Origin: a virus
Lineage: Duplodnaviria > Heunggongvirae > Uroviricota > Caudoviricetes
Virus record (IMG/VR): IMGVR_UViG_3300035208_003871
Direction: 5' to 3' (one strand)
DNA length: 64,000 bases
Positions within the stretch are counted from its first letter, which is position 1. Each line of letters begins with the position of its first letter. This document shows, piece by piece, positions 1 to 64,000 of the stretch. The notes under the pieces are model-generated. The model had not been told where the DNA came from and ran no database searches. It was given only the letters and a program-made list of their open reading frames with translations. The position numbers and the translations under genes are program-made.

Positions 1-1256
1 TAATGAGTATCTCCAATTGAGAATGTTGCAAAATGATTACCAACTACACCACCGGATATCGAATATAACGCAGATTGCAAAGTAACATCCCACCCGTCTG
101 AATCTACAAAATCAGCTGTGTAAGGATCTCTCATTCGCATCGATGTTGTTAATACATCTAATTCACCTTGTATTTCTGGTGATATTTGAAATTTAGTTGC
201 TTCTTCTATTGTGTCAACATATCCAAAGAAAATTGATTCGGTGCTTCCTATAGCATTTTCCATATACAATTCAATAGTATATGTTCCGAATTCAAGATCT
301 GGCAATGTAGTATATGAATATGGATTATATTGAGGATTATTTAAATCAGGATCATAATTGTTATCGGTAATAACTGCATATCTAACAGGAATCATATGAG
401 ATATATCATTTGGGTAATTATCATTAAATTGATATTTATGAATTATAAATACTGCAGTATCTACGGTATATCTACTTGCTGTAAATAATACAGGAGTTAT
501 GTGTTCACCAATATTCATACATAAATCTCCTGTAGAAAATCTAAATTCTATTACTTGTGGAATATACCCGCCTACATTTATACAATTAAAATAATTATCA
601 ATTCCAATACCTCGATAAAATCTAATTTTACTATGGTAGCATCCTATAAATTCAATTGTGATTTCTCCATCAATCGGAACTTTATAATTACGTTTGCATC
701 TTTTAAATGTAACACCGGGAGAACTAAGTGTCATATCAGTGGTACTATAATCAACATCCGTTAATTCATCTTCTGTCGATGTTGGAAATGTACATGATGC
801 ACTAAAACTATAAATGCGATGTTTAATCATTCCAAAAATTGCATTTGATATAAATTCAAAATCCACAACATTTACTTGTTCAAATGTATATTTTATAGAA
901 GCTCTGAAATTAAATGCATCGTGCGAGTACAAACTATATGTAAAATTGCGAGGATCGTAGTAGATGTGCAGATTATTATCTGCATAACCAGAGTCATCAC
1001 ATGATGAGCAGTATTCTTCGGGATAGTCGTATTCAGTAAGAAACATTGCAGTGAAATTACTATCTTTAATTCCTGCTATATTTGTTCCTTCATATGATAT
1101 TAGACCAACTTGTTTTTCCCAATCGTAGATGTTTGTTTCAGAAGTACAACAAGGTGTATAAGATGATCCGTTTGGAAACCCATCAGTATTTCCACCAATA
1201 CCTTCTTGAACATATGTTCCTCCAACTATTTGACTGTTGAAAAACTGTCGTGTCAT
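1..1256 (-). CDS. Tail fibre or receptor-binding protein, N-terminal ~418 aa. The gene starts at the ATG at 1254-1256 and runs off the window start.
   Basis: The frame is open from the ATG at 1256 to position 1. AGAGGAAGA lies immediately upstream of the ATG as an RBS. It is the last gene of the tail operon. The product is Gly/Asn/Tyr/Thr-rich (MTRQFFNSQIVGGTYVQEG...). The ORF track omits it because no stop falls in the window. Confidence 0.5.
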   Translation of the reverse strand, partial: MTRQFFNSQIVGGTYVQEGIGGNTDGFPNGSSYTPCCTSETNIYDWEKQVGLISYEGTNIAGIKDSNFTAMFLTEYDYPEEYCSSCDDSGYADNNLHIYYDPRNFTYSLYSHDAFNFRASIKYTFEQVNVVDFEFISNAIFGMIKHRIYSFSASCTFPTSTEDELTDVDYSTTDMTLSSPGVTFKRCKRNYKVPIDGEITIEFIGCYHSKIRFYRGIGIDNYFNCINVGGYIPQVIEFRFSTGDLCMNIGEHITPVLFTASRYTVDTAVFIIHKYQFNDNYPNDISHMIPVRYAVITDNNYDPDLNNPQYNPYSYTTLPDLEFGTYTIELYMENAIGSTESIFFGYVDTIEEATKFQISPEIQGELDVLTTSMRMRDPYTADFVDSDGWDVTLQSALYSISGGVVGNHFATFSIGDTH

Positions 1257-1330
1257 TCTTCCTCTATATTTCACTATACATTATTTATAATATTTCAAGT
1301 CTTTTATCATGTAAAATTATATGTTATAGT

Positions 1331-1684
1331 ATGTCTTGCGGCGGATACATGTTTTATTACGAAATGGAATGCTACGAAGCGGGATTAGTTTCTATTTATC
1401 ACGCTGGTGGTGATAGTGTTCCTCTTAATAAAATATACATTGGATGGGAAGATGTACAGGGGTGGACAATTAAAAAATCTGCATCAACAACAACAAAATG
1501 TGATCCTAATAAAACGCAATTTTCGATAAGTGACACTCTTCACATTTCATATAATCCAATTGCAAATAGCGGAGAAGAAACCGTTTCTATCAAATTATTC
1601 ATTCGAGATTACAGTGGAGGAGAATGGTTATGTCAAACACTTTCCCCATTGTTATATTCAAATGTACCGTTAGTAAAGTGTTAA
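1331..1684 (+). CDS. Hypothetical small protein encoded antisense inside the tail-gene cluster.
   Basis: A 117-aa plus-strand ORF (MSCGGYMFYYEMECYEAG...) exactly fills the 425-bp gap that has no minus-strand coding. Its composition looks like a protein, and an AT-rich promoter-like stretch precedes it. Confidence 0.35.
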   Translation: MSCGGYMFYYEMECYEAGLVSIYHAGGDSVPLNKIYIGWEDVQGWTIKKSASTTTKCDPNKTQFSISDTLHISYNPIANSGEETVSIKLFIRDYSGGEWLCQTLSPLLYSNVPLVKC

Positions 1685-2199
1685 TCTCTTCCAAATACCA
1701 CTTTCCATACAAATGCAAATTCCTCTCCAGCTGTTACATTCCAATCATAGAATGTTTGACGTGCTCCCATAATTCCACCTGATGCAAATTCAAATAATCC
1801 ACTTTCTTGTAGAATATAATCATCATCACTTGTCATAACAGCCGTATAAACAACTGTATCTGGATATAATAAATTTGTACTATACGTATTCTCGTATGTT
1901 ATCACTGCATTGGTTCTACCTATTGTAGTTGGAACTTTAAGTGAAGCAAATTCATAATTTCCGCCATCAGTTCCATCGGTTCCAACATCAACGTAAGTAT
2001 ATGTACTTGCAAAATGAGTTGCTAATTCATAAACTGCCTGATTTGTAAGTGCATCATCTGCATAATTATACAATTTAAGCTTACAAAGTAACTTTTGTAA
2101 GAATGTTGGAGAATGATTAGTTTTAACTTCAAGATTCCATTCTTTATCGTCTATACGATAGAGTTCAATTCTATCACTCAATCTTATTTTACTATCCAT
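1681..2199 (-). CDS. Tail or baseplate structural protein (hypothetical).
   Basis: A 172-aa ORF in the tail operon. Its stop and the next gene's start are 1 nt apart. Confidence 0.45.
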   Translation of the reverse strand: MDSKIRLSDRIELYRIDDKEWNLEVKTNHSPTFLQKLLCKLKLYNYADDALTNQAVYELATHFASTYTYVDVGTDGTDGGNYEFASLKVPTTIGRTNAVITYENTYSTNLLYPDTVVYTAVMTSDDDYILQESGLFEFASGGIMGARQTFYDWNVTAGEEFAFVWKVVFGRD

Positions 2200-2200
2200 T

Positions 2201-3856
2201 TTAAGTCTCTCCAGTTATATCTTCAAGTGTCATAACGTATGTATCTTTATAAACATCATAATCTGAATTAAATTGAACTTCATATTTATGAGTTGTTGGA
2301 AATCTCATACTAATTTTATTTGGAATATTTTCATTAATATAAAAAACATCACCGCTTCTCACTCCAACTGTTCCATACGATAATGTATCTCTGAATTCCA
2401 GAGTCTGATTATTATATATCGGAACGTATGTTGCATAATCATTAATTGTAAATTCTACATAATATAACGATTCACACCTTACTGATTGTAATATGGGTGC
2501 ATCTTTATAATTTCTATAAAACATTTCACTAAATAAATTATCAATCTCGCCTTTACTAATTTCAACGTGAGTCGCAAAGTCAACTTCTACATTAAAAAAT
2601 CTCAATTTAGATACATTTGCAGATAATTCACTAATTGTTATTTTATCCTCAATTGCATCATTTGGTGTTATGTCAACGCAAATGGTTCCAAATTGACTAA
2701 ACTCATCACCCGGTTGTTTTGGTGTAACTTCGATATTTCTATATTTTGAATCTGAAGCAATCATCTGAGGTGTAATTACTTTTGCAAAATCTAAATTACT
2801 TGTGCCGTGATATGCAATACGTTTATAATCTTTCTTTGGTAATACTTCGGTTTTCCCCCATAAGACAGGAGCATAATTGGTTCCCGGTAATGTAAGTGCT
2901 TCTAACTGAACAAATGTTCCAAATGCATCAGACCACCCATCTCCAGATTGTATACTTTTACCATAAAATCCATAAACTTTAACTATTTCATCAATATCAT
3001 AATTTTCAGCAATGCAAAATAATGGATACTTAGTTGATTCAGCATCTTCTATATCTCCGTTCATTTCGATACCTTTGCTGTAGGTATATATATTTGCGCG
3101 TTCGGATTTAATTGAAGATGCGCCCATATTCATCAAAACACCATCTTCTTTGTACTCAAAGGTGAATTTTATTATTAGTCCATTAATTGTAACAGCACTT
3201 GCTGTATTATTTTTCATTGTGAAAATGAATGTTGGTGGAGAAAGCAATGCTCGTTTTAATGCACCATCGGATATAGCATTTCCATCTTTATCAATTGGTG
3301 TATACCAACCTTCGATAAATGGGGGGATTCCTCCAAATGGATCCATGTAATAAACTTGCGTAAATGTACTGTTATCAGCAATTACCGATGATTTAACTAT
3401 AGACTTATCACTCTTAATAAGATATTTTGTTATATCACCATTAACATCATCGATATAAGATTCTTCATACCAACTTGGAATTTCTTCAAATTTTACTTCG
3501 AGTTTGTTTTCAACCTCTAATGTCTGACCACGATAAGTTCCCTTAACCCTAAATTCAACATCAACGGTGCATCTATCATAGAATGCAGGTATTTTTACAA
3601 GGTTTGCAACTGATACTTCGGTTGCTCCAACAGAACCATTTTTATCTATAATAAAATCGGTACTTGCGTTTGAACCAAGTGTGACTGAATCGTAGTTTGC
3701 ATAGAATTGTATTTCTGATGTATTTGTGGAATTGTAATATTCTAATCGTTCTAAATCTTTAATAGATGCAGTAATACGAACAGTACCATCACACTTTGGA
3801 GAAATAATAAGCGGTTTTCCTCTAAAAACGTCTTCTTCTATAATCATATTTGCCAT
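2201..3856 (-). CDS. Tail or baseplate structural protein (hypothetical), 551 aa.
   Basis: A large ORF abutting its neighbours with 1-nt spacing, downstream of the tape-measure gene. The product is beta-rich and Thr/Asn/Tyr-rich. Confidence 0.5.
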   Translation of the reverse strand: MANMIIEEDVFRGKPLIISPKCDGTVRITASIKDLERLEYYNSTNTSEIQFYANYDSVTLGSNASTDFIIDKNGSVGATEVSVANLVKIPAFYDRCTVDVEFRVKGTYRGQTLEVENKLEVKFEEIPSWYEESYIDDVNGDITKYLIKSDKSIVKSSVIADNSTFTQVYYMDPFGGIPPFIEGWYTPIDKDGNAISDGALKRALLSPPTFIFTMKNNTASAVTINGLIIKFTFEYKEDGVLMNMGASSIKSERANIYTYSKGIEMNGDIEDAESTKYPLFCIAENYDIDEIVKVYGFYGKSIQSGDGWSDAFGTFVQLEALTLPGTNYAPVLWGKTEVLPKKDYKRIAYHGTSNLDFAKVITPQMIASDSKYRNIEVTPKQPGDEFSQFGTICVDITPNDAIEDKITISELSANVSKLRFFNVEVDFATHVEISKGEIDNLFSEMFYRNYKDAPILQSVRCESLYYVEFTINDYATYVPIYNNQTLEFRDTLSYGTVGVRSGDVFYINENIPNKISMRFPTTHKYEVQFNSDYDVYKDTYVMTLEDITGET

Positions 3857-3857
3857 A

Positions 3858-5639
3858 TTATTCCTCTATATTTGTATAAATGATGTTACTACTCCATTTT
3901 TCAACTTCGGTTGGGGATGGAACTTCGTCTTTTTTAACCAATTCATTGCGATAAATATCAAATACACTTCTGTAAGAAGTTCCTACAATTACTTCGGTTG
4001 ACTCCTCCGTGATTGTCATATCACGTATTTGCCATATACTATCTTTAGAATTTGTAAATGGATCAAGATCTACACCTGATCGATATGGCATTGATGGAAA
4101 TGTTGTCTGATCTCCAAGGCCTAAGAACACATCACCCTCATTAAATCTAACTGTTCCTGCAGGAAAATTAACTCTGAATTGATCTGTATTAATTTTAAGA
4201 TCGTCGTAAATTTTTTTTGCAATTAAACTCAATTCACGATCAAGCAATGTGGAATTCATTATGTATCCAATTCCAACCCCCGCAGATGGAAACTCTTCTC
4301 CATTAACTGCAAATTCCTTTTGTATTCCGTGAACTGCCCAAACTGTAGAATCTGAGTTCCATACAATAACATAATCTGGATCTATAGTCTCGTTATTTGT
4401 ATAGCATCTAACTGACGCTTCTATAAATTCAGATTCTGGATTTATTGTAATATAATTGTTATAAAATCCATATTCGAGTTTGCCGTCCGGAAGAGCATAC
4501 CACGAATACATTCCACACTGGTTCTGAATAAAATTATCAATTGCTTTCCCAATACTTATCCCGGACAGCATTTGCGGAGGAAATGTTACACCTTCTCGTC
4601 CGGGAATATATATTGAATTTCCATATTTTTTAACATTGTAAGTAATACTTGTCTTTTCAGATCCAGATCCGGGATTATACCATGTAATTTTATTATGAGA
4701 CTGAAAATGTGTCATTATAGCAATGATAATTTCACTCAATGACAAAAATCTATTTTTCTTAACAGGATTTGGTATCTTTACACGTGGAACAAAAATACCT
4801 TTATTAAAGTTTTTAACTGGTATATCCTGTAACAAAGCTCCAATTTCATTACAATCATATGTTTGTGATAAATCCTTATTTGATGTTATTTCTTTAATAT
4901 ATCCAACAAAAACTGGTTTTGATTTATTGCTCGAACAAAATATTGCTATTGGTGTATTCTCTGGAAATACATCTACCTGCGACGCAATTTTAAATGTTGC
5001 TTTATTTAAAGTAAGTAATGATTTTTCTATTCTAACATTATATACAATTGGACCAGTCCATGTTATTAATTTAGAAGGTAAATATGCTAACGGAACAACT
5101 GCAAACTGAATATTTTCGGGTTTGTTAATTGCGCAATTTTTATCATATATCTGCAATTCCGCTTGATTTTCAAATACGTAACCCAATTCCATTTCAAATT
5201 TAAATCTCTGACCAGAAGTAACTTCTTTATTCCATGTAAAACTTTTAATTTTCCATTTAGCATTACCAAGTTCCGGAATAAGATTATTTCCTATTTTTAC
5301 AGAAATTGCACGAGATAAGTAGTTTCCATCATCGGATGTATATATTGAATCAGTTAATTCTTGATTTAGGACATATGATGCTGAATTACTAATTGAATCT
5401 TTAAACGAACCTACTATCTTACAATCCCTGCTTTTTGCACCAAGTGGCATAACAACTGGATCTGTTCCAACTTCAATAACCTGACTATCTGTTACCGTTG
5501 TTACCTGAATATCATCTATAAAAGTTTCATCTGGCAAATCACCTATATTAGTCCATTCGGTTTTATAATCATTATCTTTGGATTTTACTTCTTTCCAGAG
5601 AGTAAACTGAATGTTAGTATCTGCCATTATAAACTCCAA
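3858..5639 (-). CDS. Tail or baseplate structural protein, 593 aa. It may be a distal-tail or tail-associated protein.
   Basis: It lies downstream of the tape-measure gene and overlaps the upstream gene by 13 nt. Confidence 0.5.
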   Translation of the reverse strand: MEFIMADTNIQFTLWKEVKSKDNDYKTEWTNIGDLPDETFIDDIQVTTVTDSQVIEVGTDPVVMPLGAKSRDCKIVGSFKDSISNSASYVLNQELTDSIYTSDDGNYLSRAISVKIGNNLIPELGNAKWKIKSFTWNKEVTSGQRFKFEMELGYVFENQAELQIYDKNCAINKPENIQFAVVPLAYLPSKLITWTGPIVYNVRIEKSLLTLNKATFKIASQVDVFPENTPIAIFCSSNKSKPVFVGYIKEITSNKDLSQTYDCNEIGALLQDIPVKNFNKGIFVPRVKIPNPVKKNRFLSLSEIIIAIMTHFQSHNKITWYNPGSGSEKTSITYNVKKYGNSIYIPGREGVTFPPQMLSGISIGKAIDNFIQNQCGMYSWYALPDGKLEYGFYNNYITINPESEFIEASVRCYTNNETIDPDYVIVWNSDSTVWAVHGIQKEFAVNGEEFPSAGVGIGYIMNSTLLDRELSLIAKKIYDDLKINTDQFRVNFPAGTVRFNEGDVFLGLGDQTTFPSMPYRSGVDLDPFTNSKDSIWQIRDMTITEESTEVIVGTSYRSVFDIYRNELVKKDEVPSPTEVEKWSSNIIYTNIEE

Positions 5640-6112
5640 TACTGAGTTGGATCAAATACCACTAATTCATTATGCCACTCAATAAGTGTCAAATCATAAA
5701 CAATAACCCCACGTCTTGTCGATGACCTTCTATATGTATAAGTGTCAACCAACCACCGTGAACCTAATGGTAAATTTTGATTTACTTCATTATTTGTAAC
5801 ATCAAGAATAGATCCGGGTAAAAATACATTTGGTAAATTATTTACAATTCTCCAATTAGTAAGTCCTTCTAAAAGATATGGAACTTCATGAAAACTCCAG
5901 TATGAACTTATTGTTATTGTAGTTGCTTTCCTGCCCAATAATGTTGAAATTGGAACCGATGACTGTCCAGTAGTATAAGATTCAGAATTTGCTCCCTTCA
6001 CATTAGAAACTCTGAATGATTTCATCACATGATCGGTTCCGTGAACAGGTACGAATATTTTATTTCCATTTACCATCGTAATGTTTAAAAAATATTCAGT
6101 AAATGTAAGCAT
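5627..6112 (-). CDS. Tail structural protein, 161 aa, the first gene after the tape-measure protein.
   Basis: Position in the operon. Confidence 0.45.
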   Translation of the reverse strand: MLTFTEYFLNITMVNGNKIFVPVHGTDHVMKSFRVSNVKGANSESYTTGQSSVPISTLLGRKATTITISSYWSFHEVPYLLEGLTNWRIVNNLPNVFLPGSILDVTNNEVNQNLPLGSRWLVDTYTYRRSSTRRGVIVYDLTLIEWHNELVVFDPTQYWSL

Positions 6113-6167
6113 GGTAGATAATTCAACATTTACACTATATTTAAATTGAGTGACAAAAAAGTTAGAG

Positions 6168-9100
6168 TTATCTGGTATATGTTTTTCTGATTATACCTTC
6201 GATGATAGATTCACTCTGCAATCTTCTAATAACTTCGGTTGCAATCTCGTTCTTATCAGATCCACTTACCGATATCACAATTTCCATTTGCTGCGGAGTT
6301 GATTCTTTTTGTGATATCTGAGTGTTTACTTCATTCGAAATTGCTTCATTTAATGCAGAAACCGATTGTGGTTCTTTCATAAATGATGGAGTATACTCAG
6401 CTTCATTAAACTTTCCAGCATATGCCCAATTGGTATTATTTAGACTTTCAATAGTCGCTTCTTGATTTGTAGTTAGTGCATCTGTCATTGTCTTGACGTT
6501 ATCGGCCATTGCTTGCTGAGAATCTACAAGTGTTTGCATTTGTCCCATTCCATCATACTCTCCTTCTCCATATGTTTGATTTGCTAAATAATTAGTTGTT
6601 TTTGGCATTAATATACTTGCAAGATATGGTCCAAGGAATGACATTCCCGGAATTGGAACTCCGGGCATTCCCGCAGTCATGTATAAATCTGCTGCTGCTA
6701 TCGGGTTCTTTCCAATTTCATTTGCTGTATTTCCAGCCAATTCCATACCCGCTTCGCCAAGTCCTATAAGTGAAGTTCCTGCACCAAATATACCTTCAAT
6801 ATCAAAGTTTGCAAGATTTGCAGCAGCATTATTAAGACCCATTACCAGATCTCCAACACCTTCTGATACATTAGCTTCACCCAATGGACCCAATCCGACT
6901 TTCAAGTTAGTAGATACAATTGAATCCCTTAAACTTTGATTTCCTTTCTCAAATGTATCTCCGACATCTTCGAGAGTTTGTGAGAAATCAGTTCCTAATA
7001 ATTTATCAGTGGTCTTTGATCCAGTTCGTAACATTGCACCGATACTTGGACCTGCCTCGAATAAATCTTTATTCTGATTCATTAAGTCCCGCATTTCTTC
7101 TTCGGATTTACCAAATGTTTCTCCCCATCTCTTCATTCCTTTTGCATATCCAGCAGTTGAAAATCCACCTGTAAGTAACCCGGTAAAAGTATTATATTTA
7201 CCATTATCACTCATCATATCATTGAGTGGACGACCAGATCTGAATTCCTTTGATGCTTGTCTAGATTCTAGGAAATGAGCACCGGCAAACACAGCAGGGT
7301 TTCCTGCAAGCATATTTGCCTTTGTAAAACCAGTTCCTAATATAGCAGATGTCTTTGATAATCCAGATAATAAGAACTTTCTACCAGCTGCAGATTTACC
7401 AGCTGCTTCAGCTGCTTCTACACCAATTTTCAATCCAGTTTTACCACTTAACCATCCCAGACCTTTTTCAATTACAGGTGCAAGTTTCTGACCTCCCCAC
7501 TGAAATCCACGACCCCCATAACCAACTGCTGCATTTTGACCACGAACTTTTGCAATGTCGAGAGCAACTTCATATGGATTTCCACCAGAAGTAATTGCTT
7601 TTCTTGCTGTTGATCCATAATCGTATGGAACATCAGATCCCCATACTTCACGAGGAGTCCATATTTGTTTTAAATTTCCTCCAAATCGTGGTTTATTTAC
7701 TGATAATTTAGATGGTGTATGTGTTTGTGTTAAATCAAGTGATCCTTTTAAATAGTCTTCGACTTGATCATGTGTTACAAAATTAATATCTTTGTATTGA
7801 TCTCGAAGAGTTTGTATCGCGAGTTCTTGTTCTTTATTTACTAAAACTGCTCCAATATCTAATTTACCAGTTTTATCAACTAAACTTTGTCCCGGCTTAG
7901 ACATTAATGTAAATGGTCCAGTTTTATATGCTCCACCTGCTGCTCCTAAATATCCAGAACCGGGAGAAAGATCAGTTAATGGTGCTGTATGAAATTTCCT
8001 TGATTTATCAATTCCTTGCGTAAGGAAATAATCTAAACTTTTAAGTGGATCTCCCTTTAATATTCCATGTGCATCTACATTTAACCCAAGACTTTTTTGT
8101 TTTAGTCTTTGTTCTAATAACAATCCTTCTGCTTCATTTTCAACATAATTATCTGGATCACTTAATATTAATTGACGATTTTTTTGTGCAAATGAAGAAA
8201 GAGCTTTACCAAATTCCTTTTCAAATTCATTAAATGATTTTGTAATAGGTGCAGATCTTGTTACATCGATTGGTGATGGACCCGGAGCATATGTATATTT
8301 ACCTTCTCTCCATCGTGTTGCATAATCTGTATTTGACCGTCCAGTTGGTCCATAATCTTTAATATCCTGTAACTCACGGTATCCCGCGTGATGATAATAA
8401 ATATCTTGTATAGTTGCCCCACGACCTAGACCTGATATTCCAATAGATCTTCCAATGTTTGAATTTGCACTTATAATTGCAGATCCAGCAGATTTAACTA
8501 ATGTTGTTCCTGTGTTCTTTATTGCTTCAACTAATCCACCTGATGTTAATGCAATCGCAAGATTTCCTGCACCTTCTTTTATTTTTCCAGCAGTAGTATA
8601 AATAATATTAAATGAATCTAATATTCCTTTATGCACAAATTCTGTTGCATCGCCAACTTTGATTACAAAATTTCCCCATGCTCCGGAAATACTTTGCGCC
8701 ATATTTGCAATTACTGTCTTTATAATTGATATAACTGAGTTTGGATTTGGAACTGCAATTGGTGTTGATGCAAGTGGATTTGCTGCTAGTGGAGATGCTG
8801 TTGATGTAGCTGAAATCGGAGTCTCTTCTTCTGGCACCATTGGGAAATTTCCCGGAACAACAGAAAATGGACTTGGTGTTGCTGCAACAGGAAGTCCGGT
8901 TGGAGTTGTAATTGGGCCTCCTGATATTGGAGTTGGTGTAAATGATAATGCATTTAATAGTCTATCAATTATACCAATGTCGAATGGAAATCCACCTTCT
9001 CCTTCTTTACCACCATTTCCAAATCCAGTAACCCAATTTCTTACATAAACACCAATTCCGTCACCATCATCTGCACGTGCAAATATGTCATATTCTTTAC

Positions 9101-12100
9101 GAGTTGTGACATTTCCTTCATCTAAAGTTCTAAGTGTTTTAGTGAATTGCAAATTATCGTTAGATCTTTTAATTTCGTTATTTGTAATTCCCATAAATGA
9201 TGGAAGTGTCTGTCCAGTCCCGGTGTAATAACCTTTTAGACCACCGCGTGGTATAACCGTTTCACCAGATTGAAGTGCTGCCACGGTGTCATCAGGGGAT
9301 CCCGGAACCATGTCATATGCTGGTTTTGGAATTACACCCCCACCTACATATCCCTTGACTCCTGTAAGAGCTCCGTATGCACCTCCAATTATATCTGAAG
9401 GTTTGAGGATCTTTGTTTGTCCATTTGTAAAGAATTCAATTGCTCTCGCTGCAACTTCCCAAGCTGCTGCTAATGCAATTCCAATTCCAACTAACCATAA
9501 TGCAGCAACTCCCATTGCAGCAAGTCCAGCAGTAACACCGCCAAATACTGCGGTCAATTCGGCAGCAGTTCCAGCGACTGCAAGAAACAGTGATAATCCA
9601 GATGTTAGTGGCTGAATTAACATCGTTGCTACCATTAAATAAGCAGCCCATTTAACTAAAGGTTCTAGCCATCCTTTATCTTTAAAGAAAGTAAGAACGC
9701 CGACAAATAATTTTAATCCTTCTACCATTGCCGGTAATGCAGCTGCTCCTGCTTTTAACAATTCCTTAAATGTTTTAAGTGTATCTGAATTAGTAAGATC
9801 TTTAAATAATCCACGAATTGAGCTACTCAATGCATCAGTAAATTCACGATCTTTAAACATCGCCGTTGCTAACGATGTCATTCCAAGAGCAAATGTTGCC
9901 TGTACACCTTGAGCATTTTTCCAAGCGGTTACCATATCTTTCTGACTTGTACCAGCCTGACCCATTATTTCATTGACTTTTGATAATCCTCCACCAAATG
10001 CCTGAACATATGCAACATTTTTAAACATCCCGTTAAGATCGGATAAGGAAGCCATTACTCCACTGAGTGCTCCCTGCAGTTGCATGAACACACCCATAAG
10101 CGAGAAGTATACTCCCATTGAACTCATTGAAATGGAAGCAGCTTTCCATGAAAAATCTTTGGATAATTTACTAATTTTCATCGGTGTAGTTGCTTGCAGT
10201 CCACCACCTTTTACTTGTTCAGTTCCTCGTGTAAATGTTGCCTGTTTTGCACCAGCACCATGCCGTCCAATATCTACATTAAATGTTTCTTCAAACTTAT
10301 CCTGTAACCCGGTAATTTCTTCATCGGTTTTACCGTATTGTTTCTTGATCTCTTCACGCATTCCAGCAAATCCAACAGTTATATTGGATCTTGCGGCTTT
10401 CAGACCATCTTCTGTTTCGTAATCAATGATATCAGCGAAATCAAGTTTCAGGTATTTACTTGCATTTACATCACCGAGTTCAGTTTGAAGGAAACTTTCC
10501 ATCGCTGTCTTTATTCCACCCTGTCTTCGCGCTATATTTTCCCTTACTGTATTTATCTGTTCTTCTGGACTAACTGTACTAGATGTGGCACCGGGATGAA
10601 GTTGTCCATAACTAACATCCATCGTTGTCTGACCAGTTGTGCTGACAATTTCATCCATCTGTTCATTCAGGAACTTAGTCATGAATTTTTCATATGCACC
10701 ACTCATATCAGATCCGCGAACAACTCTGCGCATCGCTCTTAATGGCGCAATGTTTTTAATTCCTGCTATTATTTTATTTCCACCAACATAACCTTCCCGA
10801 GTACGTTCCGCACCCATCTCATATAATGGTCTATTTGCGTAACTGTATGTTGTACTTCCAGTTTTCATTGATGGATCTAATTCAAATCTCCAATCTGAAC
10901 CATATAAAGAACGCATTCTTTCGTTGTGAGATGATTGTTTAGCACCTGCAAGGTAATTTTTCTTGTGTGTATCTTGTTTTTCTCTGCGTGCTCTGTGAAT
11001 ATTTGAAATTTCTATACGTGCCTCGTCTTCAGCATCAGTTACACGACGCTCATATTCTCCAGATATCTGCTCACGATAAGTTTTAGTTCCTTTAATTGGT
11101 TGTTCTAATCCTGAACGCAATGCACCCTGTATATACTTAAATTTTTGAAGAATTTGTGGAGAAACATTCTGCCCACGTCTCTCATTAAATGTTCCAAAAT
11201 CTTCAGTAACGAATCTCTGTGGAACATCCATCATATCTTTAATAATTTTACCTTGTGGTGTTTCAAGGAATCCACTAACAGGTTCCATTAATTTTGAGAA
11301 TTTATCCTGACCTTCAAATTGAGTATCTTTTCCGTATTTTCCAAGAACGCCCTTGTACAAATTGGATGAAATATTCGCAAATGCTCTTTTAGATTGTTGA
11401 ATATCAGTAATTGATTGCTGCCAATTAAGTAATCTCGATGGATGAGTTCCTTTTTTACCGGGAGGGAAAGGTGCCAATGGTCTGTCCTCAGGCATAAGCA
11501 TACCCATGTTTTCAACTGCTCCACCCCATGGCTGTGCCTGTACAGCGTTTATAGCAGCTTGTGTAAATGGACTACGTTTAGATCTTTGGATACGCTGACG
11601 CTGCTGTATCATTACTTCGGGTTCTGGTAATGTTACACCATGTGTCAATCCTTCAGTTGGAAGTCCGTAATTTGGAAACTCTCTTGTAGTAAGTTGCGTT
11701 CGTCTATCATCGGGTATAAATTTATACATGTTAGATAAATCAGCCGCAAATTTTGGTTGTAATTTTAATAATTCCCGCTGCTGACGTTTGATATTTTCCA
11801 TTAACTGATTAAATTTAATAAATGGACTATTGCCTTCTGGTTCGTTATATCCACCCAAATATGGAACTGCACTCATACCACTGTGAGGAATCTTAACAGT
11901 ACTTTCTTTTGCTCCAAGTAAACTTTCACTTGGATAATTTCCAATATCGGGTCCACCCCAAGATCTTCGTTCTCCGGGCAATACCATTGATGGATTAATC
12001 ATCCCAATTGAGTCACCACGTTGTGAACGTCTAATAATTTTTGCAGATTCTTTATCTAAATTTACAAATGAAGATGTAACTCTTTTAATAGCAGTACCCA

Positions 12101-15100
12101 TTGTACTTATATCATGAGTAATATCACTTGATGGAATTGTGGTAGGTTTATTACCCATATTATAACGGCTTAGTCCAGATTCTCTAAAGTTCTTAACTCC
12201 TTGTGCAGTCTGGAATTTTCTCATTAATGAATATGGATCTTGTAAACTACCTTCTGTAATATCCTTACGTAAGAAATCTGAAATTTTCGGACTTTCTAAT
12301 GTATCTATATTTCTAAGTTTATCAATTGAAACTGACCCAAATGGATTCTTTTTTCCTCTAGATGCATTACGTAATGCACGTTCCATCCTGTAAGCCTCGC
12401 GAACATCCATTCCCATTTCATCACGCATGTAACGAGTTGGTTCATAAAATCCCATTGATCTCGTTGGATCTTCAATTACACTTGCTGGTAATGGTTTCTC
12501 AAATGATCGTCTCATTACAGGTGAATTTAATGCAGCGACTAAGTCCGGTCTCACAGGGAATCTTCCATAACGTGAACTTGAACCAAGTCCAGTCTGACGA
12601 TGTTTACGTAATCCTGATAATCCAAAGTCATATCTCGAAGTTCCTCTTGCATATCCGGGAATTCCACCTTGCATAAACCCGGGAATACTTCCACCAATTG
12701 ATCTTCTTGCACCTATTTTACCAGATCCTTCTAATGCTTTACGCATTTTATAAGACATAATGTAAGCAATGTCATTTGATGGATTTGTATCTCCCATTGA
12801 TGTTCTAACGGGTAATTCATCAGAAGTTGGAGATCCAGTAGTTTCAAATTCGTAAGCTCCAGAACTTCCAACTCCACCTAAAAGTGGCAATATTGATTTT
12901 CCTGAATTTGCCATTTGACGAATAGGTTCAAGAATTCCAATTCCACCCATCTTATTAACTTGTGATTTCGTTAATCCAAGCTCTTCATCTGATACGCGAA
13001 TTAAATCATTTGGAATTTCACCATATGGTGTACCTTTTGCATATCCGGGAATTCCACCTTTCGCAAAAAATATACGATGTATATTATTACGCAAATTACT
13101 AGCTTTAAGAATGCTACTACGTTCTGAAGATTCCCCAAAATGAGGCGACATATAATTAGAAAACTTAGATCCGAGTTTACTTCGCTCACCGGGAGTAGAT
13201 CCGCCAAGTAAACCACTTTCAAATGATTGAGCTAATGTTTCAGCGATCCCACGTCTTTGAGCATAAACTTCTTGATCATCTTTACTTACTAAATGATTAT
13301 TTTTATATGTCGTAGTATAATAACTACGTTGGGTGGGACTAAATTGTTTATATGTAGATTTTCCATATGGCGTCAATTCATCTTTCATAGTTTTATAATA
13401 ATATGGAATTCTATCTCGCATAAACTCAAAGTCTTTATGATCTCCAAGTAAATTACGTTCAACTCTTGCATGAAACATTTCATGTAAAAATGCTTCTCTA
13501 TATCTATTATTTTGCAAAGGTGTTATATTTACATAATCTTCATTTGGATTATATGATGATGTTTTTTCATTTTGATGTCTTACTCCAATTGGAGTAAAAT
13601 CATAATTGAACTTTATTCTATTTGAATTAGACAATACCCCGGCTAGTGCAGTTACACCATTTGATAAATTACGAGATTCTGATTTATAGCTAGTTGCACC
13701 ACTTGATGCAAATGGATTTGAAAAACTTGGGGAATTTCCAATACCAAATAAAGGTTTATTAAATATTTTAACTTGTTTTAATAATTTATTTCGTAATTTT
13801 GAAAAATCTCCACGTGATGTAAGTTCATTTCTAGACAAAATATGAGAATATTTTTTTCTATAATTATTATATTCAGTATTTTGTTTTCTATAAAACATTG
13901 AATTATTTCTAAATAACGGCGATGTATCTAATCTTCCGCCTTTTGCAAATTTGCGGCTTTGTAACATATATCGCAAATATGCTTCTGATTTTGGACCATT
14001 TACTTCAGCTGATAAATCCTGAAATGATTTGTGTGGATTGTGTGGGTAGATGTAACTTTTATTATTGTTTAATCCTATAGCGGTTTCAAGTTCACCACCA
14101 AGTGCAAATCCACCGTAGCGATCTGGGTGATACAATCGATCAAACCAACCACTTAATCCAGTTAAATCAAAACTATCGGTTCCGGGAATTGAGCTCATAC
14201 TCTGACCTTGATCTACGGTTGATGAAAATGCAGACTGACCCGGATTTGCTAATTGCTGAAACGGATCGACTGATTGTCTACGGAACATATCATCGCGAAC
14301 CATGTGTCCCATATGACGAACATCACGGTTATAAAATGCACGTACCTGAGCACCCATTCCCGGAACTCCTCCACGTGCAAATCCAAAGTTTTCCTTAAGT
14401 TGACCACGTAATTTCAGTAATTTTTTCACTCTCTGTTCATGAGATCCCTTGTATTGCCAATCTCCTTCTCTTTCAATGAAACTTTCTGCCCATTCCTTTG
14501 ATTTATTTATATCTTCAATTCCCGGAGTTGAAATGCTCTGAGCTAGCATTTCATTTAACCCATGATATGCCACGGTATCAGGATCGTATCCTTTTGCAAA
14601 GAGTTCATTTTGAGTATCTTTTGCATATTGCGGTAATGTTTTATTAAATATGTTTCTTAAATTTTGCACTCCGCCAGCCTTTTCTGAAAATTCATCAATC
14701 ATACCCGGAGCTATTGATTGATGAACCATTTCGTGTTCAACTGTACGAGAATCTACATTTCCAACTAAATTAATCATATTTGTAGTTGGATCATAATGAG
14801 AACGATCAACATTTGGATCTGGTGATGTAGCATATGAACGAATTCTATTTACAGGTGCAGCATAATGAATACCTAATCCGGGATTTGCATACACTTTAGC
14901 AAATAAATTTTTTTTCGCTTCTGCTATCGCGACCTGATTATTTATAGATCCTCCACGTGCAAACATTGGGATGCTACCAACCATGCTTCCGATGCCTAAT
15001 AATCCTGCGGTACCACCTACTGCAGTTGCAATGTCAAATCCATGAGTTTTCACGAAACTTTTTGCACGTGAAAATATTGATGGTGATGATTTAAATGATT

Positions 15101-16148
15101 TAACTGGTGTACTTGGTATAATTGGTGCATTTTGTTTTGACGGTTTATTATATGCTTTGATTATGGCATTTAATTGAGATGATCCCATTGTTCCACTAAA
15201 ACCGTCATTTACTGTTGGTTTCTTTATTAATTTTTGTGTATATGGTTTTGATGGACGTGCCATTGGTAATACTGCTGCTAAACTCGCACCATTAATATTA
15301 CTAAGATTTCCGAATGGCTGTCTATTTGCTGCCCGGTTTTTATGAGTTACACTACCCATTCCACGCTGCATTGCACTTAAAATTGCTGTGGTTTCTGCCT
15401 CCTTAACAGCAGCCATTGTCGTAACAGTGTGCATTGCACGTTCAGATGATTCCCTTGCACGCTGTTTTCTGATCACGCCTGCTGGTATAACTGGAGTTGC
15501 TTTTGCCCTTGATTCTACTAACCCACTAATTTGTTTAAGATATTCGGTCTGCGACTTAGCTACCCCTTGTAAATGAGTCGCAGATTCAACAAATCCCGGT
15601 GGAAGATTTTTTCGCGCCTCGTTAATCATCTTCTTTTCGTAACGAGTTGTATTTATTAATTTACCAATTGTATGAGCAGCAGTAGATACAGTATTGAGTT
15701 TTTGTGCTGCTCTTTCATACATAGTATGCGACTTGTTTTGAGAAGTTGATGGATGAATATTTCCCATAGATGGATCGCTTAATACATCTTCATACTGCTT
15801 GTTTTTAGAAGTAAACTGTCGAATACGAGCATTATAACCTGCACGTTTAACGGCCTCTACACCATGTTTCTCAACTGCTTTTTTAACTTTTGCTTCCGCT
15901 AATGCATTTTCAGTATGCATTTTTGTGAATGCACGTCTTGTATTTTCGTAGTCAGTTTTACCTAGAGGAGATCCGGTTTTCGCTGTATTACCAATTGGTG
16001 AAGCGTGAATTAACCACTCTAACTCTTCGGGATTTGCATCTCCCAATTTTCTTATTAAATCACGTGTATTTGGAAACCCAGAGTCCTTAAGAAAATCTAC
16101 TATTTTCTTAGTATAATTTTTATATGGGTCAGTATAAGGGGCAGACAT
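6168..16148 (-). CDS. Tail tape-measure protein, 3326 aa, with two embedded HExxH metallopeptidase-like motifs.
   Basis: A single 9981-nt ORF downstream of the chaperone pair. It has a long hydrophobic, Gly/Ala-rich central segment typical of tape-measure proteins (approx. nt 9160-9640) and a Pro/Thr-rich linker (approx. nt 8750-8950). Two HExxH motifs are present: VEHEMVHQ at approx. nt 14715-14745 and FLHEMFHARVE at approx. nt 13458-13493. A motif F-[AM]-[KRQ]-G-G recurs five times along the protein. Confidence 0.85.
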   Translation of the reverse strand: MSAPYTDPYKNYTKKIVDFLKDSGFPNTRDLIRKLGDANPEELEWLIHASPIGNTAKTGSPLGKTDYENTRRAFTKMHTENALAEAKVKKAVEKHGVEAVKRAGYNARIRQFTSKNKQYEDVLSDPSMGNIHPSTSQNKSHTMYERAAQKLNTVSTAAHTIGKLINTTRYEKKMINEARKNLPPGFVESATHLQGVAKSQTEYLKQISGLVESRAKATPVIPAGVIRKQRARESSERAMHTVTTMAAVKEAETTAILSAMQRGMGSVTHKNRAANRQPFGNLSNINGASLAAVLPMARPSKPYTQKLIKKPTVNDGFSGTMGSSQLNAIIKAYNKPSKQNAPIIPSTPVKSFKSSPSIFSRAKSFVKTHGFDIATAVGGTAGLLGIGSMVGSIPMFARGGSINNQVAIAEAKKNLFAKVYANPGLGIHYAAPVNRIRSYATSPDPNVDRSHYDPTTNMINLVGNVDSRTVEHEMVHQSIAPGMIDEFSEKAGGVQNLRNIFNKTLPQYAKDTQNELFAKGYDPDTVAYHGLNEMLAQSISTPGIEDINKSKEWAESFIEREGDWQYKGSHEQRVKKLLKLRGQLKENFGFARGGVPGMGAQVRAFYNRDVRHMGHMVRDDMFRRQSVDPFQQLANPGQSAFSSTVDQGQSMSSIPGTDSFDLTGLSGWFDRLYHPDRYGGFALGGELETAIGLNNNKSYIYPHNPHKSFQDLSAEVNGPKSEAYLRYMLQSRKFAKGGRLDTSPLFRNNSMFYRKQNTEYNNYRKKYSHILSRNELTSRGDFSKLRNKLLKQVKIFNKPLFGIGNSPSFSNPFASSGATSYKSESRNLSNGVTALAGVLSNSNRIKFNYDFTPIGVRHQNEKTSSYNPNEDYVNITPLQNNRYREAFLHEMFHARVERNLLGDHKDFEFMRDRIPYYYKTMKDELTPYGKSTYKQFSPTQRSYYTTTYKNNHLVSKDDQEVYAQRRGIAETLAQSFESGLLGGSTPGERSKLGSKFSNYMSPHFGESSERSSILKASNLRNNIHRIFFAKGGIPGYAKGTPYGEIPNDLIRVSDEELGLTKSQVNKMGGIGILEPIRQMANSGKSILPLLGGVGSSGAYEFETTGSPTSDELPVRTSMGDTNPSNDIAYIMSYKMRKALEGSGKIGARRSIGGSIPGFMQGGIPGYARGTSRYDFGLSGLRKHRQTGLGSSSRYGRFPVRPDLVAALNSPVMRRSFEKPLPASVIEDPTRSMGFYEPTRYMRDEMGMDVREAYRMERALRNASRGKKNPFGSVSIDKLRNIDTLESPKISDFLRKDITEGSLQDPYSLMRKFQTAQGVKNFRESGLSRYNMGNKPTTIPSSDITHDISTMGTAIKRVTSSFVNLDKESAKIIRRSQRGDSIGMINPSMVLPGERRSWGGPDIGNYPSESLLGAKESTVKIPHSGMSAVPYLGGYNEPEGNSPFIKFNQLMENIKRQQRELLKLQPKFAADLSNMYKFIPDDRRTQLTTREFPNYGLPTEGLTHGVTLPEPEVMIQQRQRIQRSKRSPFTQAAINAVQAQPWGGAVENMGMLMPEDRPLAPFPPGKKGTHPSRLLNWQQSITDIQQSKRAFANISSNLYKGVLGKYGKDTQFEGQDKFSKLMEPVSGFLETPQGKIIKDMMDVPQRFVTEDFGTFNERRGQNVSPQILQKFKYIQGALRSGLEQPIKGTKTYREQISGEYERRVTDAEDEARIEISNIHRARREKQDTHKKNYLAGAKQSSHNERMRSLYGSDWRFELDPSMKTGSTTYSYANRPLYEMGAERTREGYVGGNKIIAGIKNIAPLRAMRRVVRGSDMSGAYEKFMTKFLNEQMDEIVSTTGQTTMDVSYGQLHPGATSSTVSPEEQINTVRENIARRQGGIKTAMESFLQTELGDVNASKYLKLDFADIIDYETEDGLKAARSNITVGFAGMREEIKKQYGKTDEEITGLQDKFEETFNVDIGRHGAGAKQATFTRGTEQVKGGGLQATTPMKISKLSKDFSWKAASISMSSMGVYFSLMGVFMQLQGALSGVMASLSDLNGMFKNVAYVQAFGGGLSKVNEIMGQAGTSQKDMVTAWKNAQGVQATFALGMTSLATAMFKDREFTDALSSSIRGLFKDLTNSDTLKTFKELLKAGAAALPAMVEGLKLFVGVLTFFKDKGWLEPLVKWAAYLMVATMLIQPLTSGLSLFLAVAGTAAELTAVFGGVTAGLAAMGVAALWLVGIGIALAAAWEVAARAIEFFTNGQTKILKPSDIIGGAYGALTGVKGYVGGGVIPKPAYDMVPGSPDDTVAALQSGETVIPRGGLKGYYTGTGQTLPSFMGITNNEIKRSNDNLQFTKTLRTLDEGNVTTRKEYDIFARADDGDGIGVYVRNWVTGFGNGGKEGEGGFPFDIGIIDRLLNALSFTPTPISGGPITTPTGLPVAATPSPFSVVPGNFPMVPEEETPISATSTASPLAANPLASTPIAVPNPNSVISIIKTVIANMAQSISGAWGNFVIKVGDATEFVHKGILDSFNIIYTTAGKIKEGAGNLAIALTSGGLVEAIKNTGTTLVKSAGSAIISANSNIGRSIGISGLGRGATIQDIYYHHAGYRELQDIKDYGPTGRSNTDYATRWREGKYTYAPGPSPIDVTRSAPITKSFNEFEKEFGKALSSFAQKNRQLILSDPDNYVENEAEGLLLEQRLKQKSLGLNVDAHGILKGDPLKSLDYFLTQGIDKSRKFHTAPLTDLSPGSGYLGAAGGAYKTGPFTLMSKPGQSLVDKTGKLDIGAVLVNKEQELAIQTLRDQYKDINFVTHDQVEDYLKGSLDLTQTHTPSKLSVNKPRFGGNLKQIWTPREVWGSDVPYDYGSTARKAITSGGNPYEVALDIAKVRGQNAAVGYGGRGFQWGGQKLAPVIEKGLGWLSGKTGLKIGVEAAEAAGKSAAGRKFLLSGLSKTSAILGTGFTKANMLAGNPAVFAGAHFLESRQASKEFRSGRPLNDMMSDNGKYNTFTGLLTGGFSTAGYAKGMKRWGETFGKSEEEMRDLMNQNKDLFEAGPSIGAMLRTGSKTTDKLLGTDFSQTLEDVGDTFEKGNQSLRDSIVSTNLKVGLGPLGEANVSEGVGDLVMGLNNAAANLANFDIEGIFGAGTSLIGLGEAGMELAGNTANEIGKNPIAAADLYMTAGMPGVPIPGMSFLGPYLASILMPKTTNYLANQTYGEGEYDGMGQMQTLVDSQQAMADNVKTMTDALTTNQEATIESLNNTNWAYAGKFNEAEYTPSFMKEPQSVSALNEAISNEVNTQISQKESTPQQMEIVISVSGSDKNEIATEVIRRLQSESIIEGIIRKTYTR

Positions 16149-16530
16149 AAAATAGGATTATATAATTAACCTTATATAAAAGAATATCAATTTACGGGAA
16201 CCATAAACTATAAATATAGGTAAAAGATCGATTTAGTAAATGGAAGCGCGATGCATAAATAAAATGGAGAATAATTGAGATCCCTTTTACAAGAGATCAT
16301 GAGGTAATAATGTAGAACTTGAGATGGGTGGAAAGAAAGATAAAACACCCATCAGAACGATACTCCGGGGATGAGATGAGACAGAGATTATCCAATTTAC
16401 TGTACAGTGGCACTCGATTTATGTTAGCTCCTCTGGATCGGGTGACAGATATTGTGTCATGGCGAATGGTTCCTGTGGCAGAACTTCTCTCCTATGACAC
16501 ATACATATTAGATGTTCAACAATATAAAAG

Positions 16531-16713
16531 TTACATCCCGAATTCAGTTTCCCGGTATGTTGCAAGAGAGTCAACCAGTTCTTTTATACAATTTATGATA
16601 TATCCCGCACATGCTAGATTTGTTTCATTAATTTCCATTTCAAGTGCAAAATCAAGCTTTTCCTGTAACTTTATAATCTGTTTTATGTAAGAAGCTATAA
16701 TAGCGTCATTCAT
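16531..16713 (-). CDS. Hypothetical 60-aa protein.
   Basis: A small ORF (MNDAIIASYIKQIIKLQEKL...) in the gap between the chaperone pair and the tape-measure gene. Its reality is uncertain. Confidence 0.2.
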   Translation of the reverse strand: MNDAIIASYIKQIIKLQEKLDFALEMEINETNLACAGYIINCIKELVDSLATYRETEFGM

Positions 16714-16747
16714 GTTAATTATATATGCTTAGAAACTATAAAAAAGT

Positions 16748-16981
16748 TCACATGTTTCCTCTCATCAGAGGTCCATATGATTTGTTCCAAAAATGCATCG
16801 CAATATCGATATCGAACATGATATGATCCATCCAATCAGGATCATCAAAGATTTCATGTGCAAAACATCCCTTATGCCATGCTAAAATTCCCAGAACCGT
16901 TTTCCATTTGGCATCATCATCGAGATCCCCTTGAGGATCAAGTTGACAAAAACCGGGATCTGTCGCCCACTCAGGCAACAA
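16748..16981 (-). CDS. Downstream (T-like) part of the tail assembly chaperone, probably expressed by a programmed frameshift from the upstream G-like ORF.
   Basis: There is no ATG start; the ORF track translates a TTG as M. The frame is open for about 13 codons upstream into the end of the 133-aa ORF, in the +1 (equivalently -2) frame. It sits at the canonical position immediately before the tape-measure gene. Confidence 0.4.
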   Translation of the reverse strand: MLPEWATDPGFCQLDPQGDLDDDAKWKTVLGILAWHKGCFAHEIFDDPDWMDHIMFDIDIAMHFWNKSYGPLMRGNM

Positions 16982-17372
16982 GCCGAAACAAGTCTTGACG
17001 CACGTTCATTGTGTTGAACGAGGCTAAGAATATCACCCACTGATCTTCACCGGGTAAATCATCTATTTTGTGTGAAATAAGAATGTTCGGTAATACTTCT
17101 TCTAACCACTGATCAAAAACTTCCTGCATACGTTCTTGATCTGCCGGAGAAACGACTTGCTCGCCGTTTTCCTCGATAGTTGACTTTGGCATTGCCTTTG
17201 TTAACAATCTGAAATGAAGTGCTCCAAGTTTTCCTCTTGGTTTTTCAATCTCATATAAATCGTTTCCTGTCTCTATCTTCAAGGTACGAGATTTTGGATC
17301 GATACGAGGTTTGTTATCCTCAACAGACTGATTTTCTACAGAATGTTCGCCTGATGGTTTTCTTGGTGCCAT
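16971..17372 (-). CDS. Tail assembly chaperone (G-like).
   Basis: A 133-aa acidic protein between the major tail protein and the tape-measure gene. Its 3' end overlaps the next ORF, which lies in another frame. Confidence 0.5.
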   Translation of the reverse strand: MAPRKPSGEHSVENQSVEDNKPRIDPKSRTLKIETGNDLYEIEKPRGKLGALHFRLLTKAMPKSTIEENGEQVVSPADQERMQEVFDQWLEEVLPNILISHKIDDLPGEDQWVIFLASFNTMNVRQDLFRLVA

Positions 17373-17456
17373 AGTAAATATGTATCGATTAACCGCTATA
17401 TAAAACTAAATCGACGTTTTTAAAAAAAGTTAAAGTTAAATTGAGTTGAGAAAAAT

Positions 17457-18344
17457 TTATGAGAAAATAATCTTGCTGCTTGCAGTCGTTTCTGCACGCC
17501 AATTAATTGTTTTCTCAAACTTATTACGTCCGGTAACATTGGCTGTAGCATCACTAATTTTACAATTTGGAATAGTAATTGTTCTGATTACAGATGTTCC
17601 GGTTGGTTCAGCTAATAGAATTTCTATTTCGCCAAATTCAATATCGTTTGCATTTGAAGACTGAACCACTCCGGGAAATGGATCGTCTGTGCTTAATGCA
17701 TTTTGCAAATCTGACCATTCTTTTGGTCCAAGTCCAATAGATCCAGAAACCGTAACTGCTCCACTCTGAACATAATCATCAAGATATTCGTGTCCAAGAA
17801 TGTAGTAATCCTGATCAATTGGTCGCTCTACCCTGACCGAAATGTTCATACATTTAATTGCAACAGAATTTACTGTAATTGTAGTGTTATAAAACACACT
17901 TACACTATTGGAATATGTTGGAGCAACACTAAATGAGTGAGTATCTGCACTAGCATCTCCACCAATCCAGTTAAATGATACTTTAGCAAAATCCTTTGTT
18001 TGAACATTCAAGTCCATAGAAGTAATCATAACAGATGCAACTTTGTATCCGTGACCAAACTCATCTGAAACATAAATATTGTTAAACCAAGCACCAGAAG
18101 CTGGCAATTCACCAAGTCCACTGGTTACTGCCTGTCCAAAAAGTTTTTCTACAATTACATCAAGATCGGTTCTGTATATTCCATCAATTGTTCCACTTGA
18201 GAGATAAGTTCCACCGAAAAGCTTAGATTCTCCAACGGCAGACATTGTTTCTTCAGCAATCAGATTTCTTGCAACGCTCATGCTAACACCGCTAACGGGT
18301 AGCAAAGTTGTACCATTTACTGAAAGACCTCTGTATGTTGCCAT
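17457..18344 (-). CDS. Major tail protein, paralogue B (295 aa).
   Basis: It lies immediately upstream of the chaperone genes. It shares motifs with the 379-aa neighbour: IDQDYYILGHEYLD versus MDQDYFYIGSEFLQ, and the C-terminus TGRNKFEKTINWRAE versus TGRNQFEKTVNWKAQ. Confidence 0.55.
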   Translation of the reverse strand: MATYRGLSVNGTTLLPVSGVSMSVARNLIAEETMSAVGESKLFGGTYLSSGTIDGIYRTDLDVIVEKLFGQAVTSGLGELPASGAWFNNIYVSDEFGHGYKVASVMITSMDLNVQTKDFAKVSFNWIGGDASADTHSFSVAPTYSNSVSVFYNTTITVNSVAIKCMNISVRVERPIDQDYYILGHEYLDDYVQSGAVTVSGSIGLGPKEWSDLQNALSTDDPFPGVVQSSNANDIEFGEIEILLAEPTGTSVIRTITIPNCKISDATANVTGRNKFEKTINWRAETTASSKIIFS

Positions 18345-18374
18345 TTCATACCTCCTCTAAAAAAGAGGATAGGT

Positions 18375-19514
18375 TTACACGTTGTAAACCTCAATATAGA
18401 ACTTATCTACATCATTAATCTGAGCTTTCCAATTAACTGTCTTTTCGAACTGGTTACGTCCAGTAAGTGAACGTGCCATTTCAGTAAGTTTTGCAGTATT
18501 ACAGGTAATTCTTGCAACCTCAGCAGATCCAGTTGGTGTGTGAAGAACTACAATAAACTCTCCTGATGGAATTGCATTTGCAAGTACTGTTGTGGCACAT
18601 GTGTCCGGATCAACTGAACCAAAGAATTCACGCTTTCCCTGATCAAGAGTATTCACACCAAGTGTAGTCTCTCCAGCAAGCATAGTACGTACACGCTGCC
18701 AGTCACCAGCACCAAGGGTAATAGTCCCTCCTAAATCAGTAAGACCGTTGTAGTACAATCCCTGTAAGAACTCACTACCAATGTAGAAGTAATCCTGATC
18801 CATTGTACGTGCAAGGGTCATCGTAAATCCTTTACACTTCAATGTTTCGTAAACACTAGATCCTTGGGGTTTCCACTTTAGAACCGCATTATAGAAAATT
18901 GCTGGTTCTCCAGTTACAGTGTTATTTGGTGAGTTATTTCCGGCATCGTACACTTCAGCTCTACGTGCAATCCACTGGAATGTTGAACGACTGTATTCTT
19001 TAACATTGAGTGTAACTTCCATGTTAGTAATACCAACACCACGATAAATCGTAGTGGTTCCGTGAACATCGTTAGATCCAGAAGTATCAGTTGCCTGTTC
19101 ATCCACAATTTTTAACGCAAGTGCCTGTGGAACCATTGCGAGTTCATATCTTAATCCTGCGCCGTGAACACAGCTTGATGCTATATTCACAGGATCTTGT
19201 GTACCAAGAGCTCCAAGAAGTAATCCTGAAGTTGCGAAATCCCAACCACGGAATGCTGCTTCAAACTGTCCATTAGCACCGTAAGTACCCCCGTAGATAC
19301 TTGCTGCTGCTACCTGATCAATAGATTCTTCGATAATAACATCACGATTTGCATTATCTGAAAAAGAATTAACCCGGATAGATTTGAAGGCAGGTGTGTG
19401 AGTAGCTCCTGAAACATAAGTTAAATAATCATTAGCAGTACTAAATCCTGCTGTAATTACATAATCGTTGATTTCCTCTTCATCATATGCGTATGAATCA
19501 GTAGTAATCGCCAA
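18375..19514 (-). CDS. Major tail protein, paralogue A (379 aa).
   Basis: It is a paralogue of 17457..18344. The annotated start is a TTG, so the true start is uncertain. An AAGGGGGA sequence lies upstream. Confidence 0.55.
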   Translation of the reverse strand: MAITTDSYAYDEEEINDYVITAGFSTANDYLTYVSGATHTPAFKSIRVNSFSDNANRDVIIEESIDQVAAASIYGGTYGANGQFEAAFRGWDFATSGLLLGALGTQDPVNIASSCVHGAGLRYELAMVPQALALKIVDEQATDTSGSNDVHGTTTIYRGVGITNMEVTLNVKEYSRSTFQWIARRAEVYDAGNNSPNNTVTGEPAIFYNAVLKWKPQGSSVYETLKCKGFTMTLARTMDQDYFYIGSEFLQGLYYNGLTDLGGTITLGAGDWQRVRTMLAGETTLGVNTLDQGKREFFGSVDPDTCATTVLANAIPSGEFIVVLHTPTGSAEVARITCNTAKLTEMARSLTGRNQFEKTVNWKAQINDVDKFYIEVYNV

Positions 19515-19636
19515 TTCTCTTATTGCTATAGTTATTCCCCCTTTACATTTTTATTATTCAAGAAAGTGCAGATTCATTCTCCGTTAATGGAAACATTTAT
19601 ATCTACCTTTATATAAATCAAAATATGGAAGTGAAC

Positions 19637-19768
19637 TATGATAACAGAAAACTGCAATGAAGAATGTTCGTGCTTTAAGTGGCTCGAAGAAAAAGACTTA
19701 TTTTATTGCGCCTGCACCGGAAAAGTTGTAGAAAAAGGAATGAAATGTTTAGTAATTAAATCTAATTA
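19637..19768 (+). CDS. Tiny Cys-rich protein (43 aa) encoded antisense between a tail gene and a head gene.
   Basis: ATGATAACAGAAAACTGC... translates to MITENCNEECSCFKWLEEKDLFYCACTGKVVEKGMKCLVIKSN. GGAAGTGAA lies 4 nt upstream. It falls below the ORF-track size cutoff. Confidence 0.25.
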
Positions 19769-20175
19769 ATTAATTCAGAATTTGGATCTTCCCAATCAAT
19801 CTCGAAAGAATACCTGCAATTCATTTCTACACGATTTGTTGTACCTAGTGGGATCACATCTGTATCGGTAAAATAAAATGATGTGCAGGCAGGTGCTTCT
19901 GATTTTTCCACATCCCGCGTTACTTTTCTTAAAACCGAGGAAATTTTTTGTGGAATGTCATTATTGTTGTGAATACAAAACACAACCTTGCACCATGCAG
20001 TATTCCAATATGATTCCTGAGTATCCGGTTCATTATCGAATTGTGAATAGACAACGGCACACTCCCCTTCCGACATTTCGTTTGTATAATTGTCATTAAC
20101 AGTGAATCCCATTTCTCTCATCGATCTTTCTATATAATATTTACAATCTTTAATTCGTTCTTTATATATTGGCAT
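19762..20175 (-). CDS. Hypothetical head-tail joining or completion protein (137 aa).
   Basis: It lies between the head and tail modules. Its start is 1 nt after the upstream gene's stop. Confidence 0.4.
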   Translation of the reverse strand: MPIYKERIKDCKYYIERSMREMGFTVNDNYTNEMSEGECAVVYSQFDNEPDTQESYWNTAWCKVVFCIHNNNDIPQKISSVLRKVTRDVEKSEAPACTSFYFTDTDVIPLGTTNRVEMNCRYSFEIDWEDPNSELIN

Positions 20176-20176
20176 A

Positions 20177-21235
20177 TTACCACCTCAAATACGGATTTGA
20201 ATAATAATTCCACGGTGTTCTTTTAGTATATCTATTCCGAGTACCTAATCTATTTCGAGTACCTGTTTTACCAACTCTTCCCTTATTATACGGAGAATTT
20301 GGAGTAACAGGAGTTCCGGATTTACCTTTTCTTGACTTTTTATCGTCCTTTTTAGCATCCAGTTCAGTTTTCTTACTTGATTTTTGATTTAATACAATTC
20401 TCGCATCTGATTTTCTTAAAGTTTCCATTTCAACAAGATATTTTGTTATTTTTCTATTTAAACGATCATTTGCAATCTTAACCTGCATCTGAAAATTAAA
20501 TTGCCATCGTTTCCAATACATGTCAGAAATCCCATGCCATACACCAAATGGAGTCTTTATACGACGATCAAATTCCGGAACGTAAGGATTTCCGTAACGA
20601 GAACTTACACCGTACATCAAAATGCGAACATAATCCACACGTCTTCCAGTTGAAGCATAACAAGGTTTTACGTGTAGATTACACCCACGATTTGACAATC
20701 CTTTAACTTCAAGTGCCCTCCGAAGCTGACCGCTTCTGTGACGACCAGCAAATTGTTGACGATGTGTATATTTCTTTTTTATTGCTGTTCCACGTGTATC
20801 AAATAAATAATCTCCACCAATCAACGGACCTTTAAAAACTTTCATTTTTCCAAATGGATATTTTACCGGGCGCCACCCTTTTTTCTGCCTTGTATAATTG
20901 TATAATCGTTTACCATACCCTTGTTTACTAAAAAACATACCATATGCACGACGATTAAAAAAATGAGGAATCTTCGCCTTCCAATAATTCTGAAGTTTTC
21001 TTGCTTCCGCCTGAACAAGTTCCTTAATGTGAGCATCTATCATCTTTGCATATTGTAAATGAAGATCTTTAGTAGCAGGTTTACGGGATCTGGTATTAAA
21101 CCACATTCCATTCTTCATTTGAACAGATGTAAATCCTTTTTTAGGATTTGTGGTAAATGGAAGCAGATTTACATCTACCGTTAATACAAAATCCCGCACT
21201 GGTATTAACGAATGTAACGGATCTAGACCTGCCAT
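20177..21235 (-). CDS. Very basic virion-associated protein (352 aa) with a Lys/Arg-rich C-terminal tail.
   Basis: It lies in the head-to-tail region. The last ~70 aa read KSSKKTELDAKKDDKKSRKGKSGTPV...GTRNRLGTRNRYTKRTPW, and R/K and Y/W are frequent throughout. Confidence 0.45.
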   Translation of the reverse strand: MAGLDPLHSLIPVRDFVLTVDVNLLPFTTNPKKGFTSVQMKNGMWFNTRSRKPATKDLHLQYAKMIDAHIKELVQAEARKLQNYWKAKIPHFFNRRAYGMFFSKQGYGKRLYNYTRQKKGWRPVKYPFGKMKVFKGPLIGGDYLFDTRGTAIKKKYTHRQQFAGRHRSGQLRRALEVKGLSNRGCNLHVKPCYASTGRRVDYVRILMYGVSSRYGNPYVPEFDRRIKTPFGVWHGISDMYWKRWQFNFQMQVKIANDRLNRKITKYLVEMETLRKSDARIVLNQKSSKKTELDAKKDDKKSRKGKSGTPVTPNSPYNKGRVGKTGTRNRLGTRNRYTKRTPWNYYSNPYLRW

Positions 21236-21242
21236 ATTTAAC

Positions 21243-21653
21243 TCAAGCCTCTATCATACTCGGGCTTAACATTCCATCACATGGATTTCCAAGTTTATCA
21301 GCATTTAGTGACAAATCCTCGTTAATTGGAACCGCCGTGATATAACTCAAACAATTATATGCCTGCATTAAAAGTGTCTGAAGCATAATCGGAGAACTTT
21401 CCGGCAATGTTCCCAAACGTCTTTCCGCAAGTGATATATAATTTTTATAACTGATGTATGTTGCCAACCTGATAGTGCATCTTCTAATTGAACGAATATT
21501 TACATCATCCGCAACTATCATACAAACAAAGTCAAATGCATCCTGTAAATCCTTAAATATAAGTTTATCATCAAGCATATCAAATGGAGCATCTGCTAAA
21601 GAATCCCTAACTTCTGGAATAATAGCGGCCAAGTCAAGATTGTAATCTGCCAT
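21243..21653 (-). CDS. Head-tail connector or adaptor-like protein (136 aa).
   Basis: It lies immediately downstream of the major capsid gene. The product is a small acidic protein. Confidence 0.4.
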   Translation of the reverse strand: MADYNLDLAAIIPEVRDSLADAPFDMLDDKLIFKDLQDAFDFVCMIVADDVNIRSIRRCTIRLATYISYKNYISLAERRLGTLPESSPIMLQTLLMQAYNCLSYITAVPINEDLSLNADKLGNPCDGMLSPSMIEA

Positions 21654-21732
21654 ATAATAAATAACAGACTTTACATTATTTAAAAAAGAAGTGAAATTAA
21701 AAAAATAACATTAAAATGCGGGCACAAAAATT

Positions 21733-22665
21733 CTACGTGCTCACGTTGGTTATTTTTATGATTCTGTCATTTGTAGTCTGCTGATTGTAATTCTGAGGCA
21801 TAATTTGGGTTTTATAATATTGGGTAATCATCCAAGCGTCTGCCCCTTCATCAGCATCACGAACAGTCTCTACTGTTGGGATCTTACCACCAGTGTAGCT
21901 GTAGTGAACTGCTGTCTGTGGACCCTTGATAACTGCAATTGCAGTATTCAGGTTATTGAGCTTACGTGAACCACGGAAACTAAATCCGAGTTCTGAAGAT
22001 ACCCATCCCACTGCTGAAGAATCAACAATCATACGACCCATGTTTCCATCTGTATCACCTTTCATAAGCATCTCAGGAATGCGAACACGTCCAAAGAGCT
22101 TAAGTGGGTAATATACAACGACATTACGAAGTTCATCTTCTGTTACGTTAGACTCTTCCTTACTGAAGATATCTTCAATCAAGTTTGCAATATCACCGAT
22201 TGGATCAGCTGCATCAGAGTTCCACGGAGTTGAAGCTGCAGAACTTGTACCTGCACCATTCCAAAGTTCTCCGAGAATCTCGTTGTCACGTGCCTGAGCC
22301 ATACCACGGGCTACTCCAGTCATAGAGTATTGCCACTGTGTTGCTTCATCGAGACGAATACGTGATTCATCATCGATCATTAACTTGCTACGGAATTTGT
22401 TAAGTGAGAAACTTCTTTCGAACCATCCCATTTTCTGGTATTCTGAGCTAGCCCCTTCATTAATCTGGAAGGTTGGTAACGTATGATCCTTCGGGAATCT
22501 TAAGTGTTTATCAAGAACATCGGTGTTCTCCATAACTACAGCGTCCATAAAGTCGATGTAATCAAGAGTCTTTAACCATACAAGTTCAGCGATTAAATCC
22601 TTACGAAGTGCATCATAAGCCTGACCGTCTGAAGTGTAAATACCAGTTTGATATGTCATATTCAT
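21733..22665 (-). CDS. Major capsid protein (HK97-fold-like), 310 aa.
   Basis: Its position after the portal, protease/scaffold and head-protein genes supports the call, as does the size. GAGGTGAT lies as an RBS before the ATG. Confidence 0.65.
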   Translation of the reverse strand: MNMTYQTGIYTSDGQAYDALRKDLIAELVWLKTLDYIDFMDAVVMENTDVLDKHLRFPKDHTLPTFQINEGASSEYQKMGWFERSFSLNKFRSKLMIDDESRIRLDEATQWQYSMTGVARGMAQARDNEILGELWNGAGTSSAASTPWNSDAADPIGDIANLIEDIFSKEESNVTEDELRNVVVYYPLKLFGRVRIPEMLMKGDTDGNMGRMIVDSSAVGWVSSELGFSFRGSRKLNNLNTAIAVIKGPQTAVHYSYTGGKIPTVETVRDADEGADAWMITQYYKTQIMPQNYNQQTTNDRIIKITNVST

Positions 22666-22676
22666 ATTAAATCACC

Positions 22677-23252
22677 TCAGGCCATTGCATGTGCATCAGT
22701 TACACGCACTTTTACGAAATATGCTCCAGATGCTCCAGTACTATTGTCGAGTGGAACTTCACAGATACCAATTACGTTTTCTCCAGTTGCTGCCTTTCTT
22801 ACGAATCCACCTGTTGCAGATGCCAATTCATCACCAAGAGCAAAGTTTACTGCCTGATATGCTGGTATTCCAACAAGCTCACCGTTTTTCATTGGGCAAA
22901 CTGTACATGGATAGAATTTCACTTCATCAGTTGCATAAGTGCTTCCGCCACCAGTTAGGTCAGCATCAATCGGGTAATACTGAATTGCAGCACCAACCAA
23001 TAGATCAGTACGTGCAGAAGTCTTCCATGACCATCCTTCAGGAACTACGTTATCTCCAGCAGGAACTGCTACGAGGTAACTTCCACCGTCAGTATCATAT
23101 GTAGTTGCGGCAGCAAGTTCCATTAACAATCCAGCATACTTTACCTGATACGGGCAAAGGTACGCTAAATTGTAATCTTCGGCAATACGTCCACCATTTA
23201 CTTTGTAAGTGGCGGTAATGCCTACTTGATTACCAATATTTGTTGGTATCAT
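22677..23252 (-). CDS. Head decoration or accessory capsid protein (191 aa).
   Basis: It lies between the scaffold/protease gene and the capsid gene. AAGGTGA lies upstream as an RBS. The product is Gly/Ala/Thr-rich. Confidence 0.45.
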   Translation of the reverse strand: MIPTNIGNQVGITATYKVNGGRIAEDYNLAYLCPYQVKYAGLLMELAAATTYDTDGGSYLVAVPAGDNVVPEGWSWKTSARTDLLVGAAIQYYPIDADLTGGGSTYATDEVKFYPCTVCPMKNGELVGIPAYQAVNFALGDELASATGGFVRKAATGENVIGICEVPLDNSTGASGAYFVKVRVTDAHAMA

Positions 23253-23298
23253 ATTTTCACCTTATTATATTAATTATCAATATTTCACAAAGAGAATG

Positions 23299-24480
23299 TT
23301 ATTGAACGGGAATTCTCATTCTCTTTGATAGTTTTTCTTGCGTTTCTGCATCGATGCTTATACGGAGTGAATCTGCTAATTCAAGAATTGTAGGTACCTT
23401 ATTTGTTTTCTTGCCTCCCTCTGCGCTCATAGGGCTTGCTCCAGCTGGAGAGTTCATCGGCGTTGTTTTCATCATTGTAATCTTGAATGCTTCCAAAGTT
23501 TCAATTTTTGATTTATAATCCTTCAAATGAGACACAAGCTTCTCTGGATTCTCAACCTGTAAATTGCGAAGTTCTGCAAGTTTATTTGTATAGTTTGCTT
23601 TCTCTTCTTTCTCAACCTGAGATCTTAAATTCTGATTTTCTGCTTGCATTTTTGCAAACTGCTCAAAAACATCTTTCGGAATACCATTCATACTTTCAGT
23701 ATTTCCCGCATTAACTGGAATTGCATCAGGTGTTACAACAGTTGCATCATCTGACACATTTTGTGCCTGATTTGGCTGCTGTCCACCTTTTAAAGCGGCA
23801 ATTTCCTGTTGCATCGATTCTAACTGACCACCAATCTTAGAAGACAATCCCTCAGCAATCGACATTGCAATATTTTTTGCAAATTCATTAGGATCAAAAG
23901 CGGGAGGTGTTACCGGAGACTGATTATCATTAAATGTTGAAACAGGAACTTCCTGACCCTGAATCAGAGTAGTAGGTTCCTGAGTTTGTGTATTAGTAGA
24001 AGTTTGAGAAGTTCCGTCATTTGGCATAGAAGATACCTCTGGAGCAGAAAATGCAAACCGAACAATATCGGTCTTATTTGAAGAAATAGCAGGATTTGGA
24101 ACAAAAGACAACCTAACAATTTTTTGTCCTACAATTTTTCCAGTTTCGGGATCTCTAACATAATCAATCTCTGGTGATATACTATTATGACCCTTTAAAA
24201 TCACATTTTCGAATTTATCGGAGTCAAATACAATACCATTATGAAGAATCTGATTCCCGTCTCTAGAGAATTTAATAGCATATCCTATTGTTTCCGCATA
24301 TTTATCGTGGCCTATTGAAAACGGAATCGGGGCATCTATATTACTAAGTAGTGCGTCAACATCAGCATCACTGATGTCAACCTTGTTTCCGGACTGAGCT
24401 ATAAAACTTCCAATTTCCAGAATACTACCGTCTGTCTTATAAATGTCTCCAACCTGTTTCCAGTTTGCATTTTCAGCCAT
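23299..24480 (-). CDS. Prohead protease / scaffolding-like protein (393 aa).
   Basis: It lies directly after the portal gene. An N-terminal globular domain is followed by a Thr/Gln-rich linker and a C-terminal coiled coil (QFAKMQAENQNLRSQVEKEEKANYTNKLAELRNLQ) typical of scaffolds. Confidence 0.5.
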   Translation of the reverse strand: MAENANWKQVGDIYKTDGSILEIGSFIAQSGNKVDISDADVDALLSNIDAPIPFSIGHDKYAETIGYAIKFSRDGNQILHNGIVFDSDKFENVILKGHNSISPEIDYVRDPETGKIVGQKIVRLSFVPNPAISSNKTDIVRFAFSAPEVSSMPNDGTSQTSTNTQTQEPTTLIQGQEVPVSTFNDNQSPVTPPAFDPNEFAKNIAMSIAEGLSSKIGGQLESMQQEIAALKGGQQPNQAQNVSDDATVVTPDAIPVNAGNTESMNGIPKDVFEQFAKMQAENQNLRSQVEKEEKANYTNKLAELRNLQVENPEKLVSHLKDYKSKIETLEAFKITMMKTTPMNSPAGASPMSAEGGKKTNKVPTILELADSLRISIDAETQEKLSKRMRIPVQ

Positions 24481-24535
24481 CTATGAAAAGTAGACATTTC
24501 CCTTATATAAAGAAATATAAAAAACGAGTATTTAC

Positions 24536-26287
24536 TTACTCTTTGTTAAGTACTCGCTTTGATTTAGAAGTTGCAGAATCAGTAGGCTGTTGTTCCCTTG
24601 ACTTAGGCGTACTTGGATAATTTACTTTTCCATCAGATCTTAATTTCTGACCACCAAAATTTGCCTTTGCCTTTTCTAACTGAATACTCGCGTCTGTTTG
24701 AACCTGTGCCTGATTATCCATTGATAATTCATCAAACGATTTAATAATCGTTATATTACCAGCAGTAACAATACCTTCTTCAGTAATTTGCTGTTCTGTA
24801 AGAGGCTGTAAATTCAATTCCTCACGAATCTCCGTAGCAGTGCATACTCCAAGATCCTTCTTTAATTGCGCGATCTTCGCTTTCTCAAGACGTGATTCAG
24901 CAATCTCGAACGAAATCTTAATATCCAGATGATCGACAGCAAAAGTTGAATCTATTAAAAGTAACCTCTCACGCATGTTTTCCAATATCACACGAGAAAT
25001 TCTACGAGCAATCTGTTCAATACGAAGTGAAGCACCAGATGCAACAATTAACTCAGATGCATAAGATCCATCAGATAATCCTCGAATAACAGATTTAGGC
25101 ATTCCAAGAGCATCCCAAATCGTATTATCTATCTGATCCAAGAACTTATCATCATCCATAAACGCATTACCAGCGTGTTCAATGTTACGAACCTCGATAT
25201 TAGACGATGTAATATACTTCTGATCCGGCGCATCAGTCTTTAATCCCGCTGCATAATTATACATAAACGATTGAATTGCTTTTTCCGCAGCCACCTTCTT
25301 TTGTGCCGGAGTTCCGGGAAACTTATCAAATGAAAATGCTTCAGCGTTAATCACGTGGTGCTCACGCGGAACATTTGCCCAACCCCAAAGTGTCCGAATA
25401 ATATAAACCTGTCTTTTCATCCATATACCAATTACCGCTCTGTGCAGTGGTGATATAGCATAAATACCAAAGGTTTGTCGTCCTTTTGTATCAATAATAT
25501 TGAGTGGAACATCACTCATTTTAATGTGAATAAACTGATTTTTTTCCAAAACACGTTCAGTTTCCAATCGTTCATCTATAACCAGATAATTTTCTTCAGC
25601 GATAATCGTATTTGGATTCGCATTCATTAAAATACGGTCTTTATCATCTACAATAGTAATACGATTATTCGGTAAAATTGTCAAACTTAGATTTTGATGC
25701 TTTTCCAAGTAAATTTCACCATGAAGGTACAGAACGGCTGCCCATGTCTCAATAATTGACGGAATATCAATTCTGCGAGCGATTTCATTAGCAGTATCCT
25801 TCATCGCATCCCGTTTCTCTGATGTAGAAGTTGTGATTTCCCTATCAATAGAAGATTCACCAAGTTCGCCAACCTCAGTTAATTCATTTGCCTCTTCGAG
25901 CGAATTCTCATCACCCTCGGTAACATACCCAATCTTAAGATTTGATGGTATATTATCGAAATTAGAATCATCTATGAGCATGAAACAATCATATGATGAT
26001 CTCACCATTTCTGCAACTTTATTTACTACCGCAGCAACTTCAGGTTCCCATACAAATAACTGTTCATAAATGTCACGCTCATTTAATTCATCGAAATTTG
26101 TAAGTTCTATAAGAAAATTAGCAAGCGTTGATGTTATTGCCGTAGCTCCAGCGGGTGTTCCGTGAGGAGTTACACTATCAAAACCAAGATCCTGAGATTT
26201 ACCACGATAATATGTACCGGGCATACCCATAGAGAAATACTCTGTAATATGCTCCAATTCACTTTTTGAAAAATCCTGTTTACCCAT
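24536..26287 (-). CDS. Portal protein (583 aa).
   Basis: The size and the position immediately after the large terminase gene support the call, as does the acidic C-terminal region. Confidence 0.75.
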   Translation of the reverse strand: MGKQDFSKSELEHITEYFSMGMPGTYYRGKSQDLGFDSVTPHGTPAGATAITSTLANFLIELTNFDELNERDIYEQLFVWEPEVAAVVNKVAEMVRSSYDCFMLIDDSNFDNIPSNLKIGYVTEGDENSLEEANELTEVGELGESSIDREITTSTSEKRDAMKDTANEIARRIDIPSIIETWAAVLYLHGEIYLEKHQNLSLTILPNNRITIVDDKDRILMNANPNTIIAEENYLVIDERLETERVLEKNQFIHIKMSDVPLNIIDTKGRQTFGIYAISPLHRAVIGIWMKRQVYIIRTLWGWANVPREHHVINAEAFSFDKFPGTPAQKKVAAEKAIQSFMYNYAAGLKTDAPDQKYITSSNIEVRNIEHAGNAFMDDDKFLDQIDNTIWDALGMPKSVIRGLSDGSYASELIVASGASLRIEQIARRISRVILENMRERLLLIDSTFAVDHLDIKISFEIAESRLEKAKIAQLKKDLGVCTATEIREELNLQPLTEQQITEEGIVTAGNITIIKSFDELSMDNQAQVQTDASIQLEKAKANFGGQKLRSDGKVNYPSTPKSREQQPTDSATSKSKRVLNKE

Positions 26288-26546
26288 AATATTCCTGTAT
26301 ATAAAATTGATCTATTTTACATATTAAAAAGAAAGATATATTTAGATCACTTATTCTGTCTTTAAACCAAGATAAACAAGAATAGACTCAGACCACATAC
26401 GAATTACAAGTTTTTCAGAATCGGGCTTTCTATCATAATCTTCTCGATATGCATTGCATATCATTCTTGCAATATTATCTACTTTAGACATATATAATAA
26501 ATTAAATATACCTTAACATATAAAAAGATTATGATAAAATTGCAAT

Positions 26547-28220
26547 CTATGCATAAAAATCAATATGAGTATCACTTCCACCAAAAGCAGTCTTCCCGCC
26601 TCTATCACAAATAATTGCTATACCAGCCGGAGTCATCAACTCAAAATCTTCTGCATCTACAGCCTCCAAATACCAAATGCAGTTCGCTACGGTGTCCGAA
26701 ACGTCTTTGGAGCCTCTACGCTTTGGATGTTCAACTTTGGGCTTTCCTCCGGGCGTCTGCTTCACAAATAACTGCTCACACTCAATTTTAAGATCTTCAT
26801 TATAGACAACTTCTAAATCTATTGGATGCATTTTTTCTTGCAATTCACGCCACCGATCATAATCTTCTTTACCAACCTGATGCATAATCGGATCTAATCC
26901 AATCTCATACTGAATCGCTTCTAAAATTTCAGGATACATGTAAATATCATGTATAAATGCAACTACATTCAATGATTTAACAGCCTGTATAATAAAGTTC
27001 TTAATATCGGAAGGTAAGATATACGCATCCTTATCTCCCATTTTTTGGAATTTATAGACTCCATCTACAATAATACGATCTCCTGCACGATATGCACACG
27101 AAACACCAAAACTATCATTTTTATACGCAGGATCAATCGAAAGTACACGTGGGAATCTATTAATATCGGGCGGTAAATTATCAAAATCTAATTCCAATAC
27201 ATTTACTATTTCCTCATTAAGAGTAATACCTTCAGGAAACTGCAATCCACTTGAAATCTCAGGTTGATTAGCAAAATCTCTTAAAAATCGCGCTCTGTCT
27301 CTACCACACGATTTCCTTAAATAATCCTCAGTAACAAGTGGATTCATCTCCCAAGTCTTGTACATGTATGCACGTGCGATTCCATCCCGTTCTTCGCGTT
27401 CGAAATCACAAAATACATCCATCATGATTCCGGTTGCTGATTTCAACGAAGATATAGCAACTATTTTACCATCTAATCCAAAAGTTTCAGTAGAATTACA
27501 AAGCTTGTTATAAACCATCATCGCATCGATATCAGTCTCAGAATCTGTAAAATAATCAAATTCATCAAAAATAACAATCTTATTAGTGTAACCTGCAGCA
27601 GTAGAAGCCTTTGATGCAAGAACCTGACAAATAACATTCTTAGATGGATACTCAATACGCTGACTTCCAAACACTAATCCGGGAAACCATTTCTCAAACC
27701 ATGGATTTCCCTGAATCATCGATTTCATATTAGCAAACACACCATCACCAGCCTGTGTTCTGCTCGTCGCCAAGCAAGTGAGAGCAATAGTAGAACCTTT
27801 CCCAGATTTACCAACCATCAATCCGTAGTGACGCGCCGGATTTTCCCACGAAATAACCTCAAATAATTCATATGCAAGTATACAAGAAATCAAACTCGTC
27901 TTAGAACTACGCTGCCCCGCAATAAGAGCCAATTTCTTGCGCATTGGTGCATCCAGAACATATTTGTGCTCATAAAATCCTCTCAAAATCTCCTTCTGTA
28001 CAGGCCACATTCCACGAGGATTACCAAATTCGTCTGGTCCGGGAAAACCTAAAATTTCTTCAATAAACCAAATAGGATCGCTTCTTGCACGAATTACGTC
28101 CTCCATGAATTGCATTTCTTCAATAGGATCAATGTAAGAAATCGATGCATCTTCAATAGATTCAAAAAAGTGACGTTCTTCTGCTATACCAGCATCACGT
28201 TTGGGTCTACCTGCTGCCAT
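26547..28220 (-). CDS. Terminase large subunit (557 aa).
   Basis: An N-terminal Walker-A-like motif (LIAGQRSSKTS) and a C-terminal RNase-H-like nuclease region (LSIDPAYKNDSFGVSCAY). It overlaps the upstream small gene by 14 nt. Confidence 0.85.
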   Translation of the reverse strand: MAAGRPKRDAGIAEERHFFESIEDASISYIDPIEEMQFMEDVIRARSDPIWFIEEILGFPGPDEFGNPRGMWPVQKEILRGFYEHKYVLDAPMRKKLALIAGQRSSKTSLISCILAYELFEVISWENPARHYGLMVGKSGKGSTIALTCLATSRTQAGDGVFANMKSMIQGNPWFEKWFPGLVFGSQRIEYPSKNVICQVLASKASTAAGYTNKIVIFDEFDYFTDSETDIDAMMVYNKLCNSTETFGLDGKIVAISSLKSATGIMMDVFCDFEREERDGIARAYMYKTWEMNPLVTEDYLRKSCGRDRARFLRDFANQPEISSGLQFPEGITLNEEIVNVLELDFDNLPPDINRFPRVLSIDPAYKNDSFGVSCAYRAGDRIIVDGVYKFQKMGDKDAYILPSDIKNFIIQAVKSLNVVAFIHDIYMYPEILEAIQYEIGLDPIMHQVGKEDYDRWRELQEKMHPIDLEVVYNEDLKIECEQLFVKQTPGGKPKVEHPKRRGSKDVSDTVANCIWYLEAVDAEDFELMTPAGIAIICDRGGKTAFGGSDTHIDFYA

Positions 28221-28728
28221 TCTTACCTTCTGGTAATGCTTTCTGATCCTTCATTGCCTGCATAATCAATGGTTGACAGTGTGGACAGGCTACTTCGAGA
28301 ACGGCATTGCGTATAGATCTTAAATCAGTTTGAATCTGAATAAATTGCTGATTATAAGTATCTCCCTTGTTCAATTTTCCCTGTAACTCAGCTAAAAGCT
28401 TCAGAGTTTCCCTAATCTCTTTAATCAACTTAATACCACGATCAATATTGGAAACACCAAACTCTTCTGTCTCCATCATAAAAGCCATCCAATCCTTCAA
28501 TCGAACATGAAGCATCAATAACTCCCGATAAAAAAAGTTTGGATCATTTAATAATTCTTCAAGATTAACATTCTCGGTTGGAACTTCATGATGATTTATA
28601 TGATCGAGAACATCTTCAATGGACATATTAAATTCAACAGCCGCAGTACTAACCTTTTTTGTACCAAGTTTTAACTCAGCTGACCATTTAGCTCCGTATT
28701 GACCAGCATTACATAAATTACAACCCAT
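28207..28728 (-). CDS. Terminase small subunit candidate (173 aa).
   Basis: It lies immediately upstream of the large terminase gene and overlaps it. The size fits. Confidence 0.45.
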   Translation of the reverse strand: MGCNLCNAGQYGAKWSAELKLGTKKVSTAAVEFNMSIEDVLDHINHHEVPTENVNLEELLNDPNFFYRELLMLHVRLKDWMAFMMETEEFGVSNIDRGIKLIKEIRETLKLLAELQGKLNKGDTYNQQFIQIQTDLRSIRNAVLEVACPHCQPLIMQAMKDQKALPEGKNGSR

Positions 28729-28824
28729 ATTTATACCTTTAATATTAACTATCGATATTTACAAGCAATATAAAATTTCCACTATATAGTTAATATTATA
28801 TAAATATACCACAAATATAATATA

Positions 28825-29067
28825 ATGAACGGTGAATTTAAAAATGGTCAATGGATTGAACCATTAATAACCACAGAAAAAACAAATACAGAAACAGCAA
28901 ATAACTGTGATATTATAGATGTAATTCAAGTATTACGATGTACAATATCCGGAATCGTTGAAAACATAGATAAAATAGAGTATAAATTAGATCTCATCGA
29001 AAAGCGAATCGATGAGATTCAAAAACAAAAACCAAGTTTAATACATAGATTGTTTAAAAGATCCTGA
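28825..29067 (+). CDS. Hypothetical 80-aa protein.
   Basis: An ORF in a 300-bp gap between minus-strand genes. No clear RBS. Confidence 0.25.
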   Translation: MNGEFKNGQWIEPLITTEKTNTETANNCDIIDVIQVLRCTISGIVENIDKIEYKLDLIEKRIDEIQKQKPSLIHRLFKRS

Positions 29068-29799
29068 AAAATCAGAAACCTTCGGATCGTTACTATGATA
29101 TTCTTCATATATCTTATCATCTATTTTTTCCTGTAATCCCGCATCCTTATATTGATATTTTCCTAATGTATACAAATTATGACTTCCAAATGCCCATTCT
29201 GGATCGTATATACCATTTCGATACAAATATTCAGCAGTATGAATCTGTGCATACTCAGTATAACGGTCACCGAATTTTTCCTTTGCTACATACTCAGGCC
29301 ATCCAAGTCCATATGATTTCGCTAAACCAAATATCTCCTCATAATTATATTCCTCTCCATCCTTCATAACAAGCTTCATATCTATTATACATGTCATCGG
29401 GATACCATCAGATGACACAACATCCATGGGCACTTCCGTTTCCTCTTCTCCTCTAATAAGATATTCCCGAAACTTCAATGGTTTACTAATATACGGAATA
29501 TTTAATCTAATATATGATGCTCCATCCTTTACATATGACATTTTTCCGTCATCAACCACAACAATTGTTCCACCACAAATATTGTGGCTACTACTAACTT
29601 CATTACTAAATATCGCCACAAACACACATGATATAATAAGAAATACACCAAATAATAAAAAAAAACATGCTAAATAACCAAATACAGTACAAGCTATTTT
29701 ATCATTTTCATTAACATGTTTATCAACAACATTACTATACCATAATCCAAATAAAAATAAAGCAATTCCCCATAATCCAAGTGTCATTACCAAAGACAT
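29038..29799 (-). CDS. Membrane protein with two N-terminal transmembrane helices and a soluble beta-rich domain. It may be an NfeD-like partner of the flotillin.
   Basis: An N-terminal hydrophobic pair (LGLWGIALFLFGLWY; FLLFGVFLIISCVFVAIF) is followed by GGTIVVVDDGKMSYVKDGASYIRL. It lies in the same transcriptional unit as the SPFH gene. Confidence 0.45.
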   Translation of the reverse strand: MSLVMTLGLWGIALFLFGLWYSNVVDKHVNENDKIACTVFGYLACFFLLFGVFLIISCVFVAIFSNEVSSSHNICGGTIVVVDDGKMSYVKDGASYIRLNIPYISKPLKFREYLIRGEEETEVPMDVVSSDGIPMTCIIDMKLVMKDGEEYNYEEIFGLAKSYGLGWPEYVAKEKFGDRYTEYAQIHTAEYLYRNGIYDPEWAFGSHNLYTLGKYQYKDAGLQEKIDDKIYEEYHSNDPKVSDFSGSFKQSMY

Positions 29800-29877
29800 A
29801 CTACTATATACTTCGGCTGAACTTAAATATCTTTCTATTATCTAATTGTCTTTTCATTAAATAATAAAAAACTCATT

Positions 29878-30333
29878 ATGTTAATCATGCTGTATCACTT
29901 CATCGGTCACAAAATCGGAGATATTCAAAAAGATATGAGATCGAGAGCAATAAAAAATACTAAATTTGACCCTTGGAACGATCCGGGAAACATAATGATA
30001 CAAGCTATTTTAGGATATCTTACTAAATTAGAAACAAACTATGAAAATTATGGAGTAATTGTATATTTTAAAAAAGGATTTGTCATCATAGGTGCATTAC
30101 TATACTCAATAAACGACAATAAATGTACAATTCATCGATTAGGAGTTACAAAAGAATATAGAAGACAAAACATTGGTACTAAAATGGTAGAATTTTTAGA
30201 ATTATACTTAAAAATAGTTGATGCTAAAGAAATATCATTATATTCTTCTGATGAATTATATACTATAAAATTCTATGAATCTCTTGGATTTAAAACCGTT
30301 TATTCTACAAATATGATAAAATATCTAAAATAA
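29878..30333 (+). CDS. GNAT-family N-acetyltransferase (151 aa).
   Basis: An acetyl-CoA-binding motif A (IHRLGVTKEYRRQNIGTKMVEFLE) and the typical C-terminal YESLGF. Confidence 0.7.
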   Translation: MLIMLYHFIGHKIGDIQKDMRSRAIKNTKFDPWNDPGNIMIQAILGYLTKLETNYENYGVIVYFKKGFVIIGALLYSINDNKCTIHRLGVTKEYRRQNIGTKMVEFLELYLKIVDAKEISLYSSDELYTIKFYESLGFKTVYSTNMIKYLK

Positions 30334-30374
30334 GTAACCAATAAATTAATATATTTATATAACTATTTTTATAT

Positions 30375-30635
30375 ATGGATTGTTGTAAAACCTGCAAATA
30401 CTATTTCCCATATAAACTCGAAGATCGCCCATTCCACGGAAAGTGCCAAAGATTTCCACCCATTATAAGAAAGAAATCATATATGGGAGAGTTTCCAAAT
30501 ATCGCAGAATCATGTTGGTGTGGCGAATATACACTAAAAATAAATACAATAAATGAAACAAGTAAATATCCTAAACCGCCGGGCGTTTACATTAATCAAA
30601 TGCCATTAAAAGTAGGCGAATACGTCATCCGCTAA
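30375..30635 (+). CDS. Small Cys-rich protein (86 aa).
   Basis: MDCCKTCKYY...GKCQRF...ESCWCGEY. It lies in the plus-strand island with the GNAT gene. Confidence 0.4.
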   Translation: MDCCKTCKYYFPYKLEDRPFHGKCQRFPPIIRKKSYMGEFPNIAESCWCGEYTLKINTINETSKYPKPPGVYINQMPLKVGEYVIR

Positions 30636-30828
30636 ATATAAATACTGTTAAAACCAATATACTTAATGCCACACGGCATAACAAGAAAAAAAAAGAAAGG
30701 GAGAAAGAATTGCAACCTTCTTCCTTCTTTTTGTTTGTTAGAACTATTTTAACACCGTGATGAGTCTGGATTTACTTAATGCAGCAGGATTCTTTTGCTT
30801 AACGAAGCAGGTAAGCGCGCATAAATGT

Positions 30829-31227
30829 TTACCATAAAAATTTCACGTTTGTAAATTCTTGCAGATCGGTTTTAATTCGCGGCTCGATAACTTTTTCCCA
30901 TATATAAAACTTGTTAGCGAGGCCAGCACCGAGTTTGGAGATTAAATAGATTTTATGGGGATTTCGTGCAATTTCGCTTTTTAATTTGAGGATTTCGTGA
31001 AGGTAAATTTTCTCATATTCGTCAGGTTTAAAGAATCCATGATCTTCATTTGTTGGACGCTTTTTGGTTATAAAACCGTATGTGTTTGGTTCATCGCGTA
31101 ATGCAGCTGCACCACCTTTTCCGGTTCTAAATGTGTTATCGCCATAAACAAATATTTGATCTGGGTATTTTAATAAGTGATCACGTGTCACGTGCATAAA
31201 AAGGTTAGTTCGTGGGGATAAATCCAC
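30829..31227 (-). CDS. Conserved hypothetical protein (132 aa) with the motif IFVYGDNTFRTGKGGAAALR.
   Basis: It overlaps the flotillin gene by 23 nt. The glycine-rich loop suggests a nucleotide or ADP-ribose binding fold. No family assignment was made. Confidence 0.45.
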   Translation of the reverse strand: MDLSPRTNLFMHVTRDHLLKYPDQIFVYGDNTFRTGKGGAAALRDEPNTYGFITKKRPTNEDHGFFKPDEYEKIYLHEILKLKSEIARNPHKIYLISKLGAGLANKFYIWEKVIEPRIKTDLQEFTNVKFLW

Positions 31228-32785
31228 GCTTCTTGAGATTATCGATAATTGCGTTACGCTGATCGGGTGTCAGGTTCTGATACATTTTTATAAGTGCATC
31301 GGCAGTGCCATCCTTTCCGAGATCGGTAGTGGTAATATCGGGTGCGGATCCGGTGACTTTGCGCACTTCTGATAAAATGTTCTGTAAGAGTCCGGATGGA
31401 GCTGCTGATCCCAATGCATCGAGTGAGCCGCCGATGTTCATTCCGCCTCCGGGAGTGAATAAATCCATGAAGTCCTTCGGAGCACCGCTTCCAATGTACT
31501 TAACATCTGCGTTCTGCAGTGCGGTTCCATAGACGGTTGCTACGGCCTGAGTAACCTCAAGTCTAAGTACTTCTATAGCTTTGTTTTGCTGGTATTCCTG
31601 TGCCTTTGCGATTGCAAGTTGTCCATCGGCTTCTGCCATCAACTGTGCCTTTGTACCTTCTGCTTTAGCGAGCAAATTGGCTTTCGTTCCTTCTGCTTCT
31701 GCTAATAGCTGAGCTTTGTTACCTTCGGCTTTCGCAAGCATTTCTGCTTTGTTACCTTCTGCACCGGCAACCATGGTCTTTTGCGTAACATCGGCTTTTG
31801 CGGTTCCTATCAATAGTGTGTTTTGTGCCTGACCTTCTCCTTCGAGGATTGCTTTCTTTCTCGATCCTTCTGCTACTTGGATGGTCGCTTCTCGCTGCTT
31901 ATCAGCTACAATGATCCCGGCATTTCCGTTAATTTCTGCTTTGCGTATTTCTTGCGTTTGATAAACTTCCATTTCTTTCTGAACGGCGAGTTGCTGTTGT
32001 TCGGCAACATTCATTTTCATTGCCTGATCACGCATTGCAATCTTTTCATTTGCTTCAATTTTACGGCTCTCGGATTGTTCACGCGCCTCTGATTCAGAAA
32101 CGCTTGCTTGTCGCTGCCGATTTGCCACTTCCATGCGCGAAGTTGCGTTGATTTCCGCTTCCTTCTTATTAGAAATGTCAAACACAACTGTTGAACTACT
32201 GTCATCCGGATCGCGGATACTCACAAATGCTACATTGGTGATTTCGCAACCCCATTTAGAGAAATCGGATTCGAGTTCGGACTTGACAAGGTTTGCGAGT
32301 TCTTCGCGCTTTGCAATGATATCTTCTATATTATAATTGGCAGTCGCGGTTCTTGTTGCACCAATTACGATATCTGATATTCCGTGAATGAATGAATCGA
32401 TAACAGAAGCGCCTTCAACTAATGGAAATCTTCGCGCTGCTTCGTTAACATTAGTAATTTTGCAGAATACAGATATGTCAACGGTGAATCGCGGGTTTCC
32501 CTTTGCGAATGTCTCGAAATTTTTGATTGGGATCTCGATGATATTTAGGGGCATTCTTCTAATGGTGACACCGAGCACTGGTAACCATGCAGGCCATGCA
32601 TAATACACAGGTTCCGGTTTCCCTGATGCAGTAACGCTGATATCGCCAGAGAAGATGTAACCACCTTTCGCGCTTACTACGACATCCGCCGCGTTCGGGG
32701 GTACAATCTTACGAAGAGTAATAATGTAATAAATCGCTATAATTAGGACTATTACTCCAATAAGTTGAAGAATTTCTATTATCAT
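31205..32785 (-). CDS. SPFH/band-7 domain protein, flotillin-like (YqiK-type), 526 aa.
   Basis: An N-terminal transmembrane helix (IIEILQLIGVIVLIIAIYYII) is followed by an SPFH core and a long Ala/Glu-rich coiled coil with AEG-x-KA repeats (AEGNKAEMLAKAEGNKAQLLAEAEGTKANLLAKAEGTKAQLMAEADG). Confidence 0.8.
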   Translation of the reverse strand: MIIEILQLIGVIVLIIAIYYIITLRKIVPPNAADVVVSAKGGYIFSGDISVTASGKPEPVYYAWPAWLPVLGVTIRRMPLNIIEIPIKNFETFAKGNPRFTVDISVFCKITNVNEAARRFPLVEGASVIDSFIHGISDIVIGATRTATANYNIEDIIAKREELANLVKSELESDFSKWGCEITNVAFVSIRDPDDSSSTVVFDISNKKEAEINATSRMEVANRQRQASVSESEAREQSESRKIEANEKIAMRDQAMKMNVAEQQQLAVQKEMEVYQTQEIRKAEINGNAGIIVADKQREATIQVAEGSRKKAILEGEGQAQNTLLIGTAKADVTQKTMVAGAEGNKAEMLAKAEGNKAQLLAEAEGTKANLLAKAEGTKAQLMAEADGQLAIAKAQEYQQNKAIEVLRLEVTQAVATVYGTALQNADVKYIGSGAPKDFMDLFTPGGGMNIGGSLDALGSAAPSGLLQNILSEVRKVTGSAPDITTTDLGKDGTADALIKMYQNLTPDQRNAIIDNLKKRGFIPTN

Positions 32786-33021
32786 AAAGGTCGTTCACTC
32801 CTGAGTTTCACTGTTCCTTTAGTAATGTTAATACTAAAGTCCGGTTTAAGTAACGTGCTGCGTTCCTGACTTTCATCCGAAAACTGAAGAATTATCGTCT
32901 GACCCTGTTCCACGAGTAGTTCATAGAACTTCGCGATGTCCTCAGGATTATGAAACACAATCTCATCATCGGCCATCCGTTTTATCTTCATTATTTCAAT
33001 GGACATATGGCTTTTCGCCAC
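32782..33021 (-). CDS. Hypothetical 79-aa protein, the first gene of the minus-strand operon.
   Basis: It overlaps the flotillin start by 4 nt (ATGA-type coupling). Confidence 0.4.
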   Translation of the reverse strand: MAKSHMSIEIMKIKRMADDEIVFHNPEDIAKFYELLVEQGQTIILQFSDESQERSTLLKPDFSINITKGTVKLRSERPL

Positions 33022-33124
33022 CTATACATTAAATGGAGAAGTATTTATATGTTTTTAAGACGAAATTATAATAAGTAAATGTGTGCCGGTTTACTATGTT
33101 TATATAGTGTCAAATGGGGGTATC

Positions 33125-33316
33125 ATGTTAATAGAAATATCATTAGCAAATTTGTATATTGTAGGTGTGGTAATTATGTTTAGTGGGATTATTGCAATGT
33201 TTGTGTTTTATGATAATGTAATAATGAGAACTGTGGCATTATTTATTGGAATGCTCGCCTCAATGTGGGTTTATAGTACATTTCGGCTGGTTATTGGTAA
33301 TAATTTGGAGGAGTAA
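33125..33316 (+). CDS. Small membrane protein, the first gene of the plus-strand early-like operon.
   Basis: The ATG at 33125 is preceded by a TTTATATAG TATA-like box about 20 nt upstream. The product is hydrophobic (MLIEISLANLYIVGVVIMFSGIIAMFVFY...). Confidence 0.4.
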   Translation: MLIEISLANLYIVGVVIMFSGIIAMFVFYDNVIMRTVALFIGMLASMWVYSTFRLVIGNNLEE

Positions 33317-33696
33317 TGCCTGAATGGGAAGGTGAATATGGTGGATATGGTGGTAGTTATAGTGAAGATTATGCTGCAAGATTATCTCTTCAGCAATTGC
33401 GCGATGAAGTTATAAAGGTCGAGAATGAATTGAAAAATAAAAAAGAACAGCATTTAGTTGAAAATCAAACCAAATTAGATAAAAGTTGTATAGATCTTAT
33501 TAATACAATAAAGAAATTGACAGTAAATGGTGATGAATGCGTTGTATTTAAATGCAGCACATGTGGATACGCTCCATGTTATGTAGTAGTGAATTATCCG
33601 GCACAATTTGTGGGTATTGCAACGAAAAAATCGCCAGAAACATGTTTATTCAGAAGTGATATTAAGCCTAAATGGGAAGAATACAATGTTCATTGA
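33316..33696 (+). CDS. Hypothetical protein (126 aa) with a CSTCG...C motif.
   Basis: An ORF with a Gly/Tyr-rich N-terminus. Confidence 0.45.
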   Translation: MPEWEGEYGGYGGSYSEDYAARLSLQQLRDEVIKVENELKNKKEQHLVENQTKLDKSCIDLINTIKKLTVNGDECVVFKCSTCGYAPCYVVVNYPAQFVGIATKKSPETCLFRSDIKPKWEEYNVH

Positions 33697-33892
33697 ATTA
33701 TTTGCCGCGTTAATGCTTTGTGTTTTACTTTACTATGGATATTACATATTTAAGTTTACAGCCAAACTGTTTTACTATATTTATAAGTTTGGGTGTCGGG
33801 AAGATAGGGTGGTAATTGTTGTTGTCATTTTATTAGTTGTTTTGGGATTTCTCGCGCTTCTTGAGAAAAATGGTGCTAAATTTTATGGATGA
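33686..33892 (+). CDS. Small membrane protein.
   Basis: The ATG at 33686 overlaps the previous stop. Two hydrophobic helices. Confidence 0.35.
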   Translation: MFIELFAALMLCVLLYYGYYIFKFTAKLFYYIYKFGCREDRVVIVVVILLVVLGFLALLEKNGAKFYG

Positions 33893-34064
33893 AGTTAACA
33901 AGGTAACATTATGGACGTGCAACGATTGTGATACTCCATGTTTTGCTATTGTTAGATCGGTTGGTAAAGACAATGGCTCATTTCCGAGAGTTACTAATTG
34001 TTTGATTGGGAGTAAACAGCATGTTGATTGGAAGTTAATTGGATATGATAAACTTATTCAGTAA
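33885..34064 (+). CDS. Small Cys-containing protein.
   Basis: An ATGGATGA start/stop overlap. The product is MDEVNKVTLWTCNDCDTPCF... Confidence 0.35.
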   Translation: MDEVNKVTLWTCNDCDTPCFAIVRSVGKDNGSFPRVTNCLIGSKQHVDWKLIGYDKLIQ

Positions 34065-34095
34065 GAATTTTAAATGTAAAAAGCAATGGTTATAT

Positions 34096-34299
34096 ATGAG
34101 AACTAGATATAATTTTTTTACAAAGTGGCATCTGTTGTACGCAATTGTATGGTCTGCATTTACAGCACTTGTGGGAGTTTACATTGGAGTCAATTATAAT
34201 TATGCTGTAGCAATGATACTTTGTGGACTATCTATGTATTTTGTCGGTGTATTTATGGGAACATTCCTTGGCAAACAGCAAGTAAATGACTACGATTAA
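34096..34299 (+). CDS. Small membrane protein with two transmembrane helices.
   Basis: Hydrophobic segments WHLLYAIVWSAFTALVGVYIGV and AMILCGLSMYFVGVFMGTF. Confidence 0.35.
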   Translation: MRTRYNFFTKWHLLYAIVWSAFTALVGVYIGVNYNYAVAMILCGLSMYFVGVFMGTFLGKQQVNDYD

Positions 34300-34585
34300 A
34301 TTTCCTGATAAACCACCCAGATTTTTCAGTGACTTGGAGTTTGATGATATGGAGTTAAATGATAATTCTTGCCAGACTTGTGTAGCTGCAAGTGATACTG
34401 ATCGATGTAATGGATATCTCGATCTGAAATGTAATGTCGGATATCTTCTGGGATGGAATAAAGTTCCGTTTATGCAGCGATGTGAAGAGATTCGTAATAG
34501 GAATGAATCGGTAATTGAAGCTAAATATCCATGCAAATATCATATGACTGTGGAAAAGTTCGTTAAAAGAATCGATAATCCATGA
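34286..34585 (+). CDS. Cys-rich small protein (99 aa).
   Basis: CQTCVAASDTDRCNGY...CNVGY...CEEIRN...CKYH. Confidence 0.4.
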   Translation: MTTIKFPDKPPRFFSDLEFDDMELNDNSCQTCVAASDTDRCNGYLDLKCNVGYLLGWNKVPFMQRCEEIRNRNESVIEAKYPCKYHMTVEKFVKRIDNP

Positions 34586-34923
34586 GTGATAAAGCAGATC
34601 CTGAGATAGTGAATTTTATATTAAGGGATATGAATGAAAATCTAATTAACCGTATAGTGACAATTCGCAACCGTCAGAAGAAACATGATAACTTTATGGC
34701 TATGGATGAGGCTGTCCGGTTAATTGAGATGAAATGCCGTGGCATTGAAGGAAAAGAGTCATGGTATAAGGTTCTCGATAAACGGTGCCCTATATGTAAC
34801 ACCAAGTTGTTACAGTACATTGGTCCAAAAATGATGCTAAAATTAAATTGGAGTAGAGATCCAGTTGGTTATTGTATTCATTGTGAAAAAACCCTATTAT
34901 TAAATGGCGAAATAATACCATGA
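34582..34923 (+). CDS. C4 zinc-ribbon protein (113 aa).
   Basis: CPICNTKL...CIHCEK. An ATGA overlap with the upstream gene. Confidence 0.45.
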   Translation: MSDKADPEIVNFILRDMNENLINRIVTIRNRQKKHDNFMAMDEAVRLIEMKCRGIEGKESWYKVLDKRCPICNTKLLQYIGPKMMLKLNWSRDPVGYCIHCEKTLLLNGEIIP

Positions 34924-35090
34924 TTGCATCTGAATTGGTGAAGACACTCAATCATTACATAGAAATGTATGGTGATGAAAAAGTATTCATAGAATGCACA
35001 AACCGCGAAATTGCTGGTGGACATGATGTCTATTCTGTAGAGATGGATAAAAACTGTATAACATTGAAATGGAAGCCTTATCGTGAGTGA
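34920..35090 (+). CDS. Hypothetical 56-aa protein, a paralogue of 36873..37025.
   Basis: MIASELVKTLNHYIEMYGDEKVF aligns with MKASELIESLNYLINTYGDLSVF. Confidence 0.35.
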   Translation: MIASELVKTLNHYIEMYGDEKVFIECTNREIAGGHDVYSVEMDKNCITLKWKPYRE

Positions 35091-35298
35091 ATGTATACTG
35101 AAATGTCCAAAATGCGGGAAGCGGCAATCGATTGATAAAGAGATTTATGATCATTGCATGGAGATTAAAAAGTTAGCTGAAACTGATAATATTTTATGTA
35201 TGCCGCATCCATTTACATGTGGTGAATGCGGAGAAGAGCTGGAATTGTGGTTGCCGTTAAATGATAATATGAAATATGGATTTGGTTATGATTTATGA
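35083..35298 (+). CDS. Zinc-ribbon protein (71 aa).
   Basis: CPKCGKRQ...CGECGEE. Confidence 0.4.
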   Translation: MSECILKCPKCGKRQSIDKEIYDHCMEIKKLAETDNILCMPHPFTCGECGEELELWLPLNDNMKYGFGYDL

Positions 35299-35488
35299 AT
35301 TAATGATGGGTATGGCGCTGTTTATTATATTGGTATTGTATGCATTTTCGTTGTCTCTTGGCGTTTTCATGGGACTTGCGTTTATTTATAATATTCGTAT
35401 GAGGGAGTATTCCGAGGCGATAAAATGTGCAATTATTGGGTTTGTATGTTTGATTCCAACATTTTTTATATTAGGGACGGCAATATGA
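35276..35488 (+). CDS. Small membrane protein (70 aa).
   Basis: Two hydrophobic helices. Confidence 0.35.
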   Translation: MDLVMIYELMMGMALFIILVLYAFSLSLGVFMGLAFIYNIRMREYSEAIKCAIIGFVCLIPTFFILGTAI

Positions 35489-35494
35489 GGAATA

Positions 35495-35926
35495 ATGATT
35501 ATATTAGCATGTGATGGCGGATGCAGATTAACCAGAAAAGATAGGTTAGGCGCGTGGGCCTACACAATAATTGAGGATGGAGAGATTGTCGCCAGCGATA
35601 GTGGAATTGAATTGGATACCACCGTTAATAGATGTGAATACCGGGCACTGCTTGAGGGATTGGGTGCTATTGGAATTGCTTGTAAAGGGCACGATGTTAG
35701 AATTATATCGGATTCACAACTTTTGATTTATCAAGTGACGGGCAAGTGGAAAGTTAATGATATTACATTACAAGAGTTAAAAAGTAAAGTACTTAGAGTT
35801 GGAGGTATAATGTTACATGGCTGTAATGTAGAGTTTGTGTGGATGGCACGAGATAATGAATGGACTGCAAGATGCGATAAAATGTGCAATATCGCAATGG
35901 ACCATTACATTGAGGAACATGGATGA
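35495..35926 (+). CDS. rnhA: Ribonuclease H (RNase HI-like), 143 aa.
   Basis: RNase H fold signature: ILACDGG...AWAY, then CEYRALLEGL, then IISDSQLLIYQVTGKWKV, then ARDNEWTARCDKMCNIA. Confidence 0.7.
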   Translation: MIILACDGGCRLTRKDRLGAWAYTIIEDGEIVASDSGIELDTTVNRCEYRALLEGLGAIGIACKGHDVRIISDSQLLIYQVTGKWKVNDITLQELKSKVLRVGGIMLHGCNVEFVWMARDNEWTARCDKMCNIAMDHYIEEHG

Positions 35927-36257
35927 AATTATGACGGATGTTGACATAATAACGGCGATGGAATTGTATGAGAAATCCATTCAACAATTCCATGTTATGG
36001 CAAAAGCAGTTGCAAATGACGATGAGTTTAGAAAATCAAATCCGACAGTGCAGACGTTAATTAAATTTAAAGGAGCGATTCGGGATTTGTATAATGAATT
36101 AGATTTTCAGATAGCCGTCACTTCAAAATTTATTGAAATGGCACCAAATGTTTCTGATTTATTATGGAAAAGGATTGATGAGACGATTATCATTGGTAAA
36201 ACTTTACAGGAAAAAACCGGTATAGAATGGGAGGCATTGCCGCAATGGACGAAGTAA
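35919..36257 (+). CDS. Hypothetical protein (113 aa).
   Basis: The ATG at 35919 overlaps the RNase H stop. The ORF track places the start upstream, inside RNase H. Confidence 0.4.
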   Translation: MDEIMTDVDIITAMELYEKSIQQFHVMAKAVANDDEFRKSNPTVQTLIKFKGAIRDLYNELDFQIAVTSKFIEMAPNVSDLLWKRIDETIIIGKTLQEKTGIEWEALPQWTK

Positions 36258-36532
36258 TCTGTCATAAGTGTGAGTATTTTGATTGGACTGATGAAGAAGA
36301 GTGGTGTAATAATAGTGGTGAATTATTGGGAGATATAACGTGTGGAAATACTACTAAAAGTGAATGTGACGATTTTAGGGAACGGGAAATAGGTATCGAT
36401 TTTGCAATTGGCGAAGATAGATCGGGATATATCTTTTGTAAATTTACGAAGTGTGAAAAATGTGGCAAACTGGTTCTTGGATTAATAGATACAGAGCATC
36501 ATGTGTGCCAAGAATGCAAACGTGTTGATTAA
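36227..36532 (+). CDS. Zinc-ribbon protein.
   Basis: CHKCEYF...CGN...CEKCGK...CQECK. The likely true start is the internal MDEV at about 36245. Confidence 0.4.
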   Translation: MGGIAAMDEVICHKCEYFDWTDEEEWCNNSGELLGDITCGNTTKSECDDFREREIGIDFAIGEDRSGYIFCKFTKCEKCGKLVLGLIDTEHHVCQECKRVD

Positions 36533-36710
36533 ATCTATGAAAACAGTACAAAACTTAGTTGATGAATTAACTAAGTATGATCCAACTTTCGGGATTGTAA
36601 TTTATGCCGATATCAGAGTGTATAAAACTCCAATAACGGGCAGCCTTGATTATATTGGTACAATTCCAAGTAATATAGGGTACTCAAGTATCGAGGATTA
36701 TGATGAGTGA
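36501..36710 (+). CDS. Hypothetical 69-aa protein.
   Basis: ORF only. Confidence 0.3.
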   Translation: MCAKNANVLIKSMKTVQNLVDELTKYDPTFGIVIYADIRVYKTPITGSLDYIGTIPSNIGYSSIEDYDE

Positions 36711-36873
36711 TTTTCATCCTTGTGCAAAATGCGTGTGGACAGATATAGATTGTGAGGTGTGCAATAATCCATTATCTGATGTTTACAATATCGATTACAT
36801 GGAATCCAGATGCAATTATTACCTTGATGAGTATGATCTTCGTGAAATATATACAGAGTTAGGTGTTTGTTAA
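36703..36873 (+). CDS. Small Cys-rich protein (56 aa).
   Basis: MSDFHPCAKCVWTDIDCEVCNN...RCNYY. Confidence 0.3.
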   Translation: MSDFHPCAKCVWTDIDCEVCNNPLSDVYNIDYMESRCNYYLDEYDLREIYTELGVC

Positions 36874-37025
36874 TGAAAGCAAGTGAGTTAATCGAATCAT
36901 TAAATTATCTAATAAATACATATGGAGATTTATCAGTATTTACTGAGCATGAAAATAATGATCAGATATATGTTATTACACTTCCTGATATTGGTTTTAT
37001 AATTTCAAAGGATGGATCTCCATGA
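36873..37025 (+). CDS. Hypothetical 50-aa protein, a paralogue of 34920..35090.
   Basis: TAATG and ATGA overlaps on both sides. Confidence 0.3.
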   Translation: MKASELIESLNYLINTYGDLSVFTEHENNDQIYVITLPDIGFIISKDGSP

Positions 37026-37303
37026 GTGATGATTATTTAACTGATACAGTTGTGAAATTTCCACCAAATGTTGTCGGGAGGTTTATTGGTGGTCGTTTTA
37101 TCCCGGAAGGCAGTGATTTAAAGGTTTTTATATTTGAGTGTAATGAGTGCAGTTTTCTACAACCATGTCGTTATAGCAGAGTAAGCAGCGATAGCGAAGT
37201 CGATGATCCAATTAATTGTCCAAATTGTCATGCTTATATACCTGATTGGAGTAGAGTAGAATTTTTGGAGTGGAAAAATTCCAGTGTGGTGAAAGATGAG
37301 TAA
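37022..37303 (+). CDS. Zinc-ribbon protein (93 aa).
   Basis: CNECSF...CPNCHAY. Confidence 0.4.
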   Translation: MSDDYLTDTVVKFPPNVVGRFIGGRFIPEGSDLKVFIFECNECSFLQPCRYSRVSSDSEVDDPINCPNCHAYIPDWSRVEFLEWKNSSVVKDE

Positions 37304-37583
37304 TTGGGGAGATGGGCACTGGTTAACTCCTGAGCGAATGGAGTTTCACCGGTTATCGACTAAAGTGTGGTTTCGAGGATCTGTTACCACAATTGGTGAA
37401 ATGGAACGCCAGTTAATTAATGAAGAATTAGATCGGTTGTATCCCATGGGTGATAACAAAGATGAAAACATCAAAATTATGGGCAAGCATTTAGAAAAAG
37501 TCCTTGATACAAAATGGAGATATGATTATTTACTGTCATTGGATCCTGATAGGCATTATAAATCCAAACGGGTGAAATCATGA
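37296..37583 (+). CDS. Hypothetical protein (95 aa).
   Basis: ORF in the operon. Confidence 0.4.
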   Translation: MSNWGDGHWLTPERMEFHRLSTKVWFRGSVTTIGEMERQLINEELDRLYPMGDNKDENIKIMGKHLEKVLDTKWRYDYLLSLDPDRHYKSKRVKS

Positions 37584-37771
37584 AATGGATGGATAATATT
37601 TTAAATGGTAATATTAAACCTGAGAGCGTTAAATCTGAAAGCAGTTATCATTCACCTATGGATTGCCCAAATATGGAATTAAAATGGGATGATGGTGGGT
37701 GCTATCCTAAAAAACATGTTAAATATTGTGAGTATTGTAGTTCTGAATTGTGGAAAGATGAAGAATTATGA
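37580..37771 (+). CDS. Small Cys protein (63 aa).
   Basis: CPNME...CYP...CEYCSS. Confidence 0.35.
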   Translation: MKWMDNILNGNIKPESVKSESSYHSPMDCPNMELKWDDGGCYPKKHVKYCEYCSSELWKDEEL

Positions 37772-37980
37772 AAAATTTGCCAATTATTCGAGCAGTATTT
37801 TGTCCATGGACTCATCAACTTCACGATATAGGCTTATGTGCTGATTGTTGTGATCATTATTCAGGTGATGGTCAGGACATTGATGGAATGAAATGCAACT
37901 ACGTAGAACATTGTCCCAATGAACCCAACTATTCATGGAAACGAAACCTTGAAGAATCATACAGGAAGTTAAACCAATGA
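37768..37980 (+). CDS. Small Cys-rich protein (70 aa).
   Basis: CPWTH...CADCCDHY...CNYVEHCPNE. Confidence 0.35.
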   Translation: MKNLPIIRAVFCPWTHQLHDIGLCADCCDHYSGDGQDIDGMKCNYVEHCPNEPNYSWKRNLEESYRKLNQ

Positions 37981-38101
37981 AAACAGAGCAGGAGATACGA
38001 GGGCGGATTGAATCGCTTGAAAAGTTACTCAAAACATTTGGATTTGATTGTTCAATAGAAGCCTCAAGATTACAATTACAATGGGTTCTCGGTGAGGAGT
38101 C

Positions 38102-38326
38102 ATGAAGAAGTATTTTGTTATGTGTGAAGGATCTTATGATTTTTTCGATACAGAAGAAGAGGCAGTTAAATACGCAGAATCGTTAATTGAAGATTTTTTA
38201 GATGGCAATGAGTGGGAATGTGAAAATGATGACATATTCTGGGGAGAAGTAAAGCAAAGTGGTAAATTTGAGAAGGTTGAATGTAATCCAGATGCATATG
38301 TTTATGCTCTAGAGGATGTATCATGA
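38102..38326 (+). CDS. Acidic small protein (74 aa).
   Basis: ORF. Confidence 0.35.
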   Translation: MKKYFVMCEGSYDFFDTEEEAVKYAESLIEDFLDGNEWECENDDIFWGEVKQSGKFEKVECNPDAYVYALEDVS

Positions 38327-38428
38327 ATGATAATTATTACCACACTGAACCAATTGAACCATTTGTTTGGTGTGTTTTGGCCGAGATGCACATACCATTA
38401 AAGTTGTGTCGCCAGTGCAAAAATAACG

Positions 38429-38761
38429 TTGGAATGGATGAACAAACAATTAACTGTAAATGTGGTCCAACTCATGAATGATAATCGTCCATGTACTGGA
38501 TTTTGCAATGAACGATCTTATTGCGTGTTTTTAAATGGTGAATTTGACGAATGCTTCAATAATGAGGTTTACCAAAAACGATCTAAATTAGAAAACACCC
38601 TAGTTGATAAATGTCATAAGAAATTCAAGGGATCCGTTGAAGAGTGGCAAGCATTATTAGATCGAATTTACCGGGAAGTTTGTGAAACGTATCCCTGTAG
38701 GTACAACGTTAACAAGAATGAAGTTGTTAAATTAATCGATGACAATGATGGAGTAAAATAA
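38429..38761 (+). CDS. Cys-containing protein. The real start is probably the internal MNDNRPC at about 38476. A 52-aa zinc-ribbon ORF lies at 38323..38481.
   Basis: ORF. ATGAATGA-type overlap. Confidence 0.35.
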   Translation: MEWMNKQLTVNVVQLMNDNRPCTGFCNERSYCVFLNGEFDECFNNEVYQKRSKLENTLVDKCHKKFKGSVEEWQALLDRIYREVCETYPCRYNVNKNEVVKLIDDNDGVK

Positions 38762-39021
38762 TGAAGTTGACCTGTCTATGTAAAAAATTAATCTATGATG
38801 CAAAGGATCCTATAGTAATGGTGGGTATTTTGTTTTTGTTTGTGGCAGTGTGGCATATTGTTGCATACTCGCTGGCTTACTTCTTTCCAATTATACCAAC
38901 CGACTGTGCTCAATTATACTTAGTTATTACAGGATTGCTCATGTTACTGGCGTTATTTGCTTCATGGTTCTATACGTGGATAACTGGAGCCATTGATTAC
39001 TGCAGGAGAATTCACGATTAA
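38761..39021 (+). CDS. Small membrane protein (86 aa).
   Basis: Two hydrophobic helices. Confidence 0.35.
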   Translation: MKLTCLCKKLIYDAKDPIVMVGILFLFVAVWHIVAYSLAYFFPIIPTDCAQLYLVITGLLMLLALFASWFYTWITGAIDYCRRIHD

Positions 39022-39022
39022 C

Positions 39023-39235
39023 ATGACACACGACATTTACAAACCTTGTTATAAAAGTTATACGGCAATATTCATAGGATCTGAACACGATTTTGCGTTA
39101 TTCGTACCATCTTGTGGCTCTTGTATGCATGGAAACTTCACCCAATACAAAGTTTGTCCAAACCTTCACGAAGATGATCGCATCCCACAAAACTTCATGA
39201 ATCATCTAAACAACACAATTAGGTGTAAGGATTAA
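39023..39235 (+). CDS. Cys/His-rich small protein.
   Basis: The ATG at 39023 is preceded by AGGAGA. The product is MTHDIYKPCYKSY...CGSCMHG. Confidence 0.35.
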   Translation: MTHDIYKPCYKSYTAIFIGSEHDFALFVPSCGSCMHGNFTQYKVCPNLHEDDRIPQNFMNHLNNTIRCKD

Positions 39236-39236
39236 C

Positions 39237-39425
39237 ATGTTTACAAATAACAATTCTGAATGGAGATGTGATTATTGTAATGTATTATTTAATGGGCTTG
39301 AGGCAGTTCAGAATGTAATATGCATTAAGGAAGGTAATAACGAATCTATGCATTTTTGTAACTATGATCATGCTGCTAAACATTTTGCATGTAAAGCATT
39401 GGGAAATAATGACAATCGATCTTGA
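39237..39425 (+). CDS. Small Cys protein (62 aa).
   Basis: CDYCNVLF...HFCNYDH. Confidence 0.35.
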   Translation: MFTNNNSEWRCDYCNVLFNGLEAVQNVICIKEGNNESMHFCNYDHAAKHFACKALGNNDNRS

Positions 39426-39570
39426 TACTATTTTTAAATTAAAGAAACAGGCAATGAAAAATTGTGAGGATCGGATTCATGAAGCTGCTTCACATCATCC
39501 CCCGGTTAGTGATAAATCGGACGAATCTTATGGAATGACATCTGTTTTACGAAAGCGTCACGGATTGTAA
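39364..39570 (+). CDS. Hypothetical protein.
   Basis: It overlaps the previous ORF, so the start is uncertain. Confidence 0.25.
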   Translation: MIMLLNILHVKHWEIMTIDLDTIFKLKKQAMKNCEDRIHEAASHHPPVSDKSDESYGMTSVLRKRHGL

Positions 39571-39755
39571 ACAATGCTAATCTGGATAGATTTTACTAAA
39601 ATAATTAAATGTGTAAAGTGGTTAATTATAATTGGTTTACTTTTACTGGTTGTTTATTATTGTTATGCTCATTTGCGGATCGATATTATTAAAAGGTCGG
39701 GTGGATATGAAATTTTTATAACTCATTGCGTTAACTTTATGTGCAATTAAGTTAA

Positions 39756-40004
39756 TTGTTAATTATGCAACATAAACTTATTCATATGTTAGGTCCACTG
39801 AATAATGTTACAATTCCGATGTTATATGAGATTCGGGATGGAATAAAATATACACAGGATTACTCAGATTATCTTGATGCGCTGAATAGCTTATATATTG
39901 AGAAGTGGATTGATGGATACTCTGATGACAATGATGATTGCGTGTGGATATTGACGGTTGAGGGACGCAAATTACTAAGTATTTTAGATGATATTATTAT
40001 TTAA
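39756..40004 (+). CDS. Hypothetical 82-aa protein.
   Basis: ORF. Confidence 0.3.
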   Translation: MLIMQHKLIHMLGPLNNVTIPMLYEIRDGIKYTQDYSDYLDALNSLYIEKWIDGYSDDNDDCVWILTVEGRKLLSILDDIII

Positions 40005-40031
40005 TCAGTATATTTTATATAGTTAGTATAT

Positions 40032-40256
40032 TTAATAATCTGATGTGGATTGATGACATATAATTTCGTGAAGTATATTGAATATATCTGGTGTCCAATC
40101 ACCCACCCTCATGATCTCTTCCCATGTTCTTTTTGATAGTGGTATGGGATGCGAGATAATATCGATGCCAATTTCTTCTTCTATTGCTAATATTGTTAAT
40201 GTGGTAATAACTTCAGAGGGTGTAGCATATCTAAGTGCAGTTATATAATCAGTCAT
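40032..40256 (-). CDS. Hypothetical 74-aa protein.
   Basis: ORF. Confidence 0.3.
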   Translation of the reverse strand: MTDYITALRYATPSEVITTLTILAIEEEIGIDIISHPIPLSKRTWEEIMRVGDWTPDIFNILHEIICHQSTSDY

Positions 40257-40327
40257 AAATATTTGTGTTATTTTACTATTATTATGTCTTTGTGCAATCG
40301 TTTTACGGTATTTAAACGGAGGATTTC

Positions 40328-40831
40328 ATGTTAGATGAGTGGTTATTGCGATTAGGTATGGTTCGCGACGAAGTAGAAATGCTTCTAAAAATGTATGAGA
40401 ACGGAAATAAATTGGGGTTTTTAGCCGAAGACTTCGGATTAACTGAAGATGAGATGTATGACTATGTTGGCTTTGGTTATATGCGGGTAGTTAATTTAAA
40501 GAAGACGAAGGATAAAATAGAATTGGTTTACAAAATTAACGATTTTTACGAGGTTCTTGATAAGATTTACGGAGAGCGCGAAAAACGACTCAAGGCTGAC
40601 CGGGAACTGATAAAATTAATTAAAAAGAATTTAAATAGAACATTAGTTAATCGTTGTAGACCAGCTAATAAAAGAATCGGAAGACCGCCACGAACTATTG
40701 CAAAAAAGAAACGCGATGCAAAAGCACGCAAATTGCGAAAAATCGAGCAGGAAGAATATGCACAATCGGAAGAAGGTAAACGAGAAGCACTGTTAGCAGC
40801 ACGTAAATATCTGGAAGAAAATAAAGATTAA
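40328..40831 (+). CDS. Probable DNA-binding protein with a basic AT-hook-like region (RIGRPPRTIAKKKRDAKARKLRK).
   Basis: A 167-aa ORF with a Lys/Arg-rich C-terminal half. Confidence 0.45.
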   Translation: MLDEWLLRLGMVRDEVEMLLKMYENGNKLGFLAEDFGLTEDEMYDYVGFGYMRVVNLKKTKDKIELVYKINDFYEVLDKIYGEREKRLKADRELIKLIKKNLNRTLVNRCRPANKRIGRPPRTIAKKKRDAKARKLRKIEQEEYAQSEEGKREALLAARKYLEENKD

Positions 40832-40879
40832 ATGTTAATTAATTTTAATTAACTTTTACTAGTTTAAATTTATATAAAA

Positions 40880-41086
40880 TTACTCGGTGGCAATTTTTAC
40901 ATCTTCGGGCTTTGCAGTTTTGCGCTTGGCATGAGTTGTAAGGAGTTTAATCTGTTTTGACCACCCGGTTCCAATTGCAGAGAGTTTCTTGTCGAACTCG
41001 ATAGCTGCTTCACGTGACACACGCTCGATACCATTGGCTTTCATCAATCTGACAATAGCCGCTAAAGGAAATGTCGTTTCTGACAT
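40880..41086 (-). CDS. Archaeal-type histone (histone-fold, HMf family), 68 aa.
   Basis: FPLAAIVRLMKANGIERVSREAAIEF...HAKRKTAKPEDVKIA matches HMfB-type histones residue by residue: PIAPIGRIIK-AGAERVS, then the RKT-x-K-x-ED signature. Confidence 0.8.
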   Translation of the reverse strand: MSETTFPLAAIVRLMKANGIERVSREAAIEFDKKLSAIGTGWSKQIKLLTTHAKRKTAKPEDVKIATE

Positions 41087-41170
41087 AATATAATATTTAA
41101 TTGATATTATATTTATAATTTGTGGTATATCTTTGATTTATACCGCGCAAACAGAAAATCGGGTGAAGTA

Positions 41171-41452
41171 TTAAAATGGATTTTGATTTCGGGTTGTATT
41201 TTTTGATTTCTTCAATTTGTTGAGATTTTCGCATTCTACGCAACAAGAATCGTTATTTTCAATTGTTGATCGAAAAGGATTACCACATGCAGTGCAAGTG
41301 CATTGATATGTGGGTGTGTGTCTATTAAATTGAGCGCATCTTCTGCTACAGTAAATCGCTTTTCCGCGATGAATATCATGTGGATAATATTCTTTTATTA
41401 CATTACAATCGCTATTCTCGCATTCTCTATGTAATCGCTTAACTTGACGCAT
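41171..41452 (-). CDS. Zinc-finger protein with a TRASH/zf-FCS-like motif (93 aa).
   Basis: CNVIKEY...GKAIYCSRRCAQFNRH, then CTCTACGNPF...CCVECENLN. The C-terminal module is paralogous to that of 52873..53526. Confidence 0.5.
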   Translation of the reverse strand: MRQVKRLHRECENSDCNVIKEYYPHDIHRGKAIYCSRRCAQFNRHTPTYQCTCTACGNPFRSTIENNDSCCVECENLNKLKKSKNTTRNQNPF

Positions 41453-41586
41453 TTATATGATCACTATTATGATATTTGTTTTACTTCGACTTAAAGATTT
41501 GGGCTTAAACCGCGTCAATCTAAAATAGTTAACATGAAGTATTATCAATTTATATAATTTACAAAACAGTCTGAACAAAGAAAAAC

Positions 41587-41830
41587 AAGGAAAACAGGTG
41601 TGGAATCCTTGTTTCGTTGTTCGTTGGATGGTTCGTTAAGGATAAATCCTCAACAGTAATATGTTGACGTACAACTTTAAATAAGTTTTGTATATCATTT
41701 ATATAGTGGGAAAGACAATACTTATTGTTAAGGTTATACTTAACGAACCACCCCACCTTGGATTCGCATGAGTAAACTTTTACTTAACGAACTTCCAATA
41801 ACACGCAAAGGAAAACCCACACCACCGTGG
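41587..41830. repeat. Nested inverted-repeat element.
   Basis: The outer arms are AAGGAAAACAGGTGTGG (41588-41604) and AAGGAAAACCCACACC (41808-41823). The inner arms are GGTTCGTTAAG (41630-41640) and CTTAACGAACC (41738-41748, with another copy at 41784-41793). Confidence 0.5.
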
Positions 41831-42608
41831 TCTTTCTTTGTTGTTGTTAAGAGATTTTGGCAGGTGACGCGACTTCGGCCTAAACCAATGCTGTTTTGTT
41901 GAGTTTTTTATATTTTGTTTGATTATTAGTGTTTTTTCTGTTTAATTCATAATTATTTTGTAATTTATTATTTGTTGTTTTATTTTTATCTTAATTTGTT
42001 TAGTTTTGGGTATGAGATGACCCTCTTATGTATTTTAATTATAATTATTTTGGGTATGAGATTTTTATTTGGTTTTGTGGAAGTTGTTTTGTGTTTGGTG
42101 GTTTTGTTGGGGTTAGATCTCATAACTAAAGTTCATAATTATTTGTGTATGAGTTTGAGTTTGGTTATGAGAAGAGTGCCTTGTTTTTTATTGTTGTTAT
42201 TTTCGGTATGGATATGAAGAGGGTGCTTTATAGGGGCTTTTATAAAACGGTTCGCGGGTTGAACCGAATCGTGCTGTGACGATTTATACTATTATGTTGG
42301 TTTGCATACTATATAACTTCGCGGTTTACAGTATATAAAGGAAGAGTGATTAGTCCTTATTGGACATGTAGACAAACGTGGCAAATGCAATTAATAGGAA
42401 TGGAACGATTTGTTTTTCAGGGTATATTTTGTATGAGGTGTCAAATATACTGAACACGAGATCTCCAAGTATCCAACCAGCTGATAGACTGAGTGGTAAA
42501 GAGATTAGTGGCGTAGGATGTTGCATGATAATATTTTGGTGTGTTGTTATTTAAATATAATTGACATATAGATTTATTTGATTGTAAGTTGATATTTATG
42601 AAGCGGGT

Positions 42609-42872
42609 TTGTTAGGTTTATATATGGTAAAACTTGTGGATTACTTGGACGATGTAGGGTGGGATGGTTTGATGGGGAGGTGGGTTCAAAGTGTTAAGCT
42701 TTATTTGTTTCCACAGGATTGTTGTATGAACTGCGTGTATATGGGATTTAAGAGGGGGCACGCGGGAAACGGTGTAATGTTAATGTATTATTGTTCATGT
42801 TTTAAGACGGTTTTGGTATTGCATAATGTTGGTAGTTGTTGTGGCAGTTATAGGAGGAGTAATTCTTGGTAA
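42609..42872 (+). CDS. Member 1 of a tandem family of cytosine-poor small Trp/Cys/Gly proteins.
   Basis: The motif DCCMNCVY. A second ATG lies at 42624, just after CTAGGTTTATATATGG. Confidence 0.35.
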   Translation: MLGLYMVKLVDYLDDVGWDGLMGRWVQSVKLYLFPQDCCMNCVYMGFKRGHAGNGVMLMYYCSCFKTVLVLHNVGSCCGSYRRSNSW

Positions 42873-43084
42873 ACGATTTGGATCGTGATATGCGGAGATT
42901 TTTGTGGGATATTCGAAAGTTTTTGATTACTAGTGAAGTTTGTTTATGTTGCGAGAAATTGATGGTTAGGAGGAGGGATGGCGCCGTTGTATGCGATTTG
43001 GACGATGATGAGATGCAATTGAAATTTTTGAATAATTATAGATGTGATTTTTGGGTGGTGAGGCATGGATGGGACACTGGATAG
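42866..43084 (+). CDS. Tandem family member 2.
   Basis: CLCCEKLMVRRRDG. It overlaps its neighbours. Confidence 0.3.
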   Translation: MVNDLDRDMRRFLWDIRKFLITSEVCLCCEKLMVRRRDGAVVCDLDDDEMQLKFLNNYRCDFWVVRHGWDTG

Positions 43085-43283
43085 TTTGATGTGTGAATGG
43101 ATTATTTGCAATCGGGATTATTTGGTGTGTACATATGGGTTTAGGCAGATGTGTTGGAACTGTGTTTATAGTGGGAAATCTGTGAATTTGGGGCAGTATG
43201 TTTGTTTTATTAGACCGATGGATAAATCGAGGAGTCCGTATTTTACTTGTGTTAAGTGGATTAAGATTAAGATACCGGGTTGA
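43065..43283 (+). CDS. Tandem family member 3.
   Basis: RQMCWNCVYSGKS. Confidence 0.35.
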   Translation: MDGTLDSLMCEWIICNRDYLVCTYGFRQMCWNCVYSGKSVNLGQYVCFIRPMDKSRSPYFTCVKWIKIKIPG

Positions 43284-43320
43284 ATTGTAAACAGGAGATT
43301 ACTAATGGTGTTTAGATGTT

Positions 43321-43686
43321 ATGACTTTGTTAGATTTGTATCCTGATGGATCGTATTCGGTGTTCGAGGATGTTGATGGGGATACGTTTAGTTTGAGGAT
43401 GAGGGGGTTTGTAATTGGAGTTAAGGAGGATTTGTTAAATTATAGCTGGGAGATGTACTCGGGGAGGAAGTATAGGATCACGGATGTGGATTGTCGGAAA
43501 TGTTGTTATTGTATGTATGAGTATGGTCGTGCGTTTCCGGAGATACAGGTAGATGGACATTGGATGCCCACGGTGTTGTTTTGTCGGTATAGTGGGGATG
43601 TATTGAGTTTTGATTTTATGAGGATCAGACAGAAGGTGAATAGACCGTGTAGGAATTATAAATTGGATGAGGATGCGGGGTGGTAA
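43321..43686 (+). CDS. Tandem family member 4.
   Basis: CRKCCYCMYEYGRAF. Confidence 0.3.
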   Translation: MTLLDLYPDGSYSVFEDVDGDTFSLRMRGFVIGVKEDLLNYSWEMYSGRKYRITDVDCRKCCYCMYEYGRAFPEIQVDGHWMPTVLFCRYSGDVLSFDFMRIRQKVNRPCRNYKLDEDAGW

Positions 43687-43883
43687 TTTTGAATGAGATA
43701 TCTGATTATTTTATGGATGCTGGTGGGTATTGTAATTGTTGTTGGATTTGTGTTCATTTGTACAGGGGAAAGATGGGTCATAAGGGACCGTTTTGTGCAG
43801 GAAAGAATAGACATATATTTAAACCGCTGGCCTTTTGTTTTGAGTTTAGATTGGTGAGTGCAATGGAGCTAAAGGGAAGATGA
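43680..43883 (+). CDS. Tandem family member 5.
   Basis: CNCCWICVHLYRGK. Confidence 0.3.
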   Translation: MVILNEISDYFMDAGGYCNCCWICVHLYRGKMGHKGPFCAGKNRHIFKPLAFCFEFRLVSAMELKGR

Positions 43884-44140
43884 ACAATGAGTTAACATTT
43901 ATGATGGTGGATTTTGTAAAGGAATGTGGGTTTCATTTGCTGAATATTTCGAGAAAATTTGGTGAAATGGGAACTTGCTTTCATTGCGATTATTGTAGTG
44001 TTGTACATTATAAGGTGGTTGATGGAGAGTGGGAAACTGATATTATATGTTGGAAGAATAGTTATTTTGGAGAAAGGGACTGTATGAGTTGGGGAATGGC
44101 AACTGCTCATGTGATTTGTAGTGGATTTGTGCCGCGTTGA
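43880..44140 (+). CDS. Tandem family member 6.
   Basis: CFHCDYCSVVHY. Confidence 0.3.
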   Translation: MNNELTFMMVDFVKECGFHLLNISRKFGEMGTCFHCDYCSVVHYKVVDGEWETDIICWKNSYFGERDCMSWGMATAHVICSGFVPR

Positions 44141-44152
44141 CTAGGTTTATAT

Positions 44153-44383
44153 ATGGTAAATCGGGAGTTTGATGAGCAGATGTGGGTTTGGTGGAGTAAT
44201 GTCGATCATTTGATTAGGAGGCATACTGGCGTTGGGAGGGCATGTTGGAACTGTTATAATAGTAAGCGTTTACCTGATGAATTTTATGGTGAGTTTTTTT
44301 ATTTGTTTTATTGTAGTAGGGACAATCGGGTAATAACGCATGTGATAAAGCAGGTTTGTGATTGGTGGGAATTCCGTGGATGA
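44153..44383 (+). CDS. Tandem family member 7.
   Basis: GRACWNCYNSKR. The start follows CTAGGTTTATATATGG. Confidence 0.35.
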   Translation: MVNREFDEQMWVWWSNVDHLIRRHTGVGRACWNCYNSKRLPDEFYGEFFYLFYCSRDNRVITHVIKQVCDWWEFRG

Positions 44384-44678
44384 TAATTGGATTGTTACCG
44401 AATATTATAGGAGTATGGTATTAGATGATTCTGTGGATTCGTCTGTGGATTTGTTTAGTGAACTAATGAGATCTTGGGTGAATAATATGATTCCGTGGTT
44501 TGGTGCGAATGTCGGATTGCGGATGATGTGTTGGAATTGTAGGTTTATTGGTAAACGGACTGGTGGAGGATTTTTGTGCATGAACAAATCAACAGAACAA
44601 TTTAATATGGAACTTTGTGATGATTGGAAGTTCAATTCATATGCATGGAGTTTAGATTGGTGGGCATTTCGAGAATGA
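44358..44678 (+). CDS. Tandem family member 8.
   Basis: RMMCWNCRFIGKRTGG. Confidence 0.35.
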   Translation: MIGGNSVDDNWIVTEYYRSMVLDDSVDSSVDLFSELMRSWVNNMIPWFGANVGLRMMCWNCRFIGKRTGGGFLCMNKSTEQFNMELCDDWKFNSYAWSLDWWAFRE

Positions 44679-44926
44679 AACCAACTGGTTTATCAACTGG
44701 TATGAGCGATTTTGATTTATTAGTAAAAAATTTTGTAAGGGATGTGTGCAGGAATACCGGGGTGTGTGCTTTTGTCAGGTGCAATTGCTTGACTTGTACG
44801 TTTTCGGCTAGGTTGATCACAATTGATAATTTACTTTTGGGAGTGCTTTATTGTCAGAGTTCAAGAAAGGTAGTTAGAAATGATTTGGTTTGCGGCAATT
44901 GGGATAGCAGGTTAAGAGGTTACTAG
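44624..44926 (+). CDS. Tandem family member 9.
   Basis: CAFVRCNCLTCTF. Confidence 0.3.
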   Translation: MEVQFICMEFRLVGISRMKPTGLSTGMSDFDLLVKNFVRDVCRNTGVCAFVRCNCLTCTFSARLITIDNLLLGVLYCQSSRKVVRNDLVCGNWDSRLRGY

Positions 44927-45253
44927 GTTTATATAGTGTAAATACCGGAAGTTATATACGTTCAGACGAAGTATTATAGGTATGGAACATTTAACGATTA
45001 TGGGTGTAATTAAAAGGAAGTGTTTATTATAAACTTTCAGGTGTGGGCAGGCATTGGACTGTTACTTGTGGGATTGGACTTGATAGTCGAGTGTCAATAT
45101 GCATGGTGTGAGAAATGGCGGGTTCCAGTTGGATCGGTCTTTGTGTTTACTGCGTTACTTATTTTCTGGGCTAATTGGTGAATTATTCGGGTTGTAGGGT
45201 GGAATGAGCGTTAGCGAATGGCCCTACTTGGGCAAACTGGTAAGTAGGGCGTT

Positions 45254-45446
45254 CATTTCGGCTTAAAACTTTTTGATTATTGCGACAAAGTGACGTGATC
45301 ATTGTCGTGATAGATACTTCGGCTTAAACACTTCGTCTGGTTTATTTGGAAAAACTTAATTCTTGGATACTTCGTCTTAAAATATATTCTTCGGGGTATG
45401 GGGTATAACGAACCGTAGGTGAGTGGCCCCATTCGGCTTAAAATAT
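45254..45446. repeat. Four direct repeats of TTCGGCTTAAAA (one copy is TTCGTCTTAAAA), spaced 53-61 bp apart.
   Basis: The copies are at approx. 45258, 45319, 45372 and 45432. Confidence 0.7.
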
Positions 45447-45519
45447 TTGAAAAGTGTAATTAATTCGGATATAGACCCGCTAGCTTATATATACTACTGT
45501 TAACGATGCTTTTTTATTC

Positions 45520-46002
45520 TTTTTGGGTGGAAGGAAGCTTCCTTCATGGGTATATAAAGGTATCGGATTGGGTGTACGATATGGAAATGTTTATATAGTG
45601 CATGTGGAATGATGTTACCAGTGAGAGTATATAAAGGTTTCGATTTGATTTTCGGTTCAAGTATATAAGGTTAACTGTTAGCGCGCTGTACAATTTAGTA
45701 ATAATAAACCAGTTGGTAGTATGATGCGCGGTGTTACGATTTTTTAATTGGTATTACGATTCAATAGGGCTTTCAGCGCGTTCATTTCTCTTAACCCTTA
45801 ATATCATTCGATTAATCATAAGGGTACTGAGGCGTAGCTTCAACCTTGATACCTTTACATGAAGGTTATATGGGCTTCTTTTTGAAATTGGAGGCCAATT
45901 CACGGTGTGATGAGATGGAATGACACTGTTTGTCATGGGTATATAAAGATGCCGGTGGAAGGAAGCTTCGTATGTGGGTATATAAATGTGTCGATTTGAA
46001 CC
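45520..46002. promoter_or_regulatory. A cluster of five GGGTATATAAAGG TATA-like boxes, some preceded by the palindrome GAAGGAAGCTTCCTTC.
   Basis: The boxes are at approx. 45548, 45627, 45660, 45937 and 45976. Each is followed by G-T-x-T-C-G-A-T-T-T-G-A. A perfect 16-bp palindrome lies at 45525-45540. Confidence 0.55.
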
Positions 46003-46019
46003 GGTATGACGCGCGATTA

Positions 46020-46560
46020 ATATAGTAACACGATTATATAATTGGTGATTTATATTAATAATTTTATATTATGTGGATTATATAATCTGAATATTATAAA
46101 AAAACTTTTATAAAATTATTTTTATTGAGTTGTACTTATTTATATTTTCGTAGCAGTGATATCACTGATTTTTATGTGATGTGGAATATATTAATAGGAA
46201 TATATTCAGGTTTTTATATTTTTGTTAATATAATTTTAGGGATTATATAATGGAGCTGGTTATATATTCCACACTATTATAAAACTATTTTTATAAATCT
46301 GTTATTATAAATCTATTATTATAATTATCAAATTATAAATCCATTATTATATTTCTATTATTATATAATGCATAGATAAATATTAAGTTTTTTATATTGA
46401 TTTCTTTATATTATTTCTTTTATATTACGACTAATATATTATTACTTTAATATCACTTTTAGTATAATTTATAGAGTATATTTTATGGAATATAAAATTA
46501 CTTATATAATTACTCTGATTATATATTAACAGGTAAAATATAACTGTTTGTCATATAATG
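46020..46560. repeat. An extremely AT-rich stretch with short direct repeats (TTATTATAAATC x3-4), which could be a DNA-unwinding element.
   Basis: Composition and the repeats at 46295-46345. Confidence 0.5.
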
Positions 46561-46866
46561 GTTTATATAAAAGGTTCTGGATATATTTGTGGTTTTTGCG
46601 GACAGGTATCTGAGCATAGGGGTTTTTGCTCTCCTTCCTGTTATAGTGGATACAAACAGGAAATAAAGAAAAACGGTATTAAAAAGTGTATTTCCTGTAA
46701 AAAGCATTATTCAGGTTCTTTCCTTTTTTGTGGCGAAATATGCTTTCAGAATTACTTATACCGGTTAAAAACGGGTAAAATTGAAAATAAAGAAGTTTTA
46801 TCGATAATAGAGAAATACCCTATAATACCTCATGATAATCAGGCACCTGATGCGGATAAACCATAA
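46558..46866 (+). CDS. zf-FCS/TRASH-like zinc-finger protein (102 aa).
   Basis: CGFCGQVSEHRGFCSPSCYSGYK, then CISCKKHYSGSFLFCGEICFQNY. These are two copies of a C-x2-C...[FY]C-x2/3-C module. Confidence 0.5.
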   Translation: MVYIKGSGYICGFCGQVSEHRGFCSPSCYSGYKQEIKKNGIKKCISCKKHYSGSFLFCGEICFQNYLYRLKTGKIENKEVLSIIEKYPIIPHDNQAPDADKP

Positions 46867-47503
46867 TGCATCTATACGCACATATCAGAACGGTATTGAA
46901 GGAAAAAATCTATCCCTTATACTCTTATGATCTCAAAACCTCATGATACCGTTTGAATATGAGAATAGTAAAATGAAACAATTTAACAGTATATAAACCA
47001 ACAATATTTATATGTATTACACATTATAAAAGATAAGCGCTGACCGTATAACCATTAGAATTAAAAAATAACCTCATAAATTCATAATTTTTAAATCCTC
47101 TATTTTTCCCGTTTATTTCGGTCTTTCCTGAAGCTTTAACGGTCTTATTCTCTTATCCTTGTCACAAAGAATATATACTATCTTAGATAGATAATATACT
47201 GTATAGAACGTGAGAAGGGAAAGATTAGCGACTCAGCGCTGATATCCCTTTGATTCATCCGCTAAAAGTGCTGAGGGTTCTCATGGGTTAAATCCCTTTA
47301 ATTTTCATAATATCCGTTTTATCCCTCTTTTTTGTCATAATCTCTTCTTACCGGGATGGATTTTCAGAGTTAAAAGAACCAGTTAAATTTATTTCTTGTA
47401 AAAAATCTATGAAAAACAACTAAAAATTAATTAAAATCTCTTAAATCTCTTTATTTGAGTATAAACCCTTAAACGGGGTACATCAAATCAAAGGAGTAAA
47501 AAC

Positions 47504-47794
47504 ATGTATGAATGTAAATTAAAGCTTCTTTATGAAGCTGATATCTATCTGTCAGGGAAAATTATCACCTTCTCATTTTATGAAGGTTCTATCTATCGAT
47601 TCAGTACAGAAGGAAAAATACTCTGGTACGATCAGAATAATGAGGTACTATCAGGTACTTCTCTCTTTGGATGGAAAGACTATCGTACAGATTTAGAGGA
47701 TGTACAGACTATCATAAGATCAATGAATCGATTCAGAAGCTTAGAACATCAGAGAACTCAGGTATCTGATATCCTAATTGAACCGGAGGAATAA
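47504..47794 (+). CDS. Hypothetical protein (96 aa).
   Basis: The RBS AAAGGAGTAAAAAC lies before the ATG. Confidence 0.45.
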   Translation: MYECKLKLLYEADIYLSGKIITFSFYEGSIYRFSTEGKILWYDQNNEVLSGTSLFGWKDYRTDLEDVQTIIRSMNRFRSLEHQRTQVSDILIEPEE

Positions 47795-47796
47795 TC

Positions 47797-47931
47797 ATGA
47801 AAAACACTTATGAACATGAACTATCTTCTCTTTTCAAAAAATTAAACTCTGATGAAATAAAAGATACATTAAATTCATTCTTTTATGAAAAAGGGTTTAA
47901 TTTATGTGTTTATGATATTTCAGAACATTAA
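47797..47931 (+). CDS. Hypothetical 44-aa protein.
   Basis: GGAGGAATAATC lies before the ATG at 47797. Confidence 0.3.
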   Translation: MKNTYEHELSSLFKKLNSDEIKDTLNSFFYEKGFNLCVYDISEH

Positions 47932-48027
47932 ATCCTTATTTCTGTAAACTGAGGTCGTAACTCAGAAGGATTATCACCGGATTAAAAAACCGGTTTCTCA
48001 AATGTAGCTTTAAAAAAGGTGCAAAAA

Positions 48028-49314
48028 ATGAAAGAATTTAAAGACCATCAGATGATTTACGAATATGGGAAAGAAAAGGGATTATTCCCGGTTCCTGAAA
48101 TAAATCAGGATAAATTCATTGAAAAAATGAATAAGTTAAACAAAAAAGCAAAAAAGCTTAATTGTCCTCAGGTAGTATTTGAGGAAAAAGAAAGAGTATT
48201 ATTCAGAAATAAAGATAATGCATTATGCTTTATCTTGTACCAGATAAACCACTCAGAACAAATAAAGATCAATGGATGGATTTTTACCGCTAAGCTTGAA
48301 TGCCTGAGCGGAGGTAATTTAATATCGAAAAATCCATCCTGTAAGGAAGAAATACCGATTAAGTACCGGGATATCTCTTTTTCTATATGTGAACATTGCA
48401 ACATAAACAGAAAGAGAAATGTACTCTATATAGTGAAAAATGAAACCACTCAGGAATTTAAATCGGTTGGATCTTCCTGTTTGAAAGATTTTTTAGGACA
48501 TGCATCACCTGAGCATATAGCTGAGTACAGTTTTTCTATTCCATCAGAAGAAGAGTTCTCAGACATTTCTGATTATATATCCGGTTCTATCCCTATTGTA
48601 TCCCTTCAAAGCTTTATCGCTCAGTGTATTTCATGGGTCCGGAAAGAGGGATTTATTACAAAATCTATGATGATAGAGCATAATAATCAGGAATATGAGA
48701 GTAAAAATTATATCTCTCATACAGGATATAAAGCATTTGATGTACTGACCATCACCAATTATCAGAGGATGGATTATAGGAATAAAAACATCTATACAGA
48801 AGATGATTATAAGAAATCCGGTGAAATTATCGAAATTATGAACCGGTATTATGATAATCAACCTGAAAAGGATATAGATGATTTTAACAATAATCTGAGG
48901 GTTATTCTTAAATCTGGTACTGTATCCTACAAACAAGATAGTATTTCAGCTATAATATTAATGAGATATTATCAGGTAATAGGAGAAAAGATCTCTTATT
49001 GGATTCCAGAGAATGAAAAACAAAAAAGAGCTTCAGAATTCAAATTTTTAAATAATGAGTATATCGGTACCATAAAAGAGAAAATAACCAAACAGGTACA
49101 GATAAAGTACATTTCAGAAAAGAGTACGCAATATGGATTAATCTATATCTATAAATTTATATCTGAAGATGGTTATAAAATGGTTTGGTTTTCATCTAAT
49201 AACATAAATAAAAATATTGGTGATAAATTGTATCTATCAGGTACAATAAAAGGATATAACGAATATAAATCCGAAAAAGAAACCATAATAACCAGATGCA
49301 AAATAATCTCTTAA
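48028..49314 (+). CDS. Hypothetical protein (~428 aa) with Cys clusters (CEHCN, CLKDFLGH).
   Basis: A long ORF. The ATG at 48028 follows AAAGGTG. The ORF track starts at a GTG at 48019. Confidence 0.5.
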   Translation: MKEFKDHQMIYEYGKEKGLFPVPEINQDKFIEKMNKLNKKAKKLNCPQVVFEEKERVLFRNKDNALCFILYQINHSEQIKINGWIFTAKLECLSGGNLISKNPSCKEEIPIKYRDISFSICEHCNINRKRNVLYIVKNETTQEFKSVGSSCLKDFLGHASPEHIAEYSFSIPSEEEFSDISDYISGSIPIVSLQSFIAQCISWVRKEGFITKSMMIEHNNQEYESKNYISHTGYKAFDVLTITNYQRMDYRNKNIYTEDDYKKSGEIIEIMNRYYDNQPEKDIDDFNNNLRVILKSGTVSYKQDSISAIILMRYYQVIGEKISYWIPENEKQKRASEFKFLNNEYIGTIKEKITKQVQIKYISEKSTQYGLIYIYKFISEDGYKMVWFSSNNINKNIGDKLYLSGTIKGYNEYKSEKETIITRCKIIS

Positions 49315-49405
49315 AATCATATTTTTAAGAAACAACTGAGATCACGCCTCAGATATGATATATCCTTGTAAATTTTTTGATTACAAGGATGAAAGGAGTT
49401 AAAAA

Positions 49406-49546
49406 ATGCTAATGAATGAAAAAAACCTCTATGAGCTATTGAACGAATATAATCAGGTATCTGATGATTATCAGGATATCTATACTGGTAATCATCCTGA
49501 GCTCAGATATGCTCATGAATTATCATATTCTGAGCTTGATTTTTAA
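49406..49546 (+). CDS. Hypothetical 46-aa protein.
   Basis: The RBS AAAGGAGTTAAAAA lies before the ATG. Confidence 0.35.
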   Translation: MLMNEKNLYELLNEYNQVSDDYQDIYTGNHPELRYAHELSYSELDF

Positions 49547-49589
49547 GAAAACCGTTTAATTTCGGTAAAAATTAAAAGGAGTTAAATTT

Positions 49590-49847
49590 ATGTCAGAAAT
49601 TGTATATTATATCAGAAATAACAGAAGATTAAGGTTTTTCATTATCTCAGGAACTGAGATAAAAGATATAACCGGTCAAATAAGCGATAGAACTAAGAAT
49701 AGGTTTTGTAAAGACGGATTTATATCAGTACCTGGTACTGGTTTTGATCCGATTGATGGAATAAAACCGTTTTATCCATCAATTGAATTTATCAGGATTT
49801 ATGAGAGTGAAATAAACATAAAAACCACTTACACATTAAAGGAGTGA
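49590..49847 (+). CDS. Hypothetical protein (85 aa).
   Basis: The RBS AAAGGAGTTAAATTT lies before the ATG. Confidence 0.45.
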   Translation: MSEIVYYIRNNRRLRFFIISGTEIKDITGQISDRTKNRFCKDGFISVPGTGFDPIDGIKPFYPSIEFIRIYESEINIKTTYTLKE

Positions 49848-49852
49848 TAAAA

Positions 49853-50056
49853 ATGATGATTCAAGGAAAAACCGTTAAATTCTTTTTTTCGATTATCGCT
49901 TATGACAGAAAAGAGGGAAGAACTGAAAGATACATTTGTAAAAACAGATCAGAAATGGATTCAAAAGAGAAAGAGATTATATCGAAAAATCAGGAAATAG
50001 TAAGCTATGGTGTATTTCCTGAGTGTCTAATGAATTCAAAGGAGATCAATATATGA
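49853..50056 (+). CDS. Hypothetical protein (~67 aa).
   Basis: AAGGAGTGATAAAA lies before the ATG at 49853. Confidence 0.4.
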   Translation: MMIQGKTVKFFFSIIAYDRKEGRTERYICKNRSEMDSKEKEIISKNQEIVSYGVFPECLMNSKEINI

Positions 50057-50226
50057 ACTTAAGACAGAAAATAGAAGAAGAAATAAGGAATAATGTTCCT
50101 GTTATCCTTTTTACATTTCAAGAAGATAAATAATTATCTCTCTTTTTGAAGATTTATGAGCTCATAACTCAGAGATGATATACCCTCAGCTTTTATTTGA
50201 GGGATTAAAGAAAGGAGTTAAAAATT

Positions 50227-50790
50227 ATGTCAGATGAAAAGAGAACAATAAATCATCAGTACTTAATGTCTGAGTATTATGATGATATAACGGAAAAGAT
50301 GAAAGAATCTAATCATATTGGATATCCCAACGATATTTTTATTGATATTTCAACCGTATTATCAGAAAAACCTGATTTTTTCATGATATTCTCAAAAGAT
50401 TATCCTAGTACTCATTTATTCGAAATTAAAGAAAATTATGATTATAATGATTTATTAAAATATTATAATCGATATTTATGCATGTATAATTTCTATTTTA
50501 TGGAAATGGATTCATTTAAGACCGTATATTCTTTCTTTTTGGGAAAAATGAATATCTATGATCTTAATCTGGATTATCAGAAAGAAATGATGTATTTCGT
50601 ATTGATGTTTTTTTATGAAAAGCATTATCGAAGGTGGATACATGCATTAGATGAAAATATCCCTGAACAAAAAGAAATTAAAGAAATATCTCAGAAAAAT
50701 TATGAGAAAAATAAAAGTATCTTTTCTATCCGTATTGATCAGATAAGAAACCCTGAGAAATACATAAAAAAGCCTTTATTTTCAATTTAA
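50227..50790 (+). CDS. Hypothetical protein (187 aa).
   Basis: The RBS AAAGGAGTTAAAAATT lies before the ATG. Confidence 0.5.
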   Translation: MSDEKRTINHQYLMSEYYDDITEKMKESNHIGYPNDIFIDISTVLSEKPDFFMIFSKDYPSTHLFEIKENYDYNDLLKYYNRYLCMYNFYFMEMDSFKTVYSFFLGKMNIYDLNLDYQKEMMYFVLMFFYEKHYRRWIHALDENIPEQKEIKEISQKNYEKNKSIFSIRIDQIRNPEKYIKKPLFSI

Positions 50791-50890
50791 ACCTATTTTC
50801 TCTTATATTGAAGAGATTAAATAAGATCATACTTATAATAGGTATTTCCTGTACAATTTTTAGTTATACAGGAAGAAAGGAGTTAAAACT

Positions 50891-51523
50891 ATGTCAGAAG
50901 ATGTTTACACAGATATTAAAAAAGAGGTTTCTTTGAGAGACTTTTTGAAATTAACCTCTGAATATATCTCTTTGTACAGACCTCAGGATATATATTTCCA
51001 TGTACCTATGGAAATACAAAATAATGGATATACTGATCACATTAACCAAATAGGGCACGAAATAACCCTATTTAAACATATAAGAGAACAATTTAAAGAT
51101 AAAGTTATTCATTCTATGATTCAAACAACTATAAGCAATATCAATTTTTCATTATATAATTATGGTAACGAAAAACATATGCTTATGGATATAGTAAAAA
51201 AGGATAAAGAACTTAGATTTAAGTGTTCTAATCCTGATATGATTAAATTACTATTAGAAAATAAAAAGGATGATTATATATTAAATATACAATATTATCC
51301 TCAAAATAATAGTGAAATGATAGAAAAATCAGGTTTGAGACAAGAATATATCGAATATACTCTTCAGAAACCTTTAAAAAATGGATTCAAGGATATTTAT
51401 CAGGTTTATGATCATAAAGTCTTTAAATCCAACGTACAAAGAGATATCCTAATAGTACCTATCAACTCAGCTTATACTTTATGGGATAAATCATCTGATG
51501 AAATATTAAAAGAAACCTCATAA
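50891..51523 (+). CDS. Hypothetical protein (210 aa).
   Basis: The RBS GAAAGGAGTTAAAACT lies before the ATG. Confidence 0.5.
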   Translation: MSEDVYTDIKKEVSLRDFLKLTSEYISLYRPQDIYFHVPMEIQNNGYTDHINQIGHEITLFKHIREQFKDKVIHSMIQTTISNINFSLYNYGNEKHMLMDIVKKDKELRFKCSNPDMIKLLLENKKDDYILNIQYYPQNNSEMIEKSGLRQEYIEYTLQKPLKNGFKDIYQVYDHKVFKSNVQRDILIVPINSAYTLWDKSSDEILKETS

Positions 51524-51628
51524 AACCCATAAATCATTTTTAGATGATTATAGAGATTCATTATCTCATATGGGTATTTCCCTGTATATTTTTTTTAACA
51601 GGGATAAATTAAAGGAGAGTGAAATTTA

Positions 51629-51988
51629 ATGAGATTAACAGTAAAAAACCTCATGAATTATTTATCTATTGATAAATATACTGCAATTGCAATAAATGAA
51701 ATGTACAAAGATTACAGAAAAGGAGAGATAACTGATAAAGCATTTTTTGAAAAAGCTGATCAAATGCTTGAATTTTTTGGAATAGAATATTTATCATCTG
51801 TTTACCATTACAATAAAACAGGAATCTCTAATTATGCTATGTACATTAATACAGGATATACATACAAATGTACTCTTATTAGGGATTTTAGGTACTGTAA
51901 AAGAATGATAATTGATAGCATGGGTAATTTTTACGAAAAAACTTATTATAATGTAGATAATAAGCATTTAGAAAAAATCTATGGATGA
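51629..51988 (+). CDS. Hypothetical protein (119 aa).
   Basis: The RBS AAAGGAGAGTGAAATTTA lies before the ATG. Confidence 0.5.
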   Translation: MRLTVKNLMNYLSIDKYTAIAINEMYKDYRKGEITDKAFFEKADQMLEFFGIEYLSSVYHYNKTGISNYAMYINTGYTYKCTLIRDFRYCKRMIIDSMGNFYEKTYYNVDNKHLEKIYG

Positions 51989-51994
51989 AATAAT

Positions 51995-52171
51995 ATGTTT
52001 CAAGATATTATTTTCGAAATACAGATGTACTTATCAGCTTATGAAAAACGATTAACATATAATCAAAATAGTGAAAGAGAACGAAAAAGAAAACACAAAA
52101 TAGAGACTCATTTAGAAATGATAAAAGATGAATTGATAAAAGGTAATAATATTTTAGAAAAAGAAAAATGA
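51995..52171 (+). CDS. Hypothetical 58-aa basic protein.
   Basis: A small ORF following the previous gene. Confidence 0.3.
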   Translation: MFQDIIFEIQMYLSAYEKRLTYNQNSERERKRKHKIETHLEMIKDELIKGNNILEKEK

Positions 52172-52261
52172 AATTAAAACAATATTTTTTAATTCAATAC
52201 TTTTATTCGATTTTTAATATAAAAACATTAATATAAAAACATTAAAATAAAACTATTAAAA

Positions 52262-52392
52262 TATTGAATGTACAAATATAAACAGTAATGTATTAAAATG
52301 TACATCAATGTATAGAAATGTACATCAATGCATTAAAGTATTCACCAATGTACAAAAATGTACATTATTGTATATATTTATACATTCAATAT
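52262..52392. repeat. About eight direct or inverted copies of AATGTACA(T/A) in an AT-rich spacer.
   Basis: AATGTACAAATA...AATGTACATCAATGTATAGAAATGTACATCAATGCATT...CAATGTACAAAAATGTACATTATTGTATA...TACATTCAAT. Confidence 0.65.
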
Positions 52393-52872
52393 ATTAAAAC
52401 TTTTATAAAAATATTAATATAAATAGTTAATAAATATAAATTGCAATTATATAAAAAGAATATTATAAAATTATTAATATATAAAATGTAATATATTTTT
52501 AACATTATATAGAGATCTTTATAAAAATAAATATATAAAAACAATTTTATATTAATAAAAAGTTATTCAAAAGTACTTAACAAAAAATATGGTAAAAATT
52601 CTCAAAAAACTAAGGTTACAGGCAAATTTATTATATTTAAATATTTGGATATTACTAAGGTTCATGGAAATTTGTTAACCCTTTTTAGTTAACTTTTTAA
52701 GTGAGTAAATAATGAAAATTACCCTATTACCCGGCAAAAAAGTTACAAGTTTAAAGTTTTTAATTAACCTAAGGTTACATGAATTATTTCTCATAACTCA
52801 TACCCAAATAATTATAAAAATTTACATTTTAATAATTAATTATTTATGGTTATAGAAACATACTAATTATAC

Positions 52873-53526
52873 ATGAGCTGGAAAATTGTTATAGAAAATG
52901 CTCTTTGGGTATTTCCGTATAAAAAACATATAGTACAAGAAGGTATAAAATATGAATTTTATAGACCTTCTGATTTGTTACATGAAGATATTCATAAAAT
53001 ATTTACTACATTGCCTCCAAAATTAGAATCTGATATATTATATGTTAGATATAGTACTAATGATGGTGTAGCTGAAAGAATAATAATTGGAAATGAAAAA
53101 CATAAGATGCAATTAAGAACAATGTTTAATATTCCTAATGTTACAGTGGATTATGGTATCGATACTAATGAAATGTTAGGACTCCCTTCTGATATTGATT
53201 TATATCCATCTGAAACTATTATTAATAATCCAGTGGGTAGACCGCGCAAATATCCCGAGTCAGAACCTAAATCACAAAAATATCCACGAAAGGGTAAAAT
53301 AACCCGTTATTGCGCGTTTTGTGGTGAGATATTTACTACTTCTCAATCTGAGATGAGTAAAGGATCTGGATTATATTGCAAAAGAGAATGTTCAAACTCA
53401 GCACGTACATCTTATAGTGAAAATGATAAGGTTCATTGCACTTGTCTTAAATGTGGATTTACTTATCAATCATTAACTCCTGAAGAATATTGCTGCATAG
53501 AGTGTGAAAATGAATCTAATTTATAA
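52873..53526 (+). CDS. DNA-binding protein with an AT-hook (GRPRKYP) and a C-terminal TRASH/zf-FCS-like zinc-finger module (217 aa).
   Basis: CAFCGEIF...GSGLYCKRECSNSART, then CTCLKCGFTY...CCIECENES. This is paralogous to the C-terminus of 41171..41452. Confidence 0.5.
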   Translation: MSWKIVIENALWVFPYKKHIVQEGIKYEFYRPSDLLHEDIHKIFTTLPPKLESDILYVRYSTNDGVAERIIIGNEKHKMQLRTMFNIPNVTVDYGIDTNEMLGLPSDIDLYPSETIINNPVGRPRKYPESEPKSQKYPRKGKITRYCAFCGEIFTTSQSEMSKGSGLYCKRECSNSARTSYSENDKVHCTCLKCGFTYQSLTPEEYCCIECENESNL

Positions 53527-53715
53527 CTCATACCTCATACCTGAATAAATAAATAATTATAATTTTTTTTTTTTAATTTAATTAAAAAGGTATGAGATTG
53601 ACCTCCTCCTATGTTTTCATTTAATTTCTCAGGTTTGGGTATGAGCAATTTCATATAACTCATATCTCATCAAATGAACATCATATATCGCATAACTTTT
53701 TTCTAAATAACTCCA

Positions 53716-53739
53716 TACCTGAGATTCTCAGGTATGAGT
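53716..53739. repeat. A perfect 24-bp palindrome, CATACCTGAGATTCTCAGGTATG. It is part of a family of GGTATGAG/CTCATACC motifs.
   Basis: Read directly. Related copies lie at 53523-53540, 53589-53613 and 53638-53660. Confidence 0.7.
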
Positions 53740-54638
53740 AATGAATGATCCTTGTCAGTCTGCTATCCAAGGATATCAGCCTGAAGAAATGAGGCGCCGC
53801 ATTGAAATAACTCCAAATTAGCCTCTAAATCGGAAAAGAACGAAAACGGCATAAATCCTAAAGGATATAATGATGATAATAGCTCACTATGTATTTGTTC
53901 TTTATCACTATATATACTTATCGATTTTAAGAGAAGTGAGGCACCAAAACTTAAGTTATCGCAAATCAATAATTTTATGCTCTTCAATATGCGTATCATC
54001 AGTTTTCCACTCACTAAAAATCAACTAACATATAAATCTTATCCTCAAATCAATGTTTTAAGCCGAAATGTTTAAGACGGAATACAGCTAACAATAGTAT
54101 GTAACAGGTGAGTAAGGTAAGAGTCAATAAAGCTCTTATGATGAAAACTGTTATGATGAGTATCGGAATTAGGAGATTGATACCTTCCCGATATGATATA
54201 GGCAAATGCCAAATATGGTATGTTATCGTGAACCTCTTATCAGGTGTGATCGCTAATCCATCCCCTACAACGAGAGGAGCCATAACACAAATATCAAAAC
54301 GGTAGTATCCCACGACTAAGTAACAACTAAACCCGATGATCGGTGATCAATCGGTAGTATAGATTAACGACCAACAATTTTTATGAGGTATTATTAGTGA
54401 ATCCACAAACCAATTATAACAATGTGAAATATTAGACTTCAGAGCATCCCGGTAACACATATTTTCAGGTTCAATTCATCCTGATCTTATGTATTCAGGC
54501 GAAACCCTGATAAAAACTATTACTCCTTTCTTTTAGTACCAGTCGCGTAAAAATATGATACATCCATAAAGTGAGATGCTAACGGACTCACAAGAAGGGT
54601 TCAAATCCCTTATTGCGTTTAAATTGGAGTTAAATTTT

Positions 54639-54935
54639 ATGATAATTGAAATTAAAGCAAACACAAAGACCAGACAAAACACTTGGGCTATCTTTTATGA
54701 TGATAGGAAAAAAGCATCAATCCACATAAGCGATTATGTTCCTGATTTATCAGATTACAAGTTCAAACAAAACTTCAAGCTCTACAAGGATAACCAGTTA
54801 ATGTTTGTTGGTAAATCTGATGAAGTATCATTTAAACCACTTGAAGAATTCGGAAAACCGTTTAAATGCAATAGAATCGATTTTTACTCAAAAAATCGTG
54901 AAGATTACATAACCCTAACAGAAGAATTCTTATAA
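54639..54935 (+). CDS. Hypothetical protein (~98 aa).
   Basis: The ATG at 54639 follows GGAGTTAAATTTT. The ORF track starts upstream at 54576. Confidence 0.4.
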   Translation: MIIEIKANTKTRQNTWAIFYDDRKKASIHISDYVPDLSDYKFKQNFKLYKDNQLMFVGKSDEVSFKPLEEFGKPFKCNRIDFYSKNREDYITLTEEFL

Positions 54936-54951
54936 AATGAGGTAAAAAATT

Positions 54952-55884
54952 ATGGCTTGGAAAACAAATGATAAAAACACTGACAAAACAGAAAAGAAAA
55001 GCGTTTACGAAATTATCACTGATCGCGTTATCCAATTAATAGAAAGTGGACAGCTAAACTGGAAGAAAACATGGGCTTTACAAGAACCTATGAATTATGT
55101 TTCAGGTAAAAAGTACAATGGAATCAACCATATACTATTATCATGCATGGGCTTCTCTTCTCCATATTGGCTAACATATAAACAAGCTACAGATATGGGC
55201 GGAAACATCAAAAAAGGTTCAAAAGGAGTCCCTGTAGTGTATTTCGCACGTAAAGAGTCAAAAGATAAAAAAGTTCTTAAAAACGGTACTGAAAAAGCTC
55301 AGTTTTATGTAATCCTTCGGTATTACACAGTATTTAATACTGAACAATGTGAGAACATCCCAGAAAAAAGTTATAACGCACCAATTATCAGAGACCATTC
55401 AGAAATTGAAACCTTAATTTCAGCACACAACCCTGAGTTGAGTAGAGGTAATCCAGCTTATTCACCCGGAATGGATATCATCTATATGCCCGATATCAAG
55501 GAATTCAGCTCACAGAACAACTATTATAAAACCTTCTTTCACGAAATGAGTCACTGGACAGGTCATAAAGACCGATTGAACAGGGATGAAGTCACTCGCA
55601 AATCTGGTCGTTTCGGAGATGAAGATTACTCCAAAGAAGAGCTTGTCGCTGAGTTAAGTGCAGCATTTATCAGCTCTATATATAATATCTCATCAGACGA
55701 CACAGAAGCAAACACAGCTGCTTACATCCAGTCGTGGATCAAAGTATTGAAGAATGATCCAAAGATGATTATAAGTGCCTCCAGTAGAGCACAAAAAGCA
55801 ACTGAGTTTCTTCTTAAACCAGTATCAAATAATATAGAAGTTTCAGAAGTTTCAGAAAAAACTGAAGATGGTGTATATGCATAA
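54952..55884 (+). CDS. ardC: ArdC-like antirestriction protein: an ssDNA-binding N-domain plus a zincin metalloprotease domain (310 aa).
   Basis: An N-terminal ArdC-N-like region (WKKTW...YNGINHILL...YWLTYKQATDMGGNIKKGSKGVPVVY) and a C-terminal HExxH motif (FFHEMSHWTGH), as in ArdC / DUF1738 proteins. Confidence 0.75.
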   Translation: MAWKTNDKNTDKTEKKSVYEIITDRVIQLIESGQLNWKKTWALQEPMNYVSGKKYNGINHILLSCMGFSSPYWLTYKQATDMGGNIKKGSKGVPVVYFARKESKDKKVLKNGTEKAQFYVILRYYTVFNTEQCENIPEKSYNAPIIRDHSEIETLISAHNPELSRGNPAYSPGMDIIYMPDIKEFSSQNNYYKTFFHEMSHWTGHKDRLNRDEVTRKSGRFGDEDYSKEELVAELSAAFISSIYNISSDDTEANTAAYIQSWIKVLKNDPKMIISASSRAQKATEFLLKPVSNNIEVSEVSEKTEDGVYA

Positions 55885-56083
55885 AAAATGCAAATTTATG
55901 ACTATCCACCAATATCTCAATGTTTTAGAGAATAACCATTATCGAATGAAAAATGAGGAAATACTCACAGATTTTTTGGATTATAAATTCGATAATGGAA
56001 ACCTATCATTCAATGTATGGTGTGATAGAAATGTTGAGTTAATCGAAAAATACACACCATCTATGAAAAAAGGTGTAATATGA
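55877..56083 (+). CDS. Hypothetical protein.
   Basis: It overlaps the ardC 3' end, so the start is ambiguous (55877 or 55898). Confidence 0.3.
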   Translation: MHKKCKFMTIHQYLNVLENNHYRMKNEEILTDFLDYKFDNGNLSFNVWCDRNVELIEKYTPSMKKGVI

Positions 56084-56328
56084 ATCTAATTAGAGGTTTC
56101 TCTGAATTCCGTAAGTTGGTTAATCAATCAGGTATCCCATACAAGTACGAACGAGTACGACCTAAAAACTGGTGTGTATATTATTGTGTTTACACCACAA
56201 TAGATCATATTGATAAATTACGTGAATATGTAGATGCATATAATCAAAGCAAAAGCAACCGATCATACATAAATTTACATGCTTACTCACTCGAAGAATT
56301 CAATGCAATCAGAACAAAGGAGGTATAA
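56080..56328 (+). CDS. Hypothetical protein (82 aa).
   Basis: An ATGA overlap with the upstream gene. Confidence 0.4.
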   Translation: MNLIRGFSEFRKLVNQSGIPYKYERVRPKNWCVYYCVYTTIDHIDKLREYVDAYNQSKSNRSYINLHAYSLEEFNAIRTKEV

Positions 56329-56673
56329 ATGTCAAATAGTTTAATGCTATTAAATAAGTATCAAATCAAGCTTGTTAATCACAGAATCGATAAGAAAGAT
56401 TATCGTGAAACCTATGATGTTAAAATCACCAACACTGAGGATAAAACATCAGTTATCATCGACACATATAAACCATCTCCCTTTTTAAAGACTCAAATAG
56501 AAAAATTGAATGATGCAATGGATTTTATCTCTTCAGTAGCTTCTGAGTATCATGAAGATCATAGAGAAGATGGTGATAACTTCTTCGAAAATATCTATAA
56601 TGAAGTTACAACTGTAATACCATATTCAGATATTGAAGAGATCTATGACCATTACCGAAGCACTGAGGATTAA
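56329..56673 (+). CDS. Hypothetical acidic protein (114 aa).
   Basis: AAGGAGGTATAA lies before the ATG. Confidence 0.45.
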   Translation: MSNSLMLLNKYQIKLVNHRIDKKDYRETYDVKITNTEDKTSVIIDTYKPSPFLKTQIEKLNDAMDFISSVASEYHEDHREDGDNFFENIYNEVTTVIPYSDIEEIYDHYRSTED

Positions 56674-56676
56674 ATC

Positions 56677-56856
56677 ATGGATAATAAAATTATTTGTCCT
56701 AAATGCAATACTGAGCTTATTGATGATGATTATGATGAAATGATAAATTATAATCATGGTACATCAGTACAAGAAGCACATTTTTGTCATAATTGTAAAT
56801 CATATGTAAAAGTAGAATACAACCTAACCATTTCAGAAATATGGTGTGATGATTAA
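56677..56856 (+). CDS. Zinc-ribbon protein (59 aa).
   Basis: MDNKIICPKCNTEL...HFCHNCKSY. Confidence 0.4.
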   Translation: MDNKIICPKCNTELIDDDYDEMINYNHGTSVQEAHFCHNCKSYVKVEYNLTISEIWCDD

Positions 56857-57003
56857 TGGTATTCCATACTCCTACTCCCTCAGAAAATCTCTCTAAGTTA
56901 CAGGAGGCATATAATCAATCAATTCAAGATGGTGAACCGGAAAGAGCACAAAGAATCAGACAACGCATAAATCGTTACAAATACGGTAAAGAGTGGTGAA
57001 ATT

Positions 57004-57342
57004 ATGACTAAAAAATTTGTAGGCTGGGTACGGGATTATGATAACCGTATCTATAAAGTTACTCATCTCAAAAATGGGATGTTAAAACTTAATGAACTAA
57101 AATCCATCTACAAGGTACCATATCTTGATGGATCAAAAAGGTTCAGATATGTAACAGAATGGAAAGAAAACGGTATTATTACTCCTGAATCAGCATTAGA
57201 AGGAGGAGAGTGTGATTTATCCAATTGTGGCGCTGGATCAATCTGGTCCATATTAAAAGGAAACAATTCATTCCACCACTATGAAATGAGAGAAAAACAT
57301 CTCTCACGAAACCTCATTACAGGAAAGATGTGGGCTATATAA
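57004..57342 (+). CDS. Hypothetical protein (112 aa).
   Basis: ORF. A GGTGAAATT-like RBS. Confidence 0.45.
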   Translation: MTKKFVGWVRDYDNRIYKVTHLKNGMLKLNELKSIYKVPYLDGSKRFRYVTEWKENGIITPESALEGGECDLSNCGAGSIWSILKGNNSFHHYEMREKHLSRNLITGKMWAI

Positions 57343-57700
57343 AAAAGGTACAAAAGGTAAGTAAAATGTCAGATTATTGTCCTAAATGTAAATCCAGATT
57401 ATATCCACTGGATAATGAGTACATAAAAAAGTATAATGTATGTTCCTATTGCGTAACATTTACAAATCAAAACAAAGTAAAAGGAGTTAATCATGAGTGA
57501 ATCAGCATTTACCATTTATGCATCGCAAATCTTTTTCAATCAAAAACAAAACGAAATTAAAAAAAATTACTCAGATTATGAATGGTATAATCTTATGCAG
57601 GAATATCTAAACGGCAATGGGTATGCTCTTGTAGAACTTGAATCTGAAGAAGAAGAATAATGTTACACCTAAACAACTAAGGTTACAAGGTTATAAAATC

Positions 57701-58015
57701 ATGAAATTTACAGGTATAAACGGAAATTACATCTCCATAACTCTGATCAATCCAGATAGACAGGATGATGGAAAAACCAAGTATGATGTACGAATATACA
57801 AGAGAACAGCTAAGCGAACAAAAAAGATATTATTAACAGATTACCAGACATTTATGAAAAAGTATGCAGCTGAAAAAGAAGCTGCTAACATGATTACAGG
57901 TATGTGTATAGATTACCTAAACGGAAACAAAAAACACAAAGATATTTACGAATATCTCAAAACCGTATTAGCAAAGCAGGAAATTGAGGATATTCACAAC
58001 ATAACCATAGTTTAA
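57701..58015 (+). CDS. Hypothetical basic protein (~104 aa).
   Basis: The ATG at 57701 is preceded by CTAAGGTTACAAGGTTATAAAATC. The ORF track starts upstream. Confidence 0.4.
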   Translation: MKFTGINGNYISITLINPDRQDDGKTKYDVRIYKRTAKRTKKILLTDYQTFMKKYAAEKEAANMITGMCIDYLNGNKKHKDIYEYLKTVLAKQEIEDIHNITIV

Positions 58016-58033
58016 TCGAAATGGTGAACAAAC

Positions 58034-58315
58034 ATGAAAATTAAAGTAAATGATACTGAATTTATCGATACTGATAAACTCAGAAAGGTATGTTCTGATG
58101 CTGATGGAATAGCAGTATTATACTATGCTCCTGAATCAAAGAGATTCTTTCGTGTGATTCCAGCTGGATATAAATCTGAAAATGAAGATATAGAGGAATG
58201 TCATTCATCCTTTGCATACGATTTTCTCCTACAAAATGTTTCAGATGCCGATGTAATCAATAAAAGAATTACTGCATTATTTCCAGACAAACCTCAGTTA
58301 CAGGAAGTTTTATAA
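58034..58315 (+). CDS. Hypothetical protein (93 aa).
   Basis: ORF. Confidence 0.4.
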   Translation: MKIKVNDTEFIDTDKLRKVCSDADGIAVLYYAPESKRFFRVIPAGYKSENEDIEECHSSFAYDFLLQNVSDADVINKRITALFPDKPQLQEVL

Positions 58316-58335
58316 AACAATTTTGGTGATTAAAA

Positions 58336-58497
58336 ATGAATCTAAAAGAATTTAGAGAATTGACTCATGATCTTGATGATGAAATGGACATCCTTATTAT
58401 CTATCCAGAAAATAATGGAGAAACTTTAACAGATTCAGATTCATCAAGTTTTCTAATTGGTAGAAATTTTGTAACAATTGGAGTCAGAAATTCATGA
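58336..58497 (+). CDS. Hypothetical 53-aa acidic protein.
   Basis: A small ORF with a TGATTAAAAATG context. Confidence 0.3.
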   Translation: MNLKEFRELTHDLDDEMDILIIYPENNGETLTDSDSSSFLIGRNFVTIGVRNS

Positions 58498-58659
58498 CCA
58501 TTTTTAAAGTAACACTGGAAATACACACAAATGAATCATACCGATCAGTAGATGAGCACATATGGAGATCACTTGATAATGATACATTCCAGATCCACGA
58601 CATAAACATCAAACGAGTGAATCAAGATATTATTATTGCGAGTTAAAAGGTGAACAAAC

Positions 58660-58986
58660 ATGAGTATTACAAAAAATTTAACTGAAAAACTAACTGGAAT
58701 GGGAATTTTTAGCAAAGACGATAAGTTAACACTTCGATCAATGCGTATGTTACATATCGTTAAGTATGAAAAGTCAGATGATGATGGTGAACCCGATAGT
58801 TTTGAATGGGGTACACCGGGTAAGGAAGGACATTTCAAAGTGTACGGTAACACAAAAAGCCCTGAACTATTCAAGAAAAAAATTGAAAATGCCCTCCTAT
58901 TACAGCAATGGGCAATTAACGAGATACAAATGCGTAAAATCTCAAATGAAGCAATTATCTCAAAAGTTCAGAAAAAGATTGAATGA
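58660..58986 (+). CDS. Hypothetical protein (108 aa).
   Basis: AAAGGTGAACAAAC lies before the ATG. Confidence 0.45.
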   Translation: MSITKNLTEKLTGMGIFSKDDKLTLRSMRMLHIVKYEKSDDDGEPDSFEWGTPGKEGHFKVYGNTKSPELFKKKIENALLLQQWAINEIQMRKISNEAIISKVQKKIE

Positions 58987-59035
58987 AAGTTTCATGAAAA
59001 TTTAATGAAAAATTATCTTTTATTGAGGTTAAGTC

Positions 59036-59779
59036 ATGAGCAACGTACAATTAATTAACAACCTTCCTTTTATGCTCTTATCCGGGTACAGTAATGATAA
59101 CATATGGTTAACAGTCCATAAAAAATCAGTTAAAAAGGGAGCATTACTTAAAAACAAAATGGATGGATACACAAGCATCCCACTCGCACATAATAAAATA
59201 TGCGATAGCAGGCGTGCAAATAAAGGAGTATCAAAAGACTGTATTTGTAGGTACTGTTATAGTTACATTCAAGCATCTATCCACCCATCTATTAGATCAA
59301 AGATGGAACACAACACAGTCCAGTTTTCAAATTTGGGATACATGCCAAAATTGATATACACCATTAACAACAGATTACGATACATTAGTTTCGGTGATGT
59401 CTCATCTCACATACAAGTAGTAAACATATTAAAGCACGCTCAGGTTAATGGTCATTTAAAGAAGGCGGTGTGGTCAAAAGCTTATGGTTACTGGAAAGGT
59501 AAACAACTAAACGGAAACATTGAAAATCTCAATCTCATCTGGAGCTGCAGCAAATTAAATTGTACAAAATTCATTATCCCCAAAGGATTTAATAAAAGCT
59601 TTTACGTATACACTGATGAAGAAAAATTAACAGATGCAAAAATTCAAGCACAAAAAGAAGGTCATAAAGTAATCGAATGTAATAAACAATGCAATGCCTG
59701 TAATTTTTGTTATGATGATTCAAGTTCATCAATTGTAATGGAATTACTAAAAATCGGTAAAGGAAAAGTTAATTTGTAA
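59036..59779 (+). CDS. Hypothetical Cys-rich protein (247 aa).
   Basis: ORF with GAGGTTAAGTC before the ATG. Cys clusters: CICRYCYSY and CNKQCNACNFC. Confidence 0.5.
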   Translation: MSNVQLINNLPFMLLSGYSNDNIWLTVHKKSVKKGALLKNKMDGYTSIPLAHNKICDSRRANKGVSKDCICRYCYSYIQASIHPSIRSKMEHNTVQFSNLGYMPKLIYTINNRLRYISFGDVSSHIQVVNILKHAQVNGHLKKAVWSKAYGYWKGKQLNGNIENLNLIWSCSKLNCTKFIIPKGFNKSFYVYTDEEKLTDAKIQAQKEGHKVIECNKQCNACNFCYDDSSSSIVMELLKIGKGKVNL

Positions 59780-59789
59780 AACACAGTGA

Positions 59790-60143
59790 TTGATTATGAA
59801 ACTTGAAACAAATCATCCATATGAAATATGGAAACTTGAAAAGATAGATAATCTTGTCTATTATGGAACATTTTGTGGTACAGTAGATAATTCTTCATTT
59901 AAATATGATAACTTAGTTCTAATTACGGATTGGGGATCTGAATCAGTAAGAATACTCACTGATTTAGATCATCCATTTAAAGTTATGGAGATGCATCTTT
60001 ATATCAATCCAGCACGAGCTAAAGTTAAAAATGTATCTGTAGATGATATAATGAATCTATTTAGTAAATGTATTGAAAAAAATGGAGGAAATCTTACCTA
60101 TGAGGGAATAACTGAATATTTCGCAATATTTACATCTGAATAA
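59790..60143 (+). CDS. Hypothetical protein (117 aa).
   Basis: ORF. Confidence 0.4.
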   Translation: MIMKLETNHPYEIWKLEKIDNLVYYGTFCGTVDNSSFKYDNLVLITDWGSESVRILTDLDHPFKVMEMHLYINPARAKVKNVSVDDIMNLFSKCIEKNGGNLTYEGITEYFAIFTSE

Positions 60144-60169
60144 AATAACGAAAGGATGAAGGTAATAAA

Positions 60170-61561
60170 ATGGTAAATTTTCAATGTAAAATCGTTAAAG
60201 GAAATATCCCCGATCCCGTTATGGATCGTATTACCAAATTACGATCATATGGGTATGAAGCATGGATCGTGGGAGGTGCATCTCTCTATCATTATGCCGG
60301 TAACCACTTAAACATAGACAAATATAAAACCCCTCCTAAAGATTATGATCTCTTTACCAATTGTACATCAGAAGTATTATTTAAAATCTTTAACGATATT
60401 AAACCAATTGGAGGTCAGGAAAGGTTATCCAGAATATTCACAGTTGTAACTTCAGACGGCATTGAAATAAGCACTTATCGTCAGGGAGGTAAACGTGAAG
60501 AAGTTGGTTTCAAAATAACCGATCATTTAGTTACTTGCGATTATACCATTAACAGTATTGCCTATGATGGTGAAGTACTAATCATCCCCGAAACCATCAA
60601 CGATCACTTAAAAGATAATAAACTGGTATCTATGGGAAACCCTCAAGATCGCATTGATGAAGATAATAATCGTCTCATGAGAGGGTTTAGATTCACCGGC
60701 AAATACAACCTATATATCGAACCTAAATTATATAAAGTATTACAAAACACTGATTTGAGCAAAATACCAGTAGAAAACATCAGGGATGAATTCTTTAAAT
60801 TAATTAAATATCCACACGGATTAAATGCTTTCATTGCATCAGGAAAGTTTTTTGAATTATTCCCTGAAATGAAACAAATGATAAATTTATATGGACAGTC
60901 AGTCTATCATGAAGAAGATGTATGGGATCATTCATTAACCACATATATCCAGATGAGCAAACTAACAGACGATCCCATACTATTATTCACCGCGCTATTT
61001 CACGATTATGGCAAACTATACACCAAAGATTCAGAAGGTAGATTCATTAAACATGATGAAATAGGATCAGAAAAGTTACAGTCTATATTAATCAGACTAA
61101 AAATAAAAACCAAAGATCAAAAACGTATATTGTGGTTAGTGAAAAATCATATGTGGGTTCTGAATGGAGAAAGTAAAAAGAGAAAGAAATGGTTCAGGTT
61201 CTTTAATTCAATGGAAGATTCGGGTTCTACTTATTCAGACTTTATGTTCATCCGGTATACCGATCACATCAGCAAAAAGTTAAACGGATCTTACCTCCAT
61301 GAAAATGAATCAACGATGAACTTCTATGAATTCATAAAATCAAATGTAATCACTGAATGGGTAATCCTTTATACATCAGGGCAATATCCAAAAAGAACTA
61401 ATAATCTAAACATAAACGGTAATGACATAATCTCATTAGGAATTCCACCCGGTCCTAAAATCGGCTTAATCCTAAACAAACTCTATGAAATGGTTATCGC
61501 TGATGAATTACCCAACATCCATGACAAACTAATAGATCAAGTTAAAAAATGGATAAAATAA
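60170..61561 (+). CDS. cca: tRNA nucleotidyltransferase (CCA-adding enzyme, class II) with a C-terminal HD domain (463 aa).
   Basis: A pol-beta-like head (EAWIVGGASLYHYAG...DYDLFT), an RxxRxxRF motif (NRLMRGFRF) and an HD motif (HSLTTY...FTALFHDYGK). Confidence 0.7.
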   Translation: MVNFQCKIVKGNIPDPVMDRITKLRSYGYEAWIVGGASLYHYAGNHLNIDKYKTPPKDYDLFTNCTSEVLFKIFNDIKPIGGQERLSRIFTVVTSDGIEISTYRQGGKREEVGFKITDHLVTCDYTINSIAYDGEVLIIPETINDHLKDNKLVSMGNPQDRIDEDNNRLMRGFRFTGKYNLYIEPKLYKVLQNTDLSKIPVENIRDEFFKLIKYPHGLNAFIASGKFFELFPEMKQMINLYGQSVYHEEDVWDHSLTTYIQMSKLTDDPILLFTALFHDYGKLYTKDSEGRFIKHDEIGSEKLQSILIRLKIKTKDQKRILWLVKNHMWVLNGESKKRKKWFRFFNSMEDSGSTYSDFMFIRYTDHISKKLNGSYLHENESTMNFYEFIKSNVITEWVILYTSGQYPKRTNNLNINGNDIISLGIPPGPKIGLILNKLYEMVIADELPNIHDKLIDQVKKWIK

Positions 61562-61727
61562 ATTTCCAAACAGTAGTTACTTGCAAATTTTATAATAAAA
61601 CTATCATTAGTTATTAGTTACTGGAAATAATTCATCATTAGTTACTCGCAAATTTTCACTTTAAATGTAAATCTATTGAGATTAACAAATGTTTTTATAG
61701 TTTAATAGCGAAGTATTATTTGCAAAC

Positions 61728-62087
61728 ATGACACGAGATCCTGAAACACAAAAGACTCTTGATGAATTAAGAAAAAAGTCAAGTATCATAAAGATGTTCG
61801 AAGAAGCAGTTGATAAGAACATCGAGGATGATCCAGTTACTCTCACGTTCACTCGCGGAGAGCTTGTATTCTTAATGATGATGAACAATCTTGCTATGGC
61901 TCATCAAATCAACGATGAAAAAGAGATAGAATTAGTTATGCCTATGATAGCCTATCTCGGTATGATTTATGGAGATTCTGCTATAAAAACACTTCATCAG
62001 GAAGGTAAAGAATCATACGAAAAGCTTTGGCAAGTCTCTAAAATCATGGGAGAAATAGAAAACGTAAAGGATGATTTCTTCAAATAA
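61728..62087 (+). CDS. Hypothetical protein (119 aa).
   Basis: ORF. Confidence 0.4.
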   Translation: MTRDPETQKTLDELRKKSSIIKMFEEAVDKNIEDDPVTLTFTRGELVFLMMMNNLAMAHQINDEKEIELVMPMIAYLGMIYGDSAIKTLHQEGKESYEKLWQVSKIMGEIENVKDDFFK

Positions 62088-62538
62088 AAATGGTAAAAAT
62101 GGTAAAAATGGTAATCACATGACAGGAAGATGGGATAGTAAAGAAAACGATTATGATAACAAACGACACAAAACATTCGTTGATAGAGGAGACAACCAAA
62201 GTAAACGCAATAACTCATCTAAACCAAACAAATCTGATAATCCAATAGATAACATCGTTGATAAGATCAAACGGTTAACTAATAAAGATTCAGAAGACAT
62301 AAAGTATTATCGTGTATTCTACATTCGAACAGTAGACAACAAAATCGATGATGTATTAGTCGAACATTACGAGACAAATGAATCAGTTTATATGGGTTTA
62401 GTTATAAATTCTGATCATAAAATGCAGCGTAGAAAAACTGACAATGGTGTAGTAATGTTTGAGTGGGAAGGTAAACCAAAAGACGGTAAACCAGTTAATT
62501 ATACAGCTATTTCTTATGCCATACATAACAACGATTAA
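62071..62538 (+). CDS. Hypothetical Lys/Asn/Asp-rich protein (155 aa).
   Basis: ORF. The start may be the internal ATG at 62119. Confidence 0.35.
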   Translation: MISSNKNGKNGKNGNHMTGRWDSKENDYDNKRHKTFVDRGDNQSKRNNSSKPNKSDNPIDNIVDKIKRLTNKDSEDIKYYRVFYIRTVDNKIDDVLVEHYETNESVYMGLVINSDHKMQRRKTDNGVVMFEWEGKPKDGKPVNYTAISYAIHNND

Positions 62539-62571
62539 AAATTAACGATTAACAACAATCAACCAAAACAT

Positions 62572-63258
62572 TTGACCAAAAATAACATGTCACAAAATAG
62601 ACAAAGGAAAGGATTCTGGGATCTTTCGGGTAATTCAGGAGAACCAGAATACATAAAATTTCCTAATCTATTACCAACAGTTTCAGACGAAAATGATAAT
62701 AACAACACGAAGGTGAACATGTCTCCATCATTAGGAATATTTACAAACAAAACAGACATATTCAGAGCATTAAAGCAACACTTAACCCCAGAAGAAACAG
62801 TAAAAATGGTCTTTGCAGATCCTTTTTATAAAGATGCTCTTACAGCACAGATGACTAACGATCCCAAAGAGCTAACAAAATTCGTAGCTTTAGATCTATT
62901 GGTAAGTTTAGTCATATACAACCAAAACGGAAAACGTGACAAGGAGTTATATCTTAAACTAAAACCATTAATTCAGTCAATATTCAGTATAAACGAACTA
63001 TACGACAAGGAAGATCTCAAGAAGTATGGAATGGAAAACGATCTGTTCATCAGTGAAGAATATGAAGCCACAATCGAAGAGATCCAAAATGCTCTCCCTA
63101 AAGAATTCCTACTTGACTACATACGCAAAAAGGTAACACTAACCGATCTGTTCGATGTCGATACCCTCAGTTTGTTCATCGAACAAACCTACCTCAAACC
63201 AACAAACAAAACACAAGACATAACCCAAACCCCCTGCAATAACTTAATGATAAATTAA
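62572..63258 (+). CDS. Hypothetical protein (228 aa).
   Basis: ORF. Confidence 0.45.
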   Translation: MTKNNMSQNRQRKGFWDLSGNSGEPEYIKFPNLLPTVSDENDNNNTKVNMSPSLGIFTNKTDIFRALKQHLTPEETVKMVFADPFYKDALTAQMTNDPKELTKFVALDLLVSLVIYNQNGKRDKELYLKLKPLIQSIFSINELYDKEDLKKYGMENDLFISEEYEATIEEIQNALPKEFLLDYIRKKVTLTDLFDVDTLSLFIEQTYLKPTNKTQDITQTPCNNLMIN

Positions 63259-63297
63259 AATTTAAACAAAATAAACTATGATAAACCATGATAAACC

Positions 63298-63546
63298 ATG
63301 ATAAATAAACAATCTGCATATTGTGCATTAAAAGGTATAAGTCCTCAGATTATACTTTTTGCATTTGGTATAATTATGTATTTATCTAATATACAAGTAT
63401 TAAGAGGAGCAGCATTCTGTTTAATTATAATAAATGCAATTGCCGGAATCATCTTATTCGTCAAGTTCTATAATGCCAATAGTGAACTACAAGAATTAGA
63501 AGATAAAATAAACAAATTAATAAAGTGCATAAAAAGTAAACAATGA
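63298..63546 (+). CDS. Small membrane protein (82 aa).
   Basis: Two hydrophobic helices. Confidence 0.4.
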   Translation: MINKQSAYCALKGISPQIILFAFGIIMYLSNIQVLRGAAFCLIIINAIAGIILFVKFYNANSELQELEDKINKLIKCIKSKQ

Positions 63547-63674
63547 AAGTAAACAATAATATCAAACAATGAGGATCATTATGGTTTAACAAGTTAATTA
63601 ACAAATCGTATAGTTGTTGAATAAAAGTTAACTTAAGTTTAACAAAAAATTAAACAAAAAATTAGAGGCAAAAC

Positions 63675-63905
63675 ATGCAAATTCGTGGAGTACAGATCGT
63701 AGGAGCAAATGAAGTAGTTATCAACCGAAGTCGTTATATTAAACAAAATAACGATTCATGGGTTCATTATGGAAAGAAAACTGAAGTCGTTATCCCTCAT
63801 GAAGTTATGGTAAATAGAATCCATAATGTAGCAGATAACTGGAATTTTGATGTATGGTTAAGCGAAAAAACTATCAACTTCAAGAATCCATACCTTATCT
63901 CATAA
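63675..63905 (+). CDS. Hypothetical protein (76 aa).
   Basis: AGAGGCAAAAC lies before the ATG. Confidence 0.4.
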   Translation: MQIRGVQIVGANEVVINRSRYIKQNNDSWVHYGKKTEVVIPHEVMVNRIHNVADNWNFDVWLSEKTINFKNPYLIS

Positions 63906-64000
63906 ATTTTTTCCAGTAAAGTTTTACAGTATATAAACCTAATAAACTAACATTAATGGTGGTGAAATGTCAGATAAATTAAATGAAAATGATTCAGAAA

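Follow-up and report, generated by a model that had tools for sequence, protein, structure and literature searches.

The gene-free stretch between positions 45,254 and 46,560 looks like a transcription control region, not a demonstrated replication origin, of a 154 kb tailed virus whose lineage has no cultured relative. This reading is based on four archaeal promoters that are directed against the neighboring genes, on repeated regulator-type sites, and on a conserved AT-rich block. The stretch is 1.3 kb long and separates two co-directional plus-strand gene blocks within the 64,000-nucleotide piece of DNA that was analyzed as a whole (the window). The features ascribed to it in a preliminary description are real and non-random, with some details off; the replication origin proposed there gained no positive support, as neither a GC-skew minimum nor an initiator gene nor an ORB-like cluster was found in the region.

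The absence of genes was borne out. Gene callers predicted no gene in the region, either on the source contig or on a relative, and all open reading frames (ORFs) of at least 20 amino acids on both strands were broken (a stop or frameshift in strain L013), differed from L013 mainly by amino-acid-changing substitutions, or lay in near-invariant sequence. Strain L013 was the sole diverged strain for this region; L005 matches the window completely and L285 almost completely. Comparison with L013 and folding revealed neither a conserved ORF nor a stable RNA fold downstream of the promoters. A reading of the boxes described below as decayed starts of the 102-aa gene (GYIK peptides) was discarded, since the small ORFs show no conservation at the protein level.

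Five TATA-like boxes had been reported for the region, each followed by a GT-containing motif. Four are exact copies of GTATATAAA (45550, 45627, 45939, and 45978), and the fifth, box C, is the variant GTATATAAGG (45661–45670) without a B recognition element (BRE), which has TATATAAGGTTAA in common with the promoter of the gene for a 3326-aa protein. The latter was considered as a virion RNA polymerase and rejected, as it contains no DxDGD motif and has no family or PDB match. The downstream motif was present as TCGATTTGA at 45627 and 45978 and as TCGGATTG at 45550, and was missing at the other two boxes. In the whole window, GTATATAAA occurs eight times versus 2.05 copies expected. The alternative suggestion of an archaeal promoter battery held in substance and required a correction of strand: by their sequence, the TATATAAA boxes represent archaeal core promoters of the canonical type that are read on the minus strand, arranged as two tandem pairs (E + D and B + A) that point leftward and oppose the flanking plus-strand genes.

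Within 750 nt, the exact TATA element TTTATATA, a match to TTTAWATA, is found five times: the minus strand carries it at 45558, 45635, 45947, and 45986, the plus strand at 45590. In total, 35 exact copies are present in the 128 kb that both strands make up together. Promoter matches with at most two mismatches were confined in the window to 45567–45995 plus a single one at 19587, and none was found in L010 and L007, which represent further virus sequence; the promoters of the region are the strongest consensus promoters across more than 70 kb. Compared with AAATCGAAACNTTTATATA, which comprises BRE plus TATA, promoters B and E have 0 and 1 mismatch, respectively, with a near-perfect BRE AAATCGAAAC immediately upstream of TTTATATA; compared with ATCGAAACNTTTATATA, the mismatches amount to 0 (B), 1 (E), 3 (A; 2 in L013), and 4 (D). 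The upstream purine-rich BRE is clear in B and E, partial in A, and too poor to count in D. Because of these weak BREs, the direction of A and D is assigned from the asymmetry of the TATA box and from their similarity to E and B.

Promoter B (45605–45648, minus strand; AAATCGAAACC-TTTATATA, TATA 45635–45628, predicted start A at 45605) represents the perfect pan-archaeal BRE/TATA consensus and the best match in the 64 kb window. Promoter E (45956–45999, minus strand; AAATCGACACA-TTTATATA, TATA 45986–45979, predicted start 45956) is placed in tandem with promoter D at a distance of 39 nt (45916–45958, minus strand; TATA 45947–45940, poor BRE, predicted start 45916). Promoter A (45528–45570, minus strand; TATA TTTATATA 45558–45551, predicted start A at 45528) has a weak BRE, TCCGATACC, which reads TTCGATACC in L013. 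After the TATA, promoters A, B, and E have a C-A initiator at +22/+23 and promoter D has one at +23/+24, and in all four promoters the A at 23 to 24 nt past the TATA lies inside a common TTCCA(C/T).

The interval between TATA and predicted start is GC-rich in all four promoters and clearly palindromic in A and D. The perfect 16-bp palindrome noted earlier, GAAGGAAGCTTCCTTC, was recovered exactly at 45530–45545, where it occupies +6 to +21 after the TATA of promoter A; its degenerate second copy was likewise confirmed at 45958–45973 with three mismatches, in the same position relative to the TATA of promoter E. The interval of D holds an ATGACA-N5-TGTCAT palindrome (45920–45936), the half-site of which, CTGTTTGTCAT, recurs at 46545–46555 directly before the 102-aa gene. 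A search of IMG/VR with the palindrome-containing 16-mer GGTGGAAGGAAGCTTC gave chance matches only. In a comparison set of 233 consensus promoters from elsewhere, the sequence between TATA and start is 75 to 80% A+T; such an AT-rich initially melted region is absent from A, B, D, and E, so that these promoters may melt poorly or need a factor.

Several lines of evidence identify the motif as an archaeal promoter. More than 140 viral and metagenome loci showed a strong bias at the free positions of TATATAAANGTNTCGATTT. Of 109 loci, 36 had an ORF start at a distance of 20 to 60 nt on the TATA side, versus 12 of 127 on the other side. Among the matches listed for the motif in genomes, 67 of 80 belonged to Archaea, and in the archaeal genomes carrying it ORF starts pile up 22 to 26 nt after the TATA. 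The consensus established for methanogens comprises TTTATATA, a BRE of the type ..CCGAAA.. that sets the direction, and a TATA-to-Inr distance of 19 to 24 bp (PMC2602779). Motif identity and direction agree with these data, and the direction was validated on independent loci; read in reverse, the conserved TCGATTTGA represents the BRE, from which leftward firing is deduced. The ORF-distance statistics led us to reject the boxes as plus-strand promoters or bacterial −10 elements, a reading prompted by a Shine–Dalgarno sequence plus ATG after TCGATTT in a few loci. A scan for sigma-70 promoters and intrinsic terminators remained at background level.

The host of the virus is most likely an archaeon. 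TATA elements ending 22 to 25 nt before start codons were found in seven matches at six genes (5627−, 6168−, 16971−, 21243−, 23299−, and 35495+), versus a background of approximately 0.36 per offset, and the virus encodes a histone-fold protein, which was also counted for an archaeal host. Together, an archaeal host is strongly indicated, and it falls short of proven because bacterial-type genes are also present (RuvB, a class II CCA-adding enzyme, and ArdC) and because the NCBI copies of the histone of this virus and of the terminase of a related virus are labeled Dehalococcoidales bacterium. A search with the histone retrieved the identical protein only, a nucleotide search against GenBank phages gave no match, and a 420-aa protein returned no relative closer than 33% identity. 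Promoter grammar alone, in the form of BRE/TATA consensus and leaderless spacing, can link an uncultivated virus with an archaeal host, even where the bin label and several genes look bacterial.

The R motif forms four direct copies at 45257–45443, with plus-strand TTCGGCTTAAAA exact at 45257 and 45432 and with one mismatch at 45318 and 45371; the repeats had been described with an even spacing of about 57 bp, which is in fact 61, 53, and 61 bp. On the minus strand the motif reads TTT(T)AAG(C/A)CGAA(G)TAT. Allowing one mismatch, TTCGGCTTAAAA matched seven times in the whole window versus 0.63 expected. The R motif also separates the TATA from the start codon in the genes 29038(−), 44982(+), 61728(+), 33083(+), and 41171(−), and because of this placement in leaderless genes it behaves, as judged from its sequence context, like an operator or regulator site with putative binding function and not like a classical iteron. 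The repeat is virus-specific: none of the other 277 fetched loci contained its 12-mer core TTTAAGMCGAAG. Another viral contig from the same landfill sample has a similar TATA-R-ATG arrangement, and searches of IMG/VR with the R motif and TTTATATACCCATGA remained at chance level except for locus L353.

With a conserved core of 12 to 16 nt and a spacing of 53 to 61 nt, the repeats differ from CRISPR arrays, for which repeats of at least approximately 23 nt and unique spacers of uniform length were taken as the criterion; C/D-box, hammerhead, and CRISPR-like readings gave no fit when judged by eye. As a set of four direct repeats in non-coding DNA, the R block is reminiscent of plasmid centromeres and of the R sites of lambda cosB, and its high conservation would suit a terminase recognition (pac/cosB-like) or partition site with no role in transcription. 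We regard such a function as very improbable: the terminase genes are located approximately 17 kb from the region, the motif is also found inside several promoters across the genome, and no contig ends here save for a break at 45843 that is due to strain variation.

The comparison with L013 revealed that the R block and the promoter cores B, D, and E are 98.4 to 98.5% identical (98.5% for the D + E block) and promoter A with the adjacent T-tract 95.5%, whereas the spacers and the TATA-to-start interval of B reach only 68 to 84%. The flanking genes are 91 to 94.5% identical, the gene adjoining the AT tract 94.5%. Promoter cores and R block that are more conserved than the flanking coding DNA, amid diverged spacers, represent a signature of selection on the elements. 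This signature weighs against the view that the boxes are leftovers of a repeatedly duplicated promoter or gene-start module, e.g., from mobile regulatory cassettes in a hyperplastic region, with little present function, as does the finding that B, E, and F are still 0 to 1 mismatch away from the host consensus. The modules are clearly paralogous (A and E have the palindrome in common, D and G ATGACAAACAG, and all TTCCA), their number varies by strain, with box F (around 46088) an intact perfect consensus in L013 and a decayed promoter in the window, and the gene content around the region is mosaic; in spite of this, we consider mere duplication remnants quite unlikely.

Further elements surround the promoters. 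The plus-strand promoter P+1 (45581–45621; ATGGAAATG-TTTATATA, TATA 45590–45597, predicted start around 45620, two mismatches) stands face-to-face with promoter B, with overlapping initiation regions; it is retained in L013 as ATGGAAAGG-TTTAAATA and is followed downstream by a hairpin and a T6 run (45740–45745). The plus-strand oligo-T tract TTTTTTATTCTTTTT (45510–45524) is unchanged in L013 and L285 and directly adjoins the point at which the promoter A transcript is predicted to start. Oligo(dT) stretches act in archaeal termination (bioRxiv 10.64898/2026.06.17.732947), and the tract is likely an archaeal-type terminator for plus-strand transcripts of the upstream block. On the right side, the region is flanked by the plus-strand gene (46558–46866) of a 102-aa Cys-rich protein (CxxC...CxxxC, twice), the first codons of which overlap box G, a minus-strand TTTATATA at 46571–46564; the protein gave no family match and is, by its position, a candidate regulator. 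Other small Cys-rich proteins of the virus are encoded by a 93-aa ORF at 41171 and by paralogues at 42.6–44.9 kb.

These elements suggest a non-coding antisense transcription switch or barrier between the two gene blocks, a mechanism to which we give about an even chance of being correct; its starts, terminators, and barrier are all inferred. Plus-strand transcription of the upstream block would end at the oligo-T tract at 45510–45524. The TBP, TFB, and RNA polymerase of the host would load on the leftward promoters, giving rise to short non-coding or antisense transcripts that run into the R-repeat block with its four T4-T5 runs on the minus strand. Head-on transcription together with bound initiation complexes would then act as the switch or barrier and maintain separate regulation of the gene blocks. 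Dimeric repressors that block polymerase recruitment may use the palindromes as operators, and the four R sites may be a binding-site cluster for a virus-specific regulator that would also act at several leaderless promoters of the virus. The conserved block of AT-rich repeats may be the promoter/leader of the downstream block, an easily melted element, or both. A simple barrier role does not explain the high conservation of the R block and the AT block.

The same promoters could serve without producing a useful RNA. BRE/TATA sites of maximal affinity, with palindromic initiation regions that are hard to melt, would then form an array that acts either head-on, as a roadblock or insulator that separates temporal gene blocks, or as a sink that captures host TBP/TFB as the genome replicates; we regard this as speculative and rather unlikely. 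We know of no basal-factor decoy or barrier element described for archaeal viruses.

Alternatively, the tandem pairs D/E and B/A might drive abundant trans-acting small non-coding RNAs of approximately 200 to 300 nt, with hypervariable patches as strain-specific targeting or decoy sequences. The strength of the promoters, their tandem arrangement as known for stable-RNA genes, and the lack of a conserved ORF would fit such RNAs, as would the hypervariable 20-nt patches flanked by conserved sequence: one at 45844–45863 interrupts otherwise conserved non-coding DNA, and the L285 assembly breaks there, at 45843. We nevertheless judge small RNAs unlikely, as tRNA and Rfam searches gave no match (Rfam even at E values up to 5), the fold z-scores were −0.44, +1.29, +0.51, and −0.47, the substitutions in L013 break a predicted stem and are uncompensated (alignment and fold by eye), and no sequence complementary to the variable patch was found in the rest of the window.

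The AT-rich tract extends over 557 nt (46001–46557). It contains the repeats described earlier and has an A+T content of 82% overall (77 to 89% per 100 nt), not of uniformly more than 85% as reported. Its variable part (46001–46221) is 74.7% identical to L013 plus 88 gap columns and includes the palindrome CAGTGATATCACTG (46154–46167). The conserved part (46222–46557, 336 nt) is 99.1% identical to L013 and harbors 14-nt tandem arrays at 46275–46365, 46390–46453, and 46461–46495 (TATTATAAATCTAT in 6.5 copies plus two more arrays), which could be binding sites, and a plus-strand TATA (46242–46249) with TTCCAC 17 nt later.

In an origin, the tract would be the unwinding element, the R repeats and/or the 14-nt arrays would bind a virus-encoded initiator, and the promoters would activate or prime replication. 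It adjoins repeats and promoters, and the conservation of its 336 nt above that of the flanking genes argues for a sequence-specific function. In addition, the tract is faced by box G, by box F of L013, and by the plus-strand TATA at 46242, and the putative origin of SSV1 lies in a comparable low-GC, repeat-rich convergent region. The cumulative skew, which had been suggested as a check on the whole genome and was calculated for the window, has its A-T minimum at 46,642 and a change in G-C slope here; the G-C minimum is located at 33,027, at a divergent gene switch, and at 46 kb the composition changes, by inference, with a sign opposite to that expected for a bidirectional origin. The best promoters (B, E, A, and D) fire away from the tract, and the R sites, 53 to 61 bp apart and approximately 560 bp from it, recur in ordinary promoters. 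Searches with the neighboring ORFs gave no match to an initiator, a helicase, or an Orc1-like protein, the nearest AAA+ proteins, a RuvB homologue and an AAA_5 protein, being more than 20 kb off, and no cluster resembling the ORB consensus was found. Moreover, a second similar AT-rich tract at 52172–52872 contains 14-nt repeats and has 18- to 21-mers in common with the first. We consider an origin at this site doubtful.

To our knowledge, almost nothing is known about the timing of gene expression and the replication start sites in large tailed archaeal viruses. The control region presented here is a concrete and cheap test case: it combines four predicted starts with an AT-rich block under sequence constraint, and its candidate operators are of three types, represented by the 16-bp palindrome, by ATGACA-N5-TGTCAT, and by the R motif.

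Among known systems, the methanogen core promoter (PMC2602779) resembles promoters A, B, D, and E in its TTTATATA TATA, in the upstream purine-rich ..CGAAA.. BRE that sets direction, and in a pyrimidine-purine start 23 to 24 nt after the TATA, a geometry also found in the leaderless genes of the virus, where the ATG follows the TATA by 23 to 25 nt, and in archaeal genomes. It differs in that the TATA-to-start interval is GC-rich and palindromic here instead of AT-rich, that no gene or known RNA follows, and that the four promoters form stacked tandem pairs, two in number, which are directed against all neighboring genes. The Tind-Tlys region of SSV1 combines convergent transcription, oligo(dT) terminators, low GC content, palindromes, and repeats with a hypothesized but unproven origin, and antisense non-coding transcripts are common in this virus (bioRxiv 10.64898/2026.06.17.732947). 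Unlike the 154 kb tailed virus, SSV1 is a 15 kb spindle-shaped crenarchaeal virus without a battery of four consensus promoters, and its transcripts were mapped experimentally, whereas those considered here are predicted.

Iteron origins (lambda ori, plasmids) and archaeal ORB/Orc1 origins likewise contain direct repeats, here four, and an AT-rich tract. Iterons in known origins are spaced by approximately 20 to 22 bp, in contrast to 53 to 61 bp here, where the repeats are set apart from the AT tract, the motif doubles as a TATA-to-start element of ordinary promoters, and neither a nearby initiator gene nor an ORB-like sequence was found. For a promoter-activated or primed origin, T4 R-loop origins and lambda ori are known parallels, and the primary origin of T7 consists of the tandem promoters phi1.1A/B followed by an AT-rich region. 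The T7 and T4 origins have tandem strong promoters beside an AT-rich tract in a non-coding region in common with the stretch analyzed. However, T7 uses its own phage RNA polymerase and its promoters fire into the AT element, whereas the best four fire away from it here and only weak or strain-specific boxes (G, F, and the TATA at 46242) face it. As comparators from large phages, the early promoters A1–A3 of T7 and the PeSL cassettes of T4-type phages drive co-oriented early genes, unlike the promoters of this virus, which face the 3′ ends of neighboring genes and have no ORF downstream. What they share with the region is a cluster of the best host-consensus promoters of the genome, built from paralogous modules of strain-variable copy number in a mosaic region.

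The window belongs to ENA contig ERZ27247350 k141_204523 (154,370 bp) and spans the ends of that contig, which makes the assembly circular or circularly permuted. The window is part of a tailed virus and encodes, on the minus strand, a large terminase (26547-28220) and a portal protein (24536-26287), besides a 3326-aa ORF. Genes lie on the minus strand over 1-33.0 kb and nearly all on the plus strand over 33.1-64 kb. The 3326-aa ORF (6168-16148, minus strand) gave no match in Pfam, PHROG or PDB and lacks a DxDGD motif; its mRNA would be leaderless because a TATA box is located exactly 24 nt ahead of the ATG. Terminase homologues (P0047, P0048, P0052, P0053 and others; 35-87% identity), many of which contain inteins, were found on contigs as long as 143 kb; they represent a lineage of related large viruses, so far uncharacterised. 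A nucleotide search found no similar DNA in GenBank phages, and a close relative is contained in a landfill metagenome (JGI sample 3300037067).

The region at 45254-46560 lies between a run of small plus-strand genes, which include a tandem family of Cys-rich paralogues, and a gene for a 102-aa protein that starts at 46558 on the same strand. It had been described as gene-free, and indeed gene calling in two assemblies gave nothing there; no ORF of ≥20 aa on either strand has a coding-type conservation pattern in the second strain. The four reported copies of TTCGGCTTAAAA (repeat R) were found at 45257, 45318, 45371 and 45432 (0-1 mismatch), with a spacing of 61/53/61 bp instead of about 57 bp; the whole window has 7 matches versus 0.63 expected. 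An exact copy of the 16-bp palindrome stands at 45530-45545, and one with 3 mismatches at 45958. For GTATATAAA the window has 8 matches (2.05 expected), of which four are inside the region. Together with a variant at 45661 they make up the five boxes of the preliminary description, of which only two are followed by TCGATTTGA. The tract at 46001-46557 is AT-rich with 14-nt tandem repeats, at 82% A+T and not >85%. Directly behind the 102-aa gene lies a 637-nt non-coding gap (46867-47503) that includes TTAACAGTATATAAACC, a motif whose family (TTTACAGTATATAAA) was found again at 42325 and 63929.

Public collections were scanned with TATATAAANGTNTCGATTT, leaving two positions free. The motif is real and widespread, since the free positions were strongly biased (T/G and T/A) and a 196 kb viral contig contained at least five copies, all on the same strand. 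Its reverse complement, AAATCGAAAC(A/C)TTTATATA, is a euryarchaeal BRE (TATA-upstream promoter element) plus TATA box. Three results fix this identity and the direction: in viral and metagenome loci, ORF starts 20-60 nt from the motif were found at 36/109 on the TATA side and at 12/127 on the opposite side; Archaea accounted for 67 of 80 among the matches listed (one genome per GTDB species), mainly Woesearchaeota/Nanoarchaeota, Methanosarcinales, Methanobrevibacter and Methanothermococcus; and in GTDB-species genomes with the motif, ORF starts cluster 22-26 nt past TATA, the geometry of leaderless mRNA. The motif agrees with the methanogen promoter consensus (TATA TTTATATA, BRE MRCCGAAAAG, TATA-initiator distance 19-24 bp), in which the BRE sets the direction (PMC2602779). 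The archaeal-type TATA promoters suspected earlier were thus right in kind and assigned to the wrong strand: these sequence statistics show the boxes to be minus-strand, leftward promoters. In the 196 kb virus IMGVR_UViG_3300028048_000047 (L020, L024, L029, L035), at least five copies of this consensus promoter are each followed by an ORF at a distance of 67-98 nt. It also occurs in 2-3 copies, with a tandem pair ahead of a gene among them, on two contigs (L212, L222) that bear the bin label 'Bacilli bacterium' but are likely to be archaeal virus DNA placed in the wrong bin.

The predicted promoters form two pairs on the minus strand. E (TATA 45986-45979, 1 mismatch to ATCGAAACNTTTATATA) is in tandem with D (TATA 45947-45940), and B (TATA 45635-45628, 0 mismatches to ATCGAAACNTTTATATA) is paired with A (TATA 45558-45551). 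Because all four contain TTCCA(C/T) with its A at +23/24, starts are predicted at 45956 (E), 45916 (D), 45605 (B) and 45528 (A). Their TATA-to-start intervals are GC-rich; that of A contains the perfect 16-bp palindrome, with the degenerate copy at equal offset in E, and that of D contains ATGACA-N5-TGTCAT. Among 233 consensus promoters taken from other loci, this interval has an A+T content of 75-80%, and just 2/233 contain TTCCA. Palindromes downstream of TATA serve as binding sites for those archaeal repressors that keep polymerase from being recruited. A plus-strand promoter, ATGGAAATG-TTTATATA (TATA 45590-45597, 2 mismatches), stands face-to-face with B and is followed by a hairpin and then T6 at 45740-45745. 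Outside the region, the only consensus match with ≤2 mismatches in the window is at 19587, and further virus sequence (L010 and L007) had none. This near-consensus promoter (19587-19625, plus strand; ATGGAAACATTTATATC, 2 mismatches), within the minus-strand structural gene block, is predicted to be another orphan or antisense promoter.

The second, diverged strain (L013, JGI Ga0378408_0003408) has the same region. Identity to the window was 98.5% for the R block, 98.4% for the B core plus box C (the variant at 45661), 98.5% for D+E and 99.1% for the AT block 46222-46557. It was 91.3% for the upstream ORF and about 94.5% for the 102-aa gene, and fell to 68.6% in the A-B spacer (the TATA-to-start interval of B), 83.6% at 45761-45870 and 74.7%, plus indels, at 46001-46221. 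A 20-nt patch (45844-45863), at which a third assembly (L285) breaks, is entirely different in the two strains. The AT tract of L013 holds a fifth, perfect promoter F flanked by GTGATATCAC palindromes, which a 10-nt deletion destroyed in the window. Since the elements are conserved while the spacers between them diverge freely, selection seems to act on DNA sites and not on a product. In line with this, searches of the region yielded no hit to an RNA family, no tRNA and no significant fold, and no ORF is kept. Relative to L013 the window has a 62-nt insertion (45182-45243) right behind a small membrane-protein ORF (45020-45181); in its place, L013 has a 133-aa gene inserted upstream.

On the minus strand R reads TTT(T)AAG(C/A)CGAAG(TAT). 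It is located between TATA and start codon at five genes (29038, minus; 44982, plus; 61728, plus; 33083, plus; 41171, minus), with a further tandem copy at 54055-54085. The 12-mer core was absent among 277 other loci compared, and the 15-mer was at chance level in IMG/VR except in one contig, also from the landfill sample, which likewise has it between TATA and ATG. From these positions and its near-absence elsewhere, R behaves as a putative virus-specific, promoter-associated protein-binding site, four copies of which cluster in the region. The tandem copy lies in a 1 kb gap without convincing genes (53527-54575) that has GGTATGAG repeats, occurring at 41987-42062 too, a minus-strand BRE/TATA-like box AAATCGATAAGTATATATA (about 53909-53927) and approximately 450 nt of normal-GC sequence without ORF.

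The main rival is a replication origin, possibly transcription-activated; an origin had been proposed in the preliminary description. Within the window, cumulative G-C reaches its minimum at 33,027, precisely on the divergent gene switch; the only skew features at the region itself are the cumulative A-T minimum (46,642) and a flattened GC skew. To the left of 46 kb, G and T are enriched on the plus strand, opposite to expectation for a bidirectional origin at 46 kb; this enrichment probably tracks the odd amino-acid composition of the Cys-rich paralogues. Their tandem family of about ten small genes occupies 42624-44926 (plus strand; CWNC/CxxC motifs, conserved AGGTTTATATATGGTAAA starts), where C makes up just 8% of the plus strand and GC skew is +0.5 to +0.6. 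The 336 nt of nearly perfectly conserved AT-rich DNA must, given that conservation, be more than filler, and boxes G (46571-46564, minus strand) and F (approximately 46088, intact in L013) plus a plus-strand TATA at 46242 face the AT tract; an origin was retained as the rival for these reasons. However, the four best promoters are directed away from this tract, neither an initiator-like gene nearby nor an ORB-like cluster was found, and a second AT-rich tract exists at 52172-52872, so that an origin appears unlikely. The second tract is gene-free (GC about 18%), contains 14-nt arrays as well as AATGTACATC repeated with periods of 10/20/40 nt, and has exact 18-21-mers, partly inverted, in common with 46048-46120.

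The host is most likely an archaeon, because the TATA box ends 22-25 nt ahead of the start codon in six viral genes (7 matches; background approximately 0.36 per offset) and the virus encodes a 68-aa histone-fold protein (40880-41086, minus strand; PF00808, E 3.5e-08). Against this stand a bacterial-type RuvB (L010:10803-11762), a class II CCA-adding enzyme with HD domain (60170-61561) and ArdC/MPTase (54952-55884). A protein in NCBI that is identical to the viral histone-fold protein bears the label 'histone [Dehalococcoidales bacterium]'; its contig, of 155,300 bp, is probably a mis-binned viral one, and the terminase of a related virus is also labelled Dehalococcoidales bacterium; both labels are taken to be mis-binning.

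The region is thus read as a transcription control region of an archaeal virus, built around a battery of consensus promoters that point leftward and carry operator-like palindromes. For its transcripts, terminators, regulators and biological role we infer the following. The R cluster and palindromes may serve as regulator sites. The plus-strand oligo-T tract at 45510-45524, which directly adjoins the predicted start of A, would end transcripts of the upstream gene block. As a best mechanistic guess, antisense, non-coding transcription and bound initiation complexes could act as a switch or barrier separating two co-directional gene blocks. Among described systems, the Tind-Tlys region of SSV1 comes closest, together with the SSV1 antisense RNAs (bioRxiv 10.64898/2026.06.17.732947).
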